Assembly: GCA_044506615.1 (NCBI GenBank)
Contig: JBIQKJ010000005.1
Coordinates: 568-64,567 of the forward strand
Origin: Chloroflexota bacterium
GTDB taxonomy: Bacteria; Chloroflexota; Limnocylindria; Limnocylindrales; CSP1-4
DNA length: 64,000 nt
Direction: 5' to 3'
Part shown: in pieces, positions 1-64,000 of the stretch
How the letters are laid out: every line of letters begins with the position of its first letter
Numbering within the stretch: position 1 is the first letter of the stretch
The notes under the pieces: model-generated
The model's input: the letters and a program-made list of their open reading frames with translations, nothing else
What the model was told of the DNA's origin: nothing
The model's database searches: none
Made by a program: the position numbers and the translations under genes

Positions 1-410
1 ATGCGGGCTGCGCCCACCCGGAGATCGGTGAGGACCCGCAGGTCATCCCCGCAGTCTCCGTCGTGTCGTTCTGGGCGAGCTAGCTTCTCGCCCTGCGCCT
101 CATGGCCCGATGTTCCGGTGTCGGGTGTCCGCCAGCCCGTCGGGTCATGACCTTCTGGCCGTTTCGGCCCGACAGCATCGTGGAAGCGGATTGGCGTTCA
201 ACAGCCGGTGCCCGATCGGCCATCCCGGACCCCCGGCGAGGCCGCCTGAAGGCTGCGTCACCCTCCGAGGTGCGGGACGTTCAGCGCCTGCGCTGCGTCG
301 CCGCTGATCCGACCTGTCGCGCGACGCGTGGCCTTGGTTTCAGCAGAGAAGTGTGCCGATTTGTGCTCACCCGCCACTCGGGGTAGCACTGCGCATAGCG
401 CGGGAGACTT
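1..410 (-). ncRNA. Putative group I intron in the tRNA (3' part outside the window)
   Basis: P4-like pair CUGCUG (346-341)/CAGCGG (306-301) with AAAC after the 5' strand and GAU before the 3' strand. R-like CGACGGAGACUG (63-52). P2-like hairpin GUGCUACCC...GGGUGAGCAC. Possible 3-bp P1 CGC/GCG. The S element is not in the window. Confidence 0.55.
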
Positions 411-445
411 GCGAAACAGCTGCTCTACCGCTGAGCTATGTCGGC
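411..445 (-). tRNA. 5' half of a tRNA (Thr-type acceptor stem), interrupted in the anticodon loop
   Basis: Minus strand reads GCCGACA-TA-GCTC-AGCGGTA-GAGC-A-GCTGT-TT-CGC: acceptor 5' strand, perfect D-arm, 5' anticodon stem and loop. The matching 3' half (ACAGC..., T-arm) is not found in positions 1-410. Confidence 0.8.
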
Positions 446-552
446 GTCGCACGAGATGCTCAGCGTGCACCTGCTCATGTGATCGGCCAGCGCCTACCGC
501 CGGTCGTGCGTGGATTGGAAGCAGTGCTCGCCGGGAAACTGGGACTTCCTGG

Positions 553-578
553 GGAAACTGAACGAAAACTGAAACGTC
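553..578 (+). promoter_or_regulatory. Putative ECF-sigma promoter GGAAAC-N16-CGTC
   Basis: GGAAAC at 553-558, 16-nt spacer, CGTC at 575-578, 9 nt before the ATG at 588. Confidence 0.45.
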
Positions 579-587
579 CCTTGGTCG

Positions 588-1487
588 ATGCTGGGCGTCG
601 GGCGCATGTCCGGCGGCCAGCGTCCTCATGTGGCCGTGGAGCGGCTCCTGCACCGCATCCTCCCCGGGCGGCTCCGCCGCGCCCTCAAGGGTCCCTGGCG
701 CGGCGCGCAGCAGTGGCTCCTCACCGGCGATCGTGTCACCTGCCCGATCTGCGGCGGGCACTACCGGCGACTCCTCCCACGCCACGGCCGGCCGGATCAG
801 CAGTGTCCCGGCTGCAGCTCGCTCGTTCGGCATCGGGCGCTCTGGCTGTACCTCGAGCGCGTCCTCGACATCGGTCGGCGTCCGATGCGGATCCTCCACG
901 TCGCCCCTGAGCCCGGCATCTCTCGGCGGATCCTGGCCAGCGGCGCCGACTACGTCGCGGGCGACATCGACCCGATGCCTGGCTTCCGCCGCATCGACGT
1001 GACCGACATCGCCTTCCCGGATGGGTCGTTCGACCTCGTGATCTGCAGTCACGTCCTGGAGCACGTGCCCGACGACCGTCGCGCGATCCGCGAGATCGAC
1101 CGGGTGCTGCGCGCGGATGGGACCGCGCTGATCGTGGTCCCCGTGAAGGACGGTCCCACGATCGAGTTCCTTGCCTCGGACGGGGATCCCGGCCACGCGC
1201 CGCGATCGGATCCGGCGGCGGAGGGGGCGGACGGGCCCGCCGCCCACCGCCGGGTCGGAGACCACGGCCACGTCCGCCAGGTCGGTACGGACTACGTGGA
1301 CCGGCTGCGCGACGCAAACTTGGAGGTCGAGGTCGTCGACTACGCCACCACCCTCTCGAGCGCGGAGCGGGACAGGTTCGCGATCGAGCCCGGCGAGCCG
1401 ATCTTCGTCTGCCACCATCGCGCGGGTCGGGACACCCGCCGGGAAGCTGCCCTCGCCACCGCCGCCGAGCATTCCCCAGCCGGGTAG
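588..1487 (+). CDS. Class I SAM-dependent methyltransferase with N-terminal Zn-ribbon (CPIC...CPGC)
   Basis: LHVAPE, YVAGDI, DVTDIAFPDGSFDLVICSHVLEHV motifs of type-11-like methyltransferases. Confidence 0.85.
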   Translation: MLGVGRMSGGQRPHVAVERLLHRILPGRLRRALKGPWRGAQQWLLTGDRVTCPICGGHYRRLLPRHGRPDQQCPGCSSLVRHRALWLYLERVLDIGRRPMRILHVAPEPGISRRILASGADYVAGDIDPMPGFRRIDVTDIAFPDGSFDLVICSHVLEHVPDDRRAIREIDRVLRADGTALIVVPVKDGPTIEFLASDGDPGHAPRSDPAAEGADGPAAHRRVGDHGHVRQVGTDYVDRLRDANLEVEVVDYATTLSSAERDRFAIEPGEPIFVCHHRAGRDTRREAALATAAEHSPAG

Positions 1488-1527
1488 GGTTGGAAGAGCC
1501 GACCGATCGGGGTGGCAGACTGTTCGG

Positions 1528-4383
1528 GTGGGCACGACCAACCCCGGTCCCTCCGGCACGCCATCGGAGCCATGGTTCCGCACGTTCGATGACGTCGCCG
1601 ACGAGCTCGGCGCCGACCTGATCGACGGCCTCACCACCGAGGACGCCGCCCGACGCCTCGCGCACCACGGCCCGAACCGGCTCGAGGCGGCCGCTGCCGA
1701 CCCGGCCTGGCGTCGGTTCCTCGCGCAGTTCGCCGACCCGCTCGTCTACCTGCTGCTCCTCGCCGTGGCGATCTCGACGCTCGTCTGGCTGGCGGAAGGC
1801 GCCCACGATCTTCCCTACGAGACCATCGTGATCGGCGCGATCGTGCTGCTCAATGCCGTCCTCGGGTTCGTGCAGGAGGCGCGCGCCGAGCAGGCCGTGG
1901 CGGCGCTCCAGCGGATGGCCGCGCCGTCGGCCGGCATTGTCCGGAACGGCGGGACGACCCGCATCCCCGCAGCGGACATCGTCCCGGGCGACGTGCTCGT
2001 GCTCGCCGAGGGCGATGCGGTGCCGGCCGATGCCCGGCTCGTCGAGGCGGCTTCGCTCACGGTGGCCGAAGCGTCGCTGACCGGCGAATCCGAGCCCGTC
2101 GTGAAGGCGACCGCCACGCTCGACGCCCCCGCCGGCATCGGCGACCGGACCAACATGGTCTTCGCGGGTACGGCGGTGACCCGCGGCCGTGGCCGGGCGG
2201 TCGTCACCGCGACCGGCATGGCGACCGAGATGGGCACGATCGCCCGGTTGCTCGGTGAGACCGACGAGGGGCGCACGCCGCTCCAGCGCGAGGTCGACCA
2301 GATCGGGAAGGCGCTCGGCGTCGCGGTCATCGCGATCGCGATCGTCGTCATCGGCGCGATCCTGCTGACCGAGGACATCTCGGAGCCCGGCGACTTCGTG
2401 TCGGTGTTGCTCGTCGGCGTGTCCCTCGCGGTGGCGGCCGTGCCCGAGGGCCTGCCGGCGATCCTGTCGGTCGTGCTCGCGCTCGGCGTCCAGCGGATGG
2501 CCCGGCAGCGCGCGATCGTCAAGAAGCTGGCCTCGGTCGAGACGCTCGGCTCGGCGTCGGTCATCTGCTCGGACAAGACCGGGACGCTGACGAAGAACGA
2601 GATGACGATCGAGGCGATCGTCACGGGCTCGGCCGAGATCGAGGTGACCGGCTCGGGCTACCGGCCGGACGGCGAGCTCCGGGTCGACGGCGCACCGCTC
2701 GAGGACGAGAAGCTCCTCGACGAGGTCCGACGGGTCCTCGCCGGCGGCAGCCTGGCCAACGACGCGACGCTCCACGAGCAGGACGGCACGTGGACGATCC
2801 AGGGCGACCCGACCGAGGCGGCTTTCCTGGTGGCCGAGCACAAGGTGCCCGGGCTTCGCGACGCCCGGCGATCGCGGTTCGAGCGCGTCGGGGAGGTCCC
2901 CTTTACGTCGGAGCGCAAGCTCATGAGCACGGTCGAGGTGGACGCGTCGGGCGAGTTCGGGCTGGCGCTCGTCACGAAGGGTGCGCCCGACGTCCTGCTC
3001 GGCCGATGCACCACGGAGTTCGTCGCGGGCGAGCTCCGACCGCTCACCGACGATCGGCGACGCCAGATCCTCGACGCGGTCGACGGGCTTGCCGACCGCG
3101 CGCTGCGCACGCTCGCCGTCGCCTACCGGCCGCTCGGCGAGCATGACGGCGCGCGGTCCGCGGCGGACGAGTCGATCGAGGACGACGAGGTGTACCTCGG
3201 GGCGGTCGGGATCATCGATCCCCCGCGGCCCGAGGTGCGCGACGCGATCGTGACCGCCCAGCGAGCGGGGATCCGCGTGCTGATGATCACCGGCGACCAC
3301 CCGCGGACCGCGCTCCGCATCGCCGAGGACCTCGGGATCGTGGGTCCCGGCGCGCGCGTCGTCCGCGGCGCCGAGCTCGAGGAGGTCGACGACGAGCGGC
3401 TGCGCGGCCTCGTCCGCGAGGCCTCGGTCTACGCCCGGGTCGCCCCGGAGCACAAGCTGCGGATCGTGGACGCGCTCCAAGCCGACGGCCACATCGTCGC
3501 CATGACCGGCGACGGCGTGAACGACGCGCCGGCGCTCAAGAGCGCCGACATCGGGGTCGCGATGGGGATCACCGGCACGGACGTCACCAAGGAAGCCGCC
3601 GACATGATCCTTGCCGACGACAACTTCGCGACGATCGTGGCGGCCGTCCGCGAGGGGCGCGGGATCTTCGCGAACATCCGGACGTTCCTGCGGTTCCTGC
3701 TCTCGTCGAACATCGGCGAGGTGCTGACGATGCTTCTCGGCGTGCTGCTCGCGGGCGCGCTGGGGCTGGCGGCGACCGGCGAGGCCGTGGCGGTGCCGCT
3801 GCTCGCGACCCAGATCCTGTGGATCAACCTGCTCACCGACAGCGCGCCCGCCCTCGCGCTGGGTGTCGATCCGCCGCCCGACGACGTGATGGAGCGTCGA
3901 CCGCGCCGGCTCACCGACCGCGTGATCGACCGCACGATGTGGGTGGGGATCCTGTTCGTCGGCTCCGTGATGGCGGTGGTCACGCTCGTCGCGCTCGACC
4001 TGGGCCTCGCGGGCGGCCTGCTGGGCGGCGACGGCGACATCACGCTCGGGCGGACGATGGCGTTCACGACGCTCGTGCTCGCCCAGCTGTTCAACTGCTT
4101 CAACGCCCGGTCGGACCGGGTGAGCGCGTTCCACCGGCTCTTCACGAACCCCCTCCTGTGGGGGGCCGTCGGGCTATCGGTGGTGCTTCAGGTCGCGGTG
4201 GTCCACCTGGCGTTCCTCAACGAGGCGTTCGGGACGACGCCGCTGACGCCGGGCGAGTGGCTCACGTGTTTCGCGCTGGCGAGCGTCGTGCTCTGGGCGG
4301 ACGAGGCGAAGAAGCTCGTCGAGCGGCGGCTGCGGCGCCGGTCCGAAGCCGGGAGCAACGTCCCGGCGCCGCGCACGCCGTAG
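1528..4383 (+). CDS. Cation-transporting P-type ATPase (Ca2+/Na+-type, P2A-like)
   Basis: TGES, VPEGL, DKTGTLT phosphorylation site, KGAPD, MITGD and GDGVND motifs. Start placed at GTG 1528, 6 nt after a CAGACT -10-like box. Confidence 0.95.
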   Translation: MGTTNPGPSGTPSEPWFRTFDDVADELGADLIDGLTTEDAARRLAHHGPNRLEAAAADPAWRRFLAQFADPLVYLLLLAVAISTLVWLAEGAHDLPYETIVIGAIVLLNAVLGFVQEARAEQAVAALQRMAAPSAGIVRNGGTTRIPAADIVPGDVLVLAEGDAVPADARLVEAASLTVAEASLTGESEPVVKATATLDAPAGIGDRTNMVFAGTAVTRGRGRAVVTATGMATEMGTIARLLGETDEGRTPLQREVDQIGKALGVAVIAIAIVVIGAILLTEDISEPGDFVSVLLVGVSLAVAAVPEGLPAILSVVLALGVQRMARQRAIVKKLASVETLGSASVICSDKTGTLTKNEMTIEAIVTGSAEIEVTGSGYRPDGELRVDGAPLEDEKLLDEVRRVLAGGSLANDATLHEQDGTWTIQGDPTEAAFLVAEHKVPGLRDARRSRFERVGEVPFTSERKLMSTVEVDASGEFGLALVTKGAPDVLLGRCTTEFVAGELRPLTDDRRRQILDAVDGLADRALRTLAVAYRPLGEHDGARSAADESIEDDEVYLGAVGIIDPPRPEVRDAIVTAQRAGIRVLMITGDHPRTALRIAEDLGIVGPGARVVRGAELEEVDDERLRGLVREASVYARVAPEHKLRIVDALQADGHIVAMTGDGVNDAPALKSADIGVAMGITGTDVTKEAADMILADDNFATIVAAVREGRGIFANIRTFLRFLLSSNIGEVLTMLLGVLLAGALGLAATGEAVAVPLLATQILWINLLTDSAPALALGVDPPPDDVMERRPRRLTDRVIDRTMWVGILFVGSVMAVVTLVALDLGLAGGLLGGDGDITLGRTMAFTTLVLAQLFNCFNARSDRVSAFHRLFTNPLLWGAVGLSVVLQVAVVHLAFLNEAFGTTPLTPGEWLTCFALASVVLWADEAKKLVERRLRRRSEAGSNVPAPRTP

Positions 4384-4400
4384 GTGGTGGCCGGGTCGCC

Positions 4401-4664
4401 CTAGCGGACGGCCTCCGCGAGGTCGGCGGGCGACGTCACCGGCCCCATCGGGAAGGCAAGGCCGATGTGGTCGACGCCGTCGTCGGCGAGGTCGACCTCC
4501 GTGAAGCACGTGCACAGGTGGCGCATCGCGCACGCCTCGCAGCAGTAGGCCTGGTCCGCGACGAAGCGCGGGCTGGTCGAGAACGACCGATGGCAGTTGG
4601 CGCAGCGGTCCATGCGCGAGTGAGGCATGACGGGCGAGGTCCTTTCGATGGTGACGGAGCTCAT
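4401..4664 (-). CDS. Small Cys-rich metal-binding protein (CxxC...YCCxxC...CxC)
   Basis: 87 aa. ATG overlaps the gdhA stop (ATGA). Shares its Cys pattern with the ORF at 6193. Confidence 0.7.
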   Translation of the reverse strand: MSSVTIERTSPVMPHSRMDRCANCHRSFSTSPRFVADQAYCCEACAMRHLCTCFTEVDLADDGVDHIGLAFPMGPVTSPADLAEAVR

Positions 4665-5929
4665 GGATAGAGACCCCGAAGGCGGGTGGCCGAGGCGACG
4701 CGCTCGACCGCGATCGCGTGGGCGGCCAGGCGCGGCGGGATGCCGTCGGCGGCGGCTCGCTCCCCGACCGCTTCGGCTGCCGCGAGGATCTGGCGGCGCA
4801 GCCGCTCGTTCACCTCGTCGAGCGTCCACGACAGCGCGGCGCGGTTCTGCGCCCACTCGAAGTAGCTGACGATCACGCCGCCCGCGTTGCACAGGATGTC
4901 CGGCAGGACCGTGACGCCGTTGGCGGCGAGGATCGGATCGGCGTCCGGGCTGACCGGGCCGTTGGCGGCCTCGGCCAGGATCCGGGCACCGACCGTGGCC
5001 GCGTTGCCGGCCGTGACCTGGCCCTCGAGCGCGGCGAGGACGAGCACGTCGACCTCGAGCGCGAAGAGGCGGTCGTTGTCGATCGGCTCGGTGTCGGGGG
5101 CGTCGGCGACGGTGCCGTGCTCCTGGAGGTAGCGCGACAGGAACGGGACGTCGAGCCCGCCCGGGCGGTAGACGCCGCCGGCGATGTCGGTGATCGCGAC
5201 GACGCGAGCACCGCGCTCGTGGAGGAGGCGCGCGGTCGCCTCGCCGACGTTTCCGAACCCCTGGACCGCGACGGTTGCCCCGGCAAGGTCGAAGCCGGCG
5301 CGGCGGACGGCGTCCTCGATGCAGTACACGACGCCCTGGCCGGTCGCGTCGGCACGACCGACGGACCCGCCGACGGCGAGCGGCTTGCCCGTGACGACGC
5401 CGGGGACCGAGTACCCGCGGTGCATCGACACCGTGTCCATGATCCAGGCCATCGTCTGGGCGTTGGTCCCGACGTCGGGAGCGGGAATGTCCGAGTCCGG
5501 TCCGATGATCCCCTCGAGCTCCGTCGCGAACCGTCGGGTGAGGGCCTCGAGCTCCTTCGCGCTCATCGCGCGCGGGTCGCAGGTGACACCGCCCTTCGCG
5601 CCGCCGAACGGCACATCGACGAGCGCGCACTTCCAGCTCATCCACATGGCCAGCGCACGAACGTCGTCGAGATCGGTCTGGGGGTGGTAGCGGAGGCCGC
5701 CCTTGGCCGGACCGCGGGCGACGTTGTGCTGCACGCGATAGCCGCTGAAGACGCGGGTCGAGCCGTCGTCGAGCTTCACCGGGAAGTTCACGGTGTATTC
5801 GCGATGCGGCGTCCTCAGGATCTCGCGCAGGTCGCGGTCGAGGTCGAGGTGCTCGGCGGCGGCGTCGAACTGCTCGAGCGCTGCGGCATAGGCGCGGGCG
5901 CCCTGCGCTCGCTTGGTCTCGTCGATCAT
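4661..5929 (-). CDS. gdhA: Glu/Leu/Phe/Val dehydrogenase (glutamate dehydrogenase)
   Basis: GPAKGGLRY, FGGAKGG, DIPAPDV, VQGFGNVG motifs. GGAG RBS before MIDETK. Confidence 0.95.
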   Translation of the reverse strand: MIDETKRAQGARAYAAALEQFDAAAEHLDLDRDLREILRTPHREYTVNFPVKLDDGSTRVFSGYRVQHNVARGPAKGGLRYHPQTDLDDVRALAMWMSWKCALVDVPFGGAKGGVTCDPRAMSAKELEALTRRFATELEGIIGPDSDIPAPDVGTNAQTMAWIMDTVSMHRGYSVPGVVTGKPLAVGGSVGRADATGQGVVYCIEDAVRRAGFDLAGATVAVQGFGNVGEATARLLHERGARVVAITDIAGGVYRPGGLDVPFLSRYLQEHGTVADAPDTEPIDNDRLFALEVDVLVLAALEGQVTAGNAATVGARILAEAANGPVSPDADPILAANGVTVLPDILCNAGGVIVSYFEWAQNRAALSWTLDEVNERLRRQILAAAEAVGERAAADGIPPRLAAHAIAVERVASATRLRGLYP

Positions 5930-6031
5930 GAAGGCCACTCCAGGTACGACCGGACGATGGCCGGCCGGGGCCGGCGCGGTGTCGTGACCTCTACGCTCCC
6001 GCGCGCGGGCGAACATCGGACGAGACGAACA

Positions 6032-6064
6032 TGAACGTTGCGTGAACGTTGCCTTGCGGTTGCG
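6032..6064. promoter_or_regulatory. Tandem direct repeat TGAACGTTGC x2 (11-bp period) plus further TTGC units in a divergent promoter region
   Basis: TGAACGTTGC at 6032-6041 and 6043-6052; TTGCGG at 6055 and 6061. Confidence 0.55.
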
Positions 6065-6192
6065 GTTCGGTGGAATTCATGGCCCGTTCACGCTCGTTCC
6101 CGGGTCTTGTCCCGAGCGGCTCATAGGGTTGCAGTCGGGACGCGAAGCCTGACGCATGCGGCGGCGCGTCCCGCCAACGTACGAGGCCCGCG

Positions 6193-6420
6193 ATGACCCA
6201 GCCCCACCCACACACCGCGTGGACGTGTGCTACCTGCCACGTCGACATCCGCCACCGACCGACGTTCCACGTCGGCGTGGCGTTCTGCTGCGCCGGCTGC
6301 GTCGCCGACGGGCCGTGCATCTGTTCGTATGACGAGGAGCCAGACGATGTCGCTGCCGAACCCCCGGCCGCTCGACCAGTGGCCAATGACCACCGAGGCC
6401 TGGTCCGCGCTGCGCGCTGA
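6193..6420 (+). CDS. Small Cys-rich metal-binding protein (CxxC...FCCxxC...CxC)
   Basis: 75 aa, CATC...FCCAGC...CIC. GAGG RBS. Paralog of 4401-4664. Confidence 0.7.
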   Translation: MTQPHPHTAWTCATCHVDIRHRPTFHVGVAFCCAGCVADGPCICSYDEEPDDVAAEPPAARPVANDHRGLVRAAR

Positions 6421-6769
6421 GCTGGACCGCCTCGACGCCGAGCTCGCCGTCGCGCCCGCCCCCGGCATCGTCCGATTGCCGGTCGGCGACCCGGCCCGCC
6501 GGCGGGACCAGCTCCGCCGTGTCCGCGACGGCGCCCTGGTGGACGACACGCCCGGCGTGGCGATGATCGGCCGCCGCGTGTCGATCCGCGACGACGGGGC
6601 GGTCGAGACCTACTCATTGGTGCTGCCCGGTGACGGCGATCCATCGCAGGGCTGGGTTTCCGCGGATTCGCCGCTCGGGGCGGCCGTGCTGGGCGCCACC
6701 CCCGGGCAGCGGGTCGAAGTCTTCGCGCCCGCGGGGCCTCGCGAGATCGAGGTCACCGCGGTCGAGTGA
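6347..6769 (+). CDS. GreA/GreB/Rnk-family protein with shortened coiled coil
   Basis: C-terminal domain IGRRVSI...YSLVLPGDGDPSQGWVSADSPLGAAVLG...VFAPAG. GAGGAG RBS at 6334-6339. Confidence 0.85.
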   Translation: MSLPNPRPLDQWPMTTEAWSALRAELDRLDAELAVAPAPGIVRLPVGDPARRRDQLRRVRDGALVDDTPGVAMIGRRVSIRDDGAVETYSLVLPGDGDPSQGWVSADSPLGAAVLGATPGQRVEVFAPAGPREIEVTAVE

Positions 6770-6838
6770 CATGCTGAACGCAGTCGCGCCGACGGCGGTT
6801 GCCGCCGGGGCGTGACGACCGCATATGCTGGACCGGTC

Positions 6839-7825
6839 ATGGCCACGACACCTGACCGGGTCCCGCTGGCATCGGCGGCGCTCGGGCTGATCGGGGAGGG
6901 GACGACCCCCGGGACGCTCGAGCGCCGCTTCGAATCCGCCGGCGCACGCCTCGATCCGGGGCTCGCCGACGGTCTCCTCGAGCACCTGCTCGAGCTCGGG
7001 CTCGTGCGGGTCGCGCGGGTCGAGGCGGGCGAACGGCTCTTCGTGCTGTCGTCGCTCGGCGCGAACGCGCTCACCGAAGGCATCGGCGGGATGCCGGCCG
7101 TCGGGCTCGCCGACCTCGAGCTGCTGCGCACCGAGCTGCTGTCGACGATCGCCCACGAGCTGCGCACGCCGCTCACCGCGCTGCGCACGAGCGTCGGGCT
7201 CCTCGCCGATCCGACGTCCGCACCGAACGACGACCAGCGCCAGACGCTGCTCTCGACGATCGAGCGCAACGCCGACCGGATGCAGCGGCTGATCGGCGAC
7301 ATCCTCGAGCTGGCGCGTTTCCGATCCGGCACGATCCGGCTCCAGCTGCGTCGGTTCGACGCGTGCGAGCTGGCGAGGGCGGCGGTCGGGTCGATCGCGC
7401 CGCTCGCCGACGCGAGGCGGCAGGACCTGGTCGTCGAGGGCTGCGACGGATCCGCGCCGAGCGTGTTCGGCGACCATCGCCGGCTCGAGCAGGCGCTCGT
7501 GAACCTCGTGTCGAACGCGCAGCGGTTCTCGCCGGAGGGAGCGCGCATCACGGTTGCCGTCGGCTCGGACGGGCACCTCGTCCGCTGGCGCGTGACCGAT
7601 ACCGGCCCGGGGATCCCCGAGGCGGATCAGGCCCGGTTGTTCGAGCGCTTCTTCGTGGGCCGAAACGACCGCAACCCCGTCCGCGACGGCGTTGGCCTCG
7701 GCCTGCCGACGGCGCTCGCGATCGCCCAGGCGCACGGCGGGTCGATCGAGGTCGACAGCGTGGTCGGTCGCGGCAGCACCTTCGAGCTGGTGGTGCCGGT
7801 CATGGGGCCGGCGGAGGCGGAGTGA
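6839..7825 (+). CDS. Soluble sensor histidine kinase with N-terminal winged-helix-like domain
   Basis: H-box IAHELRTPL, N-box NLVSNA, DTGPG, GVGLGL. No TM segment. An alternative GTG start lies at 6812. Confidence 0.9.
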   Translation: MATTPDRVPLASAALGLIGEGTTPGTLERRFESAGARLDPGLADGLLEHLLELGLVRVARVEAGERLFVLSSLGANALTEGIGGMPAVGLADLELLRTELLSTIAHELRTPLTALRTSVGLLADPTSAPNDDQRQTLLSTIERNADRMQRLIGDILELARFRSGTIRLQLRRFDACELARAAVGSIAPLADARRQDLVVEGCDGSAPSVFGDHRRLEQALVNLVSNAQRFSPEGARITVAVGSDGHLVRWRVTDTGPGIPEADQARLFERFFVGRNDRNPVRDGVGLGLPTALAIAQAHGGSIEVDSVVGRGSTFELVVPVMGPAEAE

Positions 7826-8511
7826 TGCGGATCCTGGTCGTCGACGACGAACCCGACGTCATCGAGTCGGTCCGGCTCGGCTTCGAGCTCCAGTGGCGCG
7901 AGATCGACGTCCTCGGGGCCGTCGCCGGGGAGGAGGCCCTCGACGTCGTCGAGCAGGAGCACCCGGACATCGTCCTGCTCGACATCGGCCTCCCGGACAT
8001 CGACGGCTTCGAGGTCCTGCGCCGGATCCGTGCCTTCAGCGACGTCCCCGTGCTGATGCTGACCGCGCGCGACGACGCGATGGACAAGGTGAAGGGGCTC
8101 GAGCTCGGCGCCGACGACTACATCACGAAGCCGTTCAACCACCTCGAGCTGATGGCGCGCGTCAAGGCCGTGCTGCGGCGGCTGTCGATGCCGACACCGA
8201 CCAGCCGCGCGCCGTCCTTCCGGGCAGGCGACCTCGAGGTCGACTATGCGGCCCACGAGGCGCGACTCAACGGGGAGCGGCTCGAGCTCACCCCGACTGA
8301 GTACAAGCTGCTGTACCACCTCGTGCGCAACGCCGGCCACGTCCTCCAGCACGGGACGCTGCTCGCCAAGGTCTGGGGCCGCGAGTACGTCGACGAGGTC
8401 GACTACCTGCGGGTGTACATCCGGCGGCTCCGCGACAAGCTCGGCGACGACCCCGAGCGGCCGCGCTACATCCGGACCGAGCGGGGGCTTGGCTACCGGT
8501 TCATCGCCTGA
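7825..8511 (+). CDS. OmpR/KdpE-family response regulator
   Basis: MRILVVDD, LLDIGLPD, GADDYITKPF, wHTH (YIRTERGLGY). TGATG coupling to the kinase. Confidence 0.95.
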   Translation: MRILVVDDEPDVIESVRLGFELQWREIDVLGAVAGEEALDVVEQEHPDIVLLDIGLPDIDGFEVLRRIRAFSDVPVLMLTARDDAMDKVKGLELGADDYITKPFNHLELMARVKAVLRRLSMPTPTSRAPSFRAGDLEVDYAAHEARLNGERLELTPTEYKLLYHLVRNAGHVLQHGTLLAKVWGREYVDEVDYLRVYIRRLRDKLGDDPERPRYIRTERGLGYRFIA

Positions 8512-8622
8512 GCGCGTCCGCCCCGACCGGGGAGGGTCCGTCCGGCCGCGCCGCTACCTGACGATCGGCCCTTGGCCGCGGGCGCCATCGGCGGCGAGCC
8601 TCCTCCTCGAAGGGAGGCTGGC

Positions 8623-9039
8623 ATGTCCGAACCTCGTCCGCTCGGCGCGGGGATCGCGTCCGCGCTGCTCGCCGTCGTCGCGCTGGCCGGCGCGATCGGC
8701 GGTCCGTACCTCATCGTGCTCGGCGTCGTCGTGAGCGACGACATCGTCGGGGACGGCTCGACGCTCGTGCTCGCGACCGAGACGCTCGTCGGCGCGGGTT
8801 GCATCGCGCTGGCCGTGGTGGCGCTGCTCGCCGCCCGGGCGATGTGGCGGGGGAGGTCGTGGGCGTGGCCGGCCGCGCTGTTCGTCGGTGTCGCCCTCGT
8901 CGTCGCGACGGCCGTCGTCTACATCGAGGCCGAGTGGTCCAATCTGTACGCGCTCATCGCGGTGCTCGGCGGTGCGCTCGTGCTCACGCTGCTGCCGGTG
9001 TCGGTGCGCCGTGCGTATGGCCTGGCACCGGCGGCCTGA
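8623..9039 (+). CDS. Hypothetical membrane protein (about 4 TM)
   Basis: GGGAGG RBS. Four hydrophobic stretches. Confidence 0.7.
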   Translation: MSEPRPLGAGIASALLAVVALAGAIGGPYLIVLGVVVSDDIVGDGSTLVLATETLVGAGCIALAVVALLAARAMWRGRSWAWPAALFVGVALVVATAVVYIEAEWSNLYALIAVLGGALVLTLLPVSVRRAYGLAPAA

Positions 9040-9045
9040 GGGCGG

Positions 9046-9759
9046 TCAGCGCGGCGCGGCCGCCGCCGCGAACGAGGCCATGTCGGGATAGGTTGCGTCG
9101 GGCCGCGCCTCGGCGCGCGGTGTGGCCCCGGCTCCCGGCCGGTCGTGGCGCCGGTCGATCCAGACCGACGACAGCCCCAGGCGCTGCGCCGGCACGTGGT
9201 CGTGGAACAGGCTCTGGGCGACGTGGAGGATGCGGTCGCGAGGCAGCCCGAGCCGTTCGAAGGCGACGCTGAAGTTGCGCTCCGACGGCTTGTACGAGCC
9301 GACCTGCTCCGCCGTGACGACCCAGTCGAACTCGACCCCGAGCCGCCGCGCCGAGGCGGCGAACAGGTCGTCGTCGCAGTTCGTGATCACACCGAGCCGG
9401 AAACGCTCCTTGAGTCGGGCGAGCGCGGCCGCCGAGTCCGGGAAGGCCGGCCAGTCCACAACGGAACCGCCGAACGCCGCCGCTTCGGCGTCGGTGGGCT
9501 CGACGCCGAACTCGGCGGCCACCGCCCGGAGGCCGCCCGCGAGCACGTCCCGGTAACGCCGGTACGGTCCGGCCTCGAGCGCGGCCTCGTGCTCCGCATA
9601 GCGCTCGAGCAGTTGTTCCGGGTCGGTCGCCACGGCGTGGGCGCGGAACGCCGCGTCGAAGGCGGCGGTCAGGCCGGCCTCCCAGTCGATGAGCGTGCCG
9701 TAGCAGTCGAATGTCAGGGCCTCGAAGCTCGCGTAATCGAGGGGCGTCGTCGCGCTCAT
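9046..9759 (-). CDS. HAD-superfamily hydrolase (haloacid dehalogenase type II-like)
   Basis: FDCYGTLIDW motif I, ITNCD, GSYKP, HVAQSLFHD. Confidence 0.92.
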   Translation of the reverse strand: MSATTPLDYASFEALTFDCYGTLIDWEAGLTAAFDAAFRAHAVATDPEQLLERYAEHEAALEAGPYRRYRDVLAGGLRAVAAEFGVEPTDAEAAAFGGSVVDWPAFPDSAAALARLKERFRLGVITNCDDDLFAASARRLGVEFDWVVTAEQVGSYKPSERNFSVAFERLGLPRDRILHVAQSLFHDHVPAQRLGLSSVWIDRRHDRPGAGATPRAEARPDATYPDMASFAAAAAPR

Positions 9760-10958
9760 GCGGCTCGCACCCCGTCCTTCCAGACCCCGACGATCCGCTC
9801 GCGAAGCGTCGCGACATCGTAGGGGTCGCCTTCGACGAGCACGAGGTCGCCGATCTTGCCCGACTCGATGGTGCCGAGGTCCGCATCGAGACCCATGAGC
9901 TGGGCCGCGCTGCGCGTCGTCGCCTCGAGCGCCGCCGCGGGCGTCATCCCGCCCTCGACCATCAGCGCGAGCTCGCGCAGGTTCTGCCCGTGCGGGGTGA
10001 CCCCCGAATCGGTGCCCATCGCGATCCGAACGCCGGCCTCGACCGCTCGACGGAACGCGGCCCGGTGGATGTCGACGACCCGGTGCGCCTTGTCGACGAC
10101 CGCCGGCGGCAGCGGGACGCCGGCCGCGACCGCGTCGATGACGCCCTGCGGCGCGACGAGCGTCGGGACGAACCAGGCGCCGCGCGCCTGCATGAGCTCG
10201 ATCGCCTCGTCGTCGAGGTAGATCCCGTGCTCGATCGAGCGGATCCCGGCCCGGAGCGCGTTCTTGATGCCCTCGGCGCCCTGCGCGTGCGCCATGACCC
10301 GGATCCCGGCTGCCGTCGCCTCCTCCACGATCGTCTCGAGCTCGGCGGGTCGAAGGTGCGGGTGGCGCGGGTCGTCGCTCGGCGAGAGGACACCACCGCT
10401 CGTCGCGACCTTGATCACGCCCGCGCCGGCGCGGACGAGCTCGCGGACCTTCCGACGCATCTCGTCGGCGCCGTCCGCAATGCCGGAAGGCCGGCCGGGG
10501 TGCTCGCCCATGAACGGGACAATCGAGCCCGACGGGTACCAGTCGTCACCGTGGCCGCCGGTCTGGCTGATCATCACGACCGAGAGCTGGAGCCGAGGAC
10601 CCGGGATCAGCCCGTCGTCGACCGCCTGCTGGATGCCGAGGTCCGCGCCGCCCGCGTCGCGGACGGTCGTGATTCCCGTCCGGAGCGTCGCGTCGAGGTT
10701 CCGCGCCGCCTCGTAGAACTGGTACGAGAACGGCTGCTGGATGCCCTTCCACGTGTCGACGTCGGAGACGACGACGTGGACGTGGCAGTCGAACAGCCCG
10801 GGCAGGATCGTGCAGCCGGAGGCGTCGATCGCCTCGTCGCCGTCGAGCCGCGGGCCGATGTCGACGATCCGGCCGTTCTCGATTGCGACGTCGCCCGGCT
10901 CCGGGTCGCTGCCAGTGCCGTCGAATACCCGCCCACCGCGGAACACCGTTCTCGCCAC
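9756..10958 (-). CDS. Metal-dependent amidohydrolase (Xaa-Pro dipeptidase-like)
   Basis: PGLFDCHVH, IKV, MAHAQG, SIEHG, GTDSG. Start at GTG after a GAGGGAGG RBS. Confidence 0.92.
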   Translation of the reverse strand: MARTVFRGGRVFDGTGSDPEPGDVAIENGRIVDIGPRLDGDEAIDASGCTILPGLFDCHVHVVVSDVDTWKGIQQPFSYQFYEAARNLDATLRTGITTVRDAGGADLGIQQAVDDGLIPGPRLQLSVVMISQTGGHGDDWYPSGSIVPFMGEHPGRPSGIADGADEMRRKVRELVRAGAGVIKVATSGGVLSPSDDPRHPHLRPAELETIVEEATAAGIRVMAHAQGAEGIKNALRAGIRSIEHGIYLDDEAIELMQARGAWFVPTLVAPQGVIDAVAAGVPLPPAVVDKAHRVVDIHRAAFRRAVEAGVRIAMGTDSGVTPHGQNLRELALMVEGGMTPAAALEATTRSAAQLMGLDADLGTIESGKIGDLVLVEGDPYDVATLRERIVGVWKDGVRAA

Positions 10959-11116
10959 GCGCGTCCTGCCTCCCTCTGCCTGGCTGGGTTCGGACATTCT
11001 CTCCGCCGCGACGGTCGCGCGTCGGGGGGCGGCCGCGAGCCGCGTGCAAGGGCAGCGCAAGACGCACCCTGCGTGGCACGAGCCTCAGGGAAGGGAGCAG
11101 CGCGCAGGCTGGCCGT

Positions 11117-11383
11117 GTGCGCGAGGACAGTGCGGAGGACCTCGACCAGCCAGCTGGCGAGACGACGTCCCCCGGCGGCGATCCGCTGCTCGACGCGCTC
11201 GAGCGGCTGCGGGAAGCGGAGGAGCTCCGGCGGCAGGTCCCGCGCGAGTCTCGGGAGTTCGACGATCGGGTGCGTGACGTCGAGGCCTTGGCGCGTGAGG
11301 TGTTCCGGCTCGCCGAGCTGGATGCAGTCGACCACGAGCCGAGCGACGACGAGCGCGACTTCGGCGACGCGGTGCCTCGCTGA
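11117..11383 (+). CDS. Small acidic coiled-coil hypothetical protein
   Basis: Helical-looking DPLLDALERLREAEELRRQ...VEALAREVFRLAE. Start uncertain. Confidence 0.5.
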   Translation: MREDSAEDLDQPAGETTSPGGDPLLDALERLREAEELRRQVPRESREFDDRVRDVEALAREVFRLAELDAVDHEPSDDERDFGDAVPR

Positions 11384-11488
11384 GACCGCGAGCGACCCCC
11401 GCCGGGGCGTTGGGGGCCGCGTTCGGACCATCCGGCACTGGTCGCCCGGCGACGCCTCGGCCTAGCCTCGACCCAAGGAGGTGGCGAC

Positions 11489-11740
11489 ATGCTGGCGCAC
11501 CAGGTCCGCCTCAGGGTCGTGCCGTGGAGCGATACCTCGTTCACCCACGCGGTCGAGGGGGTCTTCCGCGAGATCGAGGACAGCGGGCTCGCGATCGACT
11601 GTCCGCGCGCCGCCGAGGTGGCCCAATCCATGCTCCGGGAACGCGGCTGGCCCCGCGCGGTCGTCGGGTACTGGCGCAACGTCGACGAGGTCCTGAGCCA
11701 CCAGGCGCACTGGACGGTCTACCGGGAGCGGTCCGACTAG
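11489..11740 (+). CDS. Small hypothetical protein (83 aa)
   Basis: Strong AAGGAGGT RBS and protein-like composition. Confidence 0.7.
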   Translation: MLAHQVRLRVVPWSDTSFTHAVEGVFREIEDSGLAIDCPRAAEVAQSMLRERGWPRAVVGYWRNVDEVLSHQAHWTVYRERSD

Positions 11741-11794
11741 CCCCATCCCGGCGCCTCCAGGGTTGCCCCGCCGCGCACGGGAGCGACCGGCGGC

Positions 11795-11820
11795 GGAACG
11801 TTGCACGGCCGATCATCGTC
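11795..11820 (+). promoter_or_regulatory. Putative ECF-sigma promoter GGAAC-N17-CGTC
   Basis: GGAAC at 11795-11799, CGTC at 11817-11820, 9 nt before the ATG at 11830. Confidence 0.4.
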
Positions 11821-11829
11821 TGGACGATC

Positions 11830-12582
11830 ATGCGACCCGTGATCCGCCGCCTCGCCGTCTTCCTTGCCGTCGCCCTCCTTGTCGTCGGCTGCGCCTCGTC
11901 CGGGGCGGCCAGCCTCGGCCCGGGTTCGAGCCCGGCACCGAGCGCCGGCGCCGCCTCTCCCGCACCGGCTCCCAGCCTCGAGCCGGTCACTGATGCAGAG
12001 GACGCCGTCGCGCGCGTCGTGGCGTTCGACCCGCGACTGACCGGGATCATGCCGCTCGATCCCGATTTCATCGGGCAGTCCTCGTGGTACGAGGTGTCCC
12101 GGGTCGAGGGCGGCTATCGGGTTGACGTCACGATCGGCTGGGGAGACTGCCCGGCAGGCTGCATCGACCGACACACGTGGTCGTACCTGGTCGCCGATGA
12201 CGGCCGGGTTGCCCTCGTCGACGAGGAGGGCGAGCCCGTGCCGTCGAGCGAGTGGCCCTCGCCGGCCGGCACGGGCAAGACCGGGCTGCTGATCCGGACC
12301 GTCGCCGGCCCGACGTGCCCGGTGGAGCGGCCCGACGACCCGACATGTCTGCCGCGTCCCGTGCCTGCCGCCAACCTCGTCGTCACCGACCCTGCGGGGA
12401 ACGAGGTTGCTCGCGCGGTGACCGACGGCGGCGGCGCCATCTTCGTCGAGCTTCCGGCCGGCGAGTACGAGGTCGTCGCCCGCCCGATCGAGGGCTACGT
12501 CGCCTTCCCCGAGCCGATCGATGTCGTCGTCACCGAGGGCGAGACGCCCGTCGAGCTGCTCTACGACACCGGCATCCGCTGA
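11830..12582 (+). CDS. Lipoprotein with C-terminal carboxypeptidase-regulatory-like (beta-sandwich) domain
   Basis: Signal peptide with lipobox LVVGC, Pro/Ser linker, paired Cys (GDCPAGC; GPTCPVE...C), ELPAGEYEV. Confidence 0.8.
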   Translation: MRPVIRRLAVFLAVALLVVGCASSGAASLGPGSSPAPSAGAASPAPAPSLEPVTDAEDAVARVVAFDPRLTGIMPLDPDFIGQSSWYEVSRVEGGYRVDVTIGWGDCPAGCIDRHTWSYLVADDGRVALVDEEGEPVPSSEWPSPAGTGKTGLLIRTVAGPTCPVERPDDPTCLPRPVPAANLVVTDPAGNEVARAVTDGGGAIFVELPAGEYEVVARPIEGYVAFPEPIDVVVTEGETPVELLYDTGIR

Positions 12583-12617
12583 CGCCGTTCGCCGCCGGGG
12601 CGAGGTCGCGACAACGT

Positions 12618-12647
12618 GAAGACCCCGGGCAGGTGCCCGGGGTCTTC
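12618..12647. terminator. Bidirectional hairpin terminator between convergent genes
   Basis: GAAGACCCCGGGC-AGGT-GCCCGGGGTCTTC, perfect 13-bp stem. Confidence 0.8.
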
Positions 12648-12681
12648 GGCGCGCGCTGGCGTCCTGTCACACGCCCCGCGA

Positions 12682-13650
12682 TCAATCCACGAGCTTCACG
12701 ATGTAGACGCCGGTCCCGAGCTGGGACGCCGAGTGGGTGGGATTCACGACGAGCTGATCGGCGTTCACCGGGGAGACGAAGTACCCGCTGATCACCTTGT
12801 CGCTGCCGCCCTGGACCGAGGTGAGCTTGAAGTACGCCCAGCCGACCATCTCGCCCTCATCGTTCACGACGGGCACCGGGAACACCTTGTTGAGGTGCTG
12901 CTCGAGCGCGGTGAACAGCGTCGTGTGGGCACCCGAGTTGAGCGGGCCGATGTCGTCGTCGAGGTAGACGGTGGTGCTGGCGCCGCCGCCGTCGATCAGC
13001 TCGCGGACGCCCTGCGAGTTCGCGTTGCAGGGGTTGCCGCTCGCGGTGCAGAAGATCGTCCAGTTGAACTGGGTGCCGTCCTGGGGCACGTCCTCGTTGC
13101 CGGTGCCCGGCAGCTGGTAGACCTCGGGAACGCAGGTCTGGACGGTCTCGTCGCAGATCGCGCCCGGGAAGGCCTTCTCGTTGAAGAGCAGCGGCATGGC
13201 CCCGATCGCGCCGTTCGGCGCGCCGCTCGAGATCGTCGCCGCAGTCACCGATACCGGCCACTCGGTCATGCCCATCACCGCCGCGAAGTTGTTGCGGTGC
13301 GGCTTCGTGATGTCGACGCGGACGCGCGCGAGCATGCTCGTTGCGGCGACCGTGACGTTCACGTCGACGCTCGACGCGCCGTCGGTGTAGCCGTTCTGGG
13401 TGGTGACCGCATGGGCGGCTGCCTCGGCGGCGGCGGTGCGCTCGGCCGTCGTGCCCGTGGCGTTCAGGTAGGCTGTGGCGCCCGCGATCGAGGCGAGGTC
13501 GGCGACGTTCTGCTCATCGCGCCGCTGCGAGAAGGCGCTCCCGGTGTCGAGCACGAGCCCGACGCCACCGATGATCGCGATCAGCGCAATCGCGAAGATG
13601 ACGAGGACCTGGCCCCGCTGCCCGGGACGAGCGCGATGGCTGGCGTGCAT
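12682..13650 (-). CDS. tadG: TadG-like pilus assembly/tip protein (cassette A)
   Basis: GQVLVIFAIAL...LVLDTG...QNVADLASIAGA Tad_N signature. AAGGAG RBS. Confidence 0.88.
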   Translation of the reverse strand: MHASHRARPGQRGQVLVIFAIALIAIIGGVGLVLDTGSAFSQRRDEQNVADLASIAGATAYLNATGTTAERTAAAEAAAHAVTTQNGYTDGASSVDVNVTVAATSMLARVRVDITKPHRNNFAAVMGMTEWPVSVTAATISSGAPNGAIGAMPLLFNEKAFPGAICDETVQTCVPEVYQLPGTGNEDVPQDGTQFNWTIFCTASGNPCNANSQGVRELIDGGGASTTVYLDDDIGPLNSGAHTTLFTALEQHLNKVFPVPVVNDEGEMVGWAYFKLTSVQGGSDKVISGYFVSPVNADQLVVNPTHSASQLGTGVYIVKLVD

Positions 13651-13667
13651 GGTGGTCGGCTCCTTGC

Positions 13668-14129
13668 TCACGGGATCTTCACCCGGCTGATCGACTCGAG
13701 GGTGTGGCTGCCGAACATCGCGACGATCGGGGTGATCGGCTGGAACTGGGCCCGGACGCGGACCTTGACGAAGTTGCCGGAGCGGCAGCTCGCGTCGGCG
13801 ATCGCGACGTCGGTGACGTCGACGCAGGTCACGTCCGACGACGTGTTGATGACGAGGCTCGGAATGGTTCCGCGCTGCGTCCCGACGACGGCCTGGGCGC
13901 GCGAGCTCGACCCGAGATCGCAGCAGGTGTCGTACGGATGGACGCTGGTGACGCGGGCGATCTCGCGAGCCGCTTCGGCCGTCCCGTTCATCATGTAGAT
14001 CGCCCGACCGAGGTCGAAGATCCCCATGAACAGGATCAGCAGCGGGATCAGGACGACGGCGAACTCGGCCATCGACTGGCCCTCGGTCCGGCGTCGGCGG
14101 GACGGTCGCAGGGAGGTGGGTGTGCTCAT
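13668..14129 (-). CDS. tadE: TadE-family pseudopilin (cassette A)
   Basis: EGQSMAEFAVVL...DLGR...AAREIAR. Confidence 0.88.
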   Translation of the reverse strand: MSTPTSLRPSRRRRTEGQSMAEFAVVLIPLLILFMGIFDLGRAIYMMNGTAEAAREIARVTSVHPYDTCCDLGSSSRAQAVVGTQRGTIPSLVINTSSDVTCVDVTDVAIADASCRSGNFVKVRVRAQFQPITPIVAMFGSHTLESISRVKIP

Positions 14130-14140
14130 CGAGATCGTCC

Positions 14141-15148
14141 TCAGTTCGGCCGGTAGTGCAGGACGATCTCGGTCGAGGTCGAGATGCACTGCGTGTGGTC
14201 GGGGTTCTGGGCCTGGATGCGGCCCTTCTGCCCGTTCGTGAGGTCGTTCCAGATCGTCACGTTCTCGAAGCCCGTGTCCTCGAGCGCCTGCTCGGCTGCC
14301 GACGGCGTCATGCCCATCACGTTGGCGGGGTAGGCGCAGGAGGGCGTCGGCGTCGGGCTCGGGGAGCCGGTCGCGGTCGCGGTCGGCGTCGGCGACGGGC
14401 CGTTGACGGTGATCGTCACGGTGTCGGTGTCGGACCCGGCGAGGTTGATCGCGGTGACGGTAACCGTGTATTCCCCGGGGGTCGTGAACGTGTGCGAGAA
14501 GGTGGCTGAGCCGGTGGCGACGGTACCGTCGCTGACCTGCCACTGCCAGTCGGTCGGCGTCCCGCTCGAGCCCGAGGCATCGAAGTTGACGGTCAGCGGC
14601 GCATTCCCGGAGAGCTGGTCAGCCTGAATGACGGCCACAGGACCCGGCGGGAGCGTGGCGGCCGTCGCGGGCGGGAAGTACTCGACCTGGGCCGTGGCGC
14701 TCGCGTCGAGGTCGAGCGTCTGCCCACCGAAGATGGCGCTGAGGAGCGGCGTCAGCAGTCGGAACGTCCCCTCGACGCTCACCGTGACGTAGCTCCCGCT
14801 CTGCTTCGGGCAGCCCGAGACGCTGCAGTCCATGTCGATGCTGCCGTCCGCAATGGCAATCATCGAGTCCTTCGCCTCGAGCTGGACCCGGCACACGACG
14901 AGGTTCGACGTCGTGTTGCACGGCTGGCCGGACTGGAAGGAGTCAGGCTTCTGGGCGGCCTGCAGCGCGCCCTCCCGGGCGGCGTTGTTGAGCGTGATCG
15001 TCGCGTAGAAGACGCGCCCGAGGTCCAGCGTGGCCGCGACGAGCAGCAGCAGGACCGGGACGACCAGCGCGAACTCGACCAGGCTCTGGCCGCGGCCGCG
15101 TCGGCGGCGCGCTGTCGTGATGTGACGGAACGGGAGCATGGGCGTCAC
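14141..15148 (-). CDS. tadE: TadE-family pseudopilin with PKD and PASTA domains (cassette A)
   Basis: GQSLVEFAL...AAREGA; PKD GNAPLTVNFDAS...FTTPGEYTVTVTA; PASTA PANVMG...AEQALEDTGF...QAQNP. Start may be ATG 15139. Confidence 0.88.
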   Translation of the reverse strand: MTPMLPFRHITTARRRRGRGQSLVEFALVVPVLLLLVAATLDLGRVFYATITLNNAAREGALQAAQKPDSFQSGQPCNTTSNLVVCRVQLEAKDSMIAIADGSIDMDCSVSGCPKQSGSYVTVSVEGTFRLLTPLLSAIFGGQTLDLDASATAQVEYFPPATAATLPPGPVAVIQADQLSGNAPLTVNFDASGSSGTPTDWQWQVSDGTVATGSATFSHTFTTPGEYTVTVTAINLAGSDTDTVTITVNGPSPTPTATATGSPSPTPTPSCAYPANVMGMTPSAAEQALEDTGFENVTIWNDLTNGQKGRIQAQNPDHTQCISTSTEIVLHYRPN

Positions 15149-15296
15149 CGAATGTTCGGAAGGAAACGACGTGCCGATGCTGGATCGGCGCCATTTCAGC
15201 CTTCCTTGAATCGGTGCGCGGACGCATAGCCCGAACGGGGTAACGACCGGAGCCGATGGTCAGCGGGCGAGGCCGGCGCTCGGTGGTCGCAGACAC

Positions 15297-15328
15297 GACG
15301 ACGCCGCGCCTCCCGGCGCGGCGTCGTC
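15297..15328. terminator. Hairpin downstream of cassette B
   Basis: GACGACGCCGCGCC-TCCC-GGCGCGGCGTCGTC, perfect 14-bp stem. Confidence 0.7.
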
Positions 15329-15354
15329 TTCTCCTGGGATCGAGTGCTTGGGGG

Positions 15355-16560
15355 TCAGCGAACGAGCTGAATGCCGATCGCGCCCGGTCTGTTGTCGCCG
15401 TTGCCCCCCGGCGTAATCGGGCCCGCGGTCACGTAGTTCACGAACCAGCCCTTGAGGCAACCGAGGAATCCCGCACCACTCGTCACGGGCACGAGCGGCG
15501 TGCCGGGGGGTGACGCGCACGCGGTCTTGTTGCTGCCCTGAACGAGCACTTCGTGCGTGTAGAACACGCCCAGAGTGTGGATGTAGTACCAGGTGTTGTT
15601 GCCGTGCGGATCGACGCCCGGCAAGCTGCAAATGTCCGTGTCGCCCGGATCCTCGCGGCAGGCCTGGTTGTGAAGGGGGATGAGAACCGGCGTATGAATC
15701 CAGGTCTCGAGCTCATCCTCGACCGAGTTCGGATTGCCCGTCTGAATCTGGAACCAATCCGGCAAGTCAACGGTCGTGTTCAGAGGGCCAATGATTTCGT
15801 CGGCGAGATTCATCCCGGCGACGACATCGAGGAACCCGAAGGCGCCGGTCGACTCACCGGACCCGCGGCACAGGGGCAGAATCGCCATGGTGCTCGCGTT
15901 GCCGTCAGGGTCTCCGGCCGTCGGCAGGTCCTCCATTCCGACGACTGGCCAATAGCCCTCTCCGCTAGCGCCGGGCGGAGGGGCGCCGATCCATGTGCCG
16001 CCGGGGATCAACTCTCCTGAGCCATTGCACTCCGGCACCTTCACCGGGAACGTGATCGGCAGGAGAGCGCAACCGTCTTCATCGGCAACGCATTCGCCGC
16101 TCAGGTTCCCGGCGACGACGGTGGCGTCAGCCGAGGCGGTGAGCTGATTGACGCCCACGACGCGAGAGAAGGTTGTCTGGACGTCCCGATCACCGCCGAC
16201 ACGCACCCCCTCAGCACCCGATGGGATCGGACCGGGGTCATTGACGACGTCCTGGCCGATCGGGTTTCCAAAGTCATCTGTGTAGACGGCCGACCAGTCC
16301 TGGAGGCCGTTCGCCGCAGCTGCCGAGGCGATGGCGGCGTAGACCTGCGCGCCGGTGCGGCTCGCCGGTCCAAGGTTCTCAGCGATGACAAGGGCGCCAG
16401 CCGTAGCCGCCCCATCCGCCCCGTTCTGCGCCAGCCGCTGCTGGGCGAACGCCGCGCCGCCATCGATCAGGAGGCCCGTCATGGCGACGACCACGACGAG
16501 GGCAAGCGCGAAGACGACGATGATTTGGCCTCGCTTCTGGCGGGACCGCTCCGTTGACAT
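15355..16560 (-). CDS. tadG: TadG-like pilus assembly/tip protein (cassette B)
   Basis: RGQIIVVFALAL...LIDGG...QNGADGAATAGA. GAGAGG RBS before MSTERS. Confidence 0.85.
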   Translation of the reverse strand: MSTERSRQKRGQIIVVFALALVVVVAMTGLLIDGGAAFAQQRLAQNGADGAATAGALVIAENLGPASRTGAQVYAAIASAAAANGLQDWSAVYTDDFGNPIGQDVVNDPGPIPSGAEGVRVGGDRDVQTTFSRVVGVNQLTASADATVVAGNLSGECVADEDGCALLPITFPVKVPECNGSGELIPGGTWIGAPPPGASGEGYWPVVGMEDLPTAGDPDGNASTMAILPLCRGSGESTGAFGFLDVVAGMNLADEIIGPLNTTVDLPDWFQIQTGNPNSVEDELETWIHTPVLIPLHNQACREDPGDTDICSLPGVDPHGNNTWYYIHTLGVFYTHEVLVQGSNKTACASPPGTPLVPVTSGAGFLGCLKGWFVNYVTAGPITPGGNGDNRPGAIGIQLVR

Positions 16561-16604
16561 CGGGTACCTCTCGAAGGCTGGGCTGACGGGGCTTCGATGG
16601 CGCG

Positions 16605-17096
16605 TCATGGTTGCCTCGGGCAAGACGCGGACGAGCTGTAGGCCGGGATGTCGGGGTTCGGGCAGATGAACTCGACGGGCAGCTCGGACCGTGCCTGGAA
16701 CGTGATCGGGCCGATGATCGAGGAGAAGATCGGCGTAATCAGTGACCAATCGGACTGCGGTGCGACGACCGCGATGCATCCGACGCGGACTGGCGAACAT
16801 GCAGCGTTGGCAGTCGGATCACCCGCGTTCGGTCCACTCTCCCTGAACTGCACGACCGATCCCAGGTTGGATACGGCTCCCGCGAACGTCGTGGCCTGAA
16901 CTCGCTGACCGATGAGGGCGGGATCTTGATTCACGATCGCGAGGCGGGCGCCTTCCCGCGCGGCGTTCGTCAACCCGTTGTAGAGCAGCACCGCCCGCCC
17001 GAGGTCGAACACCGCGAGGAGCAGCAGGAGGGCGATCGGGATGACAATCGCGAACTCGGCGAGCGTCTGGCCCCAGCCGGCCTTCTGTCGTTCCAC
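16605..17096 (-). CDS. tadE: TadE-family pseudopilin (cassette B)
   Basis: GQTLAEFAIVIP...DLGR...NAAREGAR. Confidence 0.88.
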   Translation of the reverse strand: MERQKAGWGQTLAEFAIVIPIALLLLLAVFDLGRAVLLYNGLTNAAREGARLAIVNQDPALIGQRVQATTFAGAVSNLGSVVQFRESGPNAGDPTANAACSPVRVGCIAVVAPQSDWSLITPIFSSIIGPITFQARSELPVEFICPNPDIPAYSSSASCPRQP

Positions 17097-17098
17097 GG

Positions 17099-18367
17099 CT
17101 ACGGCCCCACCGTGATCGTCGAGTCACAACCACCTGGCTGTGGGTCGACAGTCCCGCCGAGGATCGATTGGAAGTGGATGTCGTAGTTGCCGTTTCCTGG
17201 CCGGTAGAGGACGTCCGTGGTGAAGCCGGCAGCATCCCAGATCCCCTGGGCGGCGTTCTTCTTCCGGTTGGCGAAGTCCGGCACGGTGCACGTGGGCCGG
17301 CTCACGACGATGTAGTCCTCTTTCGTCACTGACGATGTTGTCGTCCCGTCGGACACCGTCAACGTGACGTCGTACGAGCCCTCATCTGCATAGGTATGGC
17401 TCGGGTTCTGCCCCGTGGCCGTGCCGCCGTCTCCGAACTCCCACTGGTAGCTGGTGTAGGTGATTGTGCCACTGCGCACATCGACGAACTGGAAATCGAC
17501 GTCGAGTCCCTCGAGCCCGGACCGCGGGGAGCCAGTGAACTCGGCGATCGGTCCCGTATCCGGGGGTACGGTTACGGTGATCCAGTCATTCAGCTGCTCC
17601 GAATCCGAGCCTGCAGGGTTTCCTACCGTGAGCGAGACCCCCCACGTGCAGGTATCCCCTGGATCTCCGGTGCAGGTGTAGGTGATCGTGTGCGGCCCTT
17701 CGCTCGTATCCACGTCGTCACTCACGTCGCCCGTTGCGCCACCGGTGGTCGCCGGGGCGACGCTGAAGTCCCAGTTCCAACTCGTCGGACCATTCTTTGA
17801 CGTGTCAGTCACTGTCACATCCAGTTCCGACCAACCCGTCCGAGGCGAGACGGTGAACCCAGCAACCGGGGCGATACCGATGGGTGCGCCGCCTCCGGGC
17901 ACGGTCGACACGACCCCTTCCTTAATCGGCATCGTCGCGCTTCCCGTCGCCAGGATCGAATTGCCGACGACCTGCGAGATGATCGGCGTGATCAGCCCGA
18001 ACTCGCAGCTGATGCTGACCTGGACGTGAGCGCCGAGCGCCGTCCCGCCGAAGATCGGGTCGGGAAGAGGATCCTGCGGTTCGCACCCGACCGCGAAGCG
18101 GGCGTCGTTCGAGATCATTTGGCGATAACGCCCCTGCTTGGACGCATCGGGGGTCGCGTCCCAGGCAGTGGCGTTGTTCGCGGCGTAGTTAGCCGCGACC
18201 CGAGCCATCTGCTGAAGGTTCACCCAGCCCAGGTAGATCCGCCCGAAGTCCAATGCGACGAGGACCAGGAGTAGCAGCACGGGAACGAAGAGCGCGAATT
18301 CGACGAGGCTTTGGCCTCGACGGCGCAGTCGGCGGCGGCTCGCCTGAGTGGCGGCAGGGACCGGCAT
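17099..18367 (-). CDS. tadE: TadE-family pseudopilin with two PKD domains and a PASTA-like domain (cassette B)
   Basis: GQSLVEFAL; two PKD repeats (W.W.F; YQWEFGDG...PSHTY...G.YDVTLTV); CTVPDF...AAQGIWDAAGF. Confidence 0.88.
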   Translation of the reverse strand: MPVPAATQASRRRLRRRGQSLVEFALFVPVLLLLVLVALDFGRIYLGWVNLQQMARVAANYAANNATAWDATPDASKQGRYRQMISNDARFAVGCEPQDPLPDPIFGGTALGAHVQVSISCEFGLITPIISQVVGNSILATGSATMPIKEGVVSTVPGGGAPIGIAPVAGFTVSPRTGWSELDVTVTDTSKNGPTSWNWDFSVAPATTGGATGDVSDDVDTSEGPHTITYTCTGDPGDTCTWGVSLTVGNPAGSDSEQLNDWITVTVPPDTGPIAEFTGSPRSGLEGLDVDFQFVDVRSGTITYTSYQWEFGDGGTATGQNPSHTYADEGSYDVTLTVSDGTTTSSVTKEDYIVVSRPTCTVPDFANRKKNAAQGIWDAAGFTTDVLYRPGNGNYDIHFQSILGGTVDPQPGGCDSTITVGP

Positions 18368-18441
18368 CAGTACCCCCAAGGAACTAGGAGAATCGTCCCG
18401 TATGGTGGCGGGGGCACCTTACAGTCGACCTTACCGCGGTG

Positions 18442-18495
18442 CCGGTGGGCGCCGGACTACGGCATCCGGTGGGCGCCGGACTACGGCATCCGGTG
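18442..18495. repeat. 24-bp tandem repeat x2.25 in a divergent promoter region
   Basis: CCGGTGGGCGCCGGACTACGGCAT at 18442-18465 and 18466-18489, then CCGGTG. Confidence 0.9.
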
Positions 18496-18579
18496 CGGAT
18501 CGCACCCCCCGACCGTTCAGGCCGGCCCGTACCACTGGATGGCTGGCGCGCATCGGCCGTGGGCGCCACAGTCCGGCGC

Positions 18580-18786
18580 ATGAAGAAGCGCGTTCTCGCC
18601 GCGTTCCTGTGGTTCTACGTCGGCTGGTATGCCGGGGCGTTCGTCGTGGCCTTCCTCGGCATCAGCCCCGCGTTCGGTCCGATCCTCGGGGTCGCCGCGG
18701 CCGGCCTCGTGGTCGGTGACCCGCGCCGCATCATCTGGACCGCGCCGTCGGCGCGGGCCGGGGAGCCCGCAAGCGAGCCCGCGTAG
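18580..18786 (+). CDS. Small membrane protein (68 aa)
   Basis: MKKRVLAAFLWFYVGWY..., two TM segments. Probably leaderless (CACAGT 7 nt upstream). Confidence 0.75.
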   Translation: MKKRVLAAFLWFYVGWYAGAFVVAFLGISPAFGPILGVAAAGLVVGDPRRIIWTAPSARAGEPASEPA

Positions 18787-18809
18787 TCACTCCGTCGGGC
18801 GACACATGA

Positions 18810-18840
18810 AAGAGCCGGGTGCCTGTCGCACCCGGCTCTT
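18810..18840. terminator. Bidirectional hairpin terminator
   Basis: AAGAGCCGGGTGC-CTGTC-GCACCCGGCTCTT, 13-bp stem between convergent genes. Confidence 0.8.
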
Positions 18841-18868
18841 CCCTTCCCCCGGATCGTTCGCCGGAAGG

Positions 18869-19858
18869 TCAGTTGACCAGCTTCAGGCTGTACGACCCGA
18901 GATAGCGCGGGCAGTCGTCGAACGCGCAGTTCACGGTCAGCCGCTGGCTCAGGAACGGGCTCACGAAGTAGCCGTTGACCTTCTTCGAGCTGCCGCCTTC
19001 AGCCGACGTGACGTGGAAGGTCGCCCATCCCATGAAGTTCCCGTTGAGGTCGACCACCGGGACCGGCACGTCCTTGCCCGACAGGCACTTGTTCACGCTG
19101 CCCTGGTGCGAGCAGTCGTTGTTGTTGTCGAACAGCGTCGTGTGGTTGCCGTTGTTGTGCTGGCCGATGTACTCGCCGAACTCGATGGTCTTCTCGATGA
19201 CCAGCGAACCTTCGAGGATGTTCTTCACCTCGTTGCTGTTGACGTTGCCGGTGCCGAAGTTGGTCCAGGCAAAGTCGCTCCCGCCGGTCGGGGCGTGGTT
19301 GTTCGTGTCGCCGAAGGCGAATGGAGCGCTCGGGTTCGCATACTGCGGGAGCGGCTGACCGTCGCTGTCGAAGGCTTCGATGCTGAAGATCATCGGAGCG
19401 ATCCCGGTCGCCGTGTCCGGGAACCCCGTCTGTGCCGTCGCGGTCGTCGAAACCGTCCACTGGTTCATCCCGACGATCGTCGCGAAGCTGTTCTGGTGCG
19501 GCGCCGAGATGTCGACGGTGACCGACGCACCGTTCGTCAGATCGATCCCGACGTTCACCGTCACGCCGCCGGCGCCGTGGGTGTACCCGTTGGCGGTCGC
19601 CGAAGCTCGCGCAGCGGAGATCGCAGCGGCGGACCGGGTTGACGGCTGGTCGTAGTTGACGATGAACGCATTGGCCCCTGCGAGGGCCGCGAGATCCGCG
19701 GCGCTCTGCTCGTTGCGGCGCTGCGCGTAGGCGGAGCCACCGTCGAGCACGAGGCCGACCATCGCGATCATCGCGACGAGACCGAGCGCGAACAGGACGA
19801 TGATCTGGCCCCGTTCGTCGTTGCGCCCCCGAAGGGTGCGCGAGGAGTGCATGCGCAT
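18869..19858 (-). CDS. tadG: TadG-like pilus assembly/tip protein (cassette C)
   Basis: RGQIIVLFALGL...LVLDGG...QSAADLAALAGA. Close paralog of the cassette A TadG (shared PVPVV...GW...GYFVSP). Confidence 0.88.
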   Translation of the reverse strand: MRMHSSRTLRGRNDERGQIIVLFALGLVAMIAMVGLVLDGGSAYAQRRNEQSAADLAALAGANAFIVNYDQPSTRSAAAISAARASATANGYTHGAGGVTVNVGIDLTNGASVTVDISAPHQNSFATIVGMNQWTVSTTATAQTGFPDTATGIAPMIFSIEAFDSDGQPLPQYANPSAPFAFGDTNNHAPTGGSDFAWTNFGTGNVNSNEVKNILEGSLVIEKTIEFGEYIGQHNNGNHTTLFDNNNDCSHQGSVNKCLSGKDVPVPVVDLNGNFMGWATFHVTSAEGGSSKKVNGYFVSPFLSQRLTVNCAFDDCPRYLGSYSLKLVN

Positions 19859-19880
19859 CTGGGTGTTCCCTTCCATGGGG

Positions 19881-20303
19881 CTACTGGATCTCGATCGTGC
19901 TGCTGCCCTTCATCTGGAACGGCCCGAGGCCACCCAGGAGCGGGGTCAGCACGGTGAATGGAGCGGTCACCTCGACCCGCACGAGGTCGCCCGGCAGGCA
20001 CCCCGAGGCCTTGGTGACGGGCGGCGTGCCGGGCGTCATGCAGGTGAAGACAGGGTTCTGCATCCCCGGGACGAGTGCCTTCTGGGTGTTCGTCGTGGCG
20101 GTGACGGCCGAGCTCGAGCCGAGCGGGCTTCCCGGATGGACGCTCGCCGTCCGGGCGACCTCGCGGGCCGCCTGCGACACGCCGTTGTACACGTAGATGC
20201 CGCGGCCGAAGTCGACGATACCCATCACCAGGACGAGGAACACGATGATCGCGAGGGCGAACTCGACCAGCGCCTGACCGCGACGCGTCCGGCGCCCGCT
20301 CAT
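19881..20303 (-). CDS. tadE: TadE-family pseudopilin (cassette C)
   Basis: [10 protein letters not shown]...DFGR...QAAREVAR. Confidence 0.9.
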
Positions 20304-21202
20304 GGCTTCACCGACTTCGTCACGCTGTGCGTGCCCGCCGAGTTCGAGACCGTGAGCGTCACGTTCTTCGAGCTCGCGTTCCCGAACGTGTACGTGGGGT
20401 TCTGCTGCGATGACGCGCCGCTGCCATCACCGAAGTTCCACGACCAGATGAGCCCGCATGTCGGCTCGTTCATGTGGGTCGACGTGTCCGTAAATGCGAC
20501 CGTCTTGTTGCCGAGGCTCTGCGAACTGAAGTTCGCCACCGGAGTCACGCATGGCAGCGGCGTCGGCGTGGGAGTCGGAGACGGCGACGGTGTCGGGCTC
20601 GGGCTGGGCCCGGTCGTCGGGGTGGCCGTCGGCGTCGGCGAGGGCGTCGGGGTCGGCGTCGGCGACGGCGACGGAGTGGGGGTCGCGAGCGTCCCCGAGA
20701 TCGTGGGGGCTGTCCGGATCTGGGCAACGGCCACGCCGTCGAAGGTCACGTCCTGCCCGCCCGTGAACGCCGCCAGGAGCGGTGTGATCAGCCGGAAGTG
20801 TCCCGTGACGCTGACGGTGACGGTGTTGCCGAGCCCCGCTGCGCAGCTGGAGGGGCTGCACGTGCGGGTCACGTCGGTGTGGCTGACCGTGACGAACCCG
20901 CCCTGAGCCTCGGTCGTGACGCGGCACATGACCTTGTTGTTGGGTCCGCACGGCGAGCCGGCCTGCCAAGCGGTCGCATCGTCCCCGAGCGCCGCAGCGA
21001 CCATCGCCCCTTCTCGGGCGGCATTCTCCACCGTGATCCGGGCATAGAAGATCCGCCCGAGGTCGAGGGCTGCGACCATCAACAGGAGGAGGATCGGCAC
21101 CACGAGCGCGAGCTCGACAAGTGCCTGGCCGCGCGGCGTGCGCGGACGATGGCGGACGTCGCGAGCTGCGCGCACGCGCAGTCGCCAACCGAATGGCTGC
21201 AT
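20300..21202 (-). CDS. tadE: TadE-family pseudopilin with PT-rich linker and PKD domain (cassette C)
   Basis: [10 protein letters not shown]...NAAREGA; (PS/PT)n linker; WSWNFGDG...QNPTYTF...VTLTVSN. Start uncertain. Confidence 0.88.
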
Positions 21203-21261
21203 ATGGGTCCCCGGCGGTGAAGCCCGAAGATGGTCGGGCGACCAATGAGATCGACAGGATA

Positions 21262-21293
21262 GTCTTGCAAGAACCTTGCAGCCAACCTTGCAA
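21262..21293 (-). promoter_or_regulatory. Three tandem CTTGCA repeats (11/12-bp period) upstream of cassette C
   Basis: CTTGCA at 21264, 21275 and 21287. The last two extend to AACCTTGCA. TATCCT -10-like box just downstream on the minus strand. Confidence 0.6.
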
Positions 21294-21396
21294 TGCTGCT
21301 AGGTAGCACCATCCGTTGGTACCGAAGTCGGGTCGGGCAGGGACCTCCTCGCGGTGCGCGGCGGCGCCAGCCCGAAGTCAGACGGACGATCCCGCC

Positions 21397-22854
21397 TCAG
21401 CCCTCGCTGGCGTGCTCCGCGGGGAGGTACACGCTGAAGGACGCCCCGCGCCCGGTGACGTTCGGCTCGAGCACGAGATCTCCAGCCATCGCTCGGCACA
21501 GCTCCCGCGACACGAACAAGCCGAGCCCGCTGCCCTCGTCCGGTCCGGTCTCGGCCCCGCGGACGAAGCGGCCGAAGAGCCGGTCGCGGTCGGCCTCGGC
21601 GACGCCGGGCCCGCCGTCGGTGATCGTGAGCCGAAGGCGTTCGGTGGCCGCGTCGGGCGCGACCTCGATCGACACGGGCGCCCCGCGCCCGTACTTCACC
21701 GCGTTGTCGAGCAGCGCCCACAGCACCTGGTCGAGCTGATCGGGGTCGGCGATCGCGAGCCACCCGCTCGACCGGTCCTCGAGCCTGAACGGGGTCTCGG
21801 TCGAACCCATCGCCTCCCACGTGCGCTTGGTCCGCGCTGCCACGTTGACGACCTCGCTGCGCGGCTTCAGCGCACCCGACTCGAGGCGCGTGACCGTCAA
21901 CAGCTGCCGAACCATCCGCGATAGCCGCTCCGACTGCTCCCCGATGACCTCGAGCCGACGATCCGGTCGGTCGCGGCGGAGCTGATCGGCGTGCGCGCGG
22001 ATGCTCGTGAGCGGCGTCTGCAGGTTGTGGCTCACGCCGCGGAGGAAGTCGTCCTTCGCCGCGTCGAGCTCGAGCAACTGCTGGTTCTGCGCCTCGACGC
22101 GCTCGAACAGCTGGGCATTCCGGATCGCGACCGCCATCTCGCTTGCGAACAGGTCGAGCAGATCCTGGTCGGCACGGGCCCACGGCCGGAGCGGCGGCAG
22201 ATGCCCGATCAACACGCCGAGGCTCTCGTCGCCGGCGCGCAGGATCGCGCGCAGCGGCCGCTGCTCTCCGGGGACCACCTCCTCGATCGGGACCGTCGCC
22301 GGGTCGCCGAGCAGGACGCGGGCATCGAGCAGGTCGAACGCGCGCTTCGCCTCGCTCGCCGTCCGACCGACGAGGAACGAGACGCCATCGCGCGGCGACA
22401 CGTCGACGATCGCCTCGAGGATGCGCGCCAACTGCCGGTCCCGTCGCTCCAGATCGGCGGCGAGCCGGTTGTGGCTCTCAGCGAGCCGGGCCAGCTCGTC
22501 GTCTCCTACGGCAGTGATCGGGGTCGTCAGGTCGCCTGCCGACACGCGATCGACGGCGGCCGCGATCGCCCGCAAGGGCCGCGTCAGGTCGGTCGCGATG
22601 AGGTACGAGGCGACGATCGCGATGAGGACCGTCACGGCCATCGCGAACAGCAGGATCCGCCCGAGCGTCGGGTCCGACGAGCCGCCCACGACATTCGCAG
22701 CCAGCGCAACGATGCCGAACGCCGCCAGCGGCAGGACGGCCAGCGCGATCAGGGCGGCCGTCAGGCGTGTTCGGAAGGAGAAGCCGCGAGGCGGGGGTTC
22801 GGGGCCGAGCTCCTCGTGGAGGTCGAGCTCGAGGTCGGGGGGCGCTTCAGCCAT
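21397..22854 (-). CDS. Membrane sensor histidine kinase (2TM-HAMP-GAF-HisKA-HATPase)
   Basis: HAMP (TRPLRAI...GDL...DELARLAESHN), H-box VSHNLQTPL, DNAVKY, DGGPG, GSGLGL. Confidence 0.92.
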   Translation of the reverse strand: MAEAPPDLELDLHEELGPEPPPRGFSFRTRLTAALIALAVLPLAAFGIVALAANVVGGSSDPTLGRILLFAMAVTVLIAIVASYLIATDLTRPLRAIAAAVDRVSAGDLTTPITAVGDDELARLAESHNRLAADLERRDRQLARILEAIVDVSPRDGVSFLVGRTASEAKRAFDLLDARVLLGDPATVPIEEVVPGEQRPLRAILRAGDESLGVLIGHLPPLRPWARADQDLLDLFASEMAVAIRNAQLFERVEAQNQQLLELDAAKDDFLRGVSHNLQTPLTSIRAHADQLRRDRPDRRLEVIGEQSERLSRMVRQLLTVTRLESGALKPRSEVVNVAARTKRTWEAMGSTETPFRLEDRSSGWLAIADPDQLDQVLWALLDNAVKYGRGAPVSIEVAPDAATERLRLTITDGGPGVAEADRDRLFGRFVRGAETGPDEGSGLGLFVSRELCRAMAGDLVLEPNVTGRGASFSVYLPAEHASEG

Positions 22855-23584
22855 TGCCGGCGTCGCCGTTCGTGCGGACGAGCCGGTACCCGACGCCGCG
22901 GACCGTGAGCAGGTGCACGGGGCGGTTCGGATCGACCTCGATCTTCTGCCGCAGCCGGCGCATGGTCACCCACACGTACGAGGGGTCGGCGTCCTCGGTC
23001 TCCGCCCATCCCCTCGCGAGCAGCGTCTCGGTCGAGACGACCTGGCCGAGGTTCGCGGCGAGCGCGTAGAGCAGACGGGACTCGGTCGGGGTGAGCTGGA
23101 CGGTCGTGCCGGCGACCGTTGCCTCGCGGCGATGGAGCTCGAGCGTCAGGTCCGGCCCGAGGACGAGGCTCTGGCGCGGCACCTTGTCGCCGAGGCGCCG
23201 CATGACCCGATTGATTCGGGCGCGCAGCTCCGGGTAGTGGTATGGCTTGGTGACGTAGTCCTCGGCCACCTCCTCGAGCAGGTCGGCCTTGGAGTCGCCG
23301 GCGTCGATCGCGGACAGCACGATGATCGGCAGGTCGGCGCGGGCCTTGATCTCGCGAGCGAGGGACAGCCCGTCCATGCGCGGCATCATCATGTCGATGA
23401 TCAGGAGGTCGGGCCAGCTCGTCTGGAGTCGACGGAGCGCTTCGTTGCCGTCGCGCGCGGTCATGATCTCGTAGCCGTCGTCGCGGAGCTGCTCCGCGAG
23501 CAGCACGAGCAGCCCGGGGTCGTCGTCGACGATGAGGATCCGCGGTGCGCTGCCGCCCGGGGCGCCGGGCACGCCGCTCAACAT
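22847..23584 (-). CDS. OmpR-family response regulator
   Basis: ILIVDD, IIDMMMP, DYVTKPY, LTVRGVGY. Leaderless-type TACCAT 7 nt upstream. Confidence 0.94.
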   Translation of the reverse strand: MLSGVPGAPGGSAPRILIVDDDPGLLVLLAEQLRDDGYEIMTARDGNEALRRLQTSWPDLLIIDMMMPRMDGLSLAREIKARADLPIIVLSAIDAGDSKADLLEEVAEDYVTKPYHYPELRARINRVMRRLGDKVPRQSLVLGPDLTLELHRREATVAGTTVQLTPTESRLLYALAANLGQVVSTETLLARGWAETEDADPSYVWVTMRRLRQKIEVDPNRPVHLLTVRGVGYRLVRTNGDAGNG

Positions 23585-23945
23585 GGCGCCGATGGTAGCG
23601 CCGGGAGCATGGCACTCGGGCGGTGCCCGCGGACACCGGAATGCGGGCGTCCGGTGCGATTACCTACGGTAATGGTCAATCTGACGTAGTTGATTCGACC
23701 GATCGGACCCGTACCATTGGCCGTCCATTCGCGGACGTCGGCGTCATCGGCGTACGCAACAGAGGGTGCATCGGGGGCCGGGTCCTCCGCGGCGGTCGCA
23801 CTTTCAGCACTCATCGCTCTCGTTTTCGACCGTTCGCCGCGCGTCTTCGGCCAACCGCCGTTCCTGCAGCCCAGAGCGGAACGGTGCCGGGGGGTTGGGG
23901 CCGTGTTCCCGCGGCCGTCGGTGCACCGGGGAAGTGAGGACTCTG

Positions 23946-26900
23946 GTGCATCCACTCGCCGCCCGCCGATCCGTCACGTTGATTCGACTGCTCGCCTTCG
24001 TGCAGGTCTTCCTGCTCGTCGCGAGCCTCTTCGCGCCCGTCGCAGCGCTGGCCACCGAGCCGAGCGCGGATCCGGGCGGGTCTTCCGCGCCCTCCACCGA
24101 GCCGAGCGCAGAGCCGACCGCCGAGCCCACACCCGAAGCGACGCCGGAGCCCACTCCCGCGGCGTCGGTCGAGCCTGATCCGACGACGCAGCCCTCGCCG
24201 ACAGCCGAGCCTGACCCGACGCCCGAGCCCGAGCCCACGCCGGCCGGCGAGCCCGCACCCGCCGATCCTGAACCGACCTCGAACCCCGATCCGACGACCC
24301 TACCGGAGCCGAGCGCGCCGTCATTCGAGCCGTCTCCATCGACCGCCGCGCCGACGATCGCGAGCGACCTCGCGGACTACCCGCCCGGCGGCCTCGTCAC
24401 GCTCACCGGCTCCAACTGGCAGCCGGGCGAGACCGTGAACATCTTCGTCAACGACGACTGGGGCAGCTCCTGGAGCCGGAATGTGGACGTCGTCGCTGAT
24501 GCGGACGGCAACATCACGGACCAGTTCAACCTCCCGAATTGGTTTGTGGCGGAATACGCCGTAGTCGCGACAGGAGAGGTTTACGGGCGCGCGTATACCC
24601 GCTTCACCGATGGCAACGTCAAGGTGGAGGTCGAGCCGACAAACGTAACGGCGTCGATTTCCGCTGCGCTGTACTCAGGGGCAGGGTGCTCTGGCACCGC
24701 AACTTCGAAGAGCGCGCCGGGCACGATCGGCGTGGGCTCCAGCGAGTCAGTGAGGCTTGACGCGGCCGCGACGGGGGCCGCCTCGGTTGCTCCGGTCAGC
24801 CGTGCATTCGCCGGATGGACCGTCGAGTCGGGTGCCAGCTATGTCCTGATTCCCGGAACGAACGGTCGAAGCATCTGCATCTCGGGCAACTTCAATGGCA
24901 GCCGGACGGCTACCGCCTCGTACGATTCGGCCACGAACGCTCCGCCCGTAGCGAACGCTGACTCGTATTCGACGAACGAGGACGCGACCCTCACCGTCCC
25001 TGCGCCCGGTGTGCTCGGCAATGACAGCGACGCCAATGGCGACCCGCTGACCATCGCCGCGCCGCGCCCGGCCTCGGGGCCCGCGAACGGCTCCCTCACG
25101 TTGAGCGCGGACGGCTCGTTCACCTACACCCCGAACGCCAACTTCCACGGCACCGACACGTTCACGTACCAGGCGAACGACGGCAAGGTGAACTCTGCTT
25201 CGGCGGCCACCGTGACCATCACCGTCAACCCGGTGGACGATGCGCCGACAGCCGTCGGGGACAGCGCGACAGTGGCCGAAGACTCGGGCACGAACGCGAT
25301 TAACGTGCTTGCGAACGACACCGACGTCGACGGGGGCCCGAAGGCGATCGCATCGGTCACACAAGGGGCCGACGGGTCGGTCGCGATTACGGGCGGCGGG
25401 ACGGGCCTGACCTACGCGCCCGATGGGAACTTCTGCGGCGCCGACTCGTTCAGCTACACGCTCAACGGCGGTTCGACGGCGACCGTCTCCGTCGCGGTGA
25501 CGTGTCTGAATGACGACCCTGTCGCGAATGACGACAGCACGACGGTGGACGAGGACTCGGGCGCAAACGTCGTCGACGTCCTCGCCAACGACACGACCGG
25601 CCCGGACGTCGGGGAGACGCTCGAGGTCACGCTGGTGACCCAGGGCACGCATGGGACCGTCGCGGCCACGGTCGGTGGCGGAAGCGTTACCTACACGCCC
25701 GACGAGAACTACTTCGGCACCGACAGCTTCACCTATACGGTTTCGGACGGCAATGGCGGCATGGCCTCCGCGTCGGTCGACGTCACGGTCTCGCCGGTCA
25801 ACGACGCGCCGGTCGCCGACGACGACACGGCCAGCACGGCCGAGGACACCGCGCTCCTCATCGACCCGGCCGACCTGCTCGCCGGCGATAGCGACGTCGA
25901 CGGAAACACGCTCGTGGTGTCGGCCGTCGGCTCGGCGACGAACGGAACCGTCGAGCTCCTGACCGACGGCCCGGAGGCCGGCAAGATCCGGTTCGTCCCT
26001 GCCCCGAACTACAACGGCGCGGGCGCGAGCTTCGAGTACACCGTGAGCGACGGCGACCTGACCGATGTCGGCCTGGTCACGGTCACGGTCACGTCGGCCA
26101 ACGACGCGCCCGAGCTCGCCGCCGTCGGCGACCAGGTCGTCGACGAGGAGACCAATCTCTCGTTCGACGCGGACGCCGCCGACGTCGACGGGACGGACAC
26201 ACTGACCTTTAGTCTGGTCGGCGCCCCGGCAGCGGCGTCGATCGACCCGGCGACCGGCGTCTTCAGCTGGACCCCGGCCGAGGCCGACGGTCCCGACACC
26301 TTCACGTTCGACGTCTGCGCGACCGACGACGGTACGCCCCCGCTCGAGGACTGCGAGACCATTACGGTCACGGTCAACGAGGTCAACGTCGCGCCGGTGC
26401 TGGGTGCGGTCGGTGATCGCACGGTCGACGAAGGGTCGGAGCTCGCGTTCACGGCGACCGCGACCGACGCCGACATCCCGGCCAACACGCTCACGTTCAG
26501 CCTGTCGGGGGCGCCAGAGGGCGCGAGCATCGACCCGGACACGGGCGAATTCAGCTGGACCCCGACCGACGACGGCACCTACACGGTGACGGTCACCGTG
26601 ACGGACGACGGGACCGGCACCCTGTCCGACAGCGAGACGATCACGATCACCGTCGACAACGTCGCGCCGGTCGTCACGGCACCCGCCGATCAGTCGACCG
26701 GCGAGGCGACCAGCACGAGCTTCGACCTCGGCGGCTTCACTGACCCCGGCACGGACGGGCCATGGTCGGTGACGATCGACTGGGGTGACGGCTCGACCGA
26801 CACCGCCTTCTCCGAGGCGGCCCCCGGCGCCATCGCCGACCAGTTCCACACGTATGCGGACGACGGCACCTACACGGTCACGATCACGGTGCTCGAGGAC

Positions 26901-28781
26901 GGCGACGTCGCCTCGGATTCCGCGACCTTCTCGGTGACCGTCGCCAACCTGGCGCCGACCATCAGCTCGGTTGTCGCCTCGCCGACCTCGGTCGACGAGG
27001 GCGGCTCCACCACCGTGACGGTCACCGCGTCGGACCCCGCGGGTCCGGCTGACCCACTGGCATACGAGTTCGACTGCGACGGCGACGGCAGCTACGACGT
27101 CGGCCCACAGCCCGGCAACAGCACGAGCTGCCTGATGCCGGACGGCGACGCGACCGGCATGGTTGGGGTGCGCGTGTCGGACGGCGACGGCGGAACCGAC
27201 ACCGACGCTGTTGACGTCGTCGTCGCCAACGTCGCGCCGGAGATCGTCACGAGCGCGGATGCCTCGACCCCCGAGGGTTCGACGTTCACGCTGACGCTCA
27301 GTACGGTCATCGACCCCGGCCAGGACACCGTCACGGCCTGGGAGATCGAGTGGGGCGATGGGGCGTCCACGACGGGCCTCGGGTCGCCTGCGTTCACCGA
27401 CCAGCCGCACGTCTACGCGGACGGGCCTGCGTCGTACACGATCGACGTCTACCTGACCGACGAGGACGGCACGCATCTCGCGTCCACCCGCTCGGTCACG
27501 GTCGTCAACGTCGCCCCGACGGTCACCCTGGCCCCGACCAACGAGACCTCGGTCGACGAGGGCAGCCAGCACACGTACAGCTTCACCACGAGCGACCCGG
27601 GCGAGGACGCGTTCGCGCTCCTCGGGGCCAGCTGCGGCAGCGCCGGCAGCCAGGTCGGGACGGCCACCTTCGACGCGGCCACCGGCGCCGGCAGCTTCGT
27701 CTGCTCGTTCGCCGACGGCCCCGCCTCGAGCACGGTCTCGGTCCAGGTCGAGGATGAGGACGGCGCGGACAGCAACACCGCGACCCAGACGGTCACGGTC
27801 GCCAACGTCGCGCCAGTTGTCGTCGCTCCGGCTGCGCAGTCGGCCGACGAGGGTGAGAACAAGACCTGGAACCTCGGCACCTTCACAGATGCCGGCGTCG
27901 ACGACGATCCCTGGACCGTGAGCGTCGACTGGGGTGACGGCAGCCCGACCGAGAGCCGACCCAACGCAGGAAGCGCGGGTTCGCTCGGAACGGCGAGCCA
28001 CAGCTACGGCGACAACGGGACGTACACCGCCACGGTCACAGTGACGGACAAGGACGGCGCCGCCACCAACGGGACCTTCACGGTCACCGTCGGCAGCGTT
28101 GCGCCGGTGGCATCGAACCTGACTGTCACCGTCGATCCCGTCACCGGGATCACGTCGGCCACGATCGATTACAGCGATCCGGGCTGGCTCGACACCCACA
28201 CCGCGTCATTCACCTGGAACGGCGGCGCACCGGTCGCCGGGGTTGTCACGCCCACCGCCGGCACAAGCACTCGGCCGGGGCCAGTGAGCGGAGCGGCGAC
28301 TGGAACCACCCGGCTCCCCCCCGGTTGCTATCAGCTCATCGTGACCGCGACGATCACGGACGACGACGGAGCGAGCCACACCATCAGCCGGACCATTGCG
28401 AACACCGACGTCTACCTGGCGTCCTTCAACGCGCCCATCAAGAGCAACGAGCGGAACATCGCGAAGTACGGCAACGTCGTGCCGGTCAAGGTCCAGCTCG
28501 CAAGCTCGTGCTTCCCCGGTACGACGACGACCGAGCCCACCTTGCACCTCACCATCGCCAACGGCGACGACAGCATGGATCCGACAGCAGTCGAGGTCAT
28601 CACTGCGACGAGCGTCAGCGGCGCGGACACGGGGACCCAGATGCGTACGGCCGGCGACGCCTACATCTACAACCTCTCGACCAAGCAGATGAAGGCGGGC
28701 CAGGAATACACGATCCGTGTTCGGGTCGGCACGACCTCCGGTCCGATCATCCTCCGCGCGCTCTTCCAGCCGAAGAAGTAG
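23946..28781 (+). CDS. Large secreted surface protein/adhesin: signal peptide, PEPT linker, Big_9/cadherin-like repeats, putative Ig domains, PKD-like repeats, C-terminal PxKF-type domain
   Basis: Hydrophobic signal; repeated NxAPVAxDD, VLANDTD, IDPxTGxFSWTP, DWGDG, NVAPxV; C-terminal FNAPIK...KYGNVVPVKVQL. GAGGA RBS before GTG 23946. Confidence 0.9.
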   Translation: MHPLAARRSVTLIRLLAFVQVFLLVASLFAPVAALATEPSADPGGSSAPSTEPSAEPTAEPTPEATPEPTPAASVEPDPTTQPSPTAEPDPTPEPEPTPAGEPAPADPEPTSNPDPTTLPEPSAPSFEPSPSTAAPTIASDLADYPPGGLVTLTGSNWQPGETVNIFVNDDWGSSWSRNVDVVADADGNITDQFNLPNWFVAEYAVVATGEVYGRAYTRFTDGNVKVEVEPTNVTASISAALYSGAGCSGTATSKSAPGTIGVGSSESVRLDAAATGAASVAPVSRAFAGWTVESGASYVLIPGTNGRSICISGNFNGSRTATASYDSATNAPPVANADSYSTNEDATLTVPAPGVLGNDSDANGDPLTIAAPRPASGPANGSLTLSADGSFTYTPNANFHGTDTFTYQANDGKVNSASAATVTITVNPVDDAPTAVGDSATVAEDSGTNAINVLANDTDVDGGPKAIASVTQGADGSVAITGGGTGLTYAPDGNFCGADSFSYTLNGGSTATVSVAVTCLNDDPVANDDSTTVDEDSGANVVDVLANDTTGPDVGETLEVTLVTQGTHGTVAATVGGGSVTYTPDENYFGTDSFTYTVSDGNGGMASASVDVTVSPVNDAPVADDDTASTAEDTALLIDPADLLAGDSDVDGNTLVVSAVGSATNGTVELLTDGPEAGKIRFVPAPNYNGAGASFEYTVSDGDLTDVGLVTVTVTSANDAPELAAVGDQVVDEETNLSFDADAADVDGTDTLTFSLVGAPAAASIDPATGVFSWTPAEADGPDTFTFDVCATDDGTPPLEDCETITVTVNEVNVAPVLGAVGDRTVDEGSELAFTATATDADIPANTLTFSLSGAPEGASIDPDTGEFSWTPTDDGTYTVTVTVTDDGTGTLSDSETITITVDNVAPVVTAPADQSTGEATSTSFDLGGFTDPGTDGPWSVTIDWGDGSTDTAFSEAAPGAIADQFHTYADDGTYTVTITVLEDGDVASDSATFSVTVANLAPTISSVVASPTSVDEGGSTTVTVTASDPAGPADPLAYEFDCDGDGSYDVGPQPGNSTSCLMPDGDATGMVGVRVSDGDGGTDTDAVDVVVANVAPEIVTSADASTPEGSTFTLTLSTVIDPGQDTVTAWEIEWGDGASTTGLGSPAFTDQPHVYADGPASYTIDVYLTDEDGTHLASTRSVTVVNVAPTVTLAPTNETSVDEGSQHTYSFTTSDPGEDAFALLGASCGSAGSQVGTATFDAATGAGSFVCSFADGPASSTVSVQVEDEDGADSNTATQTVTVANVAPVVVAPAAQSADEGENKTWNLGTFTDAGVDDDPWTVSVDWGDGSPTESRPNAGSAGSLGTASHSYGDNGTYTATVTVTDKDGAATNGTFTVTVGSVAPVASNLTVTVDPVTGITSATIDYSDPGWLDTHTASFTWNGGAPVAGVVTPTAGTSTRPGPVSGAATGTTRLPPGCYQLIVTATITDDDGASHTISRTIANTDVYLASFNAPIKSNERNIAKYGNVVPVKVQLASSCFPGTTTTEPTLHLTIANGDDSMDPTAVEVITATSVSGADTGTQMRTAGDAYIYNLSTKQMKAGQEYTIRVRVGTTSGPIILRALFQPKK

Positions 28782-28794
28782 CCGACTGTCAACG

Positions 28795-28836
28795 ATGCCG
28801 TTCGGGACCGGACAGGGTCCGTGTCCCGAACGGCGT
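28795..28836 (+). terminator. Hairpin after the adhesin gene
   Basis: ATGCCGTTCGGGAC-CGGAC-AGG-GTCCG-T-GTCCCGAACGGCGT. Confidence 0.7.
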
Positions 28837-28950
28837 ATTCAGTATCAGGAATGGATTTCGCCCTCAGCACGTTCGACCCTGGGGCGATGCGGGCGATTCG
28901 GGCGGAGGGTCACGCTCGTTGAGCGCGATTCCGATGAACCGTTGGGAATA
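28836..28950. repeat. 115-bp imperfect palindromic repeat, copy 1
   Basis: TATTC-N7-GGAATGGATTT...CTCAGCACGTTCGACCC...GAGGGTCACGCT.GTTGAGCGCGATTCCGATGAA-N7-GAATA. Confidence 0.92.
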
Positions 28951-29036
28951 GCCGCTGGGAGGGGACCTGGTGACCGGACGACTGCCCGCGCGTCCGGGAT
29001 AACCAGCCGTGAAGGGCCGTCCGCTATATACGCCAC

Positions 29037-29867
29037 ATGCGTGCACATCCCGGCCCGTCCCGAGGTCTCGACGCCGAGGTCGGCGGACTCATCCGCACCG
29101 TGCGCGAGGCCATCGGCTGGTCACAGCGGGACCTCGGCCGAAGGATCGGTCGGTCACAAGCTTGGGTATCGAAGGCGGAGCGGGCACGGCTCTCCGGTCT
29201 GACGGTCCGCATGGTCGAGCTGGTGCTCGGCGCGATGGGCGCGCGCCTCGAACTCGGCCTTCGGGCGCCGTTCCTGTCCGACCGGCGCCGGCAACGGGAG
29301 CCGGTCCATTCGCGAATGGGCGGGTATGTCGCGAACCGGCTCCGCGCCGACGGATGGTGGGTCGAGACCGAGGTCGAGATCGGCGGCGCCGGTGGCAAGG
29401 GCTGGATCGACGTTCTGGCGTGGCATCCCGAGACCGGTCTCCTGCTCGTGATCGAGCTGAAGACCGAGATTCACGACCTGGGCGCGATCCAGCGCTCGTT
29501 GGCGTGGTACGAGCGCGCGGCCATCGAGGCCGCGAGACGCTTCGGGTGGCGGCCGCGACACGTGCATGGCGCGCTCCTGCTCCTTGCGACGGTAGAGAAC
29601 GACCGTCGAGCGACCGACAATGGCTCGGCCCTCGGCGTCGCGTTTCCCGTCCGCGCCGCCGTGCTGAGCGAGACGGTACGGACGGGCCGGCCTCCCGCGG
29701 AGACCGGCCGCTCGGTGGCCATGGTGGATCCGCGCGCGCGCCGGGTGGGCTGGGTCCGTCCGCTGCGACTCGACGGACGTCGGACGCTCGCCCGGTACGA
29801 GGACTACGCGGACTTCGTCAGGTCATCATCGAGAGCGGGTACCCGCCGGCGCCGGAACGCCGCCTGA
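29037..29867 (+). CDS. XRE-family HTH fused to a PD-(D/E)xK nuclease-like domain
   Basis: HTH (RTVREAIGWSQRDLGRRIGRSQAWVSKAE), then ETEVE...GWIDVLAW...VIELK. TATATA -10 box 6 nt upstream (leaderless). Confidence 0.85.
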   Translation: MRAHPGPSRGLDAEVGGLIRTVREAIGWSQRDLGRRIGRSQAWVSKAERARLSGLTVRMVELVLGAMGARLELGLRAPFLSDRRRQREPVHSRMGGYVANRLRADGWWVETEVEIGGAGGKGWIDVLAWHPETGLLLVIELKTEIHDLGAIQRSLAWYERAAIEAARRFGWRPRHVHGALLLLATVENDRRATDNGSALGVAFPVRAAVLSETVRTGRPPAETGRSVAMVDPRARRVGWVRPLRLDGRRTLARYEDYADFVRSSSRAGTRRRRNAA

Positions 29868-29878
29868 GGCGGTGCCGG

Positions 29879-29993
29879 TATTCCCAACGGGGAATGGATT
29901 TGGCGCTCAGCACGTTCGACCCCTGCTCGAAACGGGCGATCCGGGCAGAGGGTCACGCTTGTTGCGTGCGATTCCGATGAATCGTGGCGAATA
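29879..29993. repeat. 115-bp imperfect palindromic repeat, copy 2
   Basis: Same core and same length as copy 1. Confidence 0.92.
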
Positions 29994-30036
29994 TCCGGGT
30001 CGGGCTGCGCCGGACCGCCGCCTGAGGCGGTGAGAG

Positions 30037-30151
30037 CATTCCCAACGGGGAATGGATTTGGCGCTCAGCACGTTCGACCCTTGCCCGATAGCGGCGATCC
30101 GGGCAGAGGGTCACGCTTGTTGAGCGCGATTCCGATGAATCGTGGCGAATA
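30037..30151. repeat. 115-bp imperfect palindromic repeat, copy 3 (158-bp tandem period with copy 2)
   Basis: Near-identical to copy 2. The flank CGCCGCCTGAGGCGGTG is also duplicated. Confidence 0.92.
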
Positions 30152-30191
30152 CCGGGTCGGGCCGCACCAGGCGCGACGGCCCGCGCTTCGT

Positions 30192-31052
30192 TCAGGGCGC
30201 CTTCGGATTGTAGAAGCGGCAGCGGTCGGCGAGCGGGCAGCGTTCGTGCTCGGGGCGGAGCGCGTGGCAAATCTTCCGACCGTGCTGGATGAGGTTCACG
30301 TGCGCCTCGTACATCTCGTCCGGCTCGAACAGCCCGAGCACGATGTCGTGCGCCTGGTCGATCGGCAGCTTCGGCGGTAGCAGCCCGACCCGCCGCATGA
30401 CGCGGTCCACATGGCGGTCGATCGGGAACAGCGGTTGGCCGAAGTAGAACAGCAACAGGATCGAGGCCGTCTTCTTGCCGACCCCGGGGATCGCGGTGAG
30501 CCAGTCGCGCGCCTCGAGCGCGGTCATCTCGCCGAGGAACTCGAGCGAATAGTCGCCGTGCGCCTCGCGGATCCGGCGGAGCGTGGCCTGGAGCCGGGGC
30601 GCCTTCTGGTTCGCGAGGCCGCCGGGCCGGATGACGTCGGTCAGCTCCTCGATCGGCGCGAACTCGACGCGCTCCCAGTCGGGTGGCGCACCGTCCGGCA
30701 GCCCGACCCCGCCCCAGCCCTCGCCTGGAAGGTGACGCTCGGACGGCAGCCCTGATGGGTATGCCTCGCGCAGCGCCTGGAAGGCAACCTCGGCGTTCAC
30801 GTCGGCGCTGTTCTGGGTGAGGATCGTGAGGATGAGCTGGCTCGTCGGGTCGAGGCCGGGCTCGCGCACCGGGTGGCCGTACAGCGCGGCGAGCTGCTCG
30901 AGCGTGAACTGGACGAGCCCCGGCCGATACCGCTCGAGCCGCTTGGCATAGCTCGCGGCCGGGTTCGAGAACTTGCGCTTCTTCGGTCGGGGCCGCCGGG
31001 CGACGGTCCGCGCTCTTGCGGCGGACGCCTTCGGCGGATGGCTGGCGCTCAC
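30192..31052 (-). CDS. nth: Endonuclease III-like HhH-GPD DNA glycosylase
   Basis: LILTILTQNS, HhH IPGVGKKTA, FPIDRHV, C-terminal Fe-S loop. GTGA overlap with the upstream gene. Confidence 0.88.
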   Translation of the reverse strand: MSASHPPKASAARARTVARRPRPKKRKFSNPAASYAKRLERYRPGLVQFTLEQLAALYGHPVREPGLDPTSQLILTILTQNSADVNAEVAFQALREAYPSGLPSERHLPGEGWGGVGLPDGAPPDWERVEFAPIEELTDVIRPGGLANQKAPRLQATLRRIREAHGDYSLEFLGEMTALEARDWLTAIPGVGKKTASILLLFYFGQPLFPIDRHVDRVMRRVGLLPPKLPIDQAHDIVLGLFEPDEMYEAHVNLIQHGRKICHALRPEHERCPLADRCRFYNPKAP

Positions 31053-32155
31053 AGGAGCGAGACTAACCGCCCGATCCGCTCCCCGCATCGCTCGAGCGGC
31101 GCCGTTCCCGCGGCCATCGCCTCCTCGACGGTCTGCGGCCGCTCGACGACCGGCACCACGACCACCCCGAGGGCGCCGAGCGCCTCGATCCCCTCGACCT
31201 CCACGCCGCCACCGACGGCCACGCAGCGCTTCCCGGCAGCGTGCGCGCGCTGCGCGACGCCGAGCGCCGTCTTCCCGAACGCGGTCTGACGGTCGATCCG
31301 TCCCTCCCCGGTGATCACGAGGTCGGCCGAGGCGAGCTTGCCCGCGAAGTCCGTCAGCTCCATGACGAGCTCGATCCCGGGCTGGAGCGCGAACGACCGG
31401 AACCGATCCTGGACGGTCAGCAGCGCGAACCCGACGCCGCCGGCAGCGCCGGCGCCCGGTGTCTCGCGCTCGTCCCGCCCGACGGCCGCACCGAGGTCGT
31501 CGGCATAGCGCGCGAGATGCGCATCGAGCTCCGCCACCTGCTCGGGTGTGGCGCCCTTCTGGGGACCGTAGGTCGCGGCCGCGCCACGCTCCCCGAGGAG
31601 GGGATTCGTGACGTCGCAGGCGACGCGCACGTCGACGCCGTCGAGGAACGACAGCGCGTCGAGGTGGAGGTAGCCGTCCCGATCGGCGTCTCCCCGACGC
31701 ACGCCCAGCGCCTCGAGGATCCCGAACCCGCCGTCGGTCGTCGCGCTGCCCCCGATCCCGAGCGTGATCTCCTCGACACCCGACTCGATGACCGCCCGCA
31801 GCACCTCGCCGGTGCCGTAGGTCGTGGCGCCCGCCGGGTCGCGCTCGTCCGCGCCGAGCCGGGACAGCCCGGACGCCTCGGCGAGCTCGACGACGGCACG
31901 GCGGCCGTCGGTCGAGCGGAGCCAGCGCGCGGTGATCGGTCGGCCGATCGGGTCCGTCGCCGGCGTCTCCTGCCACTCCCAGCCACCGGCCGCCGCGACC
32001 GCGACGAGCGTGCCCTCGCCGCCGTCCGCGAGCGGCGACAGCAGCACCGTGTCCCCGGGACGCGCCCGGGACCACCCGGTCGCCAGCGCCCCCGCGACCT
32101 CGACCGAGGTGAGCGAGCCCTTGAACGAGTCGGGGGCGATGAGGACCGTGGCCAC
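31049..32155 (-). CDS. glxK: Glycerate kinase (GlxK/GarK class)
   Basis: IAPDSFKGSL, PLADGGEG, GIGGSATTDGG, GAGAAGG, ITGEGRID.QT..GK. Confidence 0.95.
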   Translation of the reverse strand: MATVLIAPDSFKGSLTSVEVAGALATGWSRARPGDTVLLSPLADGGEGTLVAVAAAGGWEWQETPATDPIGRPITARWLRSTDGRRAVVELAEASGLSRLGADERDPAGATTYGTGEVLRAVIESGVEEITLGIGGSATTDGGFGILEALGVRRGDADRDGYLHLDALSFLDGVDVRVACDVTNPLLGERGAAATYGPQKGATPEQVAELDAHLARYADDLGAAVGRDERETPGAGAAGGVGFALLTVQDRFRSFALQPGIELVMELTDFAGKLASADLVITGEGRIDRQTAFGKTALGVAQRAHAAGKRCVAVGGGVEVEGIEALGALGVVVVPVVERPQTVEEAMAAGTAPLERCGERIGRLVSLL

Positions 32156-32156
32156 G

Positions 32157-32714
32157 TCAGCGCAGGTCCTTCCAGAAGAACGTCGCGGGGCCCGGCACGC
32201 CGTCGGGCGAGAGGGCGTAGTTCGGAACGGTCCCGAACGGCGTCCAGCCGAGCCGCCGGTAGAAGGCGTCGGCGGGAGATCCCGTCACGGTATCGAGGAT
32301 CAGCAGCCAGCGGCCCTCGGCTCGGGCACGCTCCTCGGCGGCGGCCATGAGCGCGGCCGCGATGCCGCGCCGCCGATGCGACTGGAGCACGATGACCTTG
32401 CCGATCTCCGCGCGATGCGGCGAGTTCGGGTTCGTCGAGCGCATCAGCAGCACCGAGCCGACGACGCGGTCGTCGTCCACGGCCACGAAGGCGGTCGTCG
32501 CGCCGGCCCCCACGTCGGCATCGCGAGCGTGCCACCACGCCGCGGCCTCGTCCCGGGTGACGCCGGTCAGGAAGTTGACCCCGGCCCCGCTCGCGACGGC
32601 ATCCACGATCAGCTCCGCCAGCTCGGGGATCACCGCGCGGTACCCCACGGGGTCGAGCGCCCGGAAGTCGACGGCGGGCCGTGCTGCCTCGCCGGTCGAG
32701 GCGGCCGCGGTCAC
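32157..32714 (-). CDS. GNAT N-acetyltransferase (ttr-like)
   Basis: HRAEIGKVIV...HRRRGIAAALM, LILDT, FYRRLGW. Confidence 0.9.
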   Translation of the reverse strand: MTAAASTGEAARPAVDFRALDPVGYRAVIPELAELIVDAVASGAGVNFLTGVTRDEAAAWWHARDADVGAGATTAFVAVDDDRVVGSVLLMRSTNPNSPHRAEIGKVIVLQSHRRRGIAAALMAAAEERARAEGRWLLILDTVTGSPADAFYRRLGWTPFGTVPNYALSPDGVPGPATFFWKDLR

Positions 32715-34654
32715 CGGATCGCGGTCTCCGGTCCGGCGACCGGAGCGCCCGCCTCGCGCCGCCGCTCGAGGTACTCGGGGATCCGGACGATCGGCGGTCG
32801 CTCCTGGTCGGCGAGCTCGATGACCTCGAGCGAGAGCCGGCCCTTGCCCGAGCGCGGCAGCTTCATCGTCGAGCCGAGCTCGGCGAACAGGCGCGCCTTG
32901 CGCCGTTCCTCGAGCCGCTTCATGACGGCCTGCAGGATCACGAACGACATCCGGCTCAGCCCCTCGAGCTCCTGGTTGCGGTGGACCCGGCGCTCGAGGT
33001 CGACTTGGCCGAGCCCCTCGATCCCGACCCGCTCGGCGGCGTCGATGAGGTGCCCGATCTCGACGGCGTAGCCGGTGAAGAACGGGATCGTCTCGAGCAG
33101 CGCGCGACGCCCGGCGTACTCCCCCGACAGCGGCTGGATGAGCCCGGACAGCTCGGGGAAGAAGAGGTTGATCAGCGGGCGCGCGACGAGCTCGGTGACG
33201 CGGCCGCCGCCGCCCTCCTTGAGCACGCCGCCCTCGACGATCGGGCGCTGGTAGTAGCCCTTCACGTACTGCAGCCGCGGCTCGTGAAGCAGCGGCCCGA
33301 GCGTTCCGTAGACCATCCGGTGGTGCCAGTTGCGGACGTCGGTGTCGGCCCACACCACGATGTCGCCGCTCGTCTCGTAGAGCGACTTCCAGAGCGCCTC
33401 GCCCTTGCCCCGGAACGAGCCGTAGCGCGCGAGGACGTCGGGGTGGACGGCGACGCGGGCACCCTCCGCCTCCGCGATCTCGCGGGTGCGGTCGTCGGAC
33501 GCGGAGTCGATCACGAGGATCTCGTCGAGGAGCGGGAAGCGCTCGATCATCTCGCGGGTCGCCCGGCGCACGATCGGGCCGATCGTCTCCTCCTCGTTGA
33601 GCGTCGGCAGCACGAGGCTGACCGACAGGTTCTGCTTCTGCTTCAGCGCGACGAGCCGCTCGAGGTCCCCGAACTCCGAGTGGTGGAAGTTCGACTCGCC
33701 GAACCAGCGCTCGACGCGCGCGGGAACGGCCCGGACCTCCTCGGCGGCGCGGTCCGCGGCGGCCAGCGTCTCCGCCCGGGCAGCCAGCTGCTCGAACGTC
33801 GCCTTGCCGATGTTCTCGCGTGTCTTGACCACGATGACGGTGGGCTTCGCGCGCGCGGCGATCGCCTCGGGCAGCGCACCGAAGAGGTAGTTCTCGCCGT
33901 CGGATCCGAACGGCTGCGCCGACGCGCCCATGACGACGAGGTCAGCCTTGTCGGCCTCGCGCAGGATCGCGGTACGGACGTTCGGAGCCTCGCGCAGGAT
34001 CGCGTCGCCCGTGCCGCGGACGTGTTGCTTGATGAACGCCGCCAAGGCGCGCTCGGCCTGGGCGCGAACGGTCGAGGTGATACCCGGCGGCACGAGGTGC
34101 AGCACCGAGACCCGGGCGCCGTGGGACCGCGCGATCGCATCGGCGAAGCGGATCGCCAGCTCTGCATGGGGACCGCCCCGAACGGGCACGAGGATGCGCT
34201 TGATGTCCGACGTGCCGCGCTGCTTGACGACCGCGATGTCGCACGGCGAGTCGCGCACGACCTCGTCGATCGTCGGCGAGAAGACCGTGGGGCTGGTGCC
34301 GTCGCGCGGCGCCGGCGCCTTGCCTCCCCAACCGAAGATGACGAGGTCGGCCTCCTGCTCGCCCGAGGCCTCGATGATCCCCTCGGCCGCGCGTCGCCCG
34401 ATCCGCACGATCGGATGGATCGTCGTCCCCTCGGGCGCGAAGTCGAGCACGCGCTGGAGCAGCCGCCTGGCGTGGCGGGCGCGCGTGGCGCCCTCCGAGA
34501 GCGGCATGCCTTCGGGCACCTCCACGATCCCGAGCGCGGTGAGCTCCCCGGTCCGCTTGTCGAGGATGGCCGATCCAAGCCTGATGAGCTCCTCGGCCGT
34601 CAGCGGGTTCGCGACCGGGATGAGGATCCGGGCGGGGAGCGGCGCACGGCTCAC
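32711..34654 (-). CDS. gpgS: Tandem universal-stress-protein domains fused to glucosyl-3-phosphoglycerate synthase
   Basis: Two USP domains (ILIPVANP...ADLVIFGW; ILVPVRGGPH...ADLVVMG), then SLVLPTLNEE, IDSASDD, GKGEALW, WADTD, GGRVTELVARP, QPLSGEYA, HRNQ. Confidence 0.9.
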   Translation of the reverse strand: MSRAPLPARILIPVANPLTAEELIRLGSAILDKRTGELTALGIVEVPEGMPLSEGATRARHARRLLQRVLDFAPEGTTIHPIVRIGRRAAEGIIEASGEQEADLVIFGWGGKAPAPRDGTSPTVFSPTIDEVVRDSPCDIAVVKQRGTSDIKRILVPVRGGPHAELAIRFADAIARSHGARVSVLHLVPPGITSTVRAQAERALAAFIKQHVRGTGDAILREAPNVRTAILREADKADLVVMGASAQPFGSDGENYLFGALPEAIAARAKPTVIVVKTRENIGKATFEQLAARAETLAAADRAAEEVRAVPARVERWFGESNFHHSEFGDLERLVALKQKQNLSVSLVLPTLNEEETIGPIVRRATREMIERFPLLDEILVIDSASDDRTREIAEAEGARVAVHPDVLARYGSFRGKGEALWKSLYETSGDIVVWADTDVRNWHHRMVYGTLGPLLHEPRLQYVKGYYQRPIVEGGVLKEGGGGRVTELVARPLINLFFPELSGLIQPLSGEYAGRRALLETIPFFTGYAVEIGHLIDAAERVGIEGLGQVDLERRVHRNQELEGLSRMSFVILQAVMKRLEERRKARLFAELGSTMKLPRSGKGRLSLEVIELADQERPPIVRIPEYLERRREAGAPVAGPETAIR

Positions 34655-36066
34655 GAGCGCTTCCTCGGCTTCGCGGTCTTGCCGGCACTCCCCGGGGTGG
34701 TCGCCGCGGACCAGCGCTCCACGAGGTACGGCTTGAGCAGCTCGAACTCGCGGGCCTGCCGCTCGACCCGGTCCTCGGCCTGGGTCGTCGTCACGTTCCG
34801 GTTCTCGATCACGAAGCTGCCCACCCGCCCGAAGTAGATCGGCACGAGCGCCGCGACGAGCCGCTCGATCTGGTCCGGCTGGTCTCGGGCCGTCACGACG
34901 AGGTCGTAGATGACCCGCGCCCACACATCGTCCGGGAAGTGGAACGCGGCCAGCGCGTCGGCCATCTCCTGGGTGCTGGCCGTAGTTGAGGCGACGTCCC
35001 CGCCGAGGCCGAGCTTCGTACGCGCCTGGTCGGCCAGCGCCCCGGCTTCACCAGCGAGCTCGAGCACGATCGCGAGGTTCGCCTCGGTGATCATCGATCG
35101 CCACGTGTCCACCATCGTCAGCGAGCCCGAGTGGAACTCGGACAGCAGGCGGATCGTGTTCACGTCGAGCGGCGGCGGGTCGATGATCCGCTCGAAGCCG
35201 TAGGCCGGGACGTCGTGGCTGCCGCGGATCGGGAGCCACTTGTCGGCGTAGGTCGTCGCGAGCCGCAGGATCGTCCCGACGACCTGGCGGAACATCGGCC
35301 CGAGGTCGGCGCCCGGGTCCTTCGGGTCGTGGATCTTCGCGCCGAGCCGCGTCTGGCACACGGCGAAGCCGCCGGCCAGCGCCGAGGTCGTCATCCAGAT
35401 GTCGATGCCGAACTTGCTGATGTCGTCGGTCCAGTCGTCGAGCGTCAGGTAGTGCCGGACGAGATCGCCCGACACGCCGAAGTCGCCGCCGATCGGCTGG
35501 CGGATGCGGTGCCCGTACAGCGCCCGCGTGAGCGGGTAGGTGACGGTGTTCGTGATCGTGCCGTCGAACTTGTACCGCGCGTAGAGCGGCGCGACGAAGT
35601 CGTAGCCGCCCTTGAGGATCGGGCCGGCCAGCAGCTCGATCCACTCGGGCACGATCGAGCGCAGGTCCGAGTCGACGACGACGAGCGCCTCGACGTCGAG
35701 CGCGGCGGCCATCTCGAAGATCGTCCGGAGCGCCGCGCCCTTGCCCCCGGTGCCGTCGATCTCCGGGTAGGTCAGCGAGACGCGGTCGAGCCGGTTGGTC
35801 GGTCGGACGAGCAGGATCTGCTCGATGTAGTCGGGCGGCTCGGTGTCGATGACGACCCGCTGGGTGCCGTCGGGGGAGCCGGCGTCCGAGTTGACGAGCA
35901 CGGGCCGCAGATCCGGGAAGTACTGAACGAGGCCGGCCTGAGCGGCACGCGCTACGTAGCCGATCGTGGCCGCGTTCTTGTAGCTGGGAATGCCGACCAT
36001 GATGTCGGCCTTGCCCAGCCGGGCGATCTCCTCGCGGATGGCCGGCGTCAGGACGATCGGGGGCAT
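34651..36066 (-). CDS. GT2 glycosyltransferase, glucosylglycerate-synthase (Ggs)-like
   Basis: ADIMVGIPSY.N, GKGAA, VVDSDLRSI.PEW, YARYKFDGTITN, IRQPIGGDFG, FGIDIWMT. Confidence 0.8.
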   Translation of the reverse strand: MPPIVLTPAIREEIARLGKADIMVGIPSYKNAATIGYVARAAQAGLVQYFPDLRPVLVNSDAGSPDGTQRVVIDTEPPDYIEQILLVRPTNRLDRVSLTYPEIDGTGGKGAALRTIFEMAAALDVEALVVVDSDLRSIVPEWIELLAGPILKGGYDFVAPLYARYKFDGTITNTVTYPLTRALYGHRIRQPIGGDFGVSGDLVRHYLTLDDWTDDISKFGIDIWMTTSALAGGFAVCQTRLGAKIHDPKDPGADLGPMFRQVVGTILRLATTYADKWLPIRGSHDVPAYGFERIIDPPPLDVNTIRLLSEFHSGSLTMVDTWRSMITEANLAIVLELAGEAGALADQARTKLGLGGDVASTTASTQEMADALAAFHFPDDVWARVIYDLVVTARDQPDQIERLVAALVPIYFGRVGSFVIENRNVTTTQAEDRVERQAREFELLKPYLVERWSAATTPGSAGKTAKPRKRS

Positions 36067-36093
36067 CGCTCCAACCGTAGCAGGGCGGTAGCC

Positions 36094-36149
36094 GGCGTGT
36101 CAGCCGGGAAGCGTCATAGGGTGGGCTGGGCGTGTCAGCCTGGAAGCGT
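36094..36149. repeat. 21-bp direct repeat x2 (1 mismatch, 35-bp period) upstream of the GT2 operon
   Basis: GGCGTGTCAGCC[G/T]GGAAGCGT at 36094-36114 and 36129-36149. Confidence 0.85.
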
Positions 36150-36273
36150 TGCGGCGGGGTGAGTGGGGAATCCTCCGAGCTCATCGCGAACCGGGGCCCA
36201 ACGGTTGGACACCTCGCAGCAGCGCTGAGAAGTAGGTCGACATACCTATTGACGTTCAAGTCACGCCGACCAA

Positions 36274-36789
36274 TTGTTCGGCTCCACCGGTTGCCCTGAT
36301 GGAACGCTGCGTCTGTCCAGGGATGAGGTGCTCCTGTCGCTCGTCAATCAAACGCTGGTGCAGCAAGAGGCTTCTCGAAGGGGCATCTCGGTTCCCGAGG
36401 AGGAACTTGCGCGCGCGCTGGACGCGATGCGAGAGACGGAGCTTCTCGCGCAGGCCCTGCCGGATGATGACGACGACTCTGCCTTCGTCGCAAGGGTCCG
36501 CGTGTTTCTCCTGTTCGGCCTCGTCAAGTCAGCGGTGGTCGGGCGCGTGGAAATCCCTCAGGAACAGTTCGAGAAGGAGTACTCAGCCGATCCGAACCTT
36601 TGGAGCATCCCATTCGCGGACGCTATCCCAGCCCTTCGGGAGCGCCTTATCGGGGAAGTGTCCAATCGTCGCTGGGTTGACTGGTTGAGTAGACAGCGAG
36701 CCTGTGCCGACATCCGAATCCTGGACGTGTCATTCGATGTTCCGTCGTCGACCCCTGGGATCGGGTGTGGCGCGAGCAACGAACCGTAA
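36274..36789 (+). CDS. SurA/PrsA N-terminal-like domain protein, apparently lacking its N-terminus (possible pseudogene)
   Basis: VLLSLVNQTLVQQEASRRGISVPEEEL...; ends W..WL..QR..ADIRI. In-frame TGA at 36250, no signal peptide, TTG start without RBS. Confidence 0.45.
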   Translation: MFGSTGCPDGTLRLSRDEVLLSLVNQTLVQQEASRRGISVPEEELARALDAMRETELLAQALPDDDDDSAFVARVRVFLLFGLVKSAVVGRVEIPQEQFEKEYSADPNLWSIPFADAIPALRERLIGEVSNRRWVDWLSRQRACADIRILDVSFDVPSSTPGIGCGASNEP

Positions 36790-36811
36790 GCGCCCACAGG
36801 CGGTTGCCCGA

Positions 36812-37240
36812 ATGGGAAGCGGGAAATTGCTGCCGCTCCTCCTCGGGCTTGCCTCAATCGGTTGCGTCCACACGCCGACCGTGCCTCCGGTGCCGCCCGA
36901 GCCGACGCAGGCCGCAGAGCCGCTTCCGGGTGCCTTTCACCTCACTTCGGCGCCGGAGTCGGCCCCATACCCCCTCACGGTGCGCATCGACGATATCGGC
37001 GGACCTTCGCGGCGCGCCGCGGAATTCGAGGAGGGAGACCAAGTCGTCGTCGATTGGTCAACGCTCCCGCTCCCGCCGGCGAAGTGGATTGAAGTCAACG
37101 GAAATGATTGCGAGGGAACGTTCGGCATTCGGCCCCGATCCGAGACCGACCTACTCCTGATCCTTGCGGATGACGGATGCCGCGTGCAGGTCCTCGGGGT
37201 TCATGCCGAGGGTGCTTCGCATCTCCAGCCGGACACCTAG
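36812..37240 (+). CDS. Putative lipoprotein (142 aa)
   Basis: MGSGKLLPLLLGLASIGC lipobox-like sequence and Pro-rich linker. Confidence 0.6.
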   Translation: MGSGKLLPLLLGLASIGCVHTPTVPPVPPEPTQAAEPLPGAFHLTSAPESAPYPLTVRIDDIGGPSRRAAEFEEGDQVVVDWSTLPLPPAKWIEVNGNDCEGTFGIRPRSETDLLLILADDGCRVQVLGVHAEGASHLQPDT

Positions 37241-37258
37241 AGCCTGAGTCGCGGGGTG

Positions 37259-37957
37259 CTATCTCCGCGGCATCCAGGCCGTCGTCCAGTCCTTGCGCTT
37301 CTCGCCCGGGAAGTAGCGGCTGTTCGCGGCACGGAACGTCAAGCCGAGGAAGCCGAGGGCGCGCCACGACGCGACCCACGTGTCGATCGGGTGACGCACA
37401 TAGACGCCGAGTCGCACCGTCTCGCTCTCGACGAGCACGGTCTCGAGCAGCCGCTTGCGCTCCAGCAGCGGGACGTCGAGCAGCGACTCCCCGTCGAGCC
37501 ACAGGAGGTCGAGCGCGACGAATCCGACCTCATCGTCCTCGTCGAACCGCCCGGCCTCCTCGACCAGCTCGGTCCGCTCGATGACCTCCTTGCGGGGGTT
37601 GCGCCGGGTTCCGAGGAGCGACTGCGTCATGAACGTGCCCATCGACGGCGCGTCCTCGAGCGCCGCATCGGCGCCGACGGTGTCGTGCGACGTCTCCTTG
37701 GTCAGGAAGCCGTCGAGGATCAGGCCGTCGGCCCTGGCGGCCGCGGCGAGCGCCGCGCCGACCTCGGGAACGTCATCGACGGGCACGCCTTCCCCGTCCT
37801 GGAGCCGGACCTCCGATCCGTCGAGCGCCACCAGGGCACGCACGCCGGTCCACATCGGCTCGACGATCGGGTCGCGGATGGTGCTCGGATGGGCCGACCC
37901 GAACGGCTGGGGGCGCAGGCCGGCGAGCGCGTCGGCGGCCCGGAGGCGCAGGTTCAC
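37259..37957 (-). CDS. ATP-dependent DNA ligase adenylation-domain homolog with degenerate active site
   Basis: EPMWTGVR (for KxDGxR), LILDGFL, FVALDLLWLDGESLLDVPLLERKRLL, SRYFPG...DW. No OB domain. Confidence 0.8.
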   Translation of the reverse strand: MNLRLRAADALAGLRPQPFGSAHPSTIRDPIVEPMWTGVRALVALDGSEVRLQDGEGVPVDDVPEVGAALAAAARADGLILDGFLTKETSHDTVGADAALEDAPSMGTFMTQSLLGTRRNPRKEVIERTELVEEAGRFDEDDEVGFVALDLLWLDGESLLDVPLLERKRLLETVLVESETVRLGVYVRHPIDTWVASWRALGFLGLTFRAANSRYFPGEKRKDWTTAWMPRR

Positions 37958-38010
37958 GCCGCCATCGTACCCGGCTGGTGGCGGGACCCCTCGCGTGCCA
38001 TGATCGGGCG

Positions 38011-39408
38011 GTGAGCAGCGCAGCAACGGCCGGCTCGCGCCCCCGCCTGCAGGCCGGCCTGGCGCGGCTGACGCCCTCGGGCCGCGCCCGGGTTCCAGTC
38101 GCGTGGGCGCTGTACGACTTCGCCAACACGATCTTCAGCTACGCGATCGTCTCGGTGGCGATCGGGCTGTGGCTCACCGCGCCCGAGCGGTTCGACCAGG
38201 GGCCGGGGCAGCTCGTGCAGGGCATCGCGACTGCGGTCAGCGTCGGGCTCAACGCGCTCGTGTCCCCGATCCTCGGAGCCCTGTCGGACCGTGGCGGCCG
38301 GCGGCTCCCGTTCCTGCTGTTCTTCACGATCCTGTGCATCGTCCCGACCGTGCTGATCGGGCCGTCGCCGGCGCTCGTCGGCGTGCTGCTCTACGTCGTC
38401 GCGAACTTCGCCTACCAGGCCGCGCTCATCTACTACGACGCGACGCTGTCCACGGTCAGCCTGCCCGAGACGCGCGGGCGGCTGTCGGGGATCGGCGTCG
38501 CGGTCGGGTACATGGGCACGATCGTCGTGGCGGGCACGCTGATCGTGCTCGACGCCTCCGTGGAGCAGATCTTCCTGATCGCGGGCCTGCTATTCGCGGT
38601 CTTCGCGGCACCGATCTTCCTCGTCGTCAAGGAGCCGCCATCGACGGCCCCGCCGCTGACACGGAACGAGGTGATTGCCTCGCTCGGGCAGCTGCGGCAG
38701 ACCATCGCCCACGCGCGGGCGGTCCCGGGTCTCGGCAGGTTCCTGCTCGGCCGGTTCTTCTACAGCGACGCCGTCAACACGCTCATCGTCGTCATGAGCG
38801 TGATCGCGGTCCGGGCGATGGGCATGACCGAGCAGGCCTTCCTCCTGCTGTCGCTGCTGCTCACGGTCGTCGCCATCGTCACGAGCTTCGGGTGGGGGTG
38901 GCTCGCCGACCGCATCGGCCCGAAGCGCACGCTCGTCGCGGTGCTCGGCTCGTGGACCGTGGGGCTGCTGCTCGGTACGGCGGCGCTCGGCGCGCCGGGC
39001 ACGGACCCGGGGATCGGCGCCTTCGTCGTCGCCGGCGCGATCCTCGGCAGCGGCCTCGGCGGCGTCCAGGTCGCCGACCGGGTCCTGATGGTCCGCCTCT
39101 CGCCGCCGGAGCGCCTCGGCGAGTTCTTCGGGATCTACGGCCTGGTCGGCAAGGCGTCGCAGGTGATCGGCTCGTTCGTGTACGGGCTGATCGTGTTCCT
39201 GCTCTTCGACGCGCTCGGCAACACCGCGTACCAGCTCGCGGTGTTGAGCCTGCTCGTGACGATGCTGATCGGTCTCTGGCTGGTCTGGCCGGTGCGCGAC
39301 CACTGGTCGGATCGCGGGGGCACCGAGGCCGCCACCGGGACCATCGTGGCTCCACCGGAGCGGCTCGCTCCCGCGACGTCGCCGCTCGAGCCGAGGGATC
39401 GCGCCTAG
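38011..39408 (+). CDS. MFS transporter (UMF1/Atg22-like)
   Basis: WALYDFAN, LGALSDRGG, YYDATL, GWLADRIG, GEFFGIY; about 12 TM. Confidence 0.92.
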   Translation: MSSAATAGSRPRLQAGLARLTPSGRARVPVAWALYDFANTIFSYAIVSVAIGLWLTAPERFDQGPGQLVQGIATAVSVGLNALVSPILGALSDRGGRRLPFLLFFTILCIVPTVLIGPSPALVGVLLYVVANFAYQAALIYYDATLSTVSLPETRGRLSGIGVAVGYMGTIVVAGTLIVLDASVEQIFLIAGLLFAVFAAPIFLVVKEPPSTAPPLTRNEVIASLGQLRQTIAHARAVPGLGRFLLGRFFYSDAVNTLIVVMSVIAVRAMGMTEQAFLLLSLLLTVVAIVTSFGWGWLADRIGPKRTLVAVLGSWTVGLLLGTAALGAPGTDPGIGAFVVAGAILGSGLGGVQVADRVLMVRLSPPERLGEFFGIYGLVGKASQVIGSFVYGLIVFLLFDALGNTAYQLAVLSLLVTMLIGLWLVWPVRDHWSDRGGTEAATGTIVAPPERLAPATSPLEPRDRA

Positions 39409-39432
39409 CCCATGAGGTGGGTTTCCCCGGCT

Positions 39433-40425
39433 TCAGTCCCCATAGCCGTTCGGGTGGGCCTGCCGCCACGCCCACGCCGACCCCACCATGTCGTCGAGCT
39501 CGGGATGTCGCGGCCGCCACCCGAGCACGTCGGCGGCTCGATCGCTGCTCGCGACGAGCACCGGCGGGTCGCCCGGACGCCGGTCGCCGATGCGATGCGG
39601 GACGGGTCGGCCCGTGACCCGCTCCGCCGACGCGAGGACGTCGCGGATGCTGAACCCCCCGCCGTTGCCCAGGTTGCAGACGAGCGGCGCGTCGGTCCGC
39701 GGATCACCCGGCGCGGTGGCCTCGAGCGCCCGCAGGTGGGCGTCGGCCAGGTCCGCGACGTGGATGTAGTCGCGGATGCAGGTGCCGTCGGGGGTGGGGT
39801 AGTCATCGCCGAAGACCGTCAGCTCCTGCCGGCCTTCGACCGCCGCGAGCACGTTGGGGATGAGGTGGGTCTCGGGTGCGTGGACCTCGCCGAGCGCCGC
39901 GGTCGCGCCCGCGACGTTGAAGTATCGGAGGGTCGCGCTGCGCAGCCCGTAGGCGGCGCCGTACCAGGCGAGCGCACCCTCGAACGTGCGCTTGGTCTCG
40001 CCGTACGGGTTGATCGGGCGGAGCGGGGCGTCCTCGGGGATCGGGGTCGCATCGGGGACGCCGTACACGGCTGCGGTCGACGAGAACACGATCCGCGAGA
40101 CGCCGGCCGTCCGAGCGGCTTCGAGCAGGGCGACGCCGCCCGAGACGTTGTCGCGGTAGTACTTCGCGGGATCATGCGCCGACTCCCCGACCAGCGACCG
40201 CGCTGCGCAGTGGAGGATCGCGTCGATCGCCCCGCCGGCCAGGAGGGGCGTGACGACCGAGGGGTCGCCGTACGACCCGACGACGAGCCGCGCATCGTCC
40301 GGGACGGCCGCTCGGTGGCCGGTGCTGAGGTCGTCGAGGACGACCACGTCGTGTCCTGCCTCGATGAACGCTGCGACCGACACCGAGCCGACATAGCCGG
40401 CGCCGCCCGTGACCAGTACCCGCAT
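39433..40425 (-). CDS. galE: UDP-glucose 4-epimerase
   Basis: TGGAGYVGS, FSSTAAVYG, PYGETK, LRYFN, GTCIRDYIHV. Confidence 0.96.
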   Translation of the reverse strand: MRVLVTGGAGYVGSVSVAAFIEAGHDVVVLDDLSTGHRAAVPDDARLVVGSYGDPSVVTPLLAGGAIDAILHCAARSLVGESAHDPAKYYRDNVSGGVALLEAARTAGVSRIVFSSTAAVYGVPDATPIPEDAPLRPINPYGETKRTFEGALAWYGAAYGLRSATLRYFNVAGATAALGEVHAPETHLIPNVLAAVEGRQELTVFGDDYPTPDGTCIRDYIHVADLADAHLRALEATAPGDPRTDAPLVCNLGNGGGFSIRDVLASAERVTGRPVPHRIGDRRPGDPPVLVASSDRAADVLGWRPRHPELDDMVGSAWAWRQAHPNGYGD

Positions 40426-40439
40426 GCGCGGACGATACG

Positions 40440-40955
40440 TCAGCGCCGCCGAAGGAGCCGTCCGAGCAGCGACCGCCGCTTCCGGGCCGCGGCCTCGCCC
40501 GGGGGGCGAGGGCCCGGCGGCTCGCCCGACCCTGCGCCCGCTGCGGCCTCCGGCGCAGCCAGGGTTCCGTCGGTCATCGGGGTCCGGGCCGGCGGTGCCG
40601 GGGCCGCGACGTCCGCCGCCGGCGACATCGGGCCGGGCGTGGCGCGATCGGCCGGATCCGGCGCCCCGCCCAGCGCGGGTGGCGGCGGCACCGGCTGACC
40701 CCGGAACCGCATGATCTCCTCGAGGCGCTGCACCAGGCGGCTTGCCGTCGCGTTGTCCGGATCGATCGCGAGTGCCCGTCGACCCTCCGCCAGCGCCAGC
40801 ACCTCGTCGCCGCGCTCGAGCGCGACGCGGGCCAGGCCCACGACCGCGATTGCGTTGCGCGGGTCCTGGTCCGAAGCCTGGCGATAGAGGCGCTCCGCCT
40901 GGTCGAGGAGCCCGACGGCCAACGCCCGCTCCGCCTGCAACAACAACTCGATCAT
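40440..40955 (-). CDS. Tetratricopeptide repeat protein with low-complexity tail
   Basis: AERLYRQA...DPRNAIAVVGLARVA...ALAIDPDN. Confidence 0.8.
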   Translation of the reverse strand: MIELLLQAERALAVGLLDQAERLYRQASDQDPRNAIAVVGLARVALERGDEVLALAEGRRALAIDPDNATASRLVQRLEEIMRFRGQPVPPPPALGGAPDPADRATPGPMSPAADVAAPAPPARTPMTDGTLAAPEAAAGAGSGEPPGPRPPGEAAARKRRSLLGRLLRRR

Positions 40956-40995
40956 GGCGTCATCGTCGCGTGCCGCACGGATGGCGAGGCGCGCG

Positions 40996-42387
40996 TCACT
41001 CCCCGTCGTCCTCGAGGAGGGACGCGGCGAGCAGCAGCAGGGTCGGCCGGTCATTGAGGGCAGGGTCGGCGATGACGCGATCGAGCAGCTGATCGAGGAT
41101 CCGGCCGATCCGCGGACCCTGCGGCAGCCCCAGCTCCCCGATGAGGTCGTGCCCGTCGACCGCGAGGTCGTTCCGGTCGAGCACGGTGTCGGCGGCAAGC
41201 TCGGCGGCGACCCGCTCGCGCAGCTCCCCGAGCCCTCCGGCATCCCGGCGGAGCCCGCTGCCGACGTTGTCCGCCTCGCGGAGATCGAACAGCTCGTCGA
41301 GGGTTTCGACCCCGATCTTGCCGATGAACCGGCGCACCGCCGCATCCGACCACGCCGGCTCGTAGCTGAACATGTGCTGGCGAACGAGGTTGCCGACGCG
41401 CTCGCGCACCGACCTCGGGGCGTGCAGGCGGTCGAGGATCGCGATCGCCATGTCGGCCCCGACGGTGTCGTGACCGAGGAAGTGCCCGTCCGAGAAGGTC
41501 GGCGGCTTTCCGACGTCGTGGAGCAGCGCGGCCAGCCGCACCATCGGCCGGTCCAGGCGAGCGGCATCGACGGACCGGAGCGTGTGCGCCCACAGGTCCT
41601 CGCCCGGCACCTTGTTCTGCGGGATCCCGCGCTGGGCGGCGAGCTCGGGCAGCAGCGCGTCGAGCAGACCGGTGTCGGCCATCAGCCGCAGCCCCACCGA
41701 CGGCCGATCCGCGGCGAGCAGCTTGGTGAGCTCGGCCCACACCCGCTCACCCGACAGGTGGCGGACGAGCGGTGCGTTCGCGGCGATCGCGCGGAGGGTG
41801 TCGGGCTCGATCGTGAAGCCCAGCGTGGCCGCGAGCCGAACGGCCCGGACCATGCGCAGCGCGTCCTCCTCGAACCGGCGGCGCGGCTCGCCCACCGCCC
41901 TGAGCAGGCGGCCATCGATGTCGGCCTGCCCGTCGTACGGGTCGACGAGCGCCGGCTCGCCACCCGGTGGCGCCCCCCACGCCAGCGCGTTGATCGTGAA
42001 GTCGCGCCGGGCCAGGTCGTCCTCGATCGAGTCGCCGAACTCGACCCGGTGCGGACGGCGGAAGTCGGCGTAGTCGTGGTCGCTGCGGAACGTCGTCACC
42101 TCGTACAGGGCGTCGCGATGACGAACCGCGACCGTGCCGAACGCGTTCTCGTAGACCGAGCCCGGAAAGAGCGCGAGCACGGCGTCGGGGCGCGCGTCCG
42201 TGGCGAGGTCCCAGTCGTCGGCGGGTCGCCCGAGGAGCGCGTCGCGCAGCGAGCCACCGACGACATAGGCCGCGGAGCCGGCTTGCCAGAGGGTCGCCAG
42301 CAGCTCCCGGACCGGGTCGGGGATCGTGGCGGCGACGCCGGTCAGCTCCGACCTCAGTTCCGACCCAGGAACAGGTAGCTCCGCCAC
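40996..42387 (-). CDS. cca: CCA tRNA nucleotidyltransferase / HD-domain protein
   Basis: VGGSLRD, DWDLAT, RRDFTINA, EDALRM.R, ERVWAEL, LLHDVGK. Start codon uncertain. Confidence 0.9.
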   Translation of the reverse strand: MAELPVPGSELRSELTGVAATIPDPVRELLATLWQAGSAAYVVGGSLRDALLGRPADDWDLATDARPDAVLALFPGSVYENAFGTVAVRHRDALYEVTTFRSDHDYADFRRPHRVEFGDSIEDDLARRDFTINALAWGAPPGGEPALVDPYDGQADIDGRLLRAVGEPRRRFEEDALRMVRAVRLAATLGFTIEPDTLRAIAANAPLVRHLSGERVWAELTKLLAADRPSVGLRLMADTGLLDALLPELAAQRGIPQNKVPGEDLWAHTLRSVDAARLDRPMVRLAALLHDVGKPPTFSDGHFLGHDTVGADMAIAILDRLHAPRSVRERVGNLVRQHMFSYEPAWSDAAVRRFIGKIGVETLDELFDLREADNVGSGLRRDAGGLGELRERVAAELAADTVLDRNDLAVDGHDLIGELGLPQGPRIGRILDQLLDRVIADPALNDRPTLLLLAASLLEDDGE

Positions 42388-42869
42388 GCCTCGTTGCGCT
42401 CGTCCGACAGGTATGGCGTGAACAGCGAGTAGATGTCGGAGCGCGGCTCGAACGGCGGTCGGTGCAGGCGGAGCCGCGCCTCCTCGAGCGTCTTGCCGCC
42501 CTTCCGGTGGTTGCACGCCTTGCAGGCGGTCACGAGGTTCTCCCACGTGTGGCCCCCGCCGCGATGCCGTGGCACCACGTGGTCGAGCGTGAGGTCGTGC
42601 GTCTGTCGTCCGCAGTACTGGCAGGTGTGCCGGTCGCGGGCGAAGATCTCGCGCCGCGACAGCTTGACCCGGGGTCGAGGTCGCCGCACGAGGTGCTGGA
42701 GACGGATCACGGACGGCGCGCGGTACTCGACCCGCGGCGTCCGCACCATCTGGTGGTCGAACTCGATCACCTCGGCCTTCTCGCCGAAGACGAGGCGGAA
42801 GGCTCGCGGCAGGTTGCAGACGTTGAGCGGCTCGTAGTTCTGGTTCAGAACGAGTACGACACCGTCCAT
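42354..42869 (-). CDS. HNH endonuclease (conserved McrA-like housekeeping family)
   Basis: VLVLNQNYEPL, RDRHTCQYCG, TLDHVVP...GG.HTWENLVTAC..CN..K. Confidence 0.92.
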   Translation of the reverse strand: MDGVVLVLNQNYEPLNVCNLPRAFRLVFGEKAEVIEFDHQMVRTPRVEYRAPSVIRLQHLVRRPRPRVKLSRREIFARDRHTCQYCGRQTHDLTLDHVVPRHRGGGHTWENLVTACKACNHRKGGKTLEEARLRLHRPPFEPRSDIYSLFTPYLSDERNEAWRSYLFLGRN

Positions 42870-42915
42870 GTTCGGCCGCGACGATAGCAGAACGGGGGAT
42901 CGGGGCCCGGCGAGC

Positions 42916-43854
42916 TCAGCCCGGGGGCCAGGCGCCGGCCTGCCCGACCTTCGATGCGAGCGGTCGACCGAGGGCGTCGGCGATGAACCGGGCCGCTGCC
43001 AGCACGCGCCCGAGGTCGACGCCGGTCTCCCACCCCTCGGCGTCGAGGAGGTAGACGAGGTCCTCGGTCGCGAGGTTGCCCGCGGCCCCCGGAGCGTACG
43101 GACAGCCGCCCGTCCCGCCGGTCGACGCGTCGAAGCAGCGGATGCCCAGGCCCAGCGCGGCCGAGACGTTGGCGAGCGCCGTCCCACGCGTGTCGTGAAA
43201 GTGGTACGCGATCCGGTCGAGCGGGATCCCGGCCGCCTCGGTCAGCCCGGTCAGCTCCTCGACCTGGGCGGGCACGCCGACGCCGATCGTGTCGCCGTAG
43301 CACACCTCGTCGATGCCGAGGTCGAGCAGGCGGCGCGCGACCTCGAGCGGCCGGGCCGGGTCCACCCGGCCCTCGAACGGGCAGCCGAAGGCGGTCGAGA
43401 CGTAGCCGCGGCTCCACCAGCCGAGGACCCGGGCGCGGTCGACGACGGGCCGGAAGGCGTCGATCGACTCGTCGACGGTCATCCCGATGTTGCGGCGCGT
43501 GAACTCGTCCGTGGACGCGGTGAAGACCGCGACGGCGTCGACACCGGCCGACTCGGCGCGGGCCAGGCCGCGTGCGTTCGGAACGAGGACGGGGTAGCGG
43601 ACCCCGGGACTGCGCTCGAGCGTCGTCATGAGGTCGTCCGCGTCGGCGAGTTGCGGGATTGCGGCGGGGGCGACGAAGCTCGTGGCCTCGATCTCGGCCA
43701 GACCGGCCTCGGCGAGCAGGCCGATGAACCGGCGCTTGACCTCGGTCGGGACCGGCGTGGCCTCGTTCTGGAGACCGTCGCGTGGGCCGACCTCGTAGAC
43801 CCGGACTCGCCCGCGCGCCCCGCGCGCGTCGCCGGTCCGTGGCCCTGGGGTCAT
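42916..43854 (-). CDS. liuE: Hydroxymethylglutaryl-CoA lyase
   Basis: EVGPRDGLQNE, IEATSFV, GDTIG, HFHDTRG, GGCPYAPGAAGNLATED. Confidence 0.95.
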   Translation of the reverse strand: MTPGPRTGDARGARGRVRVYEVGPRDGLQNEATPVPTEVKRRFIGLLAEAGLAEIEATSFVAPAAIPQLADADDLMTTLERSPGVRYPVLVPNARGLARAESAGVDAVAVFTASTDEFTRRNIGMTVDESIDAFRPVVDRARVLGWWSRGYVSTAFGCPFEGRVDPARPLEVARRLLDLGIDEVCYGDTIGVGVPAQVEELTGLTEAAGIPLDRIAYHFHDTRGTALANVSAALGLGIRCFDASTGGTGGCPYAPGAAGNLATEDLVYLLDAEGWETGVDLGRVLAAARFIADALGRPLASKVGQAGAWPPG

Positions 43855-43861
43855 CCTCGGC

Positions 43862-44059
43862 TCAGACCCGGGGCGGGTCCATCTCCCGCTCGAGCCGCGC
43901 GATCTCGACCTCGATCCGCCCGATCAGGTCGATGGCGGCCTTGTGCTCCTCGCTTCCGTGCGCAGCGGCGTTCCGGCGGGCTCGGGTCGCGCGGTGCAGC
44001 TCGAGCAGCTCGGCACGGGTCTGGGGGAGCGGCGGGTCGGCGGAGCGTGGCGCGGTCAT
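43862..44059 (-). CDS. Small helical hypothetical protein (65 aa)
   Basis: GAGGAG RBS; LPQTRAELLELH...IEVEIARLER. Confidence 0.7.
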   Translation of the reverse strand: MTAPRSADPPLPQTRAELLELHRATRARRNAAAHGSEEHKAAIDLIGRIEVEIARLEREMDPPRV

Positions 44060-44193
44060 CGTTCCGTGGATCTCCTCTCGATGGATCGCCGAGAGCGTAC
44101 CGCGTCGGCGCGCGATGCGAGGGATCCGACCGGGGCGTCCGCTCGGCCCCTGGACGACCCGGGGCCTCTCCCCGGCATTCGCCGCAGTCGAAC

Positions 44194-44369
44194 GCTTTCG
44201 TGCCGAAGCAAGCGAGGATGGCTCCCTGGCGACCGAGTGTCCGCCCCGGGCGAACAGTCCACGAGCGAAAGCACCCGATCGCGGGCCGTCGACCTCGGAA
44301 CGTCCGCTGTAGCCGAACGGCACGATGCGGCGAGCCCCCCTCGCGACCGAATGTTCGCGCTCGGCGAAC
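44194..44369. repeat. Intergenic REP-like composite: 32-bp direct repeats and nested inverted repeats
   Basis: 44224-44255 vs 44338-44369 match at 26/32 ungapped. GCTTTCG/CGAAAGC and CGTGCCG/CGGCACG inverted pairs. Confidence 0.6.
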
Positions 44370-44417
44370 GTTGCGCCGAAAGGTCCGGCGCGGCCTGCGG
44401 TCACCACCCCCGGCGCA

Positions 44418-46445
44418 TCACGGCTCGACGACCGCGACGACGGCTCCGCGCACGACCTGCGCCCCGGCGGCGACCTCGACCGCAGTCACCCGCCCCGCGA
44501 TCGGCGCCGTCACCGCATGCTCCATCTTCATCGCCTCGAGCGTCACGAGGGGATCGCCGGCCTCGACCCCGGCGCCGACTGCCACGTGCACCGACGCGAC
44601 GGTCCCGGGCATCGGGGCCGTCACCTCGAGGGGTCCGCCCTCGTGCGCGTGGGCCGCGGCCGCCCGTGCCGCCCGATCGACGTCCGGCGGCGGCGCGAGC
44701 CGGAACGGGACGCTGCGGCCGTCGACGTCGACATGGACCGTGTCGCCGATCCGCACGCGCGCACGCGCAGGCGTAGCTCCGCGAGGCGTCGTCGGGAGCC
44801 GCACCATGCGCCCGACTCCCTCCGCCTCGAGCCGGACCGAGGGCGACGCGTTGATCCGCCACCCACCGGTCCACGGGTCGGTCTGCGGGTCCCCGGCGAG
44901 GAAGAGGGTCGCGGCAACGGACCAGGCATCGTCGGGGATCGAGTCGCCGTCCCGTGCAGCCCCGGCAGGCGGCCAGATCGCGTCGAGCGTGTCGATCCGC
45001 GCCTCGCCGGTTCGCAGGATCGGGTGCCGCACGAGCCATCGGAGAAAGCGCAGGTTGGTCGTGAGCCCGAGCACGACGGTCTCGTCGAGGGCCGTCGCGA
45101 GCCGGTCGAAGGCAGCTCCCCGGTCCGGGCCGTGGGCGACGATCTTGGCGAGCATCGGATCGAACCGGTCGGTGACCATCGAGCCGACCTCCACGCCGGC
45201 GTCGACCCGGACCCCCTCGCCGTCCGGCCAGCGCAGTGCCTCGATCCGACCCGTCGCCGGCAGGAACCCCGCCTCGGCGTCCTCCGCATAGAGCCGGACC
45301 TCGACCGCGTGGCCCTCGGAACGGACGTCGTCCTGCCCGAACCCGAGCGGCTCGCCCGCGGCGATCCGGAGCTGGTCCGCGACGAGGTCGCGTCCCGTGA
45401 CGAGCTCGGTCACCGGGTGCTCGACCTGGAGCCGCGTGTTCATCTCGAGGAACACGAACTGGCCCTCCCCGTCGAGCAGGAACTCGCACGTCCCTGCCGA
45501 CACGTAGCTGACCGCCCGGGCGAGCGCCAGCGCCGCGTCCCCGAGGCGCCGTCGGATCGCTGGGTCGACCGCGGGCGACGGCGTCTCCTCGAGGACCTTC
45601 TGGTGACGCCGCTGGATCGAGCAGTCGCGTTCGCCGAGGTGGACCCCCGTGCCGAAGGCGTCGAACAGCACCTGGACCTCGACGTGCCGCGGCCCCTCGA
45701 GGTAGCGCTCGAGCACGAGGCGCTGGTCGCCGAACGCCGCCTGCGCCTCGCGGCGCGCCGCGGCCAGCGCGGCGTCGAGCTCGGGGAGGCTCCGCACCAC
45801 GCGCATCCCCTTGCCGCCGCCACCCGCGGCCGGTTTCACGAGCAGCGGCGCCCCGATCCGGCGGGCGGCGGCGCGGAGGGCCCCGTCCGACTGGTCGGCG
45901 CCGTCGTACCCGGCGGCGACCGGGATGCCGAGCTTCGTGGCGAGCCGACGCGCCGCGGCCTTGTCGCCCATCGCCCGGATCGCCTCGGGCGGGGGACCGA
46001 CCCAGCGCATGCCGGCGCGCTCGACCGCGGCGGCCAGCTCGGGTGACTCGGCCAGGAATCCGAACCCGGGATGGACCGCATCGGCCGATGCGGCGGTCGC
46101 GGCGGCGACCACCGCGCCGACGTCGAGGAGGTCGACGGCGTCCGGCCCCTCGGTCGGTGGGGCGATCGCCACGATGCCCACACGTGCGCACGTGCGCTCG
46201 ATCCGGGCGGCGATCTCGCCCCGGTTGGCGATGAACAGCCGGCCGATGGCCCGCGAGGCTGCGGCTCCGTCAGCCCGGTGAGGCGCAGCGCGTCGGTCGA
46301 ACGCGTCAATCGCGTCAATCGCGACACGCCACCGACCGCCCACGCGTCGCGCCGGGAGCGTCCCTGCCGCTATCCATCGCTGCACCGAGCGGGTCGTCGT
46401 GCCGAGTCGTTCGGCAGCCTCTCGCGGCGTCAACTCTTCGGCCAT
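44418..46445 (-). CDS. liuD: Acyl-CoA (methylcrotonyl-CoA) carboxylase alpha subunit (BC + biotinyl domain) with N-terminal excisionase/HTH_17 domain
   Basis: LTPREAAERLG...VQRWI..G.LPARRVGGRWRV; then ANRGEIA, HPGFGFLAE, GGGGKGM, RDCSIQRRHQK, EMNTRLQVEH, EAMKME. Confidence 0.92.
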   Translation of the reverse strand: MAEELTPREAAERLGTTTRSVQRWIAAGTLPARRVGGRWRVAIDAIDAFDRRAAPHRADGAAASRAIGRLFIANRGEIAARIERTCARVGIVAIAPPTEGPDAVDLLDVGAVVAAATAASADAVHPGFGFLAESPELAAAVERAGMRWVGPPPEAIRAMGDKAAARRLATKLGIPVAAGYDGADQSDGALRAAARRIGAPLLVKPAAGGGGKGMRVVRSLPELDAALAAARREAQAAFGDQRLVLERYLEGPRHVEVQVLFDAFGTGVHLGERDCSIQRRHQKVLEETPSPAVDPAIRRRLGDAALALARAVSYVSAGTCEFLLDGEGQFVFLEMNTRLQVEHPVTELVTGRDLVADQLRIAAGEPLGFGQDDVRSEGHAVEVRLYAEDAEAGFLPATGRIEALRWPDGEGVRVDAGVEVGSMVTDRFDPMLAKIVAHGPDRGAAFDRLATALDETVVLGLTTNLRFLRWLVRHPILRTGEARIDTLDAIWPPAGAARDGDSIPDDAWSVAATLFLAGDPQTDPWTGGWRINASPSVRLEAEGVGRMVRLPTTPRGATPARARVRIGDTVHVDVDGRSVPFRLAPPPDVDRAARAAAAHAHEGGPLEVTAPMPGTVASVHVAVGAGVEAGDPLVTLEAMKMEHAVTAPIAGRVTAVEVAAGAQVVRGAVVAVVEP

Positions 46446-46447
46446 GG

Positions 46448-46479
46448 TGTCGCGATTGTCGCGCCTCGCCCGCCTCGCC
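46448..46479 (-). promoter_or_regulatory. Promoter with 9-bp-period direct repeats upstream of the HTH-carboxylase
   Basis: GGCGAGGCG x2 and CGCGACA x2 on the minus strand, between TTGCCG (-35) and the ATG, overlapping GACAAT (-10). Confidence 0.55.
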
Positions 46480-46510
46480 GGCAAGCGTTGACATCGGGCC
46501 GGGCCCCGGC

Positions 46511-47317
46511 TCAGCCCTCGTCGTCGGGCGCCCAGGCCGGTCGGCGCTTCTCGGTGAAGGCGGCGAACCCCTCCTGCGCCTCCGCGCTCGTTCGCTGCCG
46601 CGCGATGACCCGGGCGGTGTGCCACTTGGCGGCGCCATGCCCCAGGCCGCGGACCTCTCGCACGATCGCCTTCGCGGCGCGCGCGGCGGTCGGTCCCGCT
46701 GCCAGGACGTCGGCGACGGCAGTCTCGACCGCGGCGTCGAGCGCCGCCTCGCCTTCGACGACCTCGTGGACGAGCCCGATGCGCTGGGCCCGCACCGCGT
46801 CGAATCGCCGACCGCCCGGAAAGAGCGCCCGGGCGTGGGTCTCGCCGATCTTCGCGATCACGAACGGTCCGATCATCGCCGGCAGGATGCCGAGCCGGGT
46901 CTCGGTGAAGCCGAAGCGCGTGCCCGACTCCGCGATGACGACGTCCGACACCGCGCACAGGCCCATCCCGCCCCCGAGTGCCGCGCCGTGGACGCGCGCG
47001 ATCACCGGCACGGGGCACGTGTCGATCGTCTCGAACATCTCGGCCCCGGCCATCGCGTCCTGCTCGTTGCCCTCGACGTCGAGCCGCATCGCGGCGCGCA
47101 TCCAGTCGACGTCGGCGCCCGCGCAGAACGACCGCCCTGCGCCCGTCAGGACGACCGCCCTGAGGGCCGTCGGGCCCTCGCGGGCGAAGCCGGTGAACGT
47201 CGTCCGAAGCTCGGCGATGAGCGTCGCGTTGAAGGCGTTGTGGACGTCCGGGCGGTCGAGCGTGACCCGCGCCACGACGCCGTTCGGACCGGTGCGCTCG
47301 ACGCGGACGAGCGCCAC
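46511..47317 (-). CDS. liuC: Enoyl-CoA hydratase (methylglutaconyl-CoA hydratase-like)
   Basis: LDRPDVHNAF, FCAGAD, ALGGGMGL, FGFTETRLGI.PA. Confidence 0.9.
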   Translation of the reverse strand: MALVRVERTGPNGVVARVTLDRPDVHNAFNATLIAELRTTFTGFAREGPTALRAVVLTGAGRSFCAGADVDWMRAAMRLDVEGNEQDAMAGAEMFETIDTCPVPVIARVHGAALGGGMGLCAVSDVVIAESGTRFGFTETRLGILPAMIGPFVIAKIGETHARALFPGGRRFDAVRAQRIGLVHEVVEGEAALDAAVETAVADVLAAGPTAARAAKAIVREVRGLGHGAAKWHTARVIARQRTSAEAQEGFAAFTEKRRPAWAPDDEG

Positions 47318-47321
47318 TGCG

Positions 47322-48107
47322 CTATCCGGCAGCCTGGGGGACGGCGTCGAGCACGGTGACCGCGTCGCCGAGTCGAATGCGACCCGGGCGCTCGACCTCG
47401 CCCCAGACGCCGAAGTCCACGTTCTCCCCGCCGCGCAGGCCGCGGTAGGCGATGATCGTGCGCAGCGTGTCCAGGTCGCGCTCGCCGGTGTCGGGATCGT
47501 GGGTCGTGATCGCGCAGCGCGGGACCTGCTTGCTGACGTACAGCTCCGCCTCGCCGACCCGGATCGTGCCGCCGATCCAGCTGTCCTCCTCGTGCGGCGC
47601 GCAGTCCCGGAGCTCGATCAGCATCCGGAACCGCCGACCGTCCACCGCCCCGACGCCGAGGTGCGATGCGAGGACGTCGAGCGATCCGTCGCCGACGAGC
47701 GTGGCCGGGTGCTTCTCGCGCGTGCCGCCGGGTCGGTCGACCCTGACGAGCCGGACGCGCCGGCCCGCGAACGGCTCGAGCGCCTCGGCCCACGGACCGT
47801 CGACGACATGCCCGTACGCGGTTCGGCCGTACATCGGGGTCACGATCGGCTCGGTGGGCCGGACCTCGTCCTCGATCACCCGACCGTCGGGGAAGGTGAG
47901 CCGGAGCGTCGTCGCGTCGCGGTCGGTGTGAGCGGCGACCTGCACGAGGCGGCCGGCCAGCAGGTTGTCCACGAGACGGCCGCCCTCGGTGATGAGGTAG
48001 AACCGGCGGTCCTCGGCAACGCCCCGCTCGGTCAGCTCGATCTCCGCGGGATGCTCGAGCGCGAGCGCCTTGACGGGGGCGATCGACAGGCGGGCGACGG
48101 TCGGCAT
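47322..48107 (-). CDS. MOSC domain protein
   Basis: APVKAL, DRRF, RRFRM, VPRCAITT.DP.TG, GVWGEVERPG.I..GD. Confidence 0.9.
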   Translation of the reverse strand: MPTVARLSIAPVKALALEHPAEIELTERGVAEDRRFYLITEGGRLVDNLLAGRLVQVAAHTDRDATTLRLTFPDGRVIEDEVRPTEPIVTPMYGRTAYGHVVDGPWAEALEPFAGRRVRLVRVDRPGGTREKHPATLVGDGSLDVLASHLGVGAVDGRRFRMLIELRDCAPHEEDSWIGGTIRVGEAELYVSKQVPRCAITTHDPDTGERDLDTLRTIIAYRGLRGGENVDFGVWGEVERPGRIRLGDAVTVLDAVPQAAG

Positions 48108-48157
48108 TGGCGGATGCTAGCCCATCGGCTCGAAGCGATGACGCGCACAATTCGGAC

Positions 48158-49099
48158 ATGCAGGTCACGCTGCCGAAGGCGAGCCCCGCCACGATTCCGG
48201 ACGACTGGACCGTGTGGGCCGCGACCGACCTGCACGGCCAGCTCGACGCGACCCGTGCCGCGCTGTTCGAGGCGCGGCTCGTCGACGATGCCGGGCGCTG
48301 GATCGCGCCGGCGGGGACGGCGTTCGTTGTGTGCGGCGACATCGTCGATCGCGGGCCGGACTCACTCGGGCTGCTTCGGTACCTGGTCGGGCTCCGCGAG
48401 GAGGCCGCGGTCGCCGGGAGCGCCGTCGCGCTGCTCGAGGGCAACCACGAGCTCCAGACGCGGCTGGCGATCGAGGGCGACCCGCTCGTCGCGGAAGCGT
48501 GGATGGTGTTCGGGGCGCCTGCGCTGCTCGTCTCGGCCGGGATCGCGGAGGGAGCGTTCTCGTACGACGATCCGCTCGACGCCGCCCGGCAGCTGGCCGC
48601 CGCCGCCCCGGACATCGCGACCGAGATCCGCGCCCTGGCGCCGTACGCCCGTTGGCGCGACGTGCTGCTCGTCCACGGCGGACCGGTGCCGGGGGTTGCA
48701 TCGCTGGAGGACTACGCGGCCAGCGTCGAGCGGTTGTGGATCCGCGCCGCGTTCTTCGACGCGCCCGAGCCGTTCCCGGACCATCCGGTGTGGCTGCGCT
48801 ACCGCGACGCAGGGATTGGGCGCGTCGTGTTCGGCCACACGCCGGTCGCGGCGCCGACCGCGTACCACGGAGGACGCGCCCTCAATATCGACACGTGGAA
48901 GGGCGGCCTGGTCACGCTGGCCCGGCTCGAGCCCGACGGCGTCCCGCTTGCCGGTCAGTTCGTCAGCGCGCCGGTTGCGCCTCGGCTCCCGGAGGCGCGG
49001 CCGCCCGCCGCCGACGCCGGTCCTCGCTGGGACGCCATCCTGCCGCCGCACATCGACCGGCTCCGAGCGACGGTGGGGGCAGCCGCGACTACATCCTGA
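48158..49099 (+). CDS. Metallophosphoesterase (PPP/ApaH-like Ser/Thr phosphatase family)
   Basis: DLHG, GDIVDRG, GNHE, VHGG, FGHTP. Confidence 0.9.
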
Positions 49100-50687
49100 A
49101 CACGCCGAACCGAGTCTCGGGGATCGGCGCGTGGAGCGCTGCCTCGATCCCGAGCGCAAGGATGCGCCGCGTGTCGAGCGGGTCGATGACCCCGTCGTCC
49201 CAGAGGCGCGCCGTGGCGTAGTACGGGTTTCCCTCGCGCTCGTACGTCTCGAGGATCGGCGCTTCGAAGGTCTCACGCTCCTCGTCGGAGCCGAAGCCGC
49301 CTCGGACCGTCGACAACACCCGGGCCGCCTGCTGGCCGCCCATGACGCTGATGCGTGCGTTCGGCCAGGTCCACAGGAAGCGCGGTTGATAGGCCCGCCC
49401 GGCCATCGCGTAGTTGCCGGCCCCGAAGCTGCCGCCGACGATCACCGTGAGCTTCGGCACCTCGGCGCTCGCGACCGCCGTCACGAGCTTCGCCCCGTCC
49501 TTCGCGATGCCGCCCGCCTCGTACTCGCGCCCGACCATGAAGCCCGTGATGTTCTGGAGGAACAGCAGCGGGATCCGTCGCTGCGCCGCGAGCTCGATGA
49601 AGTGCGCGCCCTTGAGCGCCGACTGGCTGAACAGGATCCCGTCGTTGGCGAGGATGCCGATCGGATAGCCCTCGAGGTGGCCGAAGCCGCACACCAGCGT
49701 CTCGCCGTAGCGTGGCTTGAACTCGTGGAACCGGCTGCCGTCGAGGAGGCGGGCAATGATCTCGCGGACGTCGACGGCGCGCCGCGGATCCGACGAGATC
49801 GCGGCATAGAGGCTTCCCGGATCGACGGCGGGCGGCTCGGGGGCGCGCCGGTCCCAGGGGAGCGGCGGGGGACGCCGGTTCAGGTTCGCGACGATCGACC
49901 GACCGAGCGCGAGCGCGTGCTCGTCGTCGAGCGCCTCGTGGTCGGCGACGCCCGAGAGCCGGGTGTGGACGTCCGAGCCGCCGAGGTCCTCGGCGCTGAC
50001 GTCCTCGCCGGTCGCGGCCTTCACGAGCGGCGGACCGCCGAGGAAGATCGTGCCGGTGCCACGGACGATGACGGTCTCGTCGCTCATCGCCGGGACGTAG
50101 GCGCCGCCGGCCGTACAGCTGCCCATCACGAGCGCAACCTGCGGGATCCCGAGCGCCGACATCCGGGCCTGGTTGTAGAAGATCCGCCCGAAGTGGTCGC
50201 GGTCGGGGAAGACCTCGGCCTGGAGCGGCAGGAACGCGCCGCCCGAGTCGACGAGGTAGATGCACGGCAGCCGGTTCTCGAGCGCGATCTCCTGCGCCCG
50301 CAGGTGCTTCTTCACCGTCATGGGGTAGTACGTGCCGCCCTTGACGGTCGCGTCGTTGGCGACGACGACGCACGTCGTGCCTTCGACCCGCCCGATCCCG
50401 GTCACGATCCCCGCGCTCGGCGCCTCGTCGTCGTAGAGGCCGTTGGCGGCGAGCGGGCTCAGCTCGAGGAACGCCGAGCCGGGGTCGAGCAGCCGATCGA
50501 TCCGCTCGCGGACGGGGAGCTTGGCGCGTTCCCGGTGCCGGGCGATCGAGCGATCGTCGCCGCCGGCGCCGCGGCCCGCGACCGCCTCCTGTCGGTTGCG
50601 CAGCTCCTCGACGAGGACGGCCATCGCCGCGTGGTTCGCCCGGGCGTCCGGGCTGTCGAGGTCGAGCCGGCTCCGCAGGACGGACAT
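49089..50687 (-). CDS. liuB: Methylcrotonyl-CoA carboxylase beta (carboxyltransferase) subunit
   Basis: [54 protein letters not shown]. Confidence 0.95.
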
Positions 50688-50752
50688 GGCGGGATGATAG
50701 GCGCGCATCGTGCCGACGGAACCGGCGGCCCCGCTCGGGCGTCCTGCGTGCC

Positions 50753-51199
50753 ATGCGCCGCTGGTCGTTGGTCCTGCTGCTCGTCGCCGTTGCGTCCTTC
50801 GCCGGCGCGTGCGCGTTGCTGCCGTCGGCCGCGACCGGCCCGCTCGTCACCGTCGAGTACCGCGGCGGCGAATGTCCCGAGGGGATGTGCGAGACCGTGA
50901 TGGTCATCGAGCGTGACGGCCGCGTCCACCGGACCGTGCCCGACGAGTTCGAGACCCACCGCGTCGACGCCGACGCCATCCGGGTGCTCGAGGCCGCGAT
51001 CGGTGCCGCCGACTTCGGCGCCATTCGTGCGCGGCCGTTCACCGGGGAGTGCCCCGTCAACTTCGACGGCCAGGAGGTCGTCTACACGTTCGCGGCGCCG
51101 TCGGGCGAGCAGCGGATCGCGTCGTGCGAGGTCGAGATCGATCCCGGGCACCCGCTGTTCCTCGCGGTCGACGCGGTCCTGGGCGCCGCCTCGAACTAG
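50753..51199 (+). CDS. Putative lipoprotein (148 aa)
   Basis: Signal peptide with FAGAC lipobox; paired Cys (GGECPEGMC; CP..FDG). Confidence 0.75.
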
Positions 51200-51528
51200 C
51201 CTCGGCCGCGGCGGAGGCCCGCGACCGAGACCAGCACCCCGACCCCGAGCGTCCCCGCCGAGCCGACGACCCACGGCGTGAGGTCCGGCCCCCGGCACGA
51301 CGCCGGGTCGCATCGAAGCGCAGCGGCCGTCCAGACGAGGACCCACACGAGGCCGAGACCCGCCAGCGCGCCCCCGACGGCCGGAGCTCGATGGCGGCTG
51401 CGGGCGGCGCCGGCGAGCAGGGCGAGGCCGAGCGGCCACCCGATCACCGGGAGGCTGACCGAGGCCAGCCCGATGGCACACCCGGCGACCGCGGCGGCGA
51501 ACCAGTCGTGGGATGCGGCTGCGTTCAC
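51196..51528 (-). CDS. Small membrane protein
   Basis: Hydrophobic, 110 aa. GTGA overlap with the upstream ORF. Confidence 0.55.
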   Translation of the reverse strand: MNAAASHDWFAAAVAGCAIGLASVSLPVIGWPLGLALLAGAARSRHRAPAVGGALAGLGLVWVLVWTAAALRCDPASCRGPDLTPWVVGSAGTLGVGVLVSVAGLRRGRG

Positions 51529-51962
51529 GCCGTGGGCGACGGCCGCACGAGGGTTCGCATCACGACGACCCACGCTCCGGCGCAGGCCAGCGCAAGCCCA
51601 AGGGCCGGCGGCCCGACGACGATCAGCCCGATGACCGGCAGCACGGCCAACGCGAAGAGGAACGACTCCGCTCCGCCTGCCGACGACGACAGCGCGATGC
51701 CGACGCAGAGGAGAACGTCGCCGAGCAGGACCGCGAGGACCGCCATTCGCAGCGCGAGCAGCAGTGCACCCGGCCAGGAGGCATCCGCCGCGTCGGAGCC
51801 ATAGCGCCAGCCGAGGACGGCGCCACTGATCGCGCCGAGCCCGCCGGCCGGGACCAGGATGTCCCAGTCCGGGACGAGGAGGCCGACGGCGGCCGGTACG
51901 ATACCGAGGAGCAATCCCGCCACGCCCCCCAACACTCGGGTCCCGTCGCCGCCGCGCCTCAT
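51525..51962 (-). CDS. Membrane protein (about 4 TM)
   Basis: GAGGAG RBS; four hydrophobic segments. Confidence 0.65.
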   Translation of the reverse strand: MRRGGDGTRVLGGVAGLLLGIVPAAVGLLVPDWDILVPAGGLGAISGAVLGWRYGSDAADASWPGALLLALRMAVLAVLLGDVLLCVGIALSSSAGGAESFLFALAVLPVIGLIVVGPPALGLALACAGAWVVVMRTLVRPSPTA

Positions 51963-52002
51963 GGGTCCGCTCCTCAAGCGTGCTACTGTTGTATAGCAAG
52001 TT

Positions 52003-52776
52003 ATGGCCGAGAAACACGCTACTGTCAATGGGCAAGTTCCCGACACCGGTGCCCCCGTGCGCCCGGTGAGGCGGGGCTCGCCCACGGCCGAATCGATCCG
52101 CCTCGATCTGGCCAGCGCATGGGGCGAGATGGGCGCCGCGTGGGGCGTCACGCCCGCGATCGCCCGGGTGCAGGCCTACCTCATGGCGCGTCAGGAGCCC
52201 CTCACCGAGCGCGAGGTCCGCGAGGCGCTCGGCTTGAGCCACCGCGCTGCGAGCCTGGCACTCGCCGAGGCGGAGTCGTGGGGGATCGTCGAGCGGGTGC
52301 CGGAGCCGCGGCGTGTCGGACGCCGGGGGCCTGCCGGGACCGCGTACCTCGCGGTCGGGGACCACTGGCAGTGGTTCGGGCGGGTGATCGCCGAGCGGAA
52401 GGTCCGGGAGGGCGACCCGATCGTCAAGGTGCTCGAGGCGAAGGCCGAGGAGGCAGCCCGGGCGGCCGCCGAGCACCCCGACGACACCGAGCTCGCCTCG
52501 CTGCGCGACTGGCTCGCGGCATTCCTCGTGTTCGTTCGCCTGTTCGACCGGGCGATCGGGCTCGTGCCGAAGCTCGAGCCGCGCGAGCTCGAGCGGGGGT
52601 TGAACCTGCTCGGCCGGGTGCCCGACGAGACGATCCTGCGGCTGTTCGACCTGCTCGCCGGTCTGCCCGACGAGGACGTGCTCGACCTGGTCGAGGCGCT
52701 GTCGCGACTGTCGCCGACGGCCGCCCGGCGCGCGACGAAGCTCATGTCGGGGGTCGTGCGCACGGTCGCGCGCTGA
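52003..52776 (+). CDS. GbsR/MarR-family transcriptional regulator with C-terminal extension
   Basis: MGAAWGV....ARVQAYL...PLT..EVREALGLS....S..L.E...WGIV. Start uncertain. Confidence 0.85.
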   Translation: MAEKHATVNGQVPDTGAPVRPVRRGSPTAESIRLDLASAWGEMGAAWGVTPAIARVQAYLMARQEPLTEREVREALGLSHRAASLALAEAESWGIVERVPEPRRVGRRGPAGTAYLAVGDHWQWFGRVIAERKVREGDPIVKVLEAKAEEAARAAAEHPDDTELASLRDWLAAFLVFVRLFDRAIGLVPKLEPRELERGLNLLGRVPDETILRLFDLLAGLPDEDVLDLVEALSRLSPTAARRATKLMSGVVRTVAR

Positions 52777-52870
52777 GGTCGCGGCGTCGCGGTGCCGCAC
52801 GAGCCGCGCCGGTGTGGGGCGTGGCGCTGGAGTCGCAGAGGCGCAGCCCCGCTACGGCCACCCGTGCCCG

Positions 52871-53040
52871 GTGCATGGTCATCCCGAGCACGAGCGCGTG
52901 CGGTTCCCTGACCGGGGGCGCGGCCGCGCTCCCGATTCGGGCGGCATATCGCTCACGGCGACCATGCACGTGGAATCCGGGGGCATGTCGCCCGGTGGCA
53001 GCCGGATATCGATGCACCGCACGCTCGCGGTGACCATGCA
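52871..53040. repeat. Intergenic composite inverted repeat
   Basis: GTGCATGGTCA (52871) pairs with GACCATGCAC (52960) and TGACCATGCA (53031). CGAGCGCGTGCGG/CCGCACGCTCG arms. Confidence 0.6.
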
Positions 53041-53196
53041 GCGAGCATCGGGCGCGACAGGCCGCGCGTTGGGCGCCCGCGGGCCCGAGCAAGAACCCGT
53101 GCCGGCCGCCGGGCCCGGCCCGATGCGACCCGCGGGGCCCGGGACCCCCAACAAGGCCGCGGCGACGACCGGTCCACTTCCCCACGAGGTGGCTCT

Positions 53197-53225
53197 TTGG
53201 GCCTTCTCCGGGCGCGTGCGATAAT
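53197..53225 (+). promoter_or_regulatory. Sigma70-type promoter for pdxST
   Basis: TTGGGC-N17-GATAAT with extended TG at 53217-53218. Confidence 0.55.
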
Positions 53226-53325
53226 CCGCACGCGCGAGGGGCCCGGCCGACTCGAACGGGCGAGGACCCCGGGGCCAGACCCGGCCGGCGGACCGAGCGC
53301 ACAGCGTCGAAGGAATCCGTCCCAC

Positions 53326-54213
53326 ATGACCGTTGAAACGTCCACCTGGGCGACCAAGAAGGGCCTCGCCCAGATGCTCAAGGGCGGCGTCATCATGGAC
53401 GTCGTCACGGCGGAGCAGGCGAAGATCGCCGAGGACGCCGGCGCCGTCGCCGTGATGGCCCTCGAGCGCGTCCCGGCCGACATCCGCGCGGCCGGCGGCG
53501 TCGCCCGCATGAGCGATCCCGCGATGATCGAGGGGATCATGGAGGCCGTCTCGATCCCCGTGATGGCCAAGGCCCGCATCGGGCACTTCGTCGAGGCGCA
53601 GGTGCTCGAGGCGCTCGGCGTCGACTACATCGACGAGTCCGAGGTCCTCACCCCGGCGGACGAGACCAACCACATCGACAAGCACGCCTTCAAGATCCCC
53701 TTCGTGTGCGGCTGCCGGAACCTCGGCGAGGCGCTCCGTCGGATCAACGAGGGCGCCGCGATGATGCGGACCAAGGGTGAGGCCGGCACCGGCAACATCG
53801 TCGAGGCCGTCCGCCAGCTGCGCGACGTCAATGCCGAGATCCGCCGACTCCAGGGCATGCGCGAGGACGAGCTGTTCGTCGCGGCGAAGGACCTCGGGGC
53901 GCCATACGAGCTCGTCAAGGACGTCGCGGCCGCGGGCAGGCTGCCGGTCGTCAACTTCGTCGCGGGCGGCATCAGCACGCCGGCCGACGCCGCGCTCGTG
54001 ATGCAGCTCGGCGCCGAGGGCGTGTTCGTCGGCTCGGGCATCTTCAAGAGCGAGGACCCGGCCCGGATGGCGAACGCGATCGTGCAGGCGACGACCTTCT
54101 TCGACGACCCGAAGAAGATCGCCGAGGTGTCGAAGGGACTCGGGAGCCCGATGCGCGGCATCTCGCTCGAGACGATCCCCGCGGAGGAGCGCCTCGCCGT
54201 TCGCGGCTGGTAG
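53326..54213 (+). CDS. pdxS: Pyridoxal 5'-phosphate synthase lyase subunit
   Basis: [51 protein letters not shown]. Confidence 0.98.
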
Positions 54214-54228
54214 AGCCGCCGCGACACC

Positions 54229-54867
54229 ATGAAGATCGGCGTACTGGCCCTGCAGGGGGCCTTCCGAGAGCATCTCCAGACGCTCGACGCGATCGGCGTC
54301 GAGGGGGTTCGCGTGCGCGAGCCGGCGGACCTCGACGGCGTCAGCGGGCTGATCCTGCCCGGCGGCGAGAGCACGACGATGCGCCACCTCGTCGGGCGCT
54401 GGGGCCTGCGGGAGCCGATCCTCGATCTCGCGCGGCGCGGCGCTCCGCTGTTCGGGACGTGCGCCGGGATGATCGTCCTGTCGACCGACATCGAGGGCGG
54501 CGAGGAGCCGGTCCTGCCGCTGCTCGACGTGACCGTCGAGCGCAACGCGTTCGGGCGCCAGCTCGACTCGTTCGAGACCGACCTGTCGGTGCCGGTCCTC
54601 GGGGACACGCCGGTGCACGCGGTCTTCATCCGCGCCCCGATCATCGAGCGCACCGGCCCCGACGTCGACGTCCTCGCCCGGCTCGATGACGGGCGGGTCG
54701 TGGCGGTTCGCCAGCGGAACGTGATCGCCACCTCGTTCCACCCGGAGCTCGCCGGCGAGACCCGCTTCCACCGGCTCGTGGCCACGATGGCCTCGGAGCA
54801 CGAGGATCCCGGCGAGGGATCCGGGCGGCGCCCGCATCCCACGCGCCGGGCGCAGGGCACCCGATGA
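54229..54867 (+). CDS. pdxT: Pyridoxal 5'-phosphate synthase glutaminase subunit
   Basis: GVLALQG, PGGESTT, GTCAG, RNAFGRQ, FIRAP, SFHPE. Confidence 0.97.
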   Translation: MKIGVLALQGAFREHLQTLDAIGVEGVRVREPADLDGVSGLILPGGESTTMRHLVGRWGLREPILDLARRGAPLFGTCAGMIVLSTDIEGGEEPVLPLLDVTVERNAFGRQLDSFETDLSVPVLGDTPVHAVFIRAPIIERTGPDVDVLARLDDGRVVAVRQRNVIATSFHPELAGETRFHRLVATMASEHEDPGEGSGRRPHPTRRAQGTR

Positions 54868-55931
54868 GCGAGTCGCGCACGCCGCGCGCCAGCGGCAAGG
54901 TCCGGATCGCGCGCCTCACCGATCTCGCAGCGCTCGGCGAGCTGTCGCGGCTGTGCCAGTCGGACGGTGACGAGACCCGGTCGCTCGGGCTGCCGGTCAG
55001 CGGCCCGCCCATCGGCGTCTTCAGCCTGTTCCGGCTGCCGCTCGGGGCGTTCCGGCCGCACGACCTCATGTACGTCTACGAGCAGGACGGCCGGATCGCC
55101 GGGCTCGTCCGGGTCGAGCGCGAGACGAGCCGGGACGAGTGGACGATCGTCGAGCTCGATGCGGTCGGCGTGGCCAACGCCGGCGAGATCCGCTACCGGC
55201 TCGTCCAGCAGGTCCTGCGCGAGGGACAGAAGCGCGGCGCGGTCCGATTCCACGTTGCGTGTGCCGACGCCGACGACAACGTCGAGCTGTTCATGCAGGC
55301 CGGGTTCATCCGCTACGGGGACGAGCGGATCCTGTTCCGATCGCACCACACGACACTGCCGAAGCCGTGGACCGACAAGCAGGCGGCCGCCTGCCGGATC
55401 CGCCCGACGACGCAGGTCGACTCGCTCGCGATCGCCCGGCTCTACGGCGCTGCCACCCCGCAGCCCGTGCAACGGCTCGAGGCGGTCCGGCTGGCCGACT
55501 GGGAGCGCCAGGGCGCGCAGGGCCGCGTGCCCCGCTCGAGCCTCGCGCCGATCCTGCGCTTCGCCGACGTCGAGACGTTCGTGCAGGAGAGCGCGGGTGG
55601 CGGCCGTGACGGATCGGGCCTCGACGGGTTCCTCCAGGTCGGCGTCGCCAAGGAGGACCAGCCACACTATTTGAAGGTGATGGCCCGTCCCGATGCGGAC
55701 GTGTCACCTCTCGTCGAGTACGGTCTCGGCATGATTGCGGCCCGGACCGCCCGGGACGGGGGTCACCGCCACGACCACGGAGTCATCGCGCCCGTGCGCA
55801 CGTACGAGTCGCCGATCGATCGGCGGCTGGAGGAGAGTGGCTTCGAGACGATCGCCAGCGTCACGCTCCTGATGAAGGAGACCCTGATCCGGGTTGCCGA
55901 GCCGGCCCTCGTGCCGGCGGGGGTCCGCTAG
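54864..55931 (+). CDS. Hypothetical protein, probable tandem GNAT-like fold
   Basis: Translationally coupled to pdxT; [13 protein letters not shown]..., LFMQAGF, LEESGF patterns. Confidence 0.65.
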
Positions 55932-58006
55932 TGGAGGCCAGCGTGGGACACGACGAACGGCACGGCGAATCGATCGACGATCTCGACGCGCTCCTTGCCG
56001 CGCTGCCGCCGGAGATCGTCGACGCCGTGCATGCCACGCCGGATCGCGAGGAGCTGATCGAGGTCGTCATGGACCTCGGGCGCCGGCCGGAGGCTCGCTA
56101 CCCCAACGGCGAGGTGACGTTGCTCGACCGCGAGATCACCGAGGCCGACATCGCCTTCGTGGTCGACCACATCGGCACCTTCGGCGACGACAACCGGGCG
56201 GGCATCGAGCGCACGCTCCACCGCATCAGCGCGATCCGCAACCGGAACGGCAAGATCGTCGGGCTGACGTGCCGGATCGGTCGGGCCGTGTACGGGACGA
56301 TCGAGATCATCGGCGACTTCGTCGAGACCGGGAAGTCGATCCTGATCATGGGCCGGCCGGGCATCGGCAAGACGACGATGCTGCGCGAGGCGGCCCGGGT
56401 GCTCGCCGACGATCTCGGCAAGCGCGTGGTCGTTGTCGACACCTCGAACGAGATCGCCGGCGACGGCGACATCCCCCATCCCGCGATCGGCAAGGCGCGC
56501 CGGATGCAGGTCCGCACGCCGTCGATGCAGCACGAGGTGATGATCGAGGCGGTCGAGAATCACATGCCGCAGGTCATCGTCATCGACGAGATCGGCACCG
56601 AACTCGAGGCACAGGCCGCGCGCACGATCGCGGAGCGCGGCGTCCAGCTGATCGGCACCGCCCACGGGAACAACCTCGACAACCTCATGCTCAACCCGAC
56701 GCTGTCCGACCTGATCGGCGGGATCCAGAGCGTCACGCTCGGTGACGAGGAGGCACGCCGCCGCCGGACCCAGAAGAGCGTCCTCGAGCGGAAGGCGCCG
56801 CCCACGTTCGACGTCATCGTCGAGATCCAGGATCGCGAGCGCGTCGCCGTGCACGCCGACGTGGCGGAGACCGTCGACGCGATGCTTCGCGGTGACGCGG
56901 TTGCGCCCGAGCTGCGCTGGCGCGACGACGAGGGCGTCCACCGGTCGCAGGGCCGGCCGCGGCCGTCGCCGCGCGAGCAGCTCGGCCCGGACCGCTTCGC
57001 CGGCCTTGTCGGATCGGGCGGCGGCTGGCGCACCGAGCCCGGCTGGCGCGGCCCCGGCGGCGGGTACCGAGAAGCGGAGCGCGCCGGGTTTCGTCCCGGC
57101 TACCGGCCGGGGCAATCCGGCGGGTGGCGGCAGACCCGGGGCACGGGCCGCGAGGACCCGGGCCGGGGAGGCGGAGGCGGCGCGACGCTCCCGGGAGAGC
57201 GATTCGCGACGCCGCCGATAGGCGGGCGGGGACCCTCGGCGCGGATCGACGACGTCGCGTTCGTCGCGGGGGACATCGCCGACCGCGGGCCGCTCGAACG
57301 CGGCGCCGCTGCCGCAACCGCCGTGGAGACGCGAGCACGCGAGGCGCGTGAGCTCGACCGCCAGAAGGCGTGGCGCGACCAGGCGTCGAAGGCGCTCAAC
57401 GCGCTGCGCGCCGAGGAGGGCACCGGGCCCGTCAACGCCGACGAGCTCGAGTCGGACGGTGAGGAGGATCTGCCGCTCGGGGCGGAGGAAGGGCCCCGCG
57501 GCGAGACCGTGCTGGTCCCGGGCGGCGCGCCCCTGCCGACGCTGCGGGTCCTGCCGCAGGGGATCAGCCGCAAGCGGCTCGAGCAGGCGATCCGGGATCT
57601 CCAGCTCCCCGCGGTGATCGCGCGCGATGTCGACGAGGCCGACGTCGTCATGACGCTCAAGAACGAGTACAAGCAGAAGACACCGCTGCTGCGCGAGGCC
57701 GAGGAGCGGGCGATGCCGATCTACGTCCTCAAGAGCAACACGATCCCCCAGATGCAGTCGAGCCTGACCTCGATCTTCTCGCTCGCCACCGACCCGCGGG
57801 AAGCCGCGCTGCGCGAGACCGAGGAGGCGATCGACATGGTGCTCAACTCGTCGGAGGCCGTCGAGCTGTCGCCGCAGAACGCGTTCATCCGCCGGTTGCA
57901 GCACCAGATGGCCGAGCGGGCGAACCTCGTCTCGCGGTCACGCGGCCGGGAGCCGTACCGCCGGGTCCGCCTCTACCCGGACCCCGCCCGGAGCTCCTGG
58001 CGGTGA
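55931..58006 (+). CDS. SpoIIIAA/Ycf45-like AAA ATPase with C-terminal R3H domain
   Basis: [31 protein letters not shown]; R3[14 protein letters not shown]. Confidence 0.92.
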
Positions 58007-58026
58007 TCCCGCCCACCGGCTGACCG

Positions 58027-58758
58027 GTGGAGACCCGTCCCCCGGCGCGGCCCGCATACGGGCTGCGCCGGCTGCTCGCCCGGTTCAGCCAGGCGCTGCT
58101 CGTGTACGGCGGAGCATCGCTCCTCGTGGCCGTCGTCGGGTTCGGCGGCATCATCTGGGCGAGCCTCACCGCCGGCGGTCTGAGCGATCGGATCGCACGC
58201 GAGTCGGCCGAGCTCGCGACCACGCTGCGGCGGACGGCCACGGTCCTCGACGACGCATCCTCGACCGCCGAGTCCTTCGGCCGGACGCTGGCCCAGACGC
58301 CGCCCGGCGTGCGCCAGGCAGCGGCGGCCGTGCGCAACCTGCAGCCGCGGCTCCAGGCGCTCGAGGCGCAGGCCGGCGGGATCAACATCCTCGGGTCCCG
58401 CCCGCTCGCGGGCCTCGGCGAGCTCTTCGGGCGCATGGCCGCCGACCTCGCCGGCCTCGACGCGCAGCTCGATCGGATCGCCGACGAGCTGACCGGCAAC
58501 CAGGCGTCGCTCGAGGAGAACGCGGACTCGCTCGCGGCCCTTGCCGATCGGATGGAGGCCTTCGCGGTGCGGGTCGACGAGGGCCTGATCACCGCGGGCA
58601 TGGGCGAGGTCCGCACGATCCTCATCCTCGTCCTCGTGCTGCTCGTCGTCGGGATGGCGGTGCCGGCGGTCGGGGCGCTGTCGCTCGGCTGGTGGCTGCG
58701 GCGCGAGCTCGGGCTCGGACGGCCGAAGGAGTCGGTGATCGTCGTCGTCGAGCGGTAG
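58027..58758 (+). CDS. Two-TM protein with long periplasmic coiled coil
   Basis: N- and C-terminal TM segments flanking heptad-rich helices. Confidence 0.7.
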   Translation: METRPPARPAYGLRRLLARFSQALLVYGGASLLVAVVGFGGIIWASLTAGGLSDRIARESAELATTLRRTATVLDDASSTAESFGRTLAQTPPGVRQAAAAVRNLQPRLQALEAQAGGINILGSRPLAGLGELFGRMAADLAGLDAQLDRIADELTGNQASLEENADSLAALADRMEAFAVRVDEGLITAGMGEVRTILILVLVLLVVGMAVPAVGALSLGWWLRRELGLGRPKESVIVVVER

Positions 58759-58855
58759 CCGGGTCCGGCAGGCGGGCGGCGGGCTTGTCGGGCGGTGCCG
58801 GCTCGACCACACTGCACGTCCCAGTTGCCGTCACCGATGAGGGGTGTGGACTCGA

Positions 58856-59260
58856 ATGAGCGACACAGCGGATCTCCTGGCCGGTGTGCCCATGTTCGGC
58901 GGGCTCGACCGCAAGCACCTCGAGGCGCTTGCGCGCGACTTCACGCGGCGCACGTTCAAGGCCGGCACCGTCGTCGTTCGCGAGGGTGACGAGCACGGGA
59001 TCGGGTTCTTCGTGATCGAGGACGGCCAGGCGACGGTCAGCGTCGGTGGGAACCAGGTGGCGGACCTCGCACGCGGCGACTCCTTCGGGGAGGTCGCGCT
59101 GATCAGCGACCGGGTCCGCACCGCGACGGTGACGGCGACGAGCGATCTGACCTGCCAGGTCATGACGATGTGGGACTTCCGCGCCTTCGTGCAGGGCGAT
59201 GCCGAGGTGGCGTGGCGGCTCCTCCAGCACGTCGGCGGGATGCTGCACGCGAAGACCTGA
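58856..59260 (+). CDS. Stand-alone cyclic-nucleotide-binding domain protein
   Basis: LAGVPMF, VVREGD, FFVIEDG, GDSFGEVAL...RTATV. Confidence 0.92.
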   Translation: MSDTADLLAGVPMFGGLDRKHLEALARDFTRRTFKAGTVVVREGDEHGIGFFVIEDGQATVSVGGNQVADLARGDSFGEVALISDRVRTATVTATSDLTCQVMTMWDFRAFVQGDAEVAWRLLQHVGGMLHAKT

Positions 59261-59299
59261 TCGTCGCGGCCCCGCGGGATCGGCGGTCGCCGCCCCCGG

Positions 59300-60667
59300 T
59301 CAGTGCTCGGTCGTGCCCGTGAACGTCCAGGCCTCGAGGCGAATCGCCGGCACGACCGCCCCGCCGAGGAACCCCTTCAGCGTCTTGCGCTCGCGCGAGA
59401 CCGCGGCGGCGCCGGCGATCGCGTCGAGGTAGCTCTGCGTGAACCGCAGGTTCCTGACCGGCCCGACGATCCGACCGCCTTCCACGAGGAACGTCCCGTC
59501 GCGGGTCATGCCCGTGACGATCGCGAGCTTCGGGTGGACCGGGTTCGTGTAGTGGAAGCGGGTCACGAGCAGCCCCCGCTCGAGACCCTCGACGAGCTCG
59601 GATCGGGGGGTCGTGCCGGCCGCCATCACCTGGTTCAGCGGGAACGGGCCGTACGGATTCGGCGCGGGGAGCCCGTGCCCGGTCGATGCGACGCCGTCCC
59701 GTGACGCGGTCTGGGCGTCATACACCACGCCGCGGCAGACGCCCGCCTCCAGCAGCGGCACGCGCTGCTTCGGGACGCCCTCGTAGTCGAATGCCATCGG
59801 CAGGCCGGCCGGGTCCCGCCCGTCGTCGACGATCGAGACGAGCTCGCTGCCGATCCGCTTGCCGATCTCGACGAAGCTCCGCTCCTCCTGCACGGCCAGC
59901 GCCGAGAAGCCGAGGTAGCCGAGCATGTCGAGCAGGTCGACGACGGCGTACTCCTCGAGCACGACCGGGTAGTCGCCGGCGTCGACCGCGACCGCGTCCG
60001 CCGTCGCGCGCGCCTTCTGCGCCGCCTCGCGTCCGATCGCGCCCGCGTCGATCGTCGTGGCGTCGACCGCCGCCTGCTCGGCGTAGCCTGTGCCCCCGCC
60101 CGGACCCATCGAGACCGTCAGCAGCTGCGCGACGGTGCGCGTCGCGCCGACCCGGATGCCGCGCGTGTTGGCGACGGCCACGGTCTCGGTGCCGGTCGAG
60201 AACGACCCGAACGCGGTCACCCCGGCCGTGTCGGCAGCCGCGATGACCGCCCGAACGCCCTCGGCGCGCAACTCCGGGGAGGCGTCGGCGGTCGCCGCCG
60301 CGTAGCCCTCCGGAACGCGGGCGGCCGGCGCGGGCTCGGGGAGACCGCCCCAGTCGGGCAGCTCCTCGACGACGCGGGCGATGGCCGCCGCGCTGGCGGC
60401 CAGCCGCCGCAGCCCCTCCTCGTCGATCCGGTCCGACGACGCCACGCCGACCCGCTTGCCGACCACGAAACGGAGGTTGACCGAGATGTTCGTCTCGGCG
60501 ACGTTCTGGTGGATCTGGCTGTTCGCGAACCGGGTCAAGGCCGCGTCGTCGGCCATCACCAGCGCTTCCGCTTCCGTTGCGCCCTCGCGTTCCGCGTGGG
60601 CGAGCGCGCGCTCGGCCAGCGCCAGCGCGACCGCGGCCCGGTCGTCGTTCACGTGCTCGTCGTTCAC
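59300..60667 (-). CDS. pmbA: TldE/PmbA family protein
   Basis: LTRFANSQIHQNV, FDYEGVP, LLVTRFHYTN, TGMTRDG. Confidence 0.9.
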   Translation of the reverse strand: MNDEHVNDDRAAVALALAERALAHAEREGATEAEALVMADDAALTRFANSQIHQNVAETNISVNLRFVVGKRVGVASSDRIDEEGLRRLAASAAAIARVVEELPDWGGLPEPAPAARVPEGYAAATADASPELRAEGVRAVIAAADTAGVTAFGSFSTGTETVAVANTRGIRVGATRTVAQLLTVSMGPGGGTGYAEQAAVDATTIDAGAIGREAAQKARATADAVAVDAGDYPVVLEEYAVVDLLDMLGYLGFSALAVQEERSFVEIGKRIGSELVSIVDDGRDPAGLPMAFDYEGVPKQRVPLLEAGVCRGVVYDAQTASRDGVASTGHGLPAPNPYGPFPLNQVMAAGTTPRSELVEGLERGLLVTRFHYTNPVHPKLAIVTGMTRDGTFLVEGGRIVGPVRNLRFTQSYLDAIAGAAAVSRERKTLKGFLGGAVVPAIRLEAWTFTGTTEH

Positions 60668-60677
60668 GCGCCGGTCC

Positions 60678-62132
60678 CTAGCCCTGCCACTTGCCGACCC
60701 CGACCTGGACGTTCCGGAACCGCGCGCCCGGCACCGCGTGCCCCACGTGCCCGGTCTGCCCCGGCTCGCCCTTGCCGCAGTTCGGCGTGCCCAGCATCAC
60801 GTAGCTCCGGTCGTCACCGACGGCGTCGCACGACCGCCAGAACTCGTAGGTGATGCCCGTGTAGGTCGGGTTCTTGTACAGCCGTCCGAGCTTGCCGCCC
60901 TTGATCTCGTAGGCGACCTCGGTCGCGAACTGGAAGTTGAGCCGCCGGTCGTCGATCGACCAGCTGCGGTTCGATGCGAGGTAGAGGCCGTCGTCGGTGT
61001 CGGCGACGATCTCCTCGAGGCTCCTGCCGGGCTTCGGCAGCAGGTTGATGTTCGTCATCCGGATGAGCGGGATCCGGTTCCAGCCGTCGGCACGCATCGC
61101 CCCGCCGCTCCGCCGGCCGATCCGCGGCGCGGTCTCGCGCGAGCTCAGGTAGCCGACGAAGATGCCCTCCTTCACGAGCGGCACCGCCTGCGCCTCGACG
61201 CCCTCGTCGTCCCACCCGAACGTGCCCATGCCGCCCGGCGCCGTGGCGTCCGCCACGATGTCGATCAGGTCCGAGCCGTACCGGAACCCTTCGTCGAGCT
61301 TGTCGGTCGTCAGGAAGCTGGTGCCGGCATAGCTCGCCTCGGTGCCGAAGACCCGGTCGAGCTCCGTGGGGTGACCGCACGACTCGTGGACCTGGAGGTA
61401 GAGCTGCGACGGGTCGAGGATGATCGTGAACCGGCCCGACGGGCACTGCGGCGCCGAGAGCAGCGCGACCGCCTCCTCGGCGAGGGGTCCGGCGCGCTCG
61501 CGCAGCCCGAGGCCCCGCACGTACTCGTAGCCGGCCGCCTGCCAGCCGCCGCCGGCGTCGGGGTAGCTCCGTCGCTGGTGCTCGTCGCCCTCGACGGCGT
61601 TCGCCTCGACCCCGGAGCCGACGTGGGTGATGGTCTGCTCGGTGTAGCTGCCGTCGCTCGCCGCGAACGTCTTCCACTCGCGCTGCGCCGCGTACATCGA
61701 CTCGGTGAACGCGATGCCCTCGACCCGGGCCGCCGCCTCGTCGGCGGCGAGCAGGTCGGCGATCTTCGTCTCGAGCGGGACCGCGAACGGGTCCTCCTCG
61801 ATCGGCGTCTCGAACCTGCCGTGCGCCGGGGGTCGGTCGTCCAGCTCCACCGGCTCGCGCAGCGCGGTCGCCGACGCCCGAGCGATGCGGACGGCCTCGG
61901 CGGCGATCCGGTCGGCCTCGACCGTCGTGAGGTCGTGGGAGCTCGCGAACCCCCACGCACCGTCGACGAGGACGCGGATGCCGAAGCCCTCGCTCTCGCC
62001 CGACGCGACCCCTTCGACCCGGCCGGACTTGATCGCGATCGACTCGCTGAGGCGGCGCACGACGCGCACGTCCGCGTAGGCGGCGCCGAGGGAGGTCGCG
62101 GTGTCGAGGGCACGGTCGGTGACATCGCGCAT
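60678..62132 (-). CDS. tldD: TldD metalloprotease
   Basis: HESCGHPTELDR metal site, WDDEG, IRMTN, NCGKGEP.Q. Confidence 0.93.
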   Translation of the reverse strand: MRDVTDRALDTATSLGAAYADVRVVRRLSESIAIKSGRVEGVASGESEGFGIRVLVDGAWGFASSHDLTTVEADRIAAEAVRIARASATALREPVELDDRPPAHGRFETPIEEDPFAVPLETKIADLLAADEAAARVEGIAFTESMYAAQREWKTFAASDGSYTEQTITHVGSGVEANAVEGDEHQRRSYPDAGGGWQAAGYEYVRGLGLRERAGPLAEEAVALLSAPQCPSGRFTIILDPSQLYLQVHESCGHPTELDRVFGTEASYAGTSFLTTDKLDEGFRYGSDLIDIVADATAPGGMGTFGWDDEGVEAQAVPLVKEGIFVGYLSSRETAPRIGRRSGGAMRADGWNRIPLIRMTNINLLPKPGRSLEEIVADTDDGLYLASNRSWSIDDRRLNFQFATEVAYEIKGGKLGRLYKNPTYTGITYEFWRSCDAVGDDRSYVMLGTPNCGKGEPGQTGHVGHAVPGARFRNVQVGVGKWQG

Positions 62133-62227
62133 TGGGCGCGAGCCTACCAGAGGCGACCGTGTAGTGCGGCGACCGTGAAGTGCGGCCACCGTGCCGTCGG
62201 GGCCGGTGCCCGTCGTAGACTCGCCCG

Positions 62228-62890
62228 GTGAGTTCGACGAGCGCGACCGGGGATCGCCCGGGCCGGTTCATCACGGTCGAGGGGCCCGAGGGATCCGGCA
62301 AGACCACCCAGGTCGCCCGGCTCGCCGAGCATCTCCGCGGACGCGGCCACGACGTGCTGGTCACCCGCGAGCCGGGTGGGACGCCCCTCGGGGAAGAGCT
62401 GCGCACGCTGCTGCTCGCCCGCCGCTCGCGCAGCGAGCCCATCGATCCGCTCACCGACGCGCTCCTGTTCGAGGCCGCCCGGCGCCAGCTCGTCGAGCAC
62501 GTCGTCCGGCCTGCGCTCGCCGCCGGGATCCTCGTCGTGTGTGCGCGCTTCTCCGACTCGACGCTCGCCTACCAGGGCTACGGCGCAGGGCTGCCGCTCG
62601 AGCTGCTGCGCACGATCGACGCGGCCGCGACCGGCGGCCTCGAACCCGACCTGACGCTGTTGCTCGACGTGCCGGCCGAGGTGGGGCTGGCGCGCAAGGA
62701 CGCCTCCGAGGTGACCCGGTTCGAGGCCGACCACGACCTGGCATTCCACCGCCGCGTGCGCGACGGGTTCCTCGCGCTCGCCGCGGCGGCGCCGGCGCGG
62801 TTCCGGGTGATCGATGCGACCGCGACGCCGGACGCGGTGGCCGACGAGGTCCGGATGGCGGTCGACGGGCTGCTCGCACCGGCGGGCTGA
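62228..62890 (+). CDS. tmk: Thymidylate kinase
   Basis: FITVEGPEGSGKTT, TREPGGT, LLFEAAR, AYQGYG. The usual DR motif reads CARF. Confidence 0.92.
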   Translation: MSSTSATGDRPGRFITVEGPEGSGKTTQVARLAEHLRGRGHDVLVTREPGGTPLGEELRTLLLARRSRSEPIDPLTDALLFEAARRQLVEHVVRPALAAGILVVCARFSDSTLAYQGYGAGLPLELLRTIDAAATGGLEPDLTLLLDVPAEVGLARKDASEVTRFEADHDLAFHRRVRDGFLALAAAAPARFRVIDATATPDAVADEVRMAVDGLLAPAG

Positions 62891-63017
62891 TCGGGGTCGG
62901 CGACGTCGCGCCGGCCTTCGAGGCGTTCGACGCGCCCGGCGACCGCGGCAGGGTTGGGTCGCAAGCCCCCTCCTGCTACGCTCGATCGCGGGGATGAGCG
63001 CCTGAAAGGAGCGCCGG

Positions 63018-63320
63018 ATGAAGGGCGATCGCGTCGAGGCGGTGGTCGACACCGGGCAGGGAACCCAGACGTTCACGATCGAGGCGACCCGGGCCGGGCG
63101 CCGGATCGAGGTGACGACGGCGCGCGGGGTGGTCGAGGTGACCGAGGTGACCCGCGGCGGGACGCCGGTCCGCACCGGCCGGTTCATGGCAAGCAGGCTC
63201 ATCGCGCTCGTCGAGCACCCCGCGCACGAATCGGACGGTGCGCGCGTGGACGTGACGACCCGACGCCGGCTGGGAGCGGGACGCGAGGGTCGCGAGGCCG
63301 AGGGCCGCGAGCGCTCCTAG
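63018..63320 (+). CDS. Small hypothetical protein (100 aa)
   Basis: AAAGGAG RBS; beta-rich sequence. Confidence 0.7.
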   Translation: MKGDRVEAVVDTGQGTQTFTIEATRAGRRIEVTTARGVVEVTEVTRGGTPVRTGRFMASRLIALVEHPAHESDGARVDVTTRRRLGAGREGREAEGRERS

Positions 63321-64000
63321 GTCGGGACCGCCCGGCCGCGGCCGTCCGCCCGTGCTCGCTCGAGCGCGGTCTTCGCGGCCTCGATGAGCGCGTCGGCGTC
63401 GGTGCCGTCGGCCGGGAACTGCGCGACGCCGGCCGACACCGTGATCGGCCGACCGGCGACCGGCGGCAGCGACACGATCCCCTCGAGCACCCGGCGCGCG
63501 ACCGTCATCCCGGCCGAGCCCGGCGCGACGAGCACGAACTCGTCGCCGCCGATCCGCCCCACGGTGTCGACGAGCCGGACGGATTCCGCCAGCACGGCCG
63601 CGACGCGCCGCAGCACGTCGTCGCCGGCAGCGAACCCGCCGTCGCGGTTCGTGGCCTGGAAGTCGTCGACGTCGAACAGGACGATCGAGACGTCGCTGTT
63701 CTGGCGGCCGGCACGCGCGAGCTCGAGCTCGAGGATCCGCGCAACGGTGCGCTCGTTCGCGAGCCCGGTCAGCGGATCGGTGTGGGCCATCCGCTCGAAC
63801 CAATCGGAGCGCTCCGCCGCCGTCGACGCGAGCCGCGCCCGGTCCACGGTCACCGCCAGCAGGTCCGCGAGTGCCGAGACCAGGCTCGAGGTCTCGCGAT
63901 CCGGCGCCGCCCCGCCGGACCAGCGCACGAGCAGCGCGCCGAGCACGAGGTCGACGCCGACCGTCTGGACGCGCAGCGGCACGCACAGCTGGCCGTCGGG
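63317..64000 (-). CDS. GGDEF diguanylate cyclase (5' partial, probably GAF-GGDEF)
   Basis: DPLTGLAN, LFDVDDF, RLVD I-site, GGDEF intact, VSAGVA. The frame stays open to the window edge. Confidence 0.9.
   Translation of the reverse strand, partial: PDGQLCVPLRVQTVGVDLVLGALLVRWSGGAAPDRETSSLVSALADLLAVTVDRARLASTAAERSDWFERMAHTDPLTGLANERTVARILELELARAGRQNSDVSIVLFDVDDFQATNRDGGFAAGDDVLRRVAAVLAESVRLVDTVGRIGGDEFVLVAPGSAGMTVARRVLEGIVSLPPVAGRPITVSAGVAQFPADGTDADALIEAAKTALERARADGRGRAVPT

Follow-up and report, generated by a model that had tools for sequence, protein, structure and literature searches.

Tandem minor-pilin operons in a soil Chloroflexota bacterium as probable tip sets for a single distant Tad core

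Background

In the canonical tadE-tadF-tadG arrangement, described in Aggregatibacter, in the Caulobacter cpaJ/K/L region and in Pseudomonas, one minor-pilin set is carried inside the tad locus (Tomich et al. 2006, cited in PMC12075869). The Kil (Tad-like) pilus of Myxococcus xanthus possesses several 'Tip' clusters of KilL, KilM and KilN, named Tip1-4 (Herrou et al., Nat Commun 2025, PMC12075869). These tips, which carry variable exposed domains and serve one Flp filament, were proposed and genetically shown to be interchangeable, any single set being enough to prime the pilus; homologs of Kil tip1-4 are reported to be restricted to Myxococcota (PMC12075869).

Here we analysed a window of 64,000 nucleotides from a soil Chloroflexota bacterium (Limnocylindrales), in which three adjacent three-gene sets, called cassettes A, B and C, form an array holding three of the five such sets of the genome. 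As in Kil, there are several paralogous clusters, each with two small TadE/F-like proteins and one large TadG-like protein, mostly located away from the core. Since Kil tip1-4 homologs are reported only in Myxococcota, the array is an analogous bank rather than a member of the Kil gene family. It differs from Kil by its host, a Chloroflexota bacterium with no known predatory lifestyle, by the lack of a T3SS* link, by the tandem placement of three sets with a common upstream box behind a conserved OmpR-type two-component system, and by modular domains (PKD, PASTA-like) that are also found on the TadE-type pilin and not on the TadG-type alone. Limnocylindrales are considered monoderm in published papers.

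With the canonical tad genes the array shares the N-terminal TadE (PF07811) and Tad (PF13400) domains, the composition of two small and one large protein per set, and the prepilin-peptidase motif G/XXXXE[FY] in the TadE type, the Glu being missing in the TadG type. In contrast to the canonical loci, the core encodes no minor-pilin set, all five being placed elsewhere, no vWA domain was recognised in the TadG proteins, and NCBIfam TadE models score below their cut-off.

Type IVa pili use alternative minor-pilin/PilY1 sets, three of them in M. xanthus, and monoderm type IV pili have modular pilins. The array is comparable to the former in that several gene sets would supply alternative tip complexes to one machine, and to the latter in that a pilin scaffold has been fitted with adhesive modules. 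It differs from both in belonging to the Tad/IVc class, in its protein families and in the modules grafted, PKD and PASTA-like.

Results

Gene content of the array

The initial annotation had recognised three triplets with the same order and orientation, which was borne out by a profile scan: the nine genes are all open, lie on the minus strand and match Pfam families above gathering scores, forming three TadE(+PKD) / TadE / TadG operons.

20300..21202, minus strand: A1, TadE-type minor pilin with a Pro/Thr linker and a C-terminal PKD domain (Pfam TadE 57.9, PKD_4 43.6 bits)
19881..20303, minus strand: A2, short TadE-type minor pilin (Pfam TadE 54.9 bits)
18869..19876, minus strand: A3, TadG-type large minor pilin (Pfam Tad, PF13400, 45.2 bits)
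17099..18367, minus strand: B1, TadE-type minor pilin with PKD and a C-terminal extension (Pfam TadE 41.3, PKD_4 75.8 bits)
16605..17096, minus strand: B2, short TadE-type minor pilin (Pfam TadE 54.6 bits)
15355..16560, minus strand: B3, TadG-type large minor pilin (Pfam Tad 30.2 bits)
14141..15148, minus strand: C1, TadE-type minor pilin with PKD, a Pro/Thr linker and a PASTA-like domain (Pfam)
13668..14129, minus strand: C2, short TadE-type minor pilin (Pfam TadE 47.5 bits)
12682..13671, minus strand: C3, TadG-type large minor pilin (Pfam Tad 40.4 bits)
18580..18786, plus strand: gene of a 68-aa membrane protein, between A and B

The six TadE-type proteins (A1, A2, B1, B2, C1, C2) score 41-60 bits against the PF07811 cut-off of 22.9, and the cut-off of the Tad family (PF13400), matched by A3, B3 and C3 (329-401 aa), is 22.3. 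Within cassettes, 4-nt overlaps are found between A2 and A1 and between C3 and C2. The longest ORF of B3 reaches 16800 and overlaps B2; the start matching the Tad N-terminus is at about 16560. Pseudogene copies, named beforehand as evidence against the initial reading, were absent, the nine frames being intact. No flp, cpaF, tadB/C, prepilin peptidase or cpaB gene was found on the contig of the window, in agreement with the initial annotation. The latter had also treated the spacer between A and B as a plain intergenic region. It is in fact occupied by the conserved 68-aa ORF, divergent from cassette B, whose product has no Pfam match and of which copies 50-70% identical are present inside the arrays of four relatives.

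A perfect hairpin follows every cassette, as had been noticed. The stems measure 13, 14 and 13-15 bp, their folding energies lie between -32 and -40 kcal/mol, and the z-scores computed against shuffles range from -4.4 to -7.2.

18808..18842, minus strand: hairpin after cassette A, between the convergent A3 and 68-aa genes (-40.3 kcal/mol, z -7.2)
15297..15328, minus strand: hairpin after cassette B, 14 bp, perfect (-36.6 kcal/mol, z -5.5)
12618..12647, minus strand: hairpin after cassette C, 13 bp, perfect (-32.2 kcal/mol, z -4.4)

Because a hairpin follows each of them, the cassettes are considered as separate transcription units.

Paralogy and divergence of the cassettes

The cassettes are paralogous as a whole, with identities of 26-41% across the array. 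A is nearest to C at all three positions (35, 39 and 41% at positions 1, 2 and 3), and B stands apart at each of them. The TadG proteins of A and C had been described as close paralogs; they are indeed nearest to each other, but A3 and C3 are only 41% identical across their full length. B3 resembles A3 only across the first ~150 residues, its C-terminal domain being unrelated to those of A3 and C3. The impression that B is AT-richer was confirmed at third codon positions: GC3 is 0.79-0.81 in cassette B (about 0.80, in the 3rd-5th percentile of the long ORFs of the genome), 0.87-0.94 in A and C and 0.91-0.94 in neighbouring genes.

Orthologs of cassette C exist in other genera at 52-65% identity. 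Compared with the genome G015, C1-C3 are 57-60% identical, against 90% for CpaF and 78% for TadB/C. In a genome of the same genus, the cassette at position A is only ~30-55% identical, against 89% for the regulator. Tips thus diverge fast compared with the motor. One relative carries a duplicated TadE pair, 1,292 bp long and 100% identical.

Processing motifs, domains and structural models

The leader signature R/K-G|Q is common to the Flp, TadE and TadG proteins. All six TadE-type proteins carry a putative cleavage motif G|Q-x-[LM]-[VA]-E-[FL], which reads G|QALVEL in A1 and G|QALVEF in A2; in the core Flp pilins the motif is G|QGLAEY. Among 30 homologs of C1, G20, Q21 and E25 are invariant. 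Conserved cysteines suggest that the proteins may be exported.

In the monomer model of C1 (pLDDT 88.9), an alpha-1 helix (19-66) is followed by a beta domain with strands at 104-154, a pilin-like fold, and then by PKD at 170-249, the PKD fold giving a TM of 0.84 with the ColG PKD. Residues 272-335 are modelled as an alpha/beta domain of one helix and three strands. PASTA (PF03793) scores 21.6 bits in the full protein against a gathering score of 23.2, and 24.9 when residues 268-335 are scanned alone; by sequence, this region matches two 'Protein kinase' chains in the PDB, both weakly (E 0.4-1.3). B1 has a second internal PKD-like stretch that can be aligned to the PKD domain of C1.

C3 has more than 500 metagenomic homologs, which are TadG by the naming of their sources. 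Its monomer model (pLDDT 78) comprises a 54-residue alpha-1 helix and beta domains, and no PDB match was found for it at E below 0.1, hence no solved structural relative. In A3, B3 and C3 no Pfam domain was detected past the N-terminus. The NCBIfam cut-off was reached by no array protein, the best being 27.6 bits against 40 for TadE_Rv3655c (NF041390) and several having no match at all. As no NCBIfam cut-off is reached and the TadG model has no solved relative, the TadE/TadG assignments rest on the N-terminal Pfam domains.

A single Tad core on another contig

The initial annotation had proposed to locate the flp/tad core in the genome. Profile searches of the genome's contigs detected exactly one, on contig C2 (~110.8-118.2 kb), so that a motor does exist. 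It comprises four flp-like genes, cpaB, tadZ (REC-TadZ), cpaF, tadB and tadC. The only PF00437 (T2SSE-family) ATPase and the only two PF00482 platform genes of the genome are on this contig, on which no PF07811 or PF13400 match was found. Two of the four flp genes are 87% identical and the other two are divergent; the mature N-termini of all Flp pilins are nearly the same. A single prepilin peptidase gene is located on contig C25, at 38.8 kb. The cores of G015 and G010, from two other genera, are syntenic and likewise devoid of TadE/TadG.

Two further cassettes, D and E, were identified on a third contig, C14. Cassette D is preceded by the closest in-genome paralog (59%) of the OmpR-type regulator of the array, and the other cassette of this contig is followed by a second CpaB gene. 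The cassettes are therefore more numerous than had been noticed, five and not three: four triplets and one TadE+TadG doublet, in three loci. Cassette number ranges from 1 to 8 among relatives. In the sister family, TadG and the ATPase are both missing, from which we deduce that the two co-occur. Some relatives have an orphan second CpaF-like ATPase; here the corresponding site, which is syntenic and contiguous, does not contain it. Since the genome is recovered to 86%, the remaining portion could encode another motor or minor pilins linked to the core.

A two-component system and a shared upstream box

The array is preceded by a unit encoding a sensor-regulator pair.

22847..23584, minus strand: OmpR-family response regulator, first gene of the unit (Pfam Response_reg and Trans_reg_C)
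21397..22854, minus strand: membrane histidine kinase, partner of the regulator (Pfam HAMP-HisKA-HATPase)

The regulator is found at the same place upstream of the arrays in all five relatives examined (80-90% identical), and the kinase is syntenic in relatives (62-76% identical). A box, CAAGGT-N5-GCAAGGT, was detected 42-70 nt ahead of the first start codon in all three array cassettes. It is built of a 7-bp unit directly repeated every 12 nt, and it occupies the place of a -35 element.

21273..21292, minus strand: box A, TGCAAGGT-TGGC-TGCAAGGT, 70 nt before the A1 start
18416..18435, minus strand: box B, GGTAAGGT-CGAC-TGTAAGGT, 48 nt before the B1 start
15191..15210, minus strand: box C, TTCAAGGA-AGGC-TGAAATGG, 42 nt before the C1 start

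The genome was scanned with a weight matrix built only from the sites of relatives. Box A ranked first (29.0 bits), a site in the Tad core second and box B third; box C was weak (14.5, rank 18), and no good box was found at cassettes D and E. The box also precedes 8 cassettes in 5 other genomes. Upstream of the C1 ortholog in L009, an orthologous box has the same GCACCGAT flank as box C. The core copy is located between the flp genes and cpaB, in inverted orientation relative to cpaB. Across 16 genomes of the family, the strict pattern gave 38 matches, 12 of them immediately before cassettes and 4 between flp and cpaB in the core. It is not commoner genome-wide than a reversed control (38 vs 33), and the enrichment lies only in the location of the matches.

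The shared box ties the cassettes to the Tad core genes and, with the conserved two-component pair, points to a single regulon, which would include the array cassettes and the core. In PhoB/OmpR-type regulons, direct-repeat boxes with a period of 11 overlap the -35 region. The present case is similar in that a winged-helix regulator gene stands beside its putative targets and 7-bp direct repeats are about one helical turn apart; it differs by a period of 12 nt instead of 11 and by the inverted core copy. The box is likely the binding site of the array-linked OmpR-type response regulator.

Discussion

As judged from genomic context, the cassettes are best read as a bank of tip modules serving a single pilus whose genes lie elsewhere. 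This part of the initial proposal is supported indirectly by the single core devoid of minor pilins, by the common leader signature and by the shared box. Its other part, that the modules are separately regulated and switchable, found no support: the same box on all three cassettes and the one conserved two-component system upstream argue for common control. We consider it reasonably probable that the tandem operons encode minor-pilin sets acting as tips for the single distant Tad core, under the joint control of the array-linked regulator.

Each operon encodes one set, made of a TadE protein bearing PKD on a flexible linker (and a PASTA-like domain as well in C1), a short TadE protein and a large TadG protein whose C-terminal domain varies. 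If they behave like TadE/F/G and Myxococcus KilL/M/N, all three would be cleaved by the single prepilin peptidase of the genome. The cleaved proteins would associate by their N-terminal helices, forming a trimer that may prime assembly of the Flp filament, remain at its tip and expose the variable domains, by which the tips may differ in function. A sole Tad motor without minor pilins of its own would therefore have to draw on these three cassettes and on the two of contig C14. One pilus could thus be given a repertoire of up to five tips, with the cassettes being separate transcription units that are probably co-controlled.

We weighed this reading against three others. That each cassette serves a different filament, the four core flp genes giving distinct filaments with fixed minor-pilin partners and tips that are not interchangeable, appears unlikely. 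The flp-like genes are indeed four, two nearly alike and two divergent, the five cassettes do lie elsewhere, and the Myxococcus study links minor Flp pilins to particular tips (PMC12075869). However, the numbers of pilins (four) and cassettes (five) differ, and relatives vary in how many cassettes they carry; moreover, the mature N-termini of the Flp pilins are so similar that helix-bundle compatibility is unlikely to tell them apart. We give an equally low probability to an action independent of the pilus, in which short membrane-anchored pseudopilus-like complexes would present the PKD/PASTA-like and TadG domains on the cell surface, or would help to cross or bind the cell's own wall. Cassettes never adjoin the motor, and C1 carries a PASTA-like domain, PASTA being a peptidoglycan-binding module according to its Pfam family description, so that interaction with the cell's own wall could be as plausible as adhesion to a target. 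Yet such an action would leave the core without any priming minor pilins, and it is at odds with the box common to the cassettes and the flp-cpaB spacer and with the co-occurrence of TadG and the ATPase.

Tandem copies in the same orientation also fit unequal crossing-over, and the identical TadE pair of one relative illustrates duplication of this kind. Nevertheless, plain redundant amplification, in which duplicates of a single tip set drift without functional differentiation and are retained by chance or for dosage, is very improbable: the paralogs are old, yet the nine frames are intact and the processing motifs conserved. The persistence of cassette C orthologs across genera indicates that each cassette type is maintained, and the C-terminal domains differ in kind, a PASTA-like domain being present only in C1 and the B3 C-terminus being unrelated to the others.

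Returning to the bank of tips for one pilus, a more detailed scenario can be imagined, which we hold to be rather doubtful. The Tad tip cassettes of Limnocylindrales would make up a single dedicated regulon. The OmpR-type pair would sense a cue from the environment or a surface and, through the box, would activate all tip operons in a gradation from strong A to weak C. Through the inverted core copy it would simultaneously adjust expression of the pilin and motor genes, so that a single switch would couple tip choice to pilus production, and the tip with the PASTA-like domain would target the peptidoglycan of neighbouring cells. Interchangeable Tad tips have already been published for Myxococcus (PMC12075869); in the present Limnocylindrales bacterium, probable tips of this kind are tied to a conserved sensor-regulator pair and to a shared DNA box.

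Organisation of the cassettes

Nine open reading frames, all on the minus strand and arranged in three groups of three (cassettes A, B and C), lie between positions 12682 and 21202 of the window, whose GC content is high (about 70%). The TadE, PKD and Tad matches to Pfam all exceed the gathering scores, and together with the nine open frames they bear out the three parallel TadE/TadE/TadG triplets of the initial annotation.

Cassette genes and associated genes in the window
22847-23584, minus (same strand as cassette A): OmpR-family response regulator, upstream of A
21397-22854, minus (same strand as cassette A): HAMP histidine kinase, directly upstream of A
20300-21202, minus: A1, N-terminal TadE and one PKD
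19881-20303, minus: A2, TadE only
18869-19876, minus: A3, Tad/TadG N-terminal domain
18580-18786, plus: 68-aa predicted membrane protein, A-B spacer, divergent from B; no Pfam family
17099-18367, minus: B1, N-terminal TadE and one PKD
16605-17096, minus: B2, TadE only
15355-16560, minus: B3, Tad/TadG N-terminal domain (start compatible with the family at about 16560)
14141-15148, minus: C1, N-terminal TadE and one PKD, additional PASTA match
13668-14129, minus: gene C2, TadE only
12682-13671, minus: C3, Tad/TadG N-terminal domain

Within cassettes, neighbouring genes share 4 nt or leave a gap of a few to about 44 nt; the gaps between cassettes are 206 and 489 nt. The spacers that had been described as the cassettes' own intergenic regions are present, but the A-B spacer is not purely intergenic, as it holds the 68-aa gene. 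Copies of this gene, 50-70% identical, are found inside the tip arrays of four relatives (loci L007, L008, L011 and L013). The control region between it and cassette B also contains a perfect 24-nt tandem direct repeat, ACCGGATGCCGTAGTCCGGCGCCC, in two copies (18455-18505, minus strand), just upstream of the box preceding B1 described below. On the other side of the array, a lipoprotein-like gene with a CarboxypepD_reg/SpaA-like prealbumin fold (11788-12582, plus strand) is convergent with cassette C. Its C-terminal part is kept beside cassette C in L007, L008 and L014, and the match in L009 is limited to an N-terminal stretch (residues 60-148).

Directly 3' of each third gene (A3, B3 and C3) we found a perfect stem of 13-15 bp, with folding energies of -32 to -40 kcal/mol and z scores of -4.4 to -7.2 against shuffled sequences, in agreement with the hairpins reported earlier. 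The three stem sequences are unrelated to one another, which rules out copies of a genomic repeat. Since they lack a U-tract, they were judged by folding and not by a consensus scan; that scan found no sigma-70-type promoter, and its terminator-like sites were no commoner than in shuffles. The stems are probably terminators of a type common in high-GC bacteria.

Cassette proteins

All six TadE-type proteins carry the motif G|Q-x-[LM]-[VA]-E-[FL] where the hydrophobic helix begins. The signature G/XXXXE[FY] is that recognised by the prepilin peptidase in Flp, TadE and TadF (Tomich et al. 2006, cited in PMC12075869). G20, Q21 and E25 are invariant across 30 homologs of C1. In the TadG-type proteins, a hydrophobic stretch comes after G-Q and the glutamate is absent. 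In NCBIfam, the TadE-like matches of the cassette proteins were all sub-threshold.

The predicted structure of C1 (pLDDT 88.9) has an alpha-1 helix (residues 19-66) and a small beta domain, after which come a PKD domain (170-249), a Pro/Thr linker that is disordered and a small alpha/beta domain (272-335). Superposition of the PKD domain on those of collagenases gives a TM score of 0.84 at 1.6 Å, and this domain dominated the matches of the C1 fold search. The last domain exceeds the PASTA cut-off (23.2 bits) only when scanned alone, with 24.9 bits, and is probably, not certainly, a PASTA domain. In the model of C3 (pLDDT 78), beta-rich domains come after an N-terminal helix of 54 residues; a fold search with this model returned nothing significant in the PDB. 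Cysteine pairs are conserved in both the C1 and C3 families and are compatible with exported proteins. Among the candidates scored, metagenomic homologs numbered more than 500 for C3 and more than 700 for C1, under source names such as 'TadG', 'PKD repeat protein' and 'Candidatus Limnocylindrales bacterium'.

Cassettes A and C share 35, 39 and 41% identity at positions 1, 2 and 3, respectively, whereas B is 26-31% identical to either. The TadG proteins of A and C, previously called close paralogs, are thus nearest paralogs, but at 41% not close ones, while the greater divergence of B is confirmed. B3 resembles A3 and C3 over its first 150 residues or so only. The impression by eye that B is AT-richer also holds: GC3 is 0.79-0.81 in the genes of B, compared with 0.87-0.94 in A and C and 0.91-0.94 in neighbouring genes. 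The values of B correspond to the 3rd-5th percentile among the long ORFs of the genome.

A single pilus core elsewhere in the genome

Exactly one gene for a T2SSE-family ATPase is present in the assembly (33 contigs, 3.48 Mb, 86% complete), along with two T2SSF platform genes and one Flp-like gene cluster, a count to be read with 14% of the genome missing from the assembly. All are located on contig C2, at about 110.8-118.2 kb, in the order: NarL-type two-component system, four flp, cpaB, receiver-TadZ fusion, cpaF, tadB, tadC, DUF192 gene. The products of the four flp genes have the mature end G|QGLAEY. A profile search found no TadE or TadG domain on contig C2. One prepilin peptidase is encoded on contig C25. 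The initial annotation had reported no pilus machinery in the window and placed the flp/tad core elsewhere; the single core on contig C2 agrees with this, and neither Tad machinery genes nor a prepilin peptidase were found on the whole of the window's contig. Further minor-pilin genes are grouped on another contig.

Tad genes on contig C14
Cassette D: TadE, TadE, 753-aa TadG
Cassette E: TadE, 640-aa TadG, then a second CpaB-like gene
199837-200739 (L020 3838-4740): second CpaB/RcpC-like gene with SAF and RcpC domains, directly after cassette E and far from the core

The genome therefore totals five minor-pilin sets, all away from a single motor that has no minor pilins of its own. Minor pilins prime the assembly of type IV filaments, and the Kil pilus of Myxococcus is lost only if all four of its sets are deleted (PMC12075869). 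Because of this priming role and of the distribution of motor and sets, the simplest reading is that the single core uses the five cassettes.

Some relatives encode a second, orphan CpaF-like ATPase of about 600-700 aa (as at L015 8993-10789 in G002:C17 and L016 7988-10108 in G015:C2), outside tad loci and with no adjoining tadB/C or flp; that of G002 is 64% identical to the core CpaF of the window genome. A second motor of this kind is unlikely here: the syntenic site (contig C26, about 121-126 kb) is contiguous and empty.

Motor and putative tip cassettes in relatives

Genomes of the same family usually have 1-8 TadG N-termini, often about 3 kb apart. In the sister family, whose genomes measure 1.1 Mb, both TadG and the ATPase are absent. 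Synteny with the core of the window genome extends to the cores of two other genera, which likewise lack minor pilins. In relatives whose genomes are in few contigs, core and cassettes are 70-850 kb apart or on separate contigs.

The array of one same-genus genome keeps the window order: regulator, kinase, A, small gene, B, C. Its identity to the window is very uneven, at 89% for the regulator, 64% for C3 and only about 30% for the TadG at position A. Several cassette genes of L007 and L008 (same-genus genomes G002 and G003), which come from 20-contig, 75-79% complete assemblies, are split into two or three ORFs, more likely through indel errors of long-read assembly than as pseudogenes. In other genera, the regulator-kinase pair and cassette C (52-65%) are kept and the other cassettes vary in number and type. 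In a comparison with one relative, G015, identity is 57-60% for the tip proteins, 90% for CpaF and 78% for both TadB and TadC.

In L012 (G014:C9), a 1,292-bp segment carrying both TadE genes occurs twice with 100% identity (7172-8376 and 10896-12100). Downstream, the TadG genes share only 45% identity, although the first 415 nt or so after the segment share 86%. The pattern suggests that the TadE pair stays constant while TadG varies, through gene conversion or recent duplication; an assembly artefact could also account for it. Across these comparisons, motor and regulator are conserved, and the tip sets change quickly and look exchangeable.

A shared box and the regulator pair

In each of five relatives' arrays with sufficient flanking sequence, the regulator-kinase pair has the same position. 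Cassette D is preceded by the regulator's closest paralog in the genome, with 59% identity; no other paralog exceeds 41%. Divergent from the pair lies a gene for a 1,671-aa surface protein (23766-28781, plus strand) with six Big_9/cadherin-like repeats and three PKD domains, whose N-terminal part is kept at the equivalent site in L007 and L008; this protein may be a further adhesin that shares the control region of the pair.

A direct repeat, hereafter the box, precedes each first gene of the three cassettes, and also eight cassettes in five other genomes, several of which share the flank GCACCGAT. A weight matrix was trained solely on the sites of other genomes and then run on the window genome.

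Box sites, distance from repeat end to start codon, and rank (score) in the genome
Box A: GCAAGGT-TGGCT-GCAAGGT, 70 nt, 1st (29.0 bits)
Box B: GTAAGGT-CGACT-GTAAGGT, 48 nt, 3rd (19.2 bits)
Box C: TCAAGGA-AGGCT-GAAATGG, 42 nt, 18th (14.5 bits)
Core site between flp4 and cpaB: 2nd (19.4 bits)

The matrix found no good site for cassettes D and E. The core site (G000 contig C2, about 112221-112240; L021) is on the strand opposite to cpaB, as also in G015. It is likewise present in L017 (about 5648-5667), and sits after the terminator hairpin of the last flp gene and before cpaB. Position and inverted orientation are kept in at least five genomes of the family. Possible roles of this inverted box are antisense transcription across flp and an effect on the cpaB promoter.

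Over 16 family genomes, a strict box pattern was not over-represented (38 matches, against 33 for the reversed control). Twelve of the 38 are just upstream of cassettes in sense orientation, and four more are about 2.9 kb from cpaF, inverted; chance would place well under one match in regions that small. We conclude that the box is a genuine cis-element common to cassettes and core. Its distance of 42-70 nt from start codons and its occurrence in both orientations would fit a DNA site better than an RNA-level element or a CsrA-type site. Architecture and linkage point to the array-linked OmpR-type regulator as the protein that would bind it; the core-linked pair is NarL-type. Autoregulation of the two-component operon seems unlikely, as the highest-scoring site in front of the regulator reaches about 0 bits. 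The cassettes had been taken for separately regulated modules; the shared box and the array-linked pair speak against this, and we favour a single regulon, which would have sites of graded quality.

Comparison with the Kil pilus and implications

Few adhesion organelles are as widespread as Tad pili, for which the basis of binding specificity is only beginning to emerge. To our knowledge, the sole experimental case of exchangeable Tad tips is a predator, Myxococcus. Its Kil pilus has four paralogous KilL/M/N clusters, three of them off-core, that encode interchangeable tips; any single set primes the pilus and the sets together broaden prey range (PMC12075869). The Kil tip families are reported only from Myxococcota, and the sets described for other bacteria are single TadEFG sets inside tad loci (PMC12075869). 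The window cassettes have the design in common with Kil but differ in gene families. They are in tandem, the core has no set of its own, modular domains are carried on a TadE-type pilin, and a two-component system and a box are present.

We found no description in the literature of such tip banks in Chloroflexota. At least one TadG-type gene was found in 112 of the 201 Chloroflexota genomes sampled, about half, many with 2-7 copies, so that the design is common in the phylum. Chloroflexota are an abundant, mostly uncultured soil phylum, considered monoderm. The tip design of Myxococcus is now seen in another setting: the window locus, its family and its phylum. The locus offers two experimental handles absent from the Myxococcus system, a conserved sensor-regulator pair and a short DNA box. 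Its PKD, PASTA-like and unknown TadG domains are also concrete candidates for adhesive modules, which bear on what soil Chloroflexota stick to.

Follow-up and report, generated by a model that had tools for sequence, protein, structure and literature searches.

A nuclease gene flanked by long palindromic repeats in Limnocylindria: a candidate REP/RAYT-like partnership

Long palindromic intergenic repeats such as ERIC, Correia, RPE and similar elements are common in bacteria. We know of no mobilizing enzyme for most of them, and to our knowledge the sole well-understood partnership between a repeat and an enzyme is that of REP/REPIN sequences with RAYT proteins, which uses HUH chemistry on single-stranded DNA. 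The locus described here raises the question of whether a nuclease of another type can take the place of the HUH enzyme. It was found in a 64,000-nucleotide stretch of DNA (the window, to which positions refer) from the genome of a soil Chloroflexota (Limnocylindria), designated G000. The module consists of one gene for a helix-turn-helix (HTH) protein with a predicted nuclease fold and three palindromic units. This layout matches that of REP/RAYT systems except for the enzyme, and it may reveal how long bacterial palindromes spread.

Layout of the locus

The gene (29037-29867, + strand) has one palindromic unit on its 5′ side and two on its 3′ side, which a repeat finder reports as three direct copies. 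When the boundaries are set by the conserved ends GTATTCC...GGAATAC, each unit measures 117 nt. Unit L (28835-28951, +; GTATTCA...GGGAATAG) lies upstream of the gene, unit R1 (29878-29994, +) begins 11 nt past the stop codon, and unit R2 occupies 30036-30152 (+). The first-pass annotation had described the units as 115 bp long, one to the left of the gene and two to its right, and uniformly oriented; the layout and orientation are retained here, and the length is corrected. Each unit scores far higher on the + strand than on the − strand with a directional covariance model (111-119 vs 32-52 bits), so all three share one orientation, which is that of the gene. With the covariance model named R1, unit L scores 111 bits on the + strand and 32 bits on the − strand, and the + strand scores of units R1 and R2 are 116 and 119 bits.

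The 5′ side of unit L is abutted by a GC-rich stem-loop (28797..28834, +), which is the terminator of an adhesin gene and has perfect 12-nt arms (28797-28808 / 28823-28834). The folding energy of the 40 nt 5′ of the unit is −32.6 kcal/mol. At the other end of the module lies nth (30192..30950, − strand), a convergent gene for endonuclease III that is a conserved syntenic neighbor outside the system and provides an orthology anchor.

Every unit forms a single long imperfect hairpin (−50.8 kcal/mol and z = −2.6 for unit R1), and the + strand folds better than its complement (z = −2.6 vs −1.3). A perfect 12-bp inverted repeat around the gene, to which earlier attention had been drawn, is indeed exact (CCGTTGGGAATA 28939-28950 / TATTCCCAACGG 29879-29890). 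However, it carries no meaning of its own because it follows from the palindromic nature of the units, with the 3′ end of L facing the 5′ end of R1. Units R1 and R2, which are 91-94% identical, are a local tandem duplication and not separate insertions. The duplicated segment is 158 bp long (29849-29998 and 30007-30156, 91% identical), begins within the 3′ end of the gene and takes in a small hairpin, CCGCC-TGA-GGCGG (29860..29872, +), that holds the stop codon in its loop. Unit L is 84-86% identical to R1 and R2 and 65-77% identical to other genomic copies, and the likeness among the three is therefore not due to chance.

The conserved boxes of the element are the ATTCC ends, AT/AT and a CACGCTC/GAGCGTG core. 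Between species the two arms co-vary, with 73% paired compared with 58% in shuffles and none of 500 shuffles as high. Among the copies in G000, the pair count equals that of shuffles and chimeric arm combinations fold at least as well as native ones, so within-genome covariation was dropped as evidence and only covariation across species is used. RNAalifold recovered the invariant core stem alone from the 19 G000 copies. An Rfam search over positions 27500-31500 (E up to 1) gave no match, which indicates that the unit belongs to none of the described RNA families.

The encoded protein

The open reading frame specifies 276 amino acids. Pfam, alignment and a structure model together divide the predicted product into an XRE-type HTH domain, a PD-(D/E)xK-fold nuclease domain and a conserved C-terminal extension. 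The HTH domain (residues ∼15-70; 29079..29246, +) is matched by Pfam HTH_31 (residues 15-61, 28.9 bits vs a cut-off of 27), HTH_37 and HTH_3. In a PDB profile search, the same part of the protein matches HipB, C-proteins (C.BclI) and SinR at E ∼1e-8.

The restriction-endonuclease-like core (residues 89-183; 29301..29585, +) was delimited by alignment columns, secondary structure and Foldseek. In the AlphaFold2 model (pLDDT 89.8), the core has the alpha-beta-beta-beta-alpha-beta order of PD-(D/E)xK nucleases, with helices at residues 89-104 and 148-168 and strands at 108-117, 120-130, 135-142 and 175-183. The top folds returned by Foldseek are the restriction-like endonuclease domain of the R2 retrotransposon, Can2 and AF1548 (E = 5e-5 to 1e-3). 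Four candidate catalytic residues, E112 (29370-29372), D125 (29409-29411), E140 (29454-29456) and K142 (29460-29462; all +), do not vary across 18 homologs (35-61% identity; alignment A4). On the basis of this fold and the D125/E140-x-K142 pattern, the protein is confidently predicted to belong to the PD-(D/E)xK superfamily.

Searches of the protein sequence against Pfam, NCBIfam, PADLOC and PDB gave HTH matches alone, with no sequence-level match for the nuclease fold. Pfam and further profile searches of the protein found no DDE, HUH or recombinase domain. The latter result agrees with the first-pass annotation, which had read the gene as an HTH joined to a PD-(D/E)xK nuclease without any of these other enzyme types. 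More than 500 homologs exist, and their sole annotation is 'XRE-family transcriptional regulator'.

A putative promoter for a leaderless mRNA (29009..29036, +) was recognized from the sequence and by box comparison with orthologs. A −10-like TATATA (29025-29030) stops 6 nt 5′ of the ATG, and a GTGAAG-type box lies ∼17 nt further upstream. Orthologs have a TAnnAT-like box 5-7 nt before the ATG, preceded by a GGTGAG or GGTAAG box. A leaderless transcript is plausible on these grounds.

Distribution of the gene and the palindromes

The G000 genome carries 19 copies of the unit at 16 intergenic loci, and all are exactly 117 nt long. They show no preference among convergent, tandem and divergent intergenic regions and combine invariant boxes with saturated spacers. 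Copies at different loci are 65-77% identical and their arms do not co-evolve within the genome, and there has thus been no recent burst. The conserved boxes look as if they have been maintained in place, a pattern that would suit binding sites no less than mobile elements. The sequence of the core heptamer, CACGCTC, is preserved although its orientation is flipped between G000 and another genome, G023, suggesting that it is read as duplex DNA. Placement is polar, with copies located 3′ of GC-rich stem-loops (p = 2e-5).

A paralog of the gene in G000 (C29:172058-172897) is flanked on both sides by a different hairpin family, called family 2, which is present at ∼57 loci and is much more abundant in this genome than the 117-bp unit. 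Both families are prone to form tandem arrays. Paralogs of the gene in G000 are at most 42% identical, and none of four distant short paralogs has repeats beside it. Family 2 is restricted to G000: an HMM gave no match in 80 loci of the gene subfamily, and BLAST gave none in congeners. Orthologs of the C29 clade in congeners have different flank families, and therefore hairpin specificity is not simply inherited.

The association was quantified across species with 80 species-level loci of the gene subfamily (453 kb) and a cross-species model, R2. Of 59 palindrome sites detected, 57 are within 350 bp of the gene, where ∼12% would be expected. A site is present at 38 of the 80 loci (upstream at 26, downstream at 26, on both sides at 16), and the R1 model gives the same picture. 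A model-free scan for 116-nt palindromes shows five- to sixfold enrichment to either side of the gene, in the bins that span 0-200 bp (23-30% next to the gene vs a background of ∼5% per 200-bp bin). Distances are also conserved among orthologs: the downstream unit starts between 23 nt before and 27 nt after the end of the open reading frame in 21 of 28 cases, and the upstream unit ends 20-120 nt 5′ of the gene start.

Among 151 genomes of the family, 29 have both gene and palindrome, 11 have the gene with no palindrome detected, 16 have the palindrome only and 95 have neither (odds ratio 15.7, Fisher p = 3e-11, for incomplete MAGs and with kinship ignored). After a profile search, 14 genomes with palindromes, including the single-contig G157, have short paralogs only. 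A sister family (f2) has neither gene nor palindrome. The hairpin type tracks the protein tree coarsely. Dispersed copies of the flank type occur at at least 14 loci in G023 (both gene flanks included) and at at least five loci in G002, where 10 matches count both strands; G018 and G020 have at least four extra copies each. The orthologs in G001 and G014 have flank units with no dispersed copies in the genome. Flank repeats were counted with standard scoring on intergenic DNA. Counts from loose blastn (+1/−1) were discarded because 81% of control gene flanks also gave three or more matches, and palindrome self-BLAST, which was too strict, was replaced by a gapless symmetry scan. Similarity between the upstream and downstream flanks of a locus exceeded the 99% null at 7 of 65 loci, a weak test.

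By tblastn, nth and the glycerate kinase gene adjoin the gene at 21 of the 80 loci, in 21 species of several genera, and this shared neighborhood shows that the module is inherited vertically. Each genome has one to three members of the gene subfamily, which occupies several paralogous locations. Copy number of the palindromes among congeners ranges from 0 to more than 100, and copies C14:237250 and C30:249016 of G000 are missing from the orthologous intergenic regions of congeners. In the congener G004 the whole module is absent from its site, with the adhesin gene joined straight to nth, and there are no such palindromes anywhere in the genome. Parsimony favors an ancestral module that was lost in G004. 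A classical MITE is a deletion derivative of a DDE-transposase IS, with terminal inverted repeats, a target-site duplication and a parent IS that has the same ends. In comparison, the present elements have ends that are inverted repeats by construction, and the HTH–nuclease gene is the only gene that shares these ends. No target-site duplication of 3 bp or more was found at the copies, at most a possible TA within the conserved ends. No excision footprint is definable, and divergence obscures the exact points of insertion at empty sites.

The first-pass annotation had proposed a candidate mobile or selfish element, inserted at this site, in which flanking hairpins are paired, in the manner of REP/RAYT, with a restriction-like nuclease. 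A recent insertion must be given up in view of the nth linkage, whereas the pairing withstood each of the genome comparisons that the annotation had called for. Relatives in many species are flanked by cognate repeats and the C29 paralog has its own family; empty sites are seen both of individual palindromes and of the entire module; and repeat types agree coarsely with the protein tree. Orthologs are syntenic but they are flanked by repeats, and the repeats are scattered yet strongly tied to this protein subfamily.

A proposed partnership and competing explanations

A single-copy, vertically inherited nuclease gene thus lies between two copies of a 117-bp palindrome, other copies of which are dispersed in intergenic DNA. 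The explanation that we favor, at an even chance, is a partnership of the REP/RAYT kind ('REPtron-like') with a restriction-like nuclease as its enzyme. The HTH domain would recognize the boxes of the element (the ATTCC ends, AT/AT and the CACGCTC/GAGCGTG core) and the nuclease domain would cut the element as a hairpin or cruciform, so that the protein, acting in trans, mobilizes or maintains the dispersed copies. The pair that flanks the gene may be the ends of the ancestral unit and may also bear the promoter-proximal and terminator-proximal sites of the gene. New copies would land in one polarity, directly 3′ of pre-existing GC-rich stem-loops, and the R1/R2 tandem duplication and inversion between palindromic flanks could be by-products. 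More tentatively, the protein may stand for a hitherto unrecognized class of domesticated 'palindrome nucleases' (XRE-HTH plus PD-(D/E)xK) that mobilize and maintain intergenic palindromes of 117-200 bp in Limnocylindria by cutting the extruded cruciform or hairpin, with copies landing polarly by stem-loops.

Other scenarios also could explain parts of these data. The protein might only bind DNA, as an autoregulated transcription factor or as a nucleoid or architectural protein, and the palindromes would then be operators or dispersed sites that are under selection and are not moved. This fits the HTH as the sole domain detectable from sequence, the upstream unit beside a conserved promoter, the old copies with saturated spacers and invariant boxes that resemble purifying selection, and the apparent duplex reading of CACGCTC. 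We nonetheless consider it unlikely, if credible, because a pure regulator does not need nuclease residues that are invariant over deep divergence, the copies lie in all types of intergenic regions without bias, and 0 to more than 100 copies between congeners together with empty sites describe mobile DNA and not a regulon. It is rather improbable that gene and palindromes have no functional link, with independent MITE- or REP-like elements moved by another enzyme and the gene flanks serving as favored targets (stem-loops or existing copies). Target preference does not explain why units occur on both sides, with conserved spacing, across several paralog clades and dozens of species, it leaves the genome-level co-occurrence unexplained, and it gives no reason why other terminator-bearing genes lack such brackets (∼5% per bin, as against 23-30% at the gene). 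Moreover, a search for the Y1/RAYT domain (PF01797) found none in G000 and seven other palindrome-rich genomes, whereas 6 of 14 control genomes were positive. What speaks for independence is that copies lie 3′ of GC-rich stem-loops and the stop codon of the gene is within one, that both hairpin families form tandem arrays, that C29-clade orthologs carry families that differ by species, and that some genomes have palindromes with no full-length gene.

An autonomous selfish element, in which hairpin, gene and hairpin form a mobile transposon or homing-type cassette and solo palindromes are deletion derivatives like solo LTRs, has only a slim chance of being correct. Its flanks are direct repeats that are closer to each other than to other copies, the module is present in G000 and missing at the same site in G004, and the subfamily occupies several paralogous locations. 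But the same nth-linked site is occupied in 21 species, genomes hold one to three members, no near-identical gene copies or target duplications were seen, and loss in G004 from an ancestral state is the more parsimonious history. Very little probability attaches to an RNA partner, that is, to 117-nt units that are transcribed as structured RNAs (3′-UTR stabilizers, terminators or small RNAs) and bound or processed by the protein. The better folding of the + strand, the unit located directly 3′ of the stop codon and the presence among the best fold matches of Can2, reportedly an enzyme that cleaves both RNA and DNA, are compatible with such a role. However, the units match no Rfam family, have no conserved promoter of their own and are found in mixed orientation relative to neighboring genes, divergent promoter regions included; they are symmetric in the way of DNA palindromes, either strand fits the model, and XRE-type HTH domains bind duplex DNA.

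Several established identities were rejected. An integron attC cassette is defined by a promoterless open reading frame, a following hairpin with R″/R′ core sites (RYYYAAC...GTTRRRY) and membership of an array on which the IntI integrase acts. The module has GTATTCC/GGAATAC ends, promoter-like boxes on the gene and units that are found on both sides and dispersed singly. A type II restriction–modification system with a fused C-protein was dismissed because the module has no methyltransferase open reading frame and its neighbors are the adhesin gene, nth and the glycerate kinase gene. A toxin–antitoxin pair was also considered and rejected. The module is not an IS200/IS605 element, since PF01797 is absent, the gene is syntenic and paralogs are no more than 42% identical.

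The proposed partnership most closely resembles that of REP/REPIN sequences with the REP-associated tyrosine transposases of Pseudomonas, E. coli and other bacteria (PMC3116915; PMC3337134; bioRxiv 10.1101/2021.07.10.451892). In both, a single-copy, vertically inherited gene is flanked by a repeat that is also dispersed in intergenic regions, paralogs in one genome can have distinct repeat families, repeat sequences vary by species, and gene and repeats are jointly present or absent across genomes (29/11/16/95 here, with kinship ignored and with exceptions). The RAYT enzyme is an HUH/Y1 transposase (PF01797), in contrast to the XRE-HTH and PD-(D/E)xK domains of the present protein. REP repeats are 20-40 nt long with a GTAG/CGTC head and often form inverted doublets (REPINs), whereas the unit here is a single 117-nt imperfect palindrome, its flanking copies are direct repeats in the orientation of the gene, and its dispersed copies are far more diverged than typical REPIN populations. 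IS200/IS605 elements resemble the module in that imperfect hairpins enclose a nuclease gene, target duplications are not detectable and placement by a defined flank feature is polar. They are multi-copy and encode Y1 TnpA with or without TnpB; the module lacks Y1 and TnpB, is syntenic and single-copy, and has much longer hairpins.

ERIC/IRU elements of Enterobacteriaceae and Vibrio are ∼127-bp imperfect palindromes, and Correia, RPE and RUP elements are similar. The units resemble this class in length (∼110-150 bp), in forming one long imperfect hairpin in intergenic DNA, in copy numbers that are very uneven between related species, and in presence or absence at orthologous sites. We know of no gene dedicated to ERIC elements; the difference here is the nuclease gene embedded between two unit copies. 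The PD-(D/E)xK fold has precedents for DNA cutting during transposition, and we know of no partnership with dispersed palindromes for TnsA, YhgA/Rpn or the R2 endonuclease. Its occurrence in mobile elements includes Tn7 TnsA, YhgA/Rpn 'Transposase_31' and the R2 restriction-like endonuclease (PMC3424549; PDB 8gh6, 9dou, 8iby). The protein shares the restriction-endonuclease fold with these enzymes, the R2 domain being its best structural match, but it has no sequence-level relation to them and differs in its N-terminal XRE-HTH and family-specific C-terminal extension.

With a single protein of 276 aa, a single presumed substrate of 117 bp and three candidate catalytic residues, the system is readily open to experiment, and a DNA nuclease that is both structure-specific and sequence-guided could come out of it. 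Repeats that bracket the gene break short-read assemblies, which is relevant to the quality of Limnocylindria MAGs. If the partnership is real, hundreds of proteins from Chloroflexota metagenomes that now go by the name of 'XRE-family transcriptional regulators' would receive a corrected annotation, and ERIC-sized bacterial palindromes would have their first enzyme partner. The same arrangement would then have arisen independently with another catalytic fold, and REP/ERIC-like repeats would have a route of dispersal that does not depend mechanistically on HUH transposases.

Architecture of the module and fold of its protein

The module region spans positions 28797–30165 of the window. A 1671-aa adhesin gene is closed by its terminator stem-loop (28797–28834), which the palindromic unit L (28835–28951) follows directly. 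A short spacer then carries the −10-like box TATATA (29025–29030), which ends 6 nt 5′ of the ATG of a 276-aa ORF, the HTH-nuclease gene (29037–29867). The stop codon lies in the loop of a small hairpin, CCGCC-TGA-GGCGG (29860–29872). Two further units, R1 (29878–29994) and R2 (30036–30152), separate this hairpin from the 3′ end of the convergent endonuclease III gene, nth (from 30192). The upstream neighbor (23766–28781) encodes the adhesin, a secreted repeat protein with many tandem Asp-rich, cadherin/PKD-like modules; its gene is conserved in the congener G004 (3′-end DNA 74% identical).

Delimited by the conserved ends GTATTCC and GGAATAC, L, R1, and R2 are exactly 117 nt each, and a directional covariance model places all three on the + strand (111–119 bits versus 32–52 on the − strand). 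The 12-bp inner inverted repeat described in the first-pass annotation is real, but it merely reflects the fact that each unit is itself a palindrome. R1 and R2 belong to a 158-bp tandem duplication (29849–30156) that begins within the last codons of the gene, where the duplicated unit comprises the stop-codon hairpin and one palindrome. A comparable near-identical tandem pair is present elsewhere in G000, the MAG carrying the window (C4:30232 and C4:30460). Both in the window (29009–29036) and at orthologous loci, a −10-like box is conserved 5–7 nt 5′ of the ATG, with a GGTGAG/GGTAAG box ∼17 nt farther upstream, which suggests that the mRNA is leaderless.

The only Pfam detection in the 276-aa protein is an XRE-type HTH (HTH_31, 28.9 bits; cut-off 27), and NCBIfam, PADLOC, and PDB sequence searches return nothing beyond this domain. 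More than 500 homologs at 50%–65% identity occur in metagenomes. Homologs derive from Chloroflexota or Candidatus Limnocylindrales, and every annotation reads "XRE-family transcriptional regulator." Residues H91, E112, D125, E140, K142, W157, Y158, and R160 are invariant in an alignment of 18 homologs (35%–61% identity). An AlphaFold2 model (pLDDT 89.8) predicts an N-terminal HTH, a disordered linker, and an alpha-beta-beta-beta-alpha-beta core (residues 89–183). Outside the HTH, the PDB structures that Foldseek ranks best are Can2, AF1548, and the restriction-like endonuclease domain of R2 retrotransposons. Because of this core and these matches, the original reading of an HTH followed by a PD-(D/E)xK nuclease is supported at the fold level, and the protein is a predicted nuclease. 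Shorter HTH–PD-(D/E)xK paralogs (∼30%–36% identity) that lack the C-terminal extension form a broader family, with 1–8 copies per genome in G000 (C2, C3, and two on C30) and in every one of the 24 genomes sampled from the family.

Palindromes dispersed in genomes and beside the gene

Searches of the 3.48-Mb G000 with nhmmer and covariance model R1 (a model distinct from unit R1) revealed 19 copies of family 1, the repeat family of L, R1, and R2, at 16 loci on nine contigs. All are intergenic, with neighboring genes arranged convergently, in tandem, or divergently. Between loci, copies are 65%–77% identical and consist of invariant boxes with saturated spacers between them and no indels; arm co-evolution is not seen among the G000 copies, and the palindrome has no Rfam match. 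The copy at C28:43223 is preceded, ∼20 nt upstream, by a partial direct duplicate of the unit 5′ end (GGTATTCCCC; C28:43190–43225).

No target-site duplication was found at family-1 copies. In an exploratory test of the 19 copies, a few of which are non-independent, the 5′-flanking 40 nt form more stable folds than 40-mers from control intergenic DNA (−18.9 versus −13.7 kcal/mol, p = 2e-5), whereas the 3′ flanks show no excess of stability over controls. This asymmetry suggests polar placement of units just 3′ of pre-existing GC-rich stem-loops. L, R1, and R2 each follow a stem-loop in this manner.

Within G000, none of the four distant short paralogs has another family-1 copy or any other adjacent repeat beside it. 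This genome alone looked like a case of scattered repeats with no association to the protein, which the first-pass annotation had named as refuting its proposal. That impression is overturned by an association conserved in other genomes. Outside the genus, the homolog nearest in sequence (52% identity, in G023) has one unit per side and the same adjoining nth gene. With each species represented by one genome, a scan yielded 80 loci, labeled Chloroflexota/Limnocylindria except for three labeled Thermomicrobiales or Verrucomicrobiia (L052, L073, and L103). These three loci are typical of Limnocylindria, one of them being syntenic with nth, and their labels are probably binning or labeling errors.

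In the 453 kb of these loci, model R1 finds ∼33 sites, all except two beside the gene, and 57 of 59 sites of the cross-species model R2 are ≤350 bp from it. At least one model R2 site is present at 38 of the 80 loci (upstream at 26, downstream at 26, on both sides at 16), and the downstream unit usually starts between 23 nt before and 27 nt after the ORF end. A model-free scan detects 116-nt palindromes in 30% of downstream and 23% of upstream 0–200 bp bins, versus ∼5% elsewhere; taken together, the two methods identify a flanking palindrome at 54 of the 80 loci. Covariation between the arms is strong across species (73% paired versus 58% shuffled and 31%–40% slid). Genomes with the module can also contain dispersed copies of its hairpin: G018 and G020 have at least four dispersed copies each of their flank units, and no dispersed copies were found in G001 and G014.

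Hairpin families are also paralog-specific within one genome. A G000 paralog with 41% identity (C29:172058–172897), located outside the window, is flanked on both sides (C29:171812–173389) by family 2, a compound hairpin of 133–208 nt that differs from family 1. Family 2 ends in GCACGAATGTT...AACATTCGTGC, contains nested CTTCGG/CCGAAG sub-hairpins, and occurs at ∼57 loci, mostly in tandem arrays. With ∼57 loci distributed over a few thousand intergenic regions, we estimate the chance of such two-sided flanking at ∼3e-4. Family 2 occurs in G000 alone and is absent from congeners.

Inheritance and co-occurrence of gene and hairpin

The hairpin–gene–hairpin arrangement is a conserved, vertically inherited module. 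Both nth and a glycerate kinase gene adjoin the HTH-nuclease gene at 21 of 80 loci, as in the window. In the protein tree, nth-linked loci form a basal grade, nearly all with R2-type units, and a large derived clade has mostly other palindromes or none detected. The synteny and the basal position of these loci mean that the module, which the first-pass annotation described as inserted, did not enter this site recently. In the clade of L069 and L072, the entire module has been flipped at the same site with respect to its neighbors nth and the glycerate kinase gene, which fits recombination between palindromic flanks and is expected if the flanks recombine.

Gene and hairpin co-occur across 151 genomes of the family (odds ratio 15.7, Fisher p = 3e-11; palindrome model R2 E ≤ 1e-4, subfamily gene E ≤ 1e-35). 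The palindrome is present in 29 and absent from 11 genomes with the gene; the corresponding numbers without the gene are 16 and 95. A profile search moved two hairpin-only genomes to the gene-positive group, leaving 14 with short paralogs only, including the single-contig G157. The sister family f2 has neither gene nor palindrome.

Presence also differs between congeners. At the empty site in G004 (L139; G004:C11:18900–19500), the adhesin stop codon and terminator stem-loop are followed by ∼80 nt and then the nth stop codon. The entire 1.3-kb module, gene and palindrome both, is missing with no recognizable remnant, and no family-1-type palindrome occurs anywhere in the G004 genome. Likewise, two family-1 copies of G000 (C14:237250 and C30:249016) have no counterpart in G001, G003, G004, and G005 at the orthologous intergenic regions. 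No Y1/RAYT gene was found in eight palindrome-rich genomes.

A possible nuclease–hairpin partnership

We consider it an even call whether these observations reflect a REP/RAYT-like partnership built on the HTH-nuclease. The conserved association and co-occurrence are set against three points: the dispersed G000 copies are old, some genomes have palindromes without the full-length gene, and flank families differ between congeners. That the protein binds the palindromes without mobilizing them appears unlikely, and an insertion hot spot, an autonomous element, or an RNA partner is less probable still.

Our literature search found no report tying a PD-(D/E)xK/HTH protein to REP-like repeats. REP/RAYT systems pair dispersed palindromic repeats with a Y1 (HUH) transposase gene, and the present system lacks their defining enzyme and repeat features, although its working would be alike. 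The HTH-nuclease protein may recognize and cut the palindromes, and in this way would mobilize or maintain them.

Follow-up and report, generated by a model that had tools for sequence, protein, structure and literature searches.

We identified two conserved DNA elements at a gene in which a DNA-binding domain of the excisionase/BldC type is fused in frame to the N-terminus of a predicted alpha (biotin-carrying) subunit of methylcrotonyl-CoA carboxylase (MCC), an enzyme of leucine degradation. One of these, E1, abuts the start codon, and the other, E2, lies inside the sequence that encodes the DNA-binding domain. A conserved DNA motif on an enzyme's own promoter, together with an HTH in that enzyme, makes it probable that the enzyme governs how much of itself is made, and we consider the chances slightly better than even that the fused protein is a trigger enzyme that autoregulates its transcription through the candidate sites E1 and E2. 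The initial annotation of the 64,000-nucleotide stretch of DNA analyzed here (the window) had proposed a metabolic enzyme regulating its own transcription within a leucine-catabolism cluster, possibly sensing acyl-CoA, biotinylation state or assembly with the beta subunit. Autoregulation gains substantial indirect support for the transcription unit of the alpha subunit, with E1 at its own promoter and constraint on E2, but not for the cluster as a whole; the motif was found at the fused gene only, so that the evidence reaches the alpha-subunit unit and stops there. The features of the locus are collected in Table 1.

Table 1 Features of the fused gene and its surroundings, in window coordinates.
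Feature	Coordinates	Strand	Description
HMG-CoA lyase	42916-43854	(-)	Downstream of the fused gene; NCBIfam NF004283, 365 bits vs cut-off 246; synteny conserved
Fused CDS, 675 aa	44418-46445	(-)	HTH_17, linker, MCC alpha (BC-BT-BCCP); Pfam, NCBIfam, third-position GC, Foldseek
BCCP (biotinyl) domain	44430-44627	(-)	Pfam Biotin_lipoyl 607-672; EAMKME; biotinyl-Lys K640
Biotin carboxylase domain, aa 66-488	44982-46250	(-)	Pfam, NCBIfam, alignment A1; ~19-aa deletion in N-subdomain
Flexible linker, aa 53-65	46251-46289	(-)	Length and sequence differ among orthologs (variable columns, alignment A1)
E2, codons 39-49	46299-46331	(-)	TGG CGT GTC GCG ATT GAC GCG ATT GAC GCG TTC
HTH_17, excisionase/BldC-type winged helix, aa 5-49	46299-46433	(-)	Pfam, AF2, Foldseek
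E1, GGCGCGACAATCGCGACACC	46446-46465	(-)	Candidate operator abutting ATG; two YGCGAC cores, 9 bp apart
Candidate -35, TTGCCG	46479-46484	(-)	18 nt upstream of GACAAT; read from sequence
Enoyl-CoA hydratase, methylglutaconyl-CoA hydratase type	46511-47317	(-)	Neighbor upstream of the fused gene
MCC beta (carboxyltransferase)	49089-50687	(-)	Separate transcription unit; leaderless promoter TATCAT-N6-ATG
Conserved syntenic 259-aa protein, winged-helix N-terminus	51997-52776	(+)	1.3 kb beyond the beta-subunit gene

The fused gene is a single open reading frame with an ATG start, and its frame is backed by third-position GC along the whole gene. Besides the biotinyl domain, Pfam matched Biotin_carb_N (in two stretches), CPSase_L_D2 (161-367) and Biotin_carb_C (382-488). 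The earlier reading of an HTH_17 domain in frame with a complete BC and biotinyl-Lys protein therefore stands, with one ORF and Pfam and NCBIfam matches above their cut-offs. The two parts are joined by a disordered linker of 12-15 aa (pLDDT < 50 over aa 53-63), and an internal start producing an HTH-less enzyme was ruled out, as the linker has no conserved Met or Val.

We found the same architecture, PF12728 plus BC/BCCP domains, in 119 of the 120 best database matches (66-74% identity, full coverage). Of the 151 genomes sampled from the class Limnocylindria (Chloroflexota), 73 carried the fusion (22 of 36 genera), among them 49 of the 50 genomes of a second family, f4, at ~50% identity; family f3 had it in none of 49. 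It is therefore neither an assembly artefact nor a singleton, two of the outcomes that had been named as fatal to the idea: it recurs throughout the clade in assemblies made independently from short and from long reads, and the orthologs share the architecture. Apparent HTH fusions at loci from Planctomycetota, Bacillota, Lachnospiraceae and Actinomycetota (L022, L045, L047, L039) were rejected as spurious upstream extensions, several of which hold stop codons. A full-text literature search found no published description of an HTH-carboxylase fusion.

The DNA-binding domain was matched by HTH_17 (E 5.4e-12, 46.2 bits against a cut-off of 27) and by the NCBIfam model TIGR01764, 'excisionase family DNA-binding' (42.3 bits against 28.8), and the Pfam MerR model stayed below its cut-off (18.5 bits against 28.2). 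In the AF2 model (pLDDT 86.5), the domain is a winged helix with two helices (7-14 and 18-27), a beta hairpin wing (32-42) and a C-terminal helix (43-56), without a coiled coil. The best PDB matches were Pukovnik Xis, DNA-bound BldC, RacA, RdfS and MerR N-domains, with Foldseek TM scores of 0.75-0.80 for Pukovnik Xis, 0.74 (rmsd 1.4) for the BldC-DNA complex and 0.72-0.80 across 4j2n, 6ama, 6amk and 8dgl; among these matches, the BldC, RacA, HiNmlR and SoxR entries are DNA-bound structures according to their titles or source paper. Conservation of the HTH equals or exceeds that of the enzyme part, and the domain is under strong purifying selection; its recognition helix, R19-x-V-Q-R23-W-I, is invariant among aligned orthologs. 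R23 aligns with Arg30 of BldC, a base-reading residue that reads a C-G pair (PMC5859096).

The domain thus shares its family, its winged-helix fold and the lack of a coiled coil with Streptomyces BldC and with small excisionases such as mycobacteriophage Pukovnik Xis and RdfS (TM 0.74-0.80). However, those proteins are free-standing, 55-70 aa in length, and act at developmental promoters or att sites, whereas in all orthologs studied here the domain forms the N-terminus of a 675-aa enzyme, one expected in an alpha6-beta6 complex. Judged by sequence, it is a member of HTH_17 at the domain level and no ortholog of BldC or Xis. A classical MerR regulator was also rejected: where such proteins have a long dimerising coiled coil and an effector-binding domain, the fused protein has a disordered linker, variable in length, that leads from the HTH into the BC domain.

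The enzyme part is predicted to be a catalytically intact MCC alpha subunit. Residues K162, K204, H254, K283, E321, E334, N336, R338, Q340, E342 and R384, which we take to correspond to the active site of E. coli BC, are invariant in alignment A1, as is E637-A-M-K640-M-E, and the glycine-rich loop and the motif E334-N-x-R-x-Q-V-E342 are invariant in 23 sequences. In a full-length Foldseek search MCC alpha chains ranked on top, with PCC and long-chain ACC alpha chains scoring nearly equal; pLDDT is low across the BT region (aa 490-600). The neighboring beta subunit matched P. aeruginosa MCC beta (3u9r_B) at E 7e-227, as compared with 1e-132 for a geranyl-CoA carboxylase beta and 1e-79 for a PCC beta. 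Relative to canonical MCC alpha chains (P. aeruginosa 3U9S, human, M. smegmatis and L. pneumophila), the fused protein has the same BC-BT-BCCP order at 34-40% identity, but its clade lacks ~19 residues of the BC N-subdomain. The shortened BC N-terminus noted earlier is thus real, and the missing residues correspond to Pfam profile positions ~30-58. An HTH-less relative (L021) has the same deletion, whereas a distant HTH fusion (P0231) does not, indicating that the deletion is independent of the fusion. We know of no MCC alpha chain among those matched (588-678 residues) with an N-terminal DNA-binding domain.

The flanking genes for MCC beta, HMG-CoA lyase and enoyl-CoA hydratase bear out the assignment of the locus to a leucine-catabolism cluster, and the synteny of these leucine-pathway neighbors is kept in ~20 loci. 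HMG-CoA lyase is probably co-transcribed with the fused gene. The small ORF between them was considered as an ACC epsilon subunit and dismissed, having zero Pfam matches even at E 10. The cluster had also been described as having no other regulator adjacent, which is correct except for the syntenic winged-helix protein past the beta-subunit gene. In the HTH-less relatives L021 and L026, the gene sits tightly within a CT-ECH-BC-HMGL operon, and E1 is absent.

E1 (tGCGACAATCGCGAC) spans the -10 box (GACAAT, 46455-46460) and the start site of a predicted leaderless promoter. A TTGnnn at 16-18 nt spacing is common to many orthologs, and the distant fusion L081 has TTGACG with 17 nt. E1 was kept at ~40 of the 41 fused loci inspected, including 21/21 loci of family f1, L082/L083 and 19/20 loci of family f4; in L081 it is present but shifted by one unit, and the fused gene of L100 is without it. 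This retention is regardless of upstream content, the gap to the hydratase gene ranging from 45 bp to > 5 kb among loci. The exact 15-mer is a single copy in the 3.48-Mb genome, and of 54 exact 14-mers in the 151 genomes, 45 lie directly upstream of the fused gene, as compared with 0 for the reversed control. Some of this conservation stems from promoter function, the -10 box being part of E1. At the neighboring leaderless promoters (CT, MOSC, ECH), the -10 hexamer alone is conserved.

When 21 loci were scanned with a PWM (up to 9 kb on each side) and the whole genome was scanned with mismatches allowed, no convincing additional sites of a wider regulon emerged, and no E1 copy was detected at the gene for the beta subunit or at other genes of the pathway. 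A copy with one mismatch at 52700-52714 was rejected, as it lies in the 3' end of another gene at a position that is not conserved, and extra sites at L005 coincide with the part of the upstream gene that encodes the conserved residues AFVVF. The window also has GGCGAGGCG repeated twice in the -35/-10 spacer, a repeat conserved in no ortholog.

E2 is an inverted copy of E1, made up of three CGCG(A/T)C cores in inverted orientation, spaced 9 bp apart, and lies ~125 bp downstream of E1 in the HTH-coding sequence in many lineages. Synonymous entropy reaches its minimum for the gene here, with an H/Hexp of 0.158 as compared with 0.446 in the next independent region. Synonymous constraint on E2 is thus extreme: CGT in 18/18, GTC in 19/19, GCG and never GCC, and TTA in 9/12, of which CGT and TTA are rare codons. 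In family f4, the GTGTCGCG motif of E2 persists although its codon register differs, and 8 of 20 loci of this family are without E2. A role as an internal promoter was rejected, there being no conserved -10 box downstream of E2.

These observations fit a model in which the tethered BldC/Xis-type HTH would bind the short, 9-bp-spaced YGCG(A/T)C repeats at its own promoter, and the alpha subunit would thereby control, and most likely repress, its own unit (alpha, the small ORF and HMG-CoA lyase). We propose the HTH as the binder of E1 and E2 and repression as the outcome of binding; we further propose cooperative binding, or looping between E1 and E2, by several HTHs belonging to a single alpha trimer or holoenzyme, with an affinity for DNA that would vary with the state of the enzyme, such as assembly with beta, biotinylation or substrate. 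BldC binds DNA head to tail, with one 9-bp site per subunit and the consensus AATTxxxxC (PMC5859096). The E1 unit reads AATCGCGAC, and its 9-bp-spaced cores, A-rich head and terminal C resemble the 9-bp direct repeats of BldC, while its core is GC-rich (CGCGAC) in place of AATT. A bolder version, which we regard as conceivable but doubtful, is that the alpha subunit or the alpha6-beta6 holoenzyme is itself the transcription factor, several HTHs of one alpha trimer polymerising head to tail on the E1 repeats and the inverted E2 repeats and coating or looping the promoter-proximal 150 bp, with binding dependent on beta assembly, biotinylation or substrate load.

E1 could also be a specialised promoter or the site of another regulator, such as another HTH_17 protein, the syntenic winged-helix protein or an alternative sigma factor, with the fused HTH acting elsewhere as a RacA-like nucleoid tether, at other loci or in protein contacts. 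We consider this unlikely, although several observations point towards it. E1 includes a -10 box, RacA is among the structural matches, the genome holds 13 HTH_17 matches (~12 besides the fused HTH), and a conserved winged-helix protein is encoded near the cluster. In addition, the HTH-less close relative L036 retains a degenerate E1-like promoter, GGCGACAATCGG, before its ATG, and in genome G041 an exact E1 with ATG stands ahead of an unrelated membrane-protein gene. However, E1 follows the fusion across families: an exact copy precedes the fused gene in 41 of the 50 f4 genomes, whereas the four exact copies in the 49 fusion-free f3 genomes all lie within ORFs and none stands before any gene. 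No close paralog of the fused HTH was detected in the genome by tblastn, the 9-bp spacing suits the way in which its nearest structural relatives bind DNA, and an invariant recognition helix persists alongside an invariant motif over ~50% divergence, as a cognate pair predicts.

Less likely still is an account at the RNA level, in which E1 pairs with E2 ~125 nt downstream in transcripts reading through from the hydratase gene and sequesters the start codon, the role of the HTH being unrelated. RNAalifold predicted a 10-bp E1:E2 stem and, within the latter half of E2, a local hairpin; the two elements are complementary at 15/16 positions in the window and 12/14 in family f4, and at several loci the hydratase stop codon is just 45-65 bp upstream. 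However, compensatory changes were found at 0 of 29 pairs (covariation term -0.35), and an A/C polymorphism in E1 breaks one pair with no response in E2. E1 is moreover perfect in the 8 f4 loci without E2, and E1 offers nothing for the third E2 unit to pair with. The -10 box in E1, 6-10 nt before the start codon, follows the leaderless layout of the neighboring genes, which places E1 outside the gene's own transcript. It is improbable that the HTH binds E1 yet activates, distorting a sub-optimal promoter like MerR-type proteins and BldC, which bends DNA strongly and serves as a regulator (PMC5859096): the -10 GACAAT does lack the consensus first T and the spacer in the window is 18 bp, but the conserved cores over the -10 box and start site, judging by position, sit where RNA polymerase is classically occluded, and the dimerising coiled coil required by classical MerR activators is absent.

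Autoregulation by the fused enzyme would place it beside a small set of well-studied trigger enzymes with a fused DNA-binding domain, namely BirA (biotin ligase/repressor), PutA (proline dehydrogenase/repressor) and NadR, of which BirA couples biotin metabolism with transcription. To our knowledge, none of the trigger enzymes is a biotin-dependent carboxylase. The fused protein shares with them an enzyme and a DNA-binding domain on one polypeptide, as read from sequence and predicted structure, and an operator, here a candidate, at the promoter of its own operon. It differs in having an Xis/BldC-type fold, as compared with the wHTH of BirA and the ribbon-helix-helix of PutA, in its enzyme class, and in a candidate operator that includes an intragenic copy. 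For E. coli ACC, AccB has been proposed to control accBC transcription and the carboxyltransferase to control accA/accD mRNA, the latter model being disputed. AccB has no recognisable DNA-binding domain, whereas the fused protein has a conserved one together with a candidate operator.

If the bolder version, with the alpha subunit or holoenzyme as transcription factor, is correct, leucine-catabolic capacity would be set by an enzyme that senses its own state, no other biotin-dependent carboxylase would have been shown before it to bind DNA specifically, and it would provide a mechanistic counterpart of the unexplained AccB autoregulation in E. coli. Autoregulation by the fused enzyme is directly testable, since the module, the flexible tether and the candidate operator can all be read from sequence in > 70 genomes. 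The locus is a clean case of a candidate regulatory site contained in the stretch that encodes its own possible binding domain, and it adds a natural instance, beyond Actinobacteria, of 9-bp repeat elements of the BldC type. Limnocylindria are an abundant uncultured lineage of soil and freshwater, and these elements offer a first handle on gene regulation in the class.

Translation of the fused gene, which joins an HTH_17 domain to an MCC alpha subunit, ran free of stops from its ATG start and gave a protein of 675 aa. Pfam assigned aa 5-49 to HTH_17 (46.2 bits, with a gathering score of 27; E 5.4e-12), matched all three biotin carboxylase (BC) domains and located a biotinyl domain at aa 607-672, and the protein scored above the cut-off of the NCBIfam 'excisionase family DNA-binding' domain model. 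Third-position GC exceeded 0.9 in this frame along the whole gene, with another frame dominating only from the upstream enoyl-CoA hydratase (ECH) gene, whose end lies at 46511. The BC N-subdomain is short by about 19 residues compared with the Pfam profile; on sequence comparison this deletion is independent of the HTH fusion, because it is present in the HTH-less locus L021 and absent from the distant fusion P0231. For the whole chain, AlphaFold gave a model (pLDDT 82.9) whose closest structures were the MCC alpha chains of human, Trypanosoma, Legionella, Pseudomonas and Mycolicibacterium. The residues taken as equivalent to those of the active site in E. coli BC were invariant in 23 aligned sequences, as was the EAMKME biotinylation motif. 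Two further BC paralogs are encoded in the same genome. The fused protein is a functional-looking MCC alpha subunit encoded in a leucine/HMG-CoA cluster.

Among the best 120 protein matches drawn from 5.8 billion proteins, 119 displayed the PF12728, BC and biotinyl architecture at full coverage (66-74% identity, 656-711 aa), and their sources are named, among others, as Candidatus Limnocylindrales, Chloroflexota and Methylomirabilota MAGs. The many frameshifted copies raise the 50%-identity cluster count. When residues 1-145 served as query against a species-representative genome collection, every matching locus was from Chloroflexota; what looked like partial matches in other phyla proved to be spurious upstream extensions. 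A survey of the window's class, Limnocylindria, found the HTH-BC junction in 73 of 151 genomes and 22 of 36 genera: in 24/45 genomes of the window's own family (f1), in 49/50 of f4 at about 50% identity, and in none of the 49 f3 or six f2 genomes. The junction recurs in independent assemblies, with several long-read chromosomes or contigs of megabase scale among them. The initial annotation had described an HTH fused to a complete, N-terminally shortened BC protein; reading frame, Pfam, NCBIfam and third-position GC bear this out, and the independent assemblies, genome survey and best protein matches show the fusion to be neither an artefact nor a singleton. The HTH-less relatives L021 and L026 hold a tight operon of carboxyltransferase (CT), ECH, BC and HMG-CoA lyase genes, and in a third, L036, the BC domain is 66% identical to that of the window and the protein begins directly at a short linker, so the HTH was acquired or dropped while the enzyme was retained.

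The neighbouring genes are listed below. For the carboxyltransferase, the match to MCC beta of P. aeruginosa had E 7e-227, compared with 1e-132 for geranyl-CoA carboxylase beta and 1e-79 for PCC beta, and the HMG-CoA lyase scored 365 bits (cut-off 246). The small ORF is conserved, always between the MCC alpha and HMG-CoA lyase genes; its orthologs (for example L082:3546-3776 and L083:2266-2454) have 62-76 aa and a C-terminus ending in IARIERAMDPPLV. Pfam returned nothing for it at a threshold as loose as E 10, and it might be a small carboxylase-associated subunit. Almost every orthologous locus has HNH endonuclease and CCA-adding enzyme genes after the HMG-CoA lyase gene, an association that is unexpected but stable. 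The statement that no other regulator is adjacent was contradicted by a 259-aa protein, divergently encoded beyond the MCC beta gene, whose residues 35-123 resemble winged-helix proteins (PDB 5jbr, MJ223; weak MarR_2 match). Its orthologs are syntenic at 69-88% identity (L003, L007, L008, L010-L012, L015, L018, L025), and it may act on the cluster as a second regulator.

Features of the fused gene and its surroundings, in window positions
Feature	Position	Strand
Winged-helix protein gene	51997-52776	plus
One-mismatch E1 copy, GCGACAGTCGCGACA	52700-52714	minus
Carboxyltransferase (MCC beta)	49089-50687	minus
Metallophosphoesterase	48107-49099	plus
MOSC protein	47322-48107	minus
Enoyl-CoA hydratase	46511-47317	minus
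TTGCCG upstream of the E1 hexamer	46479-46484	
Tandem GGCGAGGCG GGCGAGGCG	46461-46478	minus
E1, candidate operator	46446-46465	minus
E2, intragenic element	46299-46331	minus
Inverted E1 copies	46303-46326	
Fused gene	44418-46445	minus
Small unannotated ORF	43862 to about 44131 (inside open frame 43862-44407)	minus
HMG-CoA lyase	42916-43854	minus
HNH nuclease	42354 to about 42900 (open frame 42354-43187)	minus
CCA-adding enzyme	40996 to about 42400 (open frame 40996-42546)	minus

The HTH varies among orthologs no more than the catalytic core does: L5, P7, A11, G15, R19, Q22, R23, W24, I25, G28, L30, P31, R34-G36, R38, W39, V41 and A42 were invariant in 19 sequences, and the 12-35 aa that follow vary in both length and sequence. 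AlphaFold predicted helices at 7-14 and 18-27, a beta hairpin at 32-42 and a helix at 43-56 (pLDDT 86.5), and the linker (aa 53-63) fell below pLDDT 50 in the full-length model. A PDB sequence search returned mycobacteriophage Pukovnik Xis, RacA and BldC; Foldseek returned Pukovnik Xis (TM 0.75-0.80) and DNA-bound BldC (TM 0.74, rmsd 1.4 A), followed by RacA-DNA, RdfS and MerR-family N-domains. At the domain level the HTH is an HTH_17 member; a classical MerR regulator was ruled out because there is no coiled coil, and a BldC or Xis ortholog was rejected because the HTH is not free-standing. In the phmmer alignment R23 (QRW) lies opposite the Arg of BldC's TRW, which by our own numbering is Arg30. 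BldC Arg30 reads a C-G pair in every BldC site (PMC5859096). In the representative protein library, several proteins (P0154, P0160, P0164, P0166, P0177, P0199) of about 390-560 aa carry 5-8 HTH_17 domains in tandem that are related to the fused HTH, and look like a covalently linked head-to-tail HTH filament.

Alignment of upstream DNA revealed E1 in 21/21 f1 loci as tGCGACAATCGCG(A/C)CAC, ending 0-4 nt ahead of the ATG, while the remaining intergenic DNA and the identity and distance (45 bp to >5 kb) of the upstream gene differed; two more f1 members, L082 and L083, also keep it. In f4, cTGCGACAATCGCGAC runs directly into ATG or GTG at 19/20 loci, and P0231/L081, the most divergent fusion recovered (45% identity with the N-terminal 110-residue query), has GGCGACAAACGCGACATTTCGCGCC before its ATG, with a TTGACG hexamer 17 nt ahead of GACATT. 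Within E1 lies a -10-like hexamer, GACAAT, with TTGnnn 16-18 nt upstream at many loci; the hexamer lies 6 nt before the start codon in f4 and 9-10 nt in f1, and there is no Shine-Dalgarno sequence. Other cluster genes likewise appear leaderless, with TAnnAT 6-7 nt before the start and no Shine-Dalgarno sequence (50687-50700, 48108-48121), which places the CT start at 50687 rather than at the longer ORF's 50708. At ortholog loci, conservation of the CT (TATCAT-N6/7-ATG), MOSC (TAGCAT-N6-ATG) and ECH (TACGAT-N6/7-GTG) promoters is confined to the hexamer and the spacer is free to vary; the 14-17 invariant positions of E1 therefore go well beyond ordinary promoter conservation. The tandem repeat in the -35/-10 spacer was set aside, being confined to the window's genome and conserved in no ortholog.

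E1 is gene-specific. Its 15-mer occurs once in the 3.48-Mb genome, and across the 151 genomes the exact 14-mer GCGACAATCGCGAC has 54 copies (reversed control, 0), 45 of them directly upstream of an HTH-BC start on the same strand; the remaining nine lie mostly within ORFs, as do all four copies in f3, which is without the fusion. The one-mismatch copy within the 3' end of the winged-helix gene is not conserved in position and is probably due to chance. At L110 (G041:C33:22199-22212) an exact 14-mer is followed one base later by the ATG of an unrelated gene, whose predicted product is membrane-anchored, in a genome with no HTH-BC match at the threshold used. This copy, together with L036, would suit a special promoter or another binding protein, and both the genome's other HTH_17 proteins and the winged-helix protein could be such a binder. 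We nevertheless consider either unlikely, as the fusion and E1 co-occur at the family level and the genome holds no close paralog of the fused HTH.

The synonymous entropy minimum of the whole gene, computed over 19 codon-aligned f1 orthologs and scaled to the codon usage of those genes, falls at aa 40-49 (H/Hexp 0.158; next independent minimum 0.446), where a mismatch search found inverted E1 copies. Codon 40 (Arg) is CGT in 18/18, at 8% usage in aligned orthologous genes; codon 41 (Val) is GTC in 19/19; codon 42 (Ala) is GCG in 15, GCA in 3, GCT in 1 and never GCC, at 46% usage; codon 43 (Ser) is TCT in 9 and AGT in 2; codon 45 (Ala) is GCG in 18/18; codon 46 (Leu) is TTA in 9/12, at 1% usage; and codon 48 (Ala) is GCG in 19/19. 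Variation is normal in codons 1-38. On the opposite strand E2 reads GAACGCGTC TAACGCGTC AGACGCGAC, three CGCG(A/T)C cores at 9-bp spacing, and E1, (T/C)GCGAC AAT CGCGAC, has two cores 9 bp apart. In f4 the wing peptide differs (R-V-S-R-S-S-L), and 12/20 loci carry GTG TCG CGT TCG TCG at +122/+125, the inverse of GCGACGAACGCGAC. The shared GTGTCGCG stands in different codon registers, cGT GTC GCG in f1 versus GTG TCG CGt in f4, which shows that conservation acts on the nucleotide sequence rather than on the peptide. L018 and L025 (MFD long-read MAGs) are frameshifted at codons ~33-40, within the part of the gene that encodes the HTH and shortly before E2; indel errors of long-read sequencing are the likeliest cause, but both frameshifts adjoin the CGCG-rich element. 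RNAalifold predicted long-range E1:E2 pairing, which would make the two elements an RNA stem instead of a DNA operator. This is rather improbable, given that RNAalifold shows no compensatory pair, a leaderless transcript would not contain E1, and eight f4 loci have a perfect E1 without E2, making E1 independent of E2.

Autoregulation through the candidate operator E1 is the most economical explanation, and we favour it by a modest degree, because the recognition helix of the HTH is invariant, an invariant gene-specific repeat element lies at the -10/+1 of the same gene, and the HTH and E1 co-occur across two families at about 50% divergence and are jointly absent from HTH-less relatives. BldC subunits bind head to tail on direct repeats, with one 9-bp site per subunit and the consensus AATTxxxx(C) (PMC5859096). 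The 9-bp spacing of the E1 and E2 cores matches the binding mode of this closest structural relative, and the E1 unit AATCGCGAC fits the outline of its consensus. Binding of the HTH to E1 would occlude the promoter and probably repress the protein's own gene; activation, a variant of the same reading, seems a distinctly poor prospect. Because a trimer of MCC alpha, or the holoenzyme, would carry several tethered HTHs, the inverted E2 may serve as an additional site through which binding becomes cooperative or the DNA loops. The direction of regulation, any effector and the function of E2 are inferences. A full-text literature search returned no account of a biotin-dependent carboxylase with a fused HTH; among the closest concepts are BirA, PutA and NadR, trigger enzymes with DNA-binding domains. 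The initial proposal of an enzyme that regulates its own transcription is partly supported, and gains a conserved candidate operator on the gene's own promoter.
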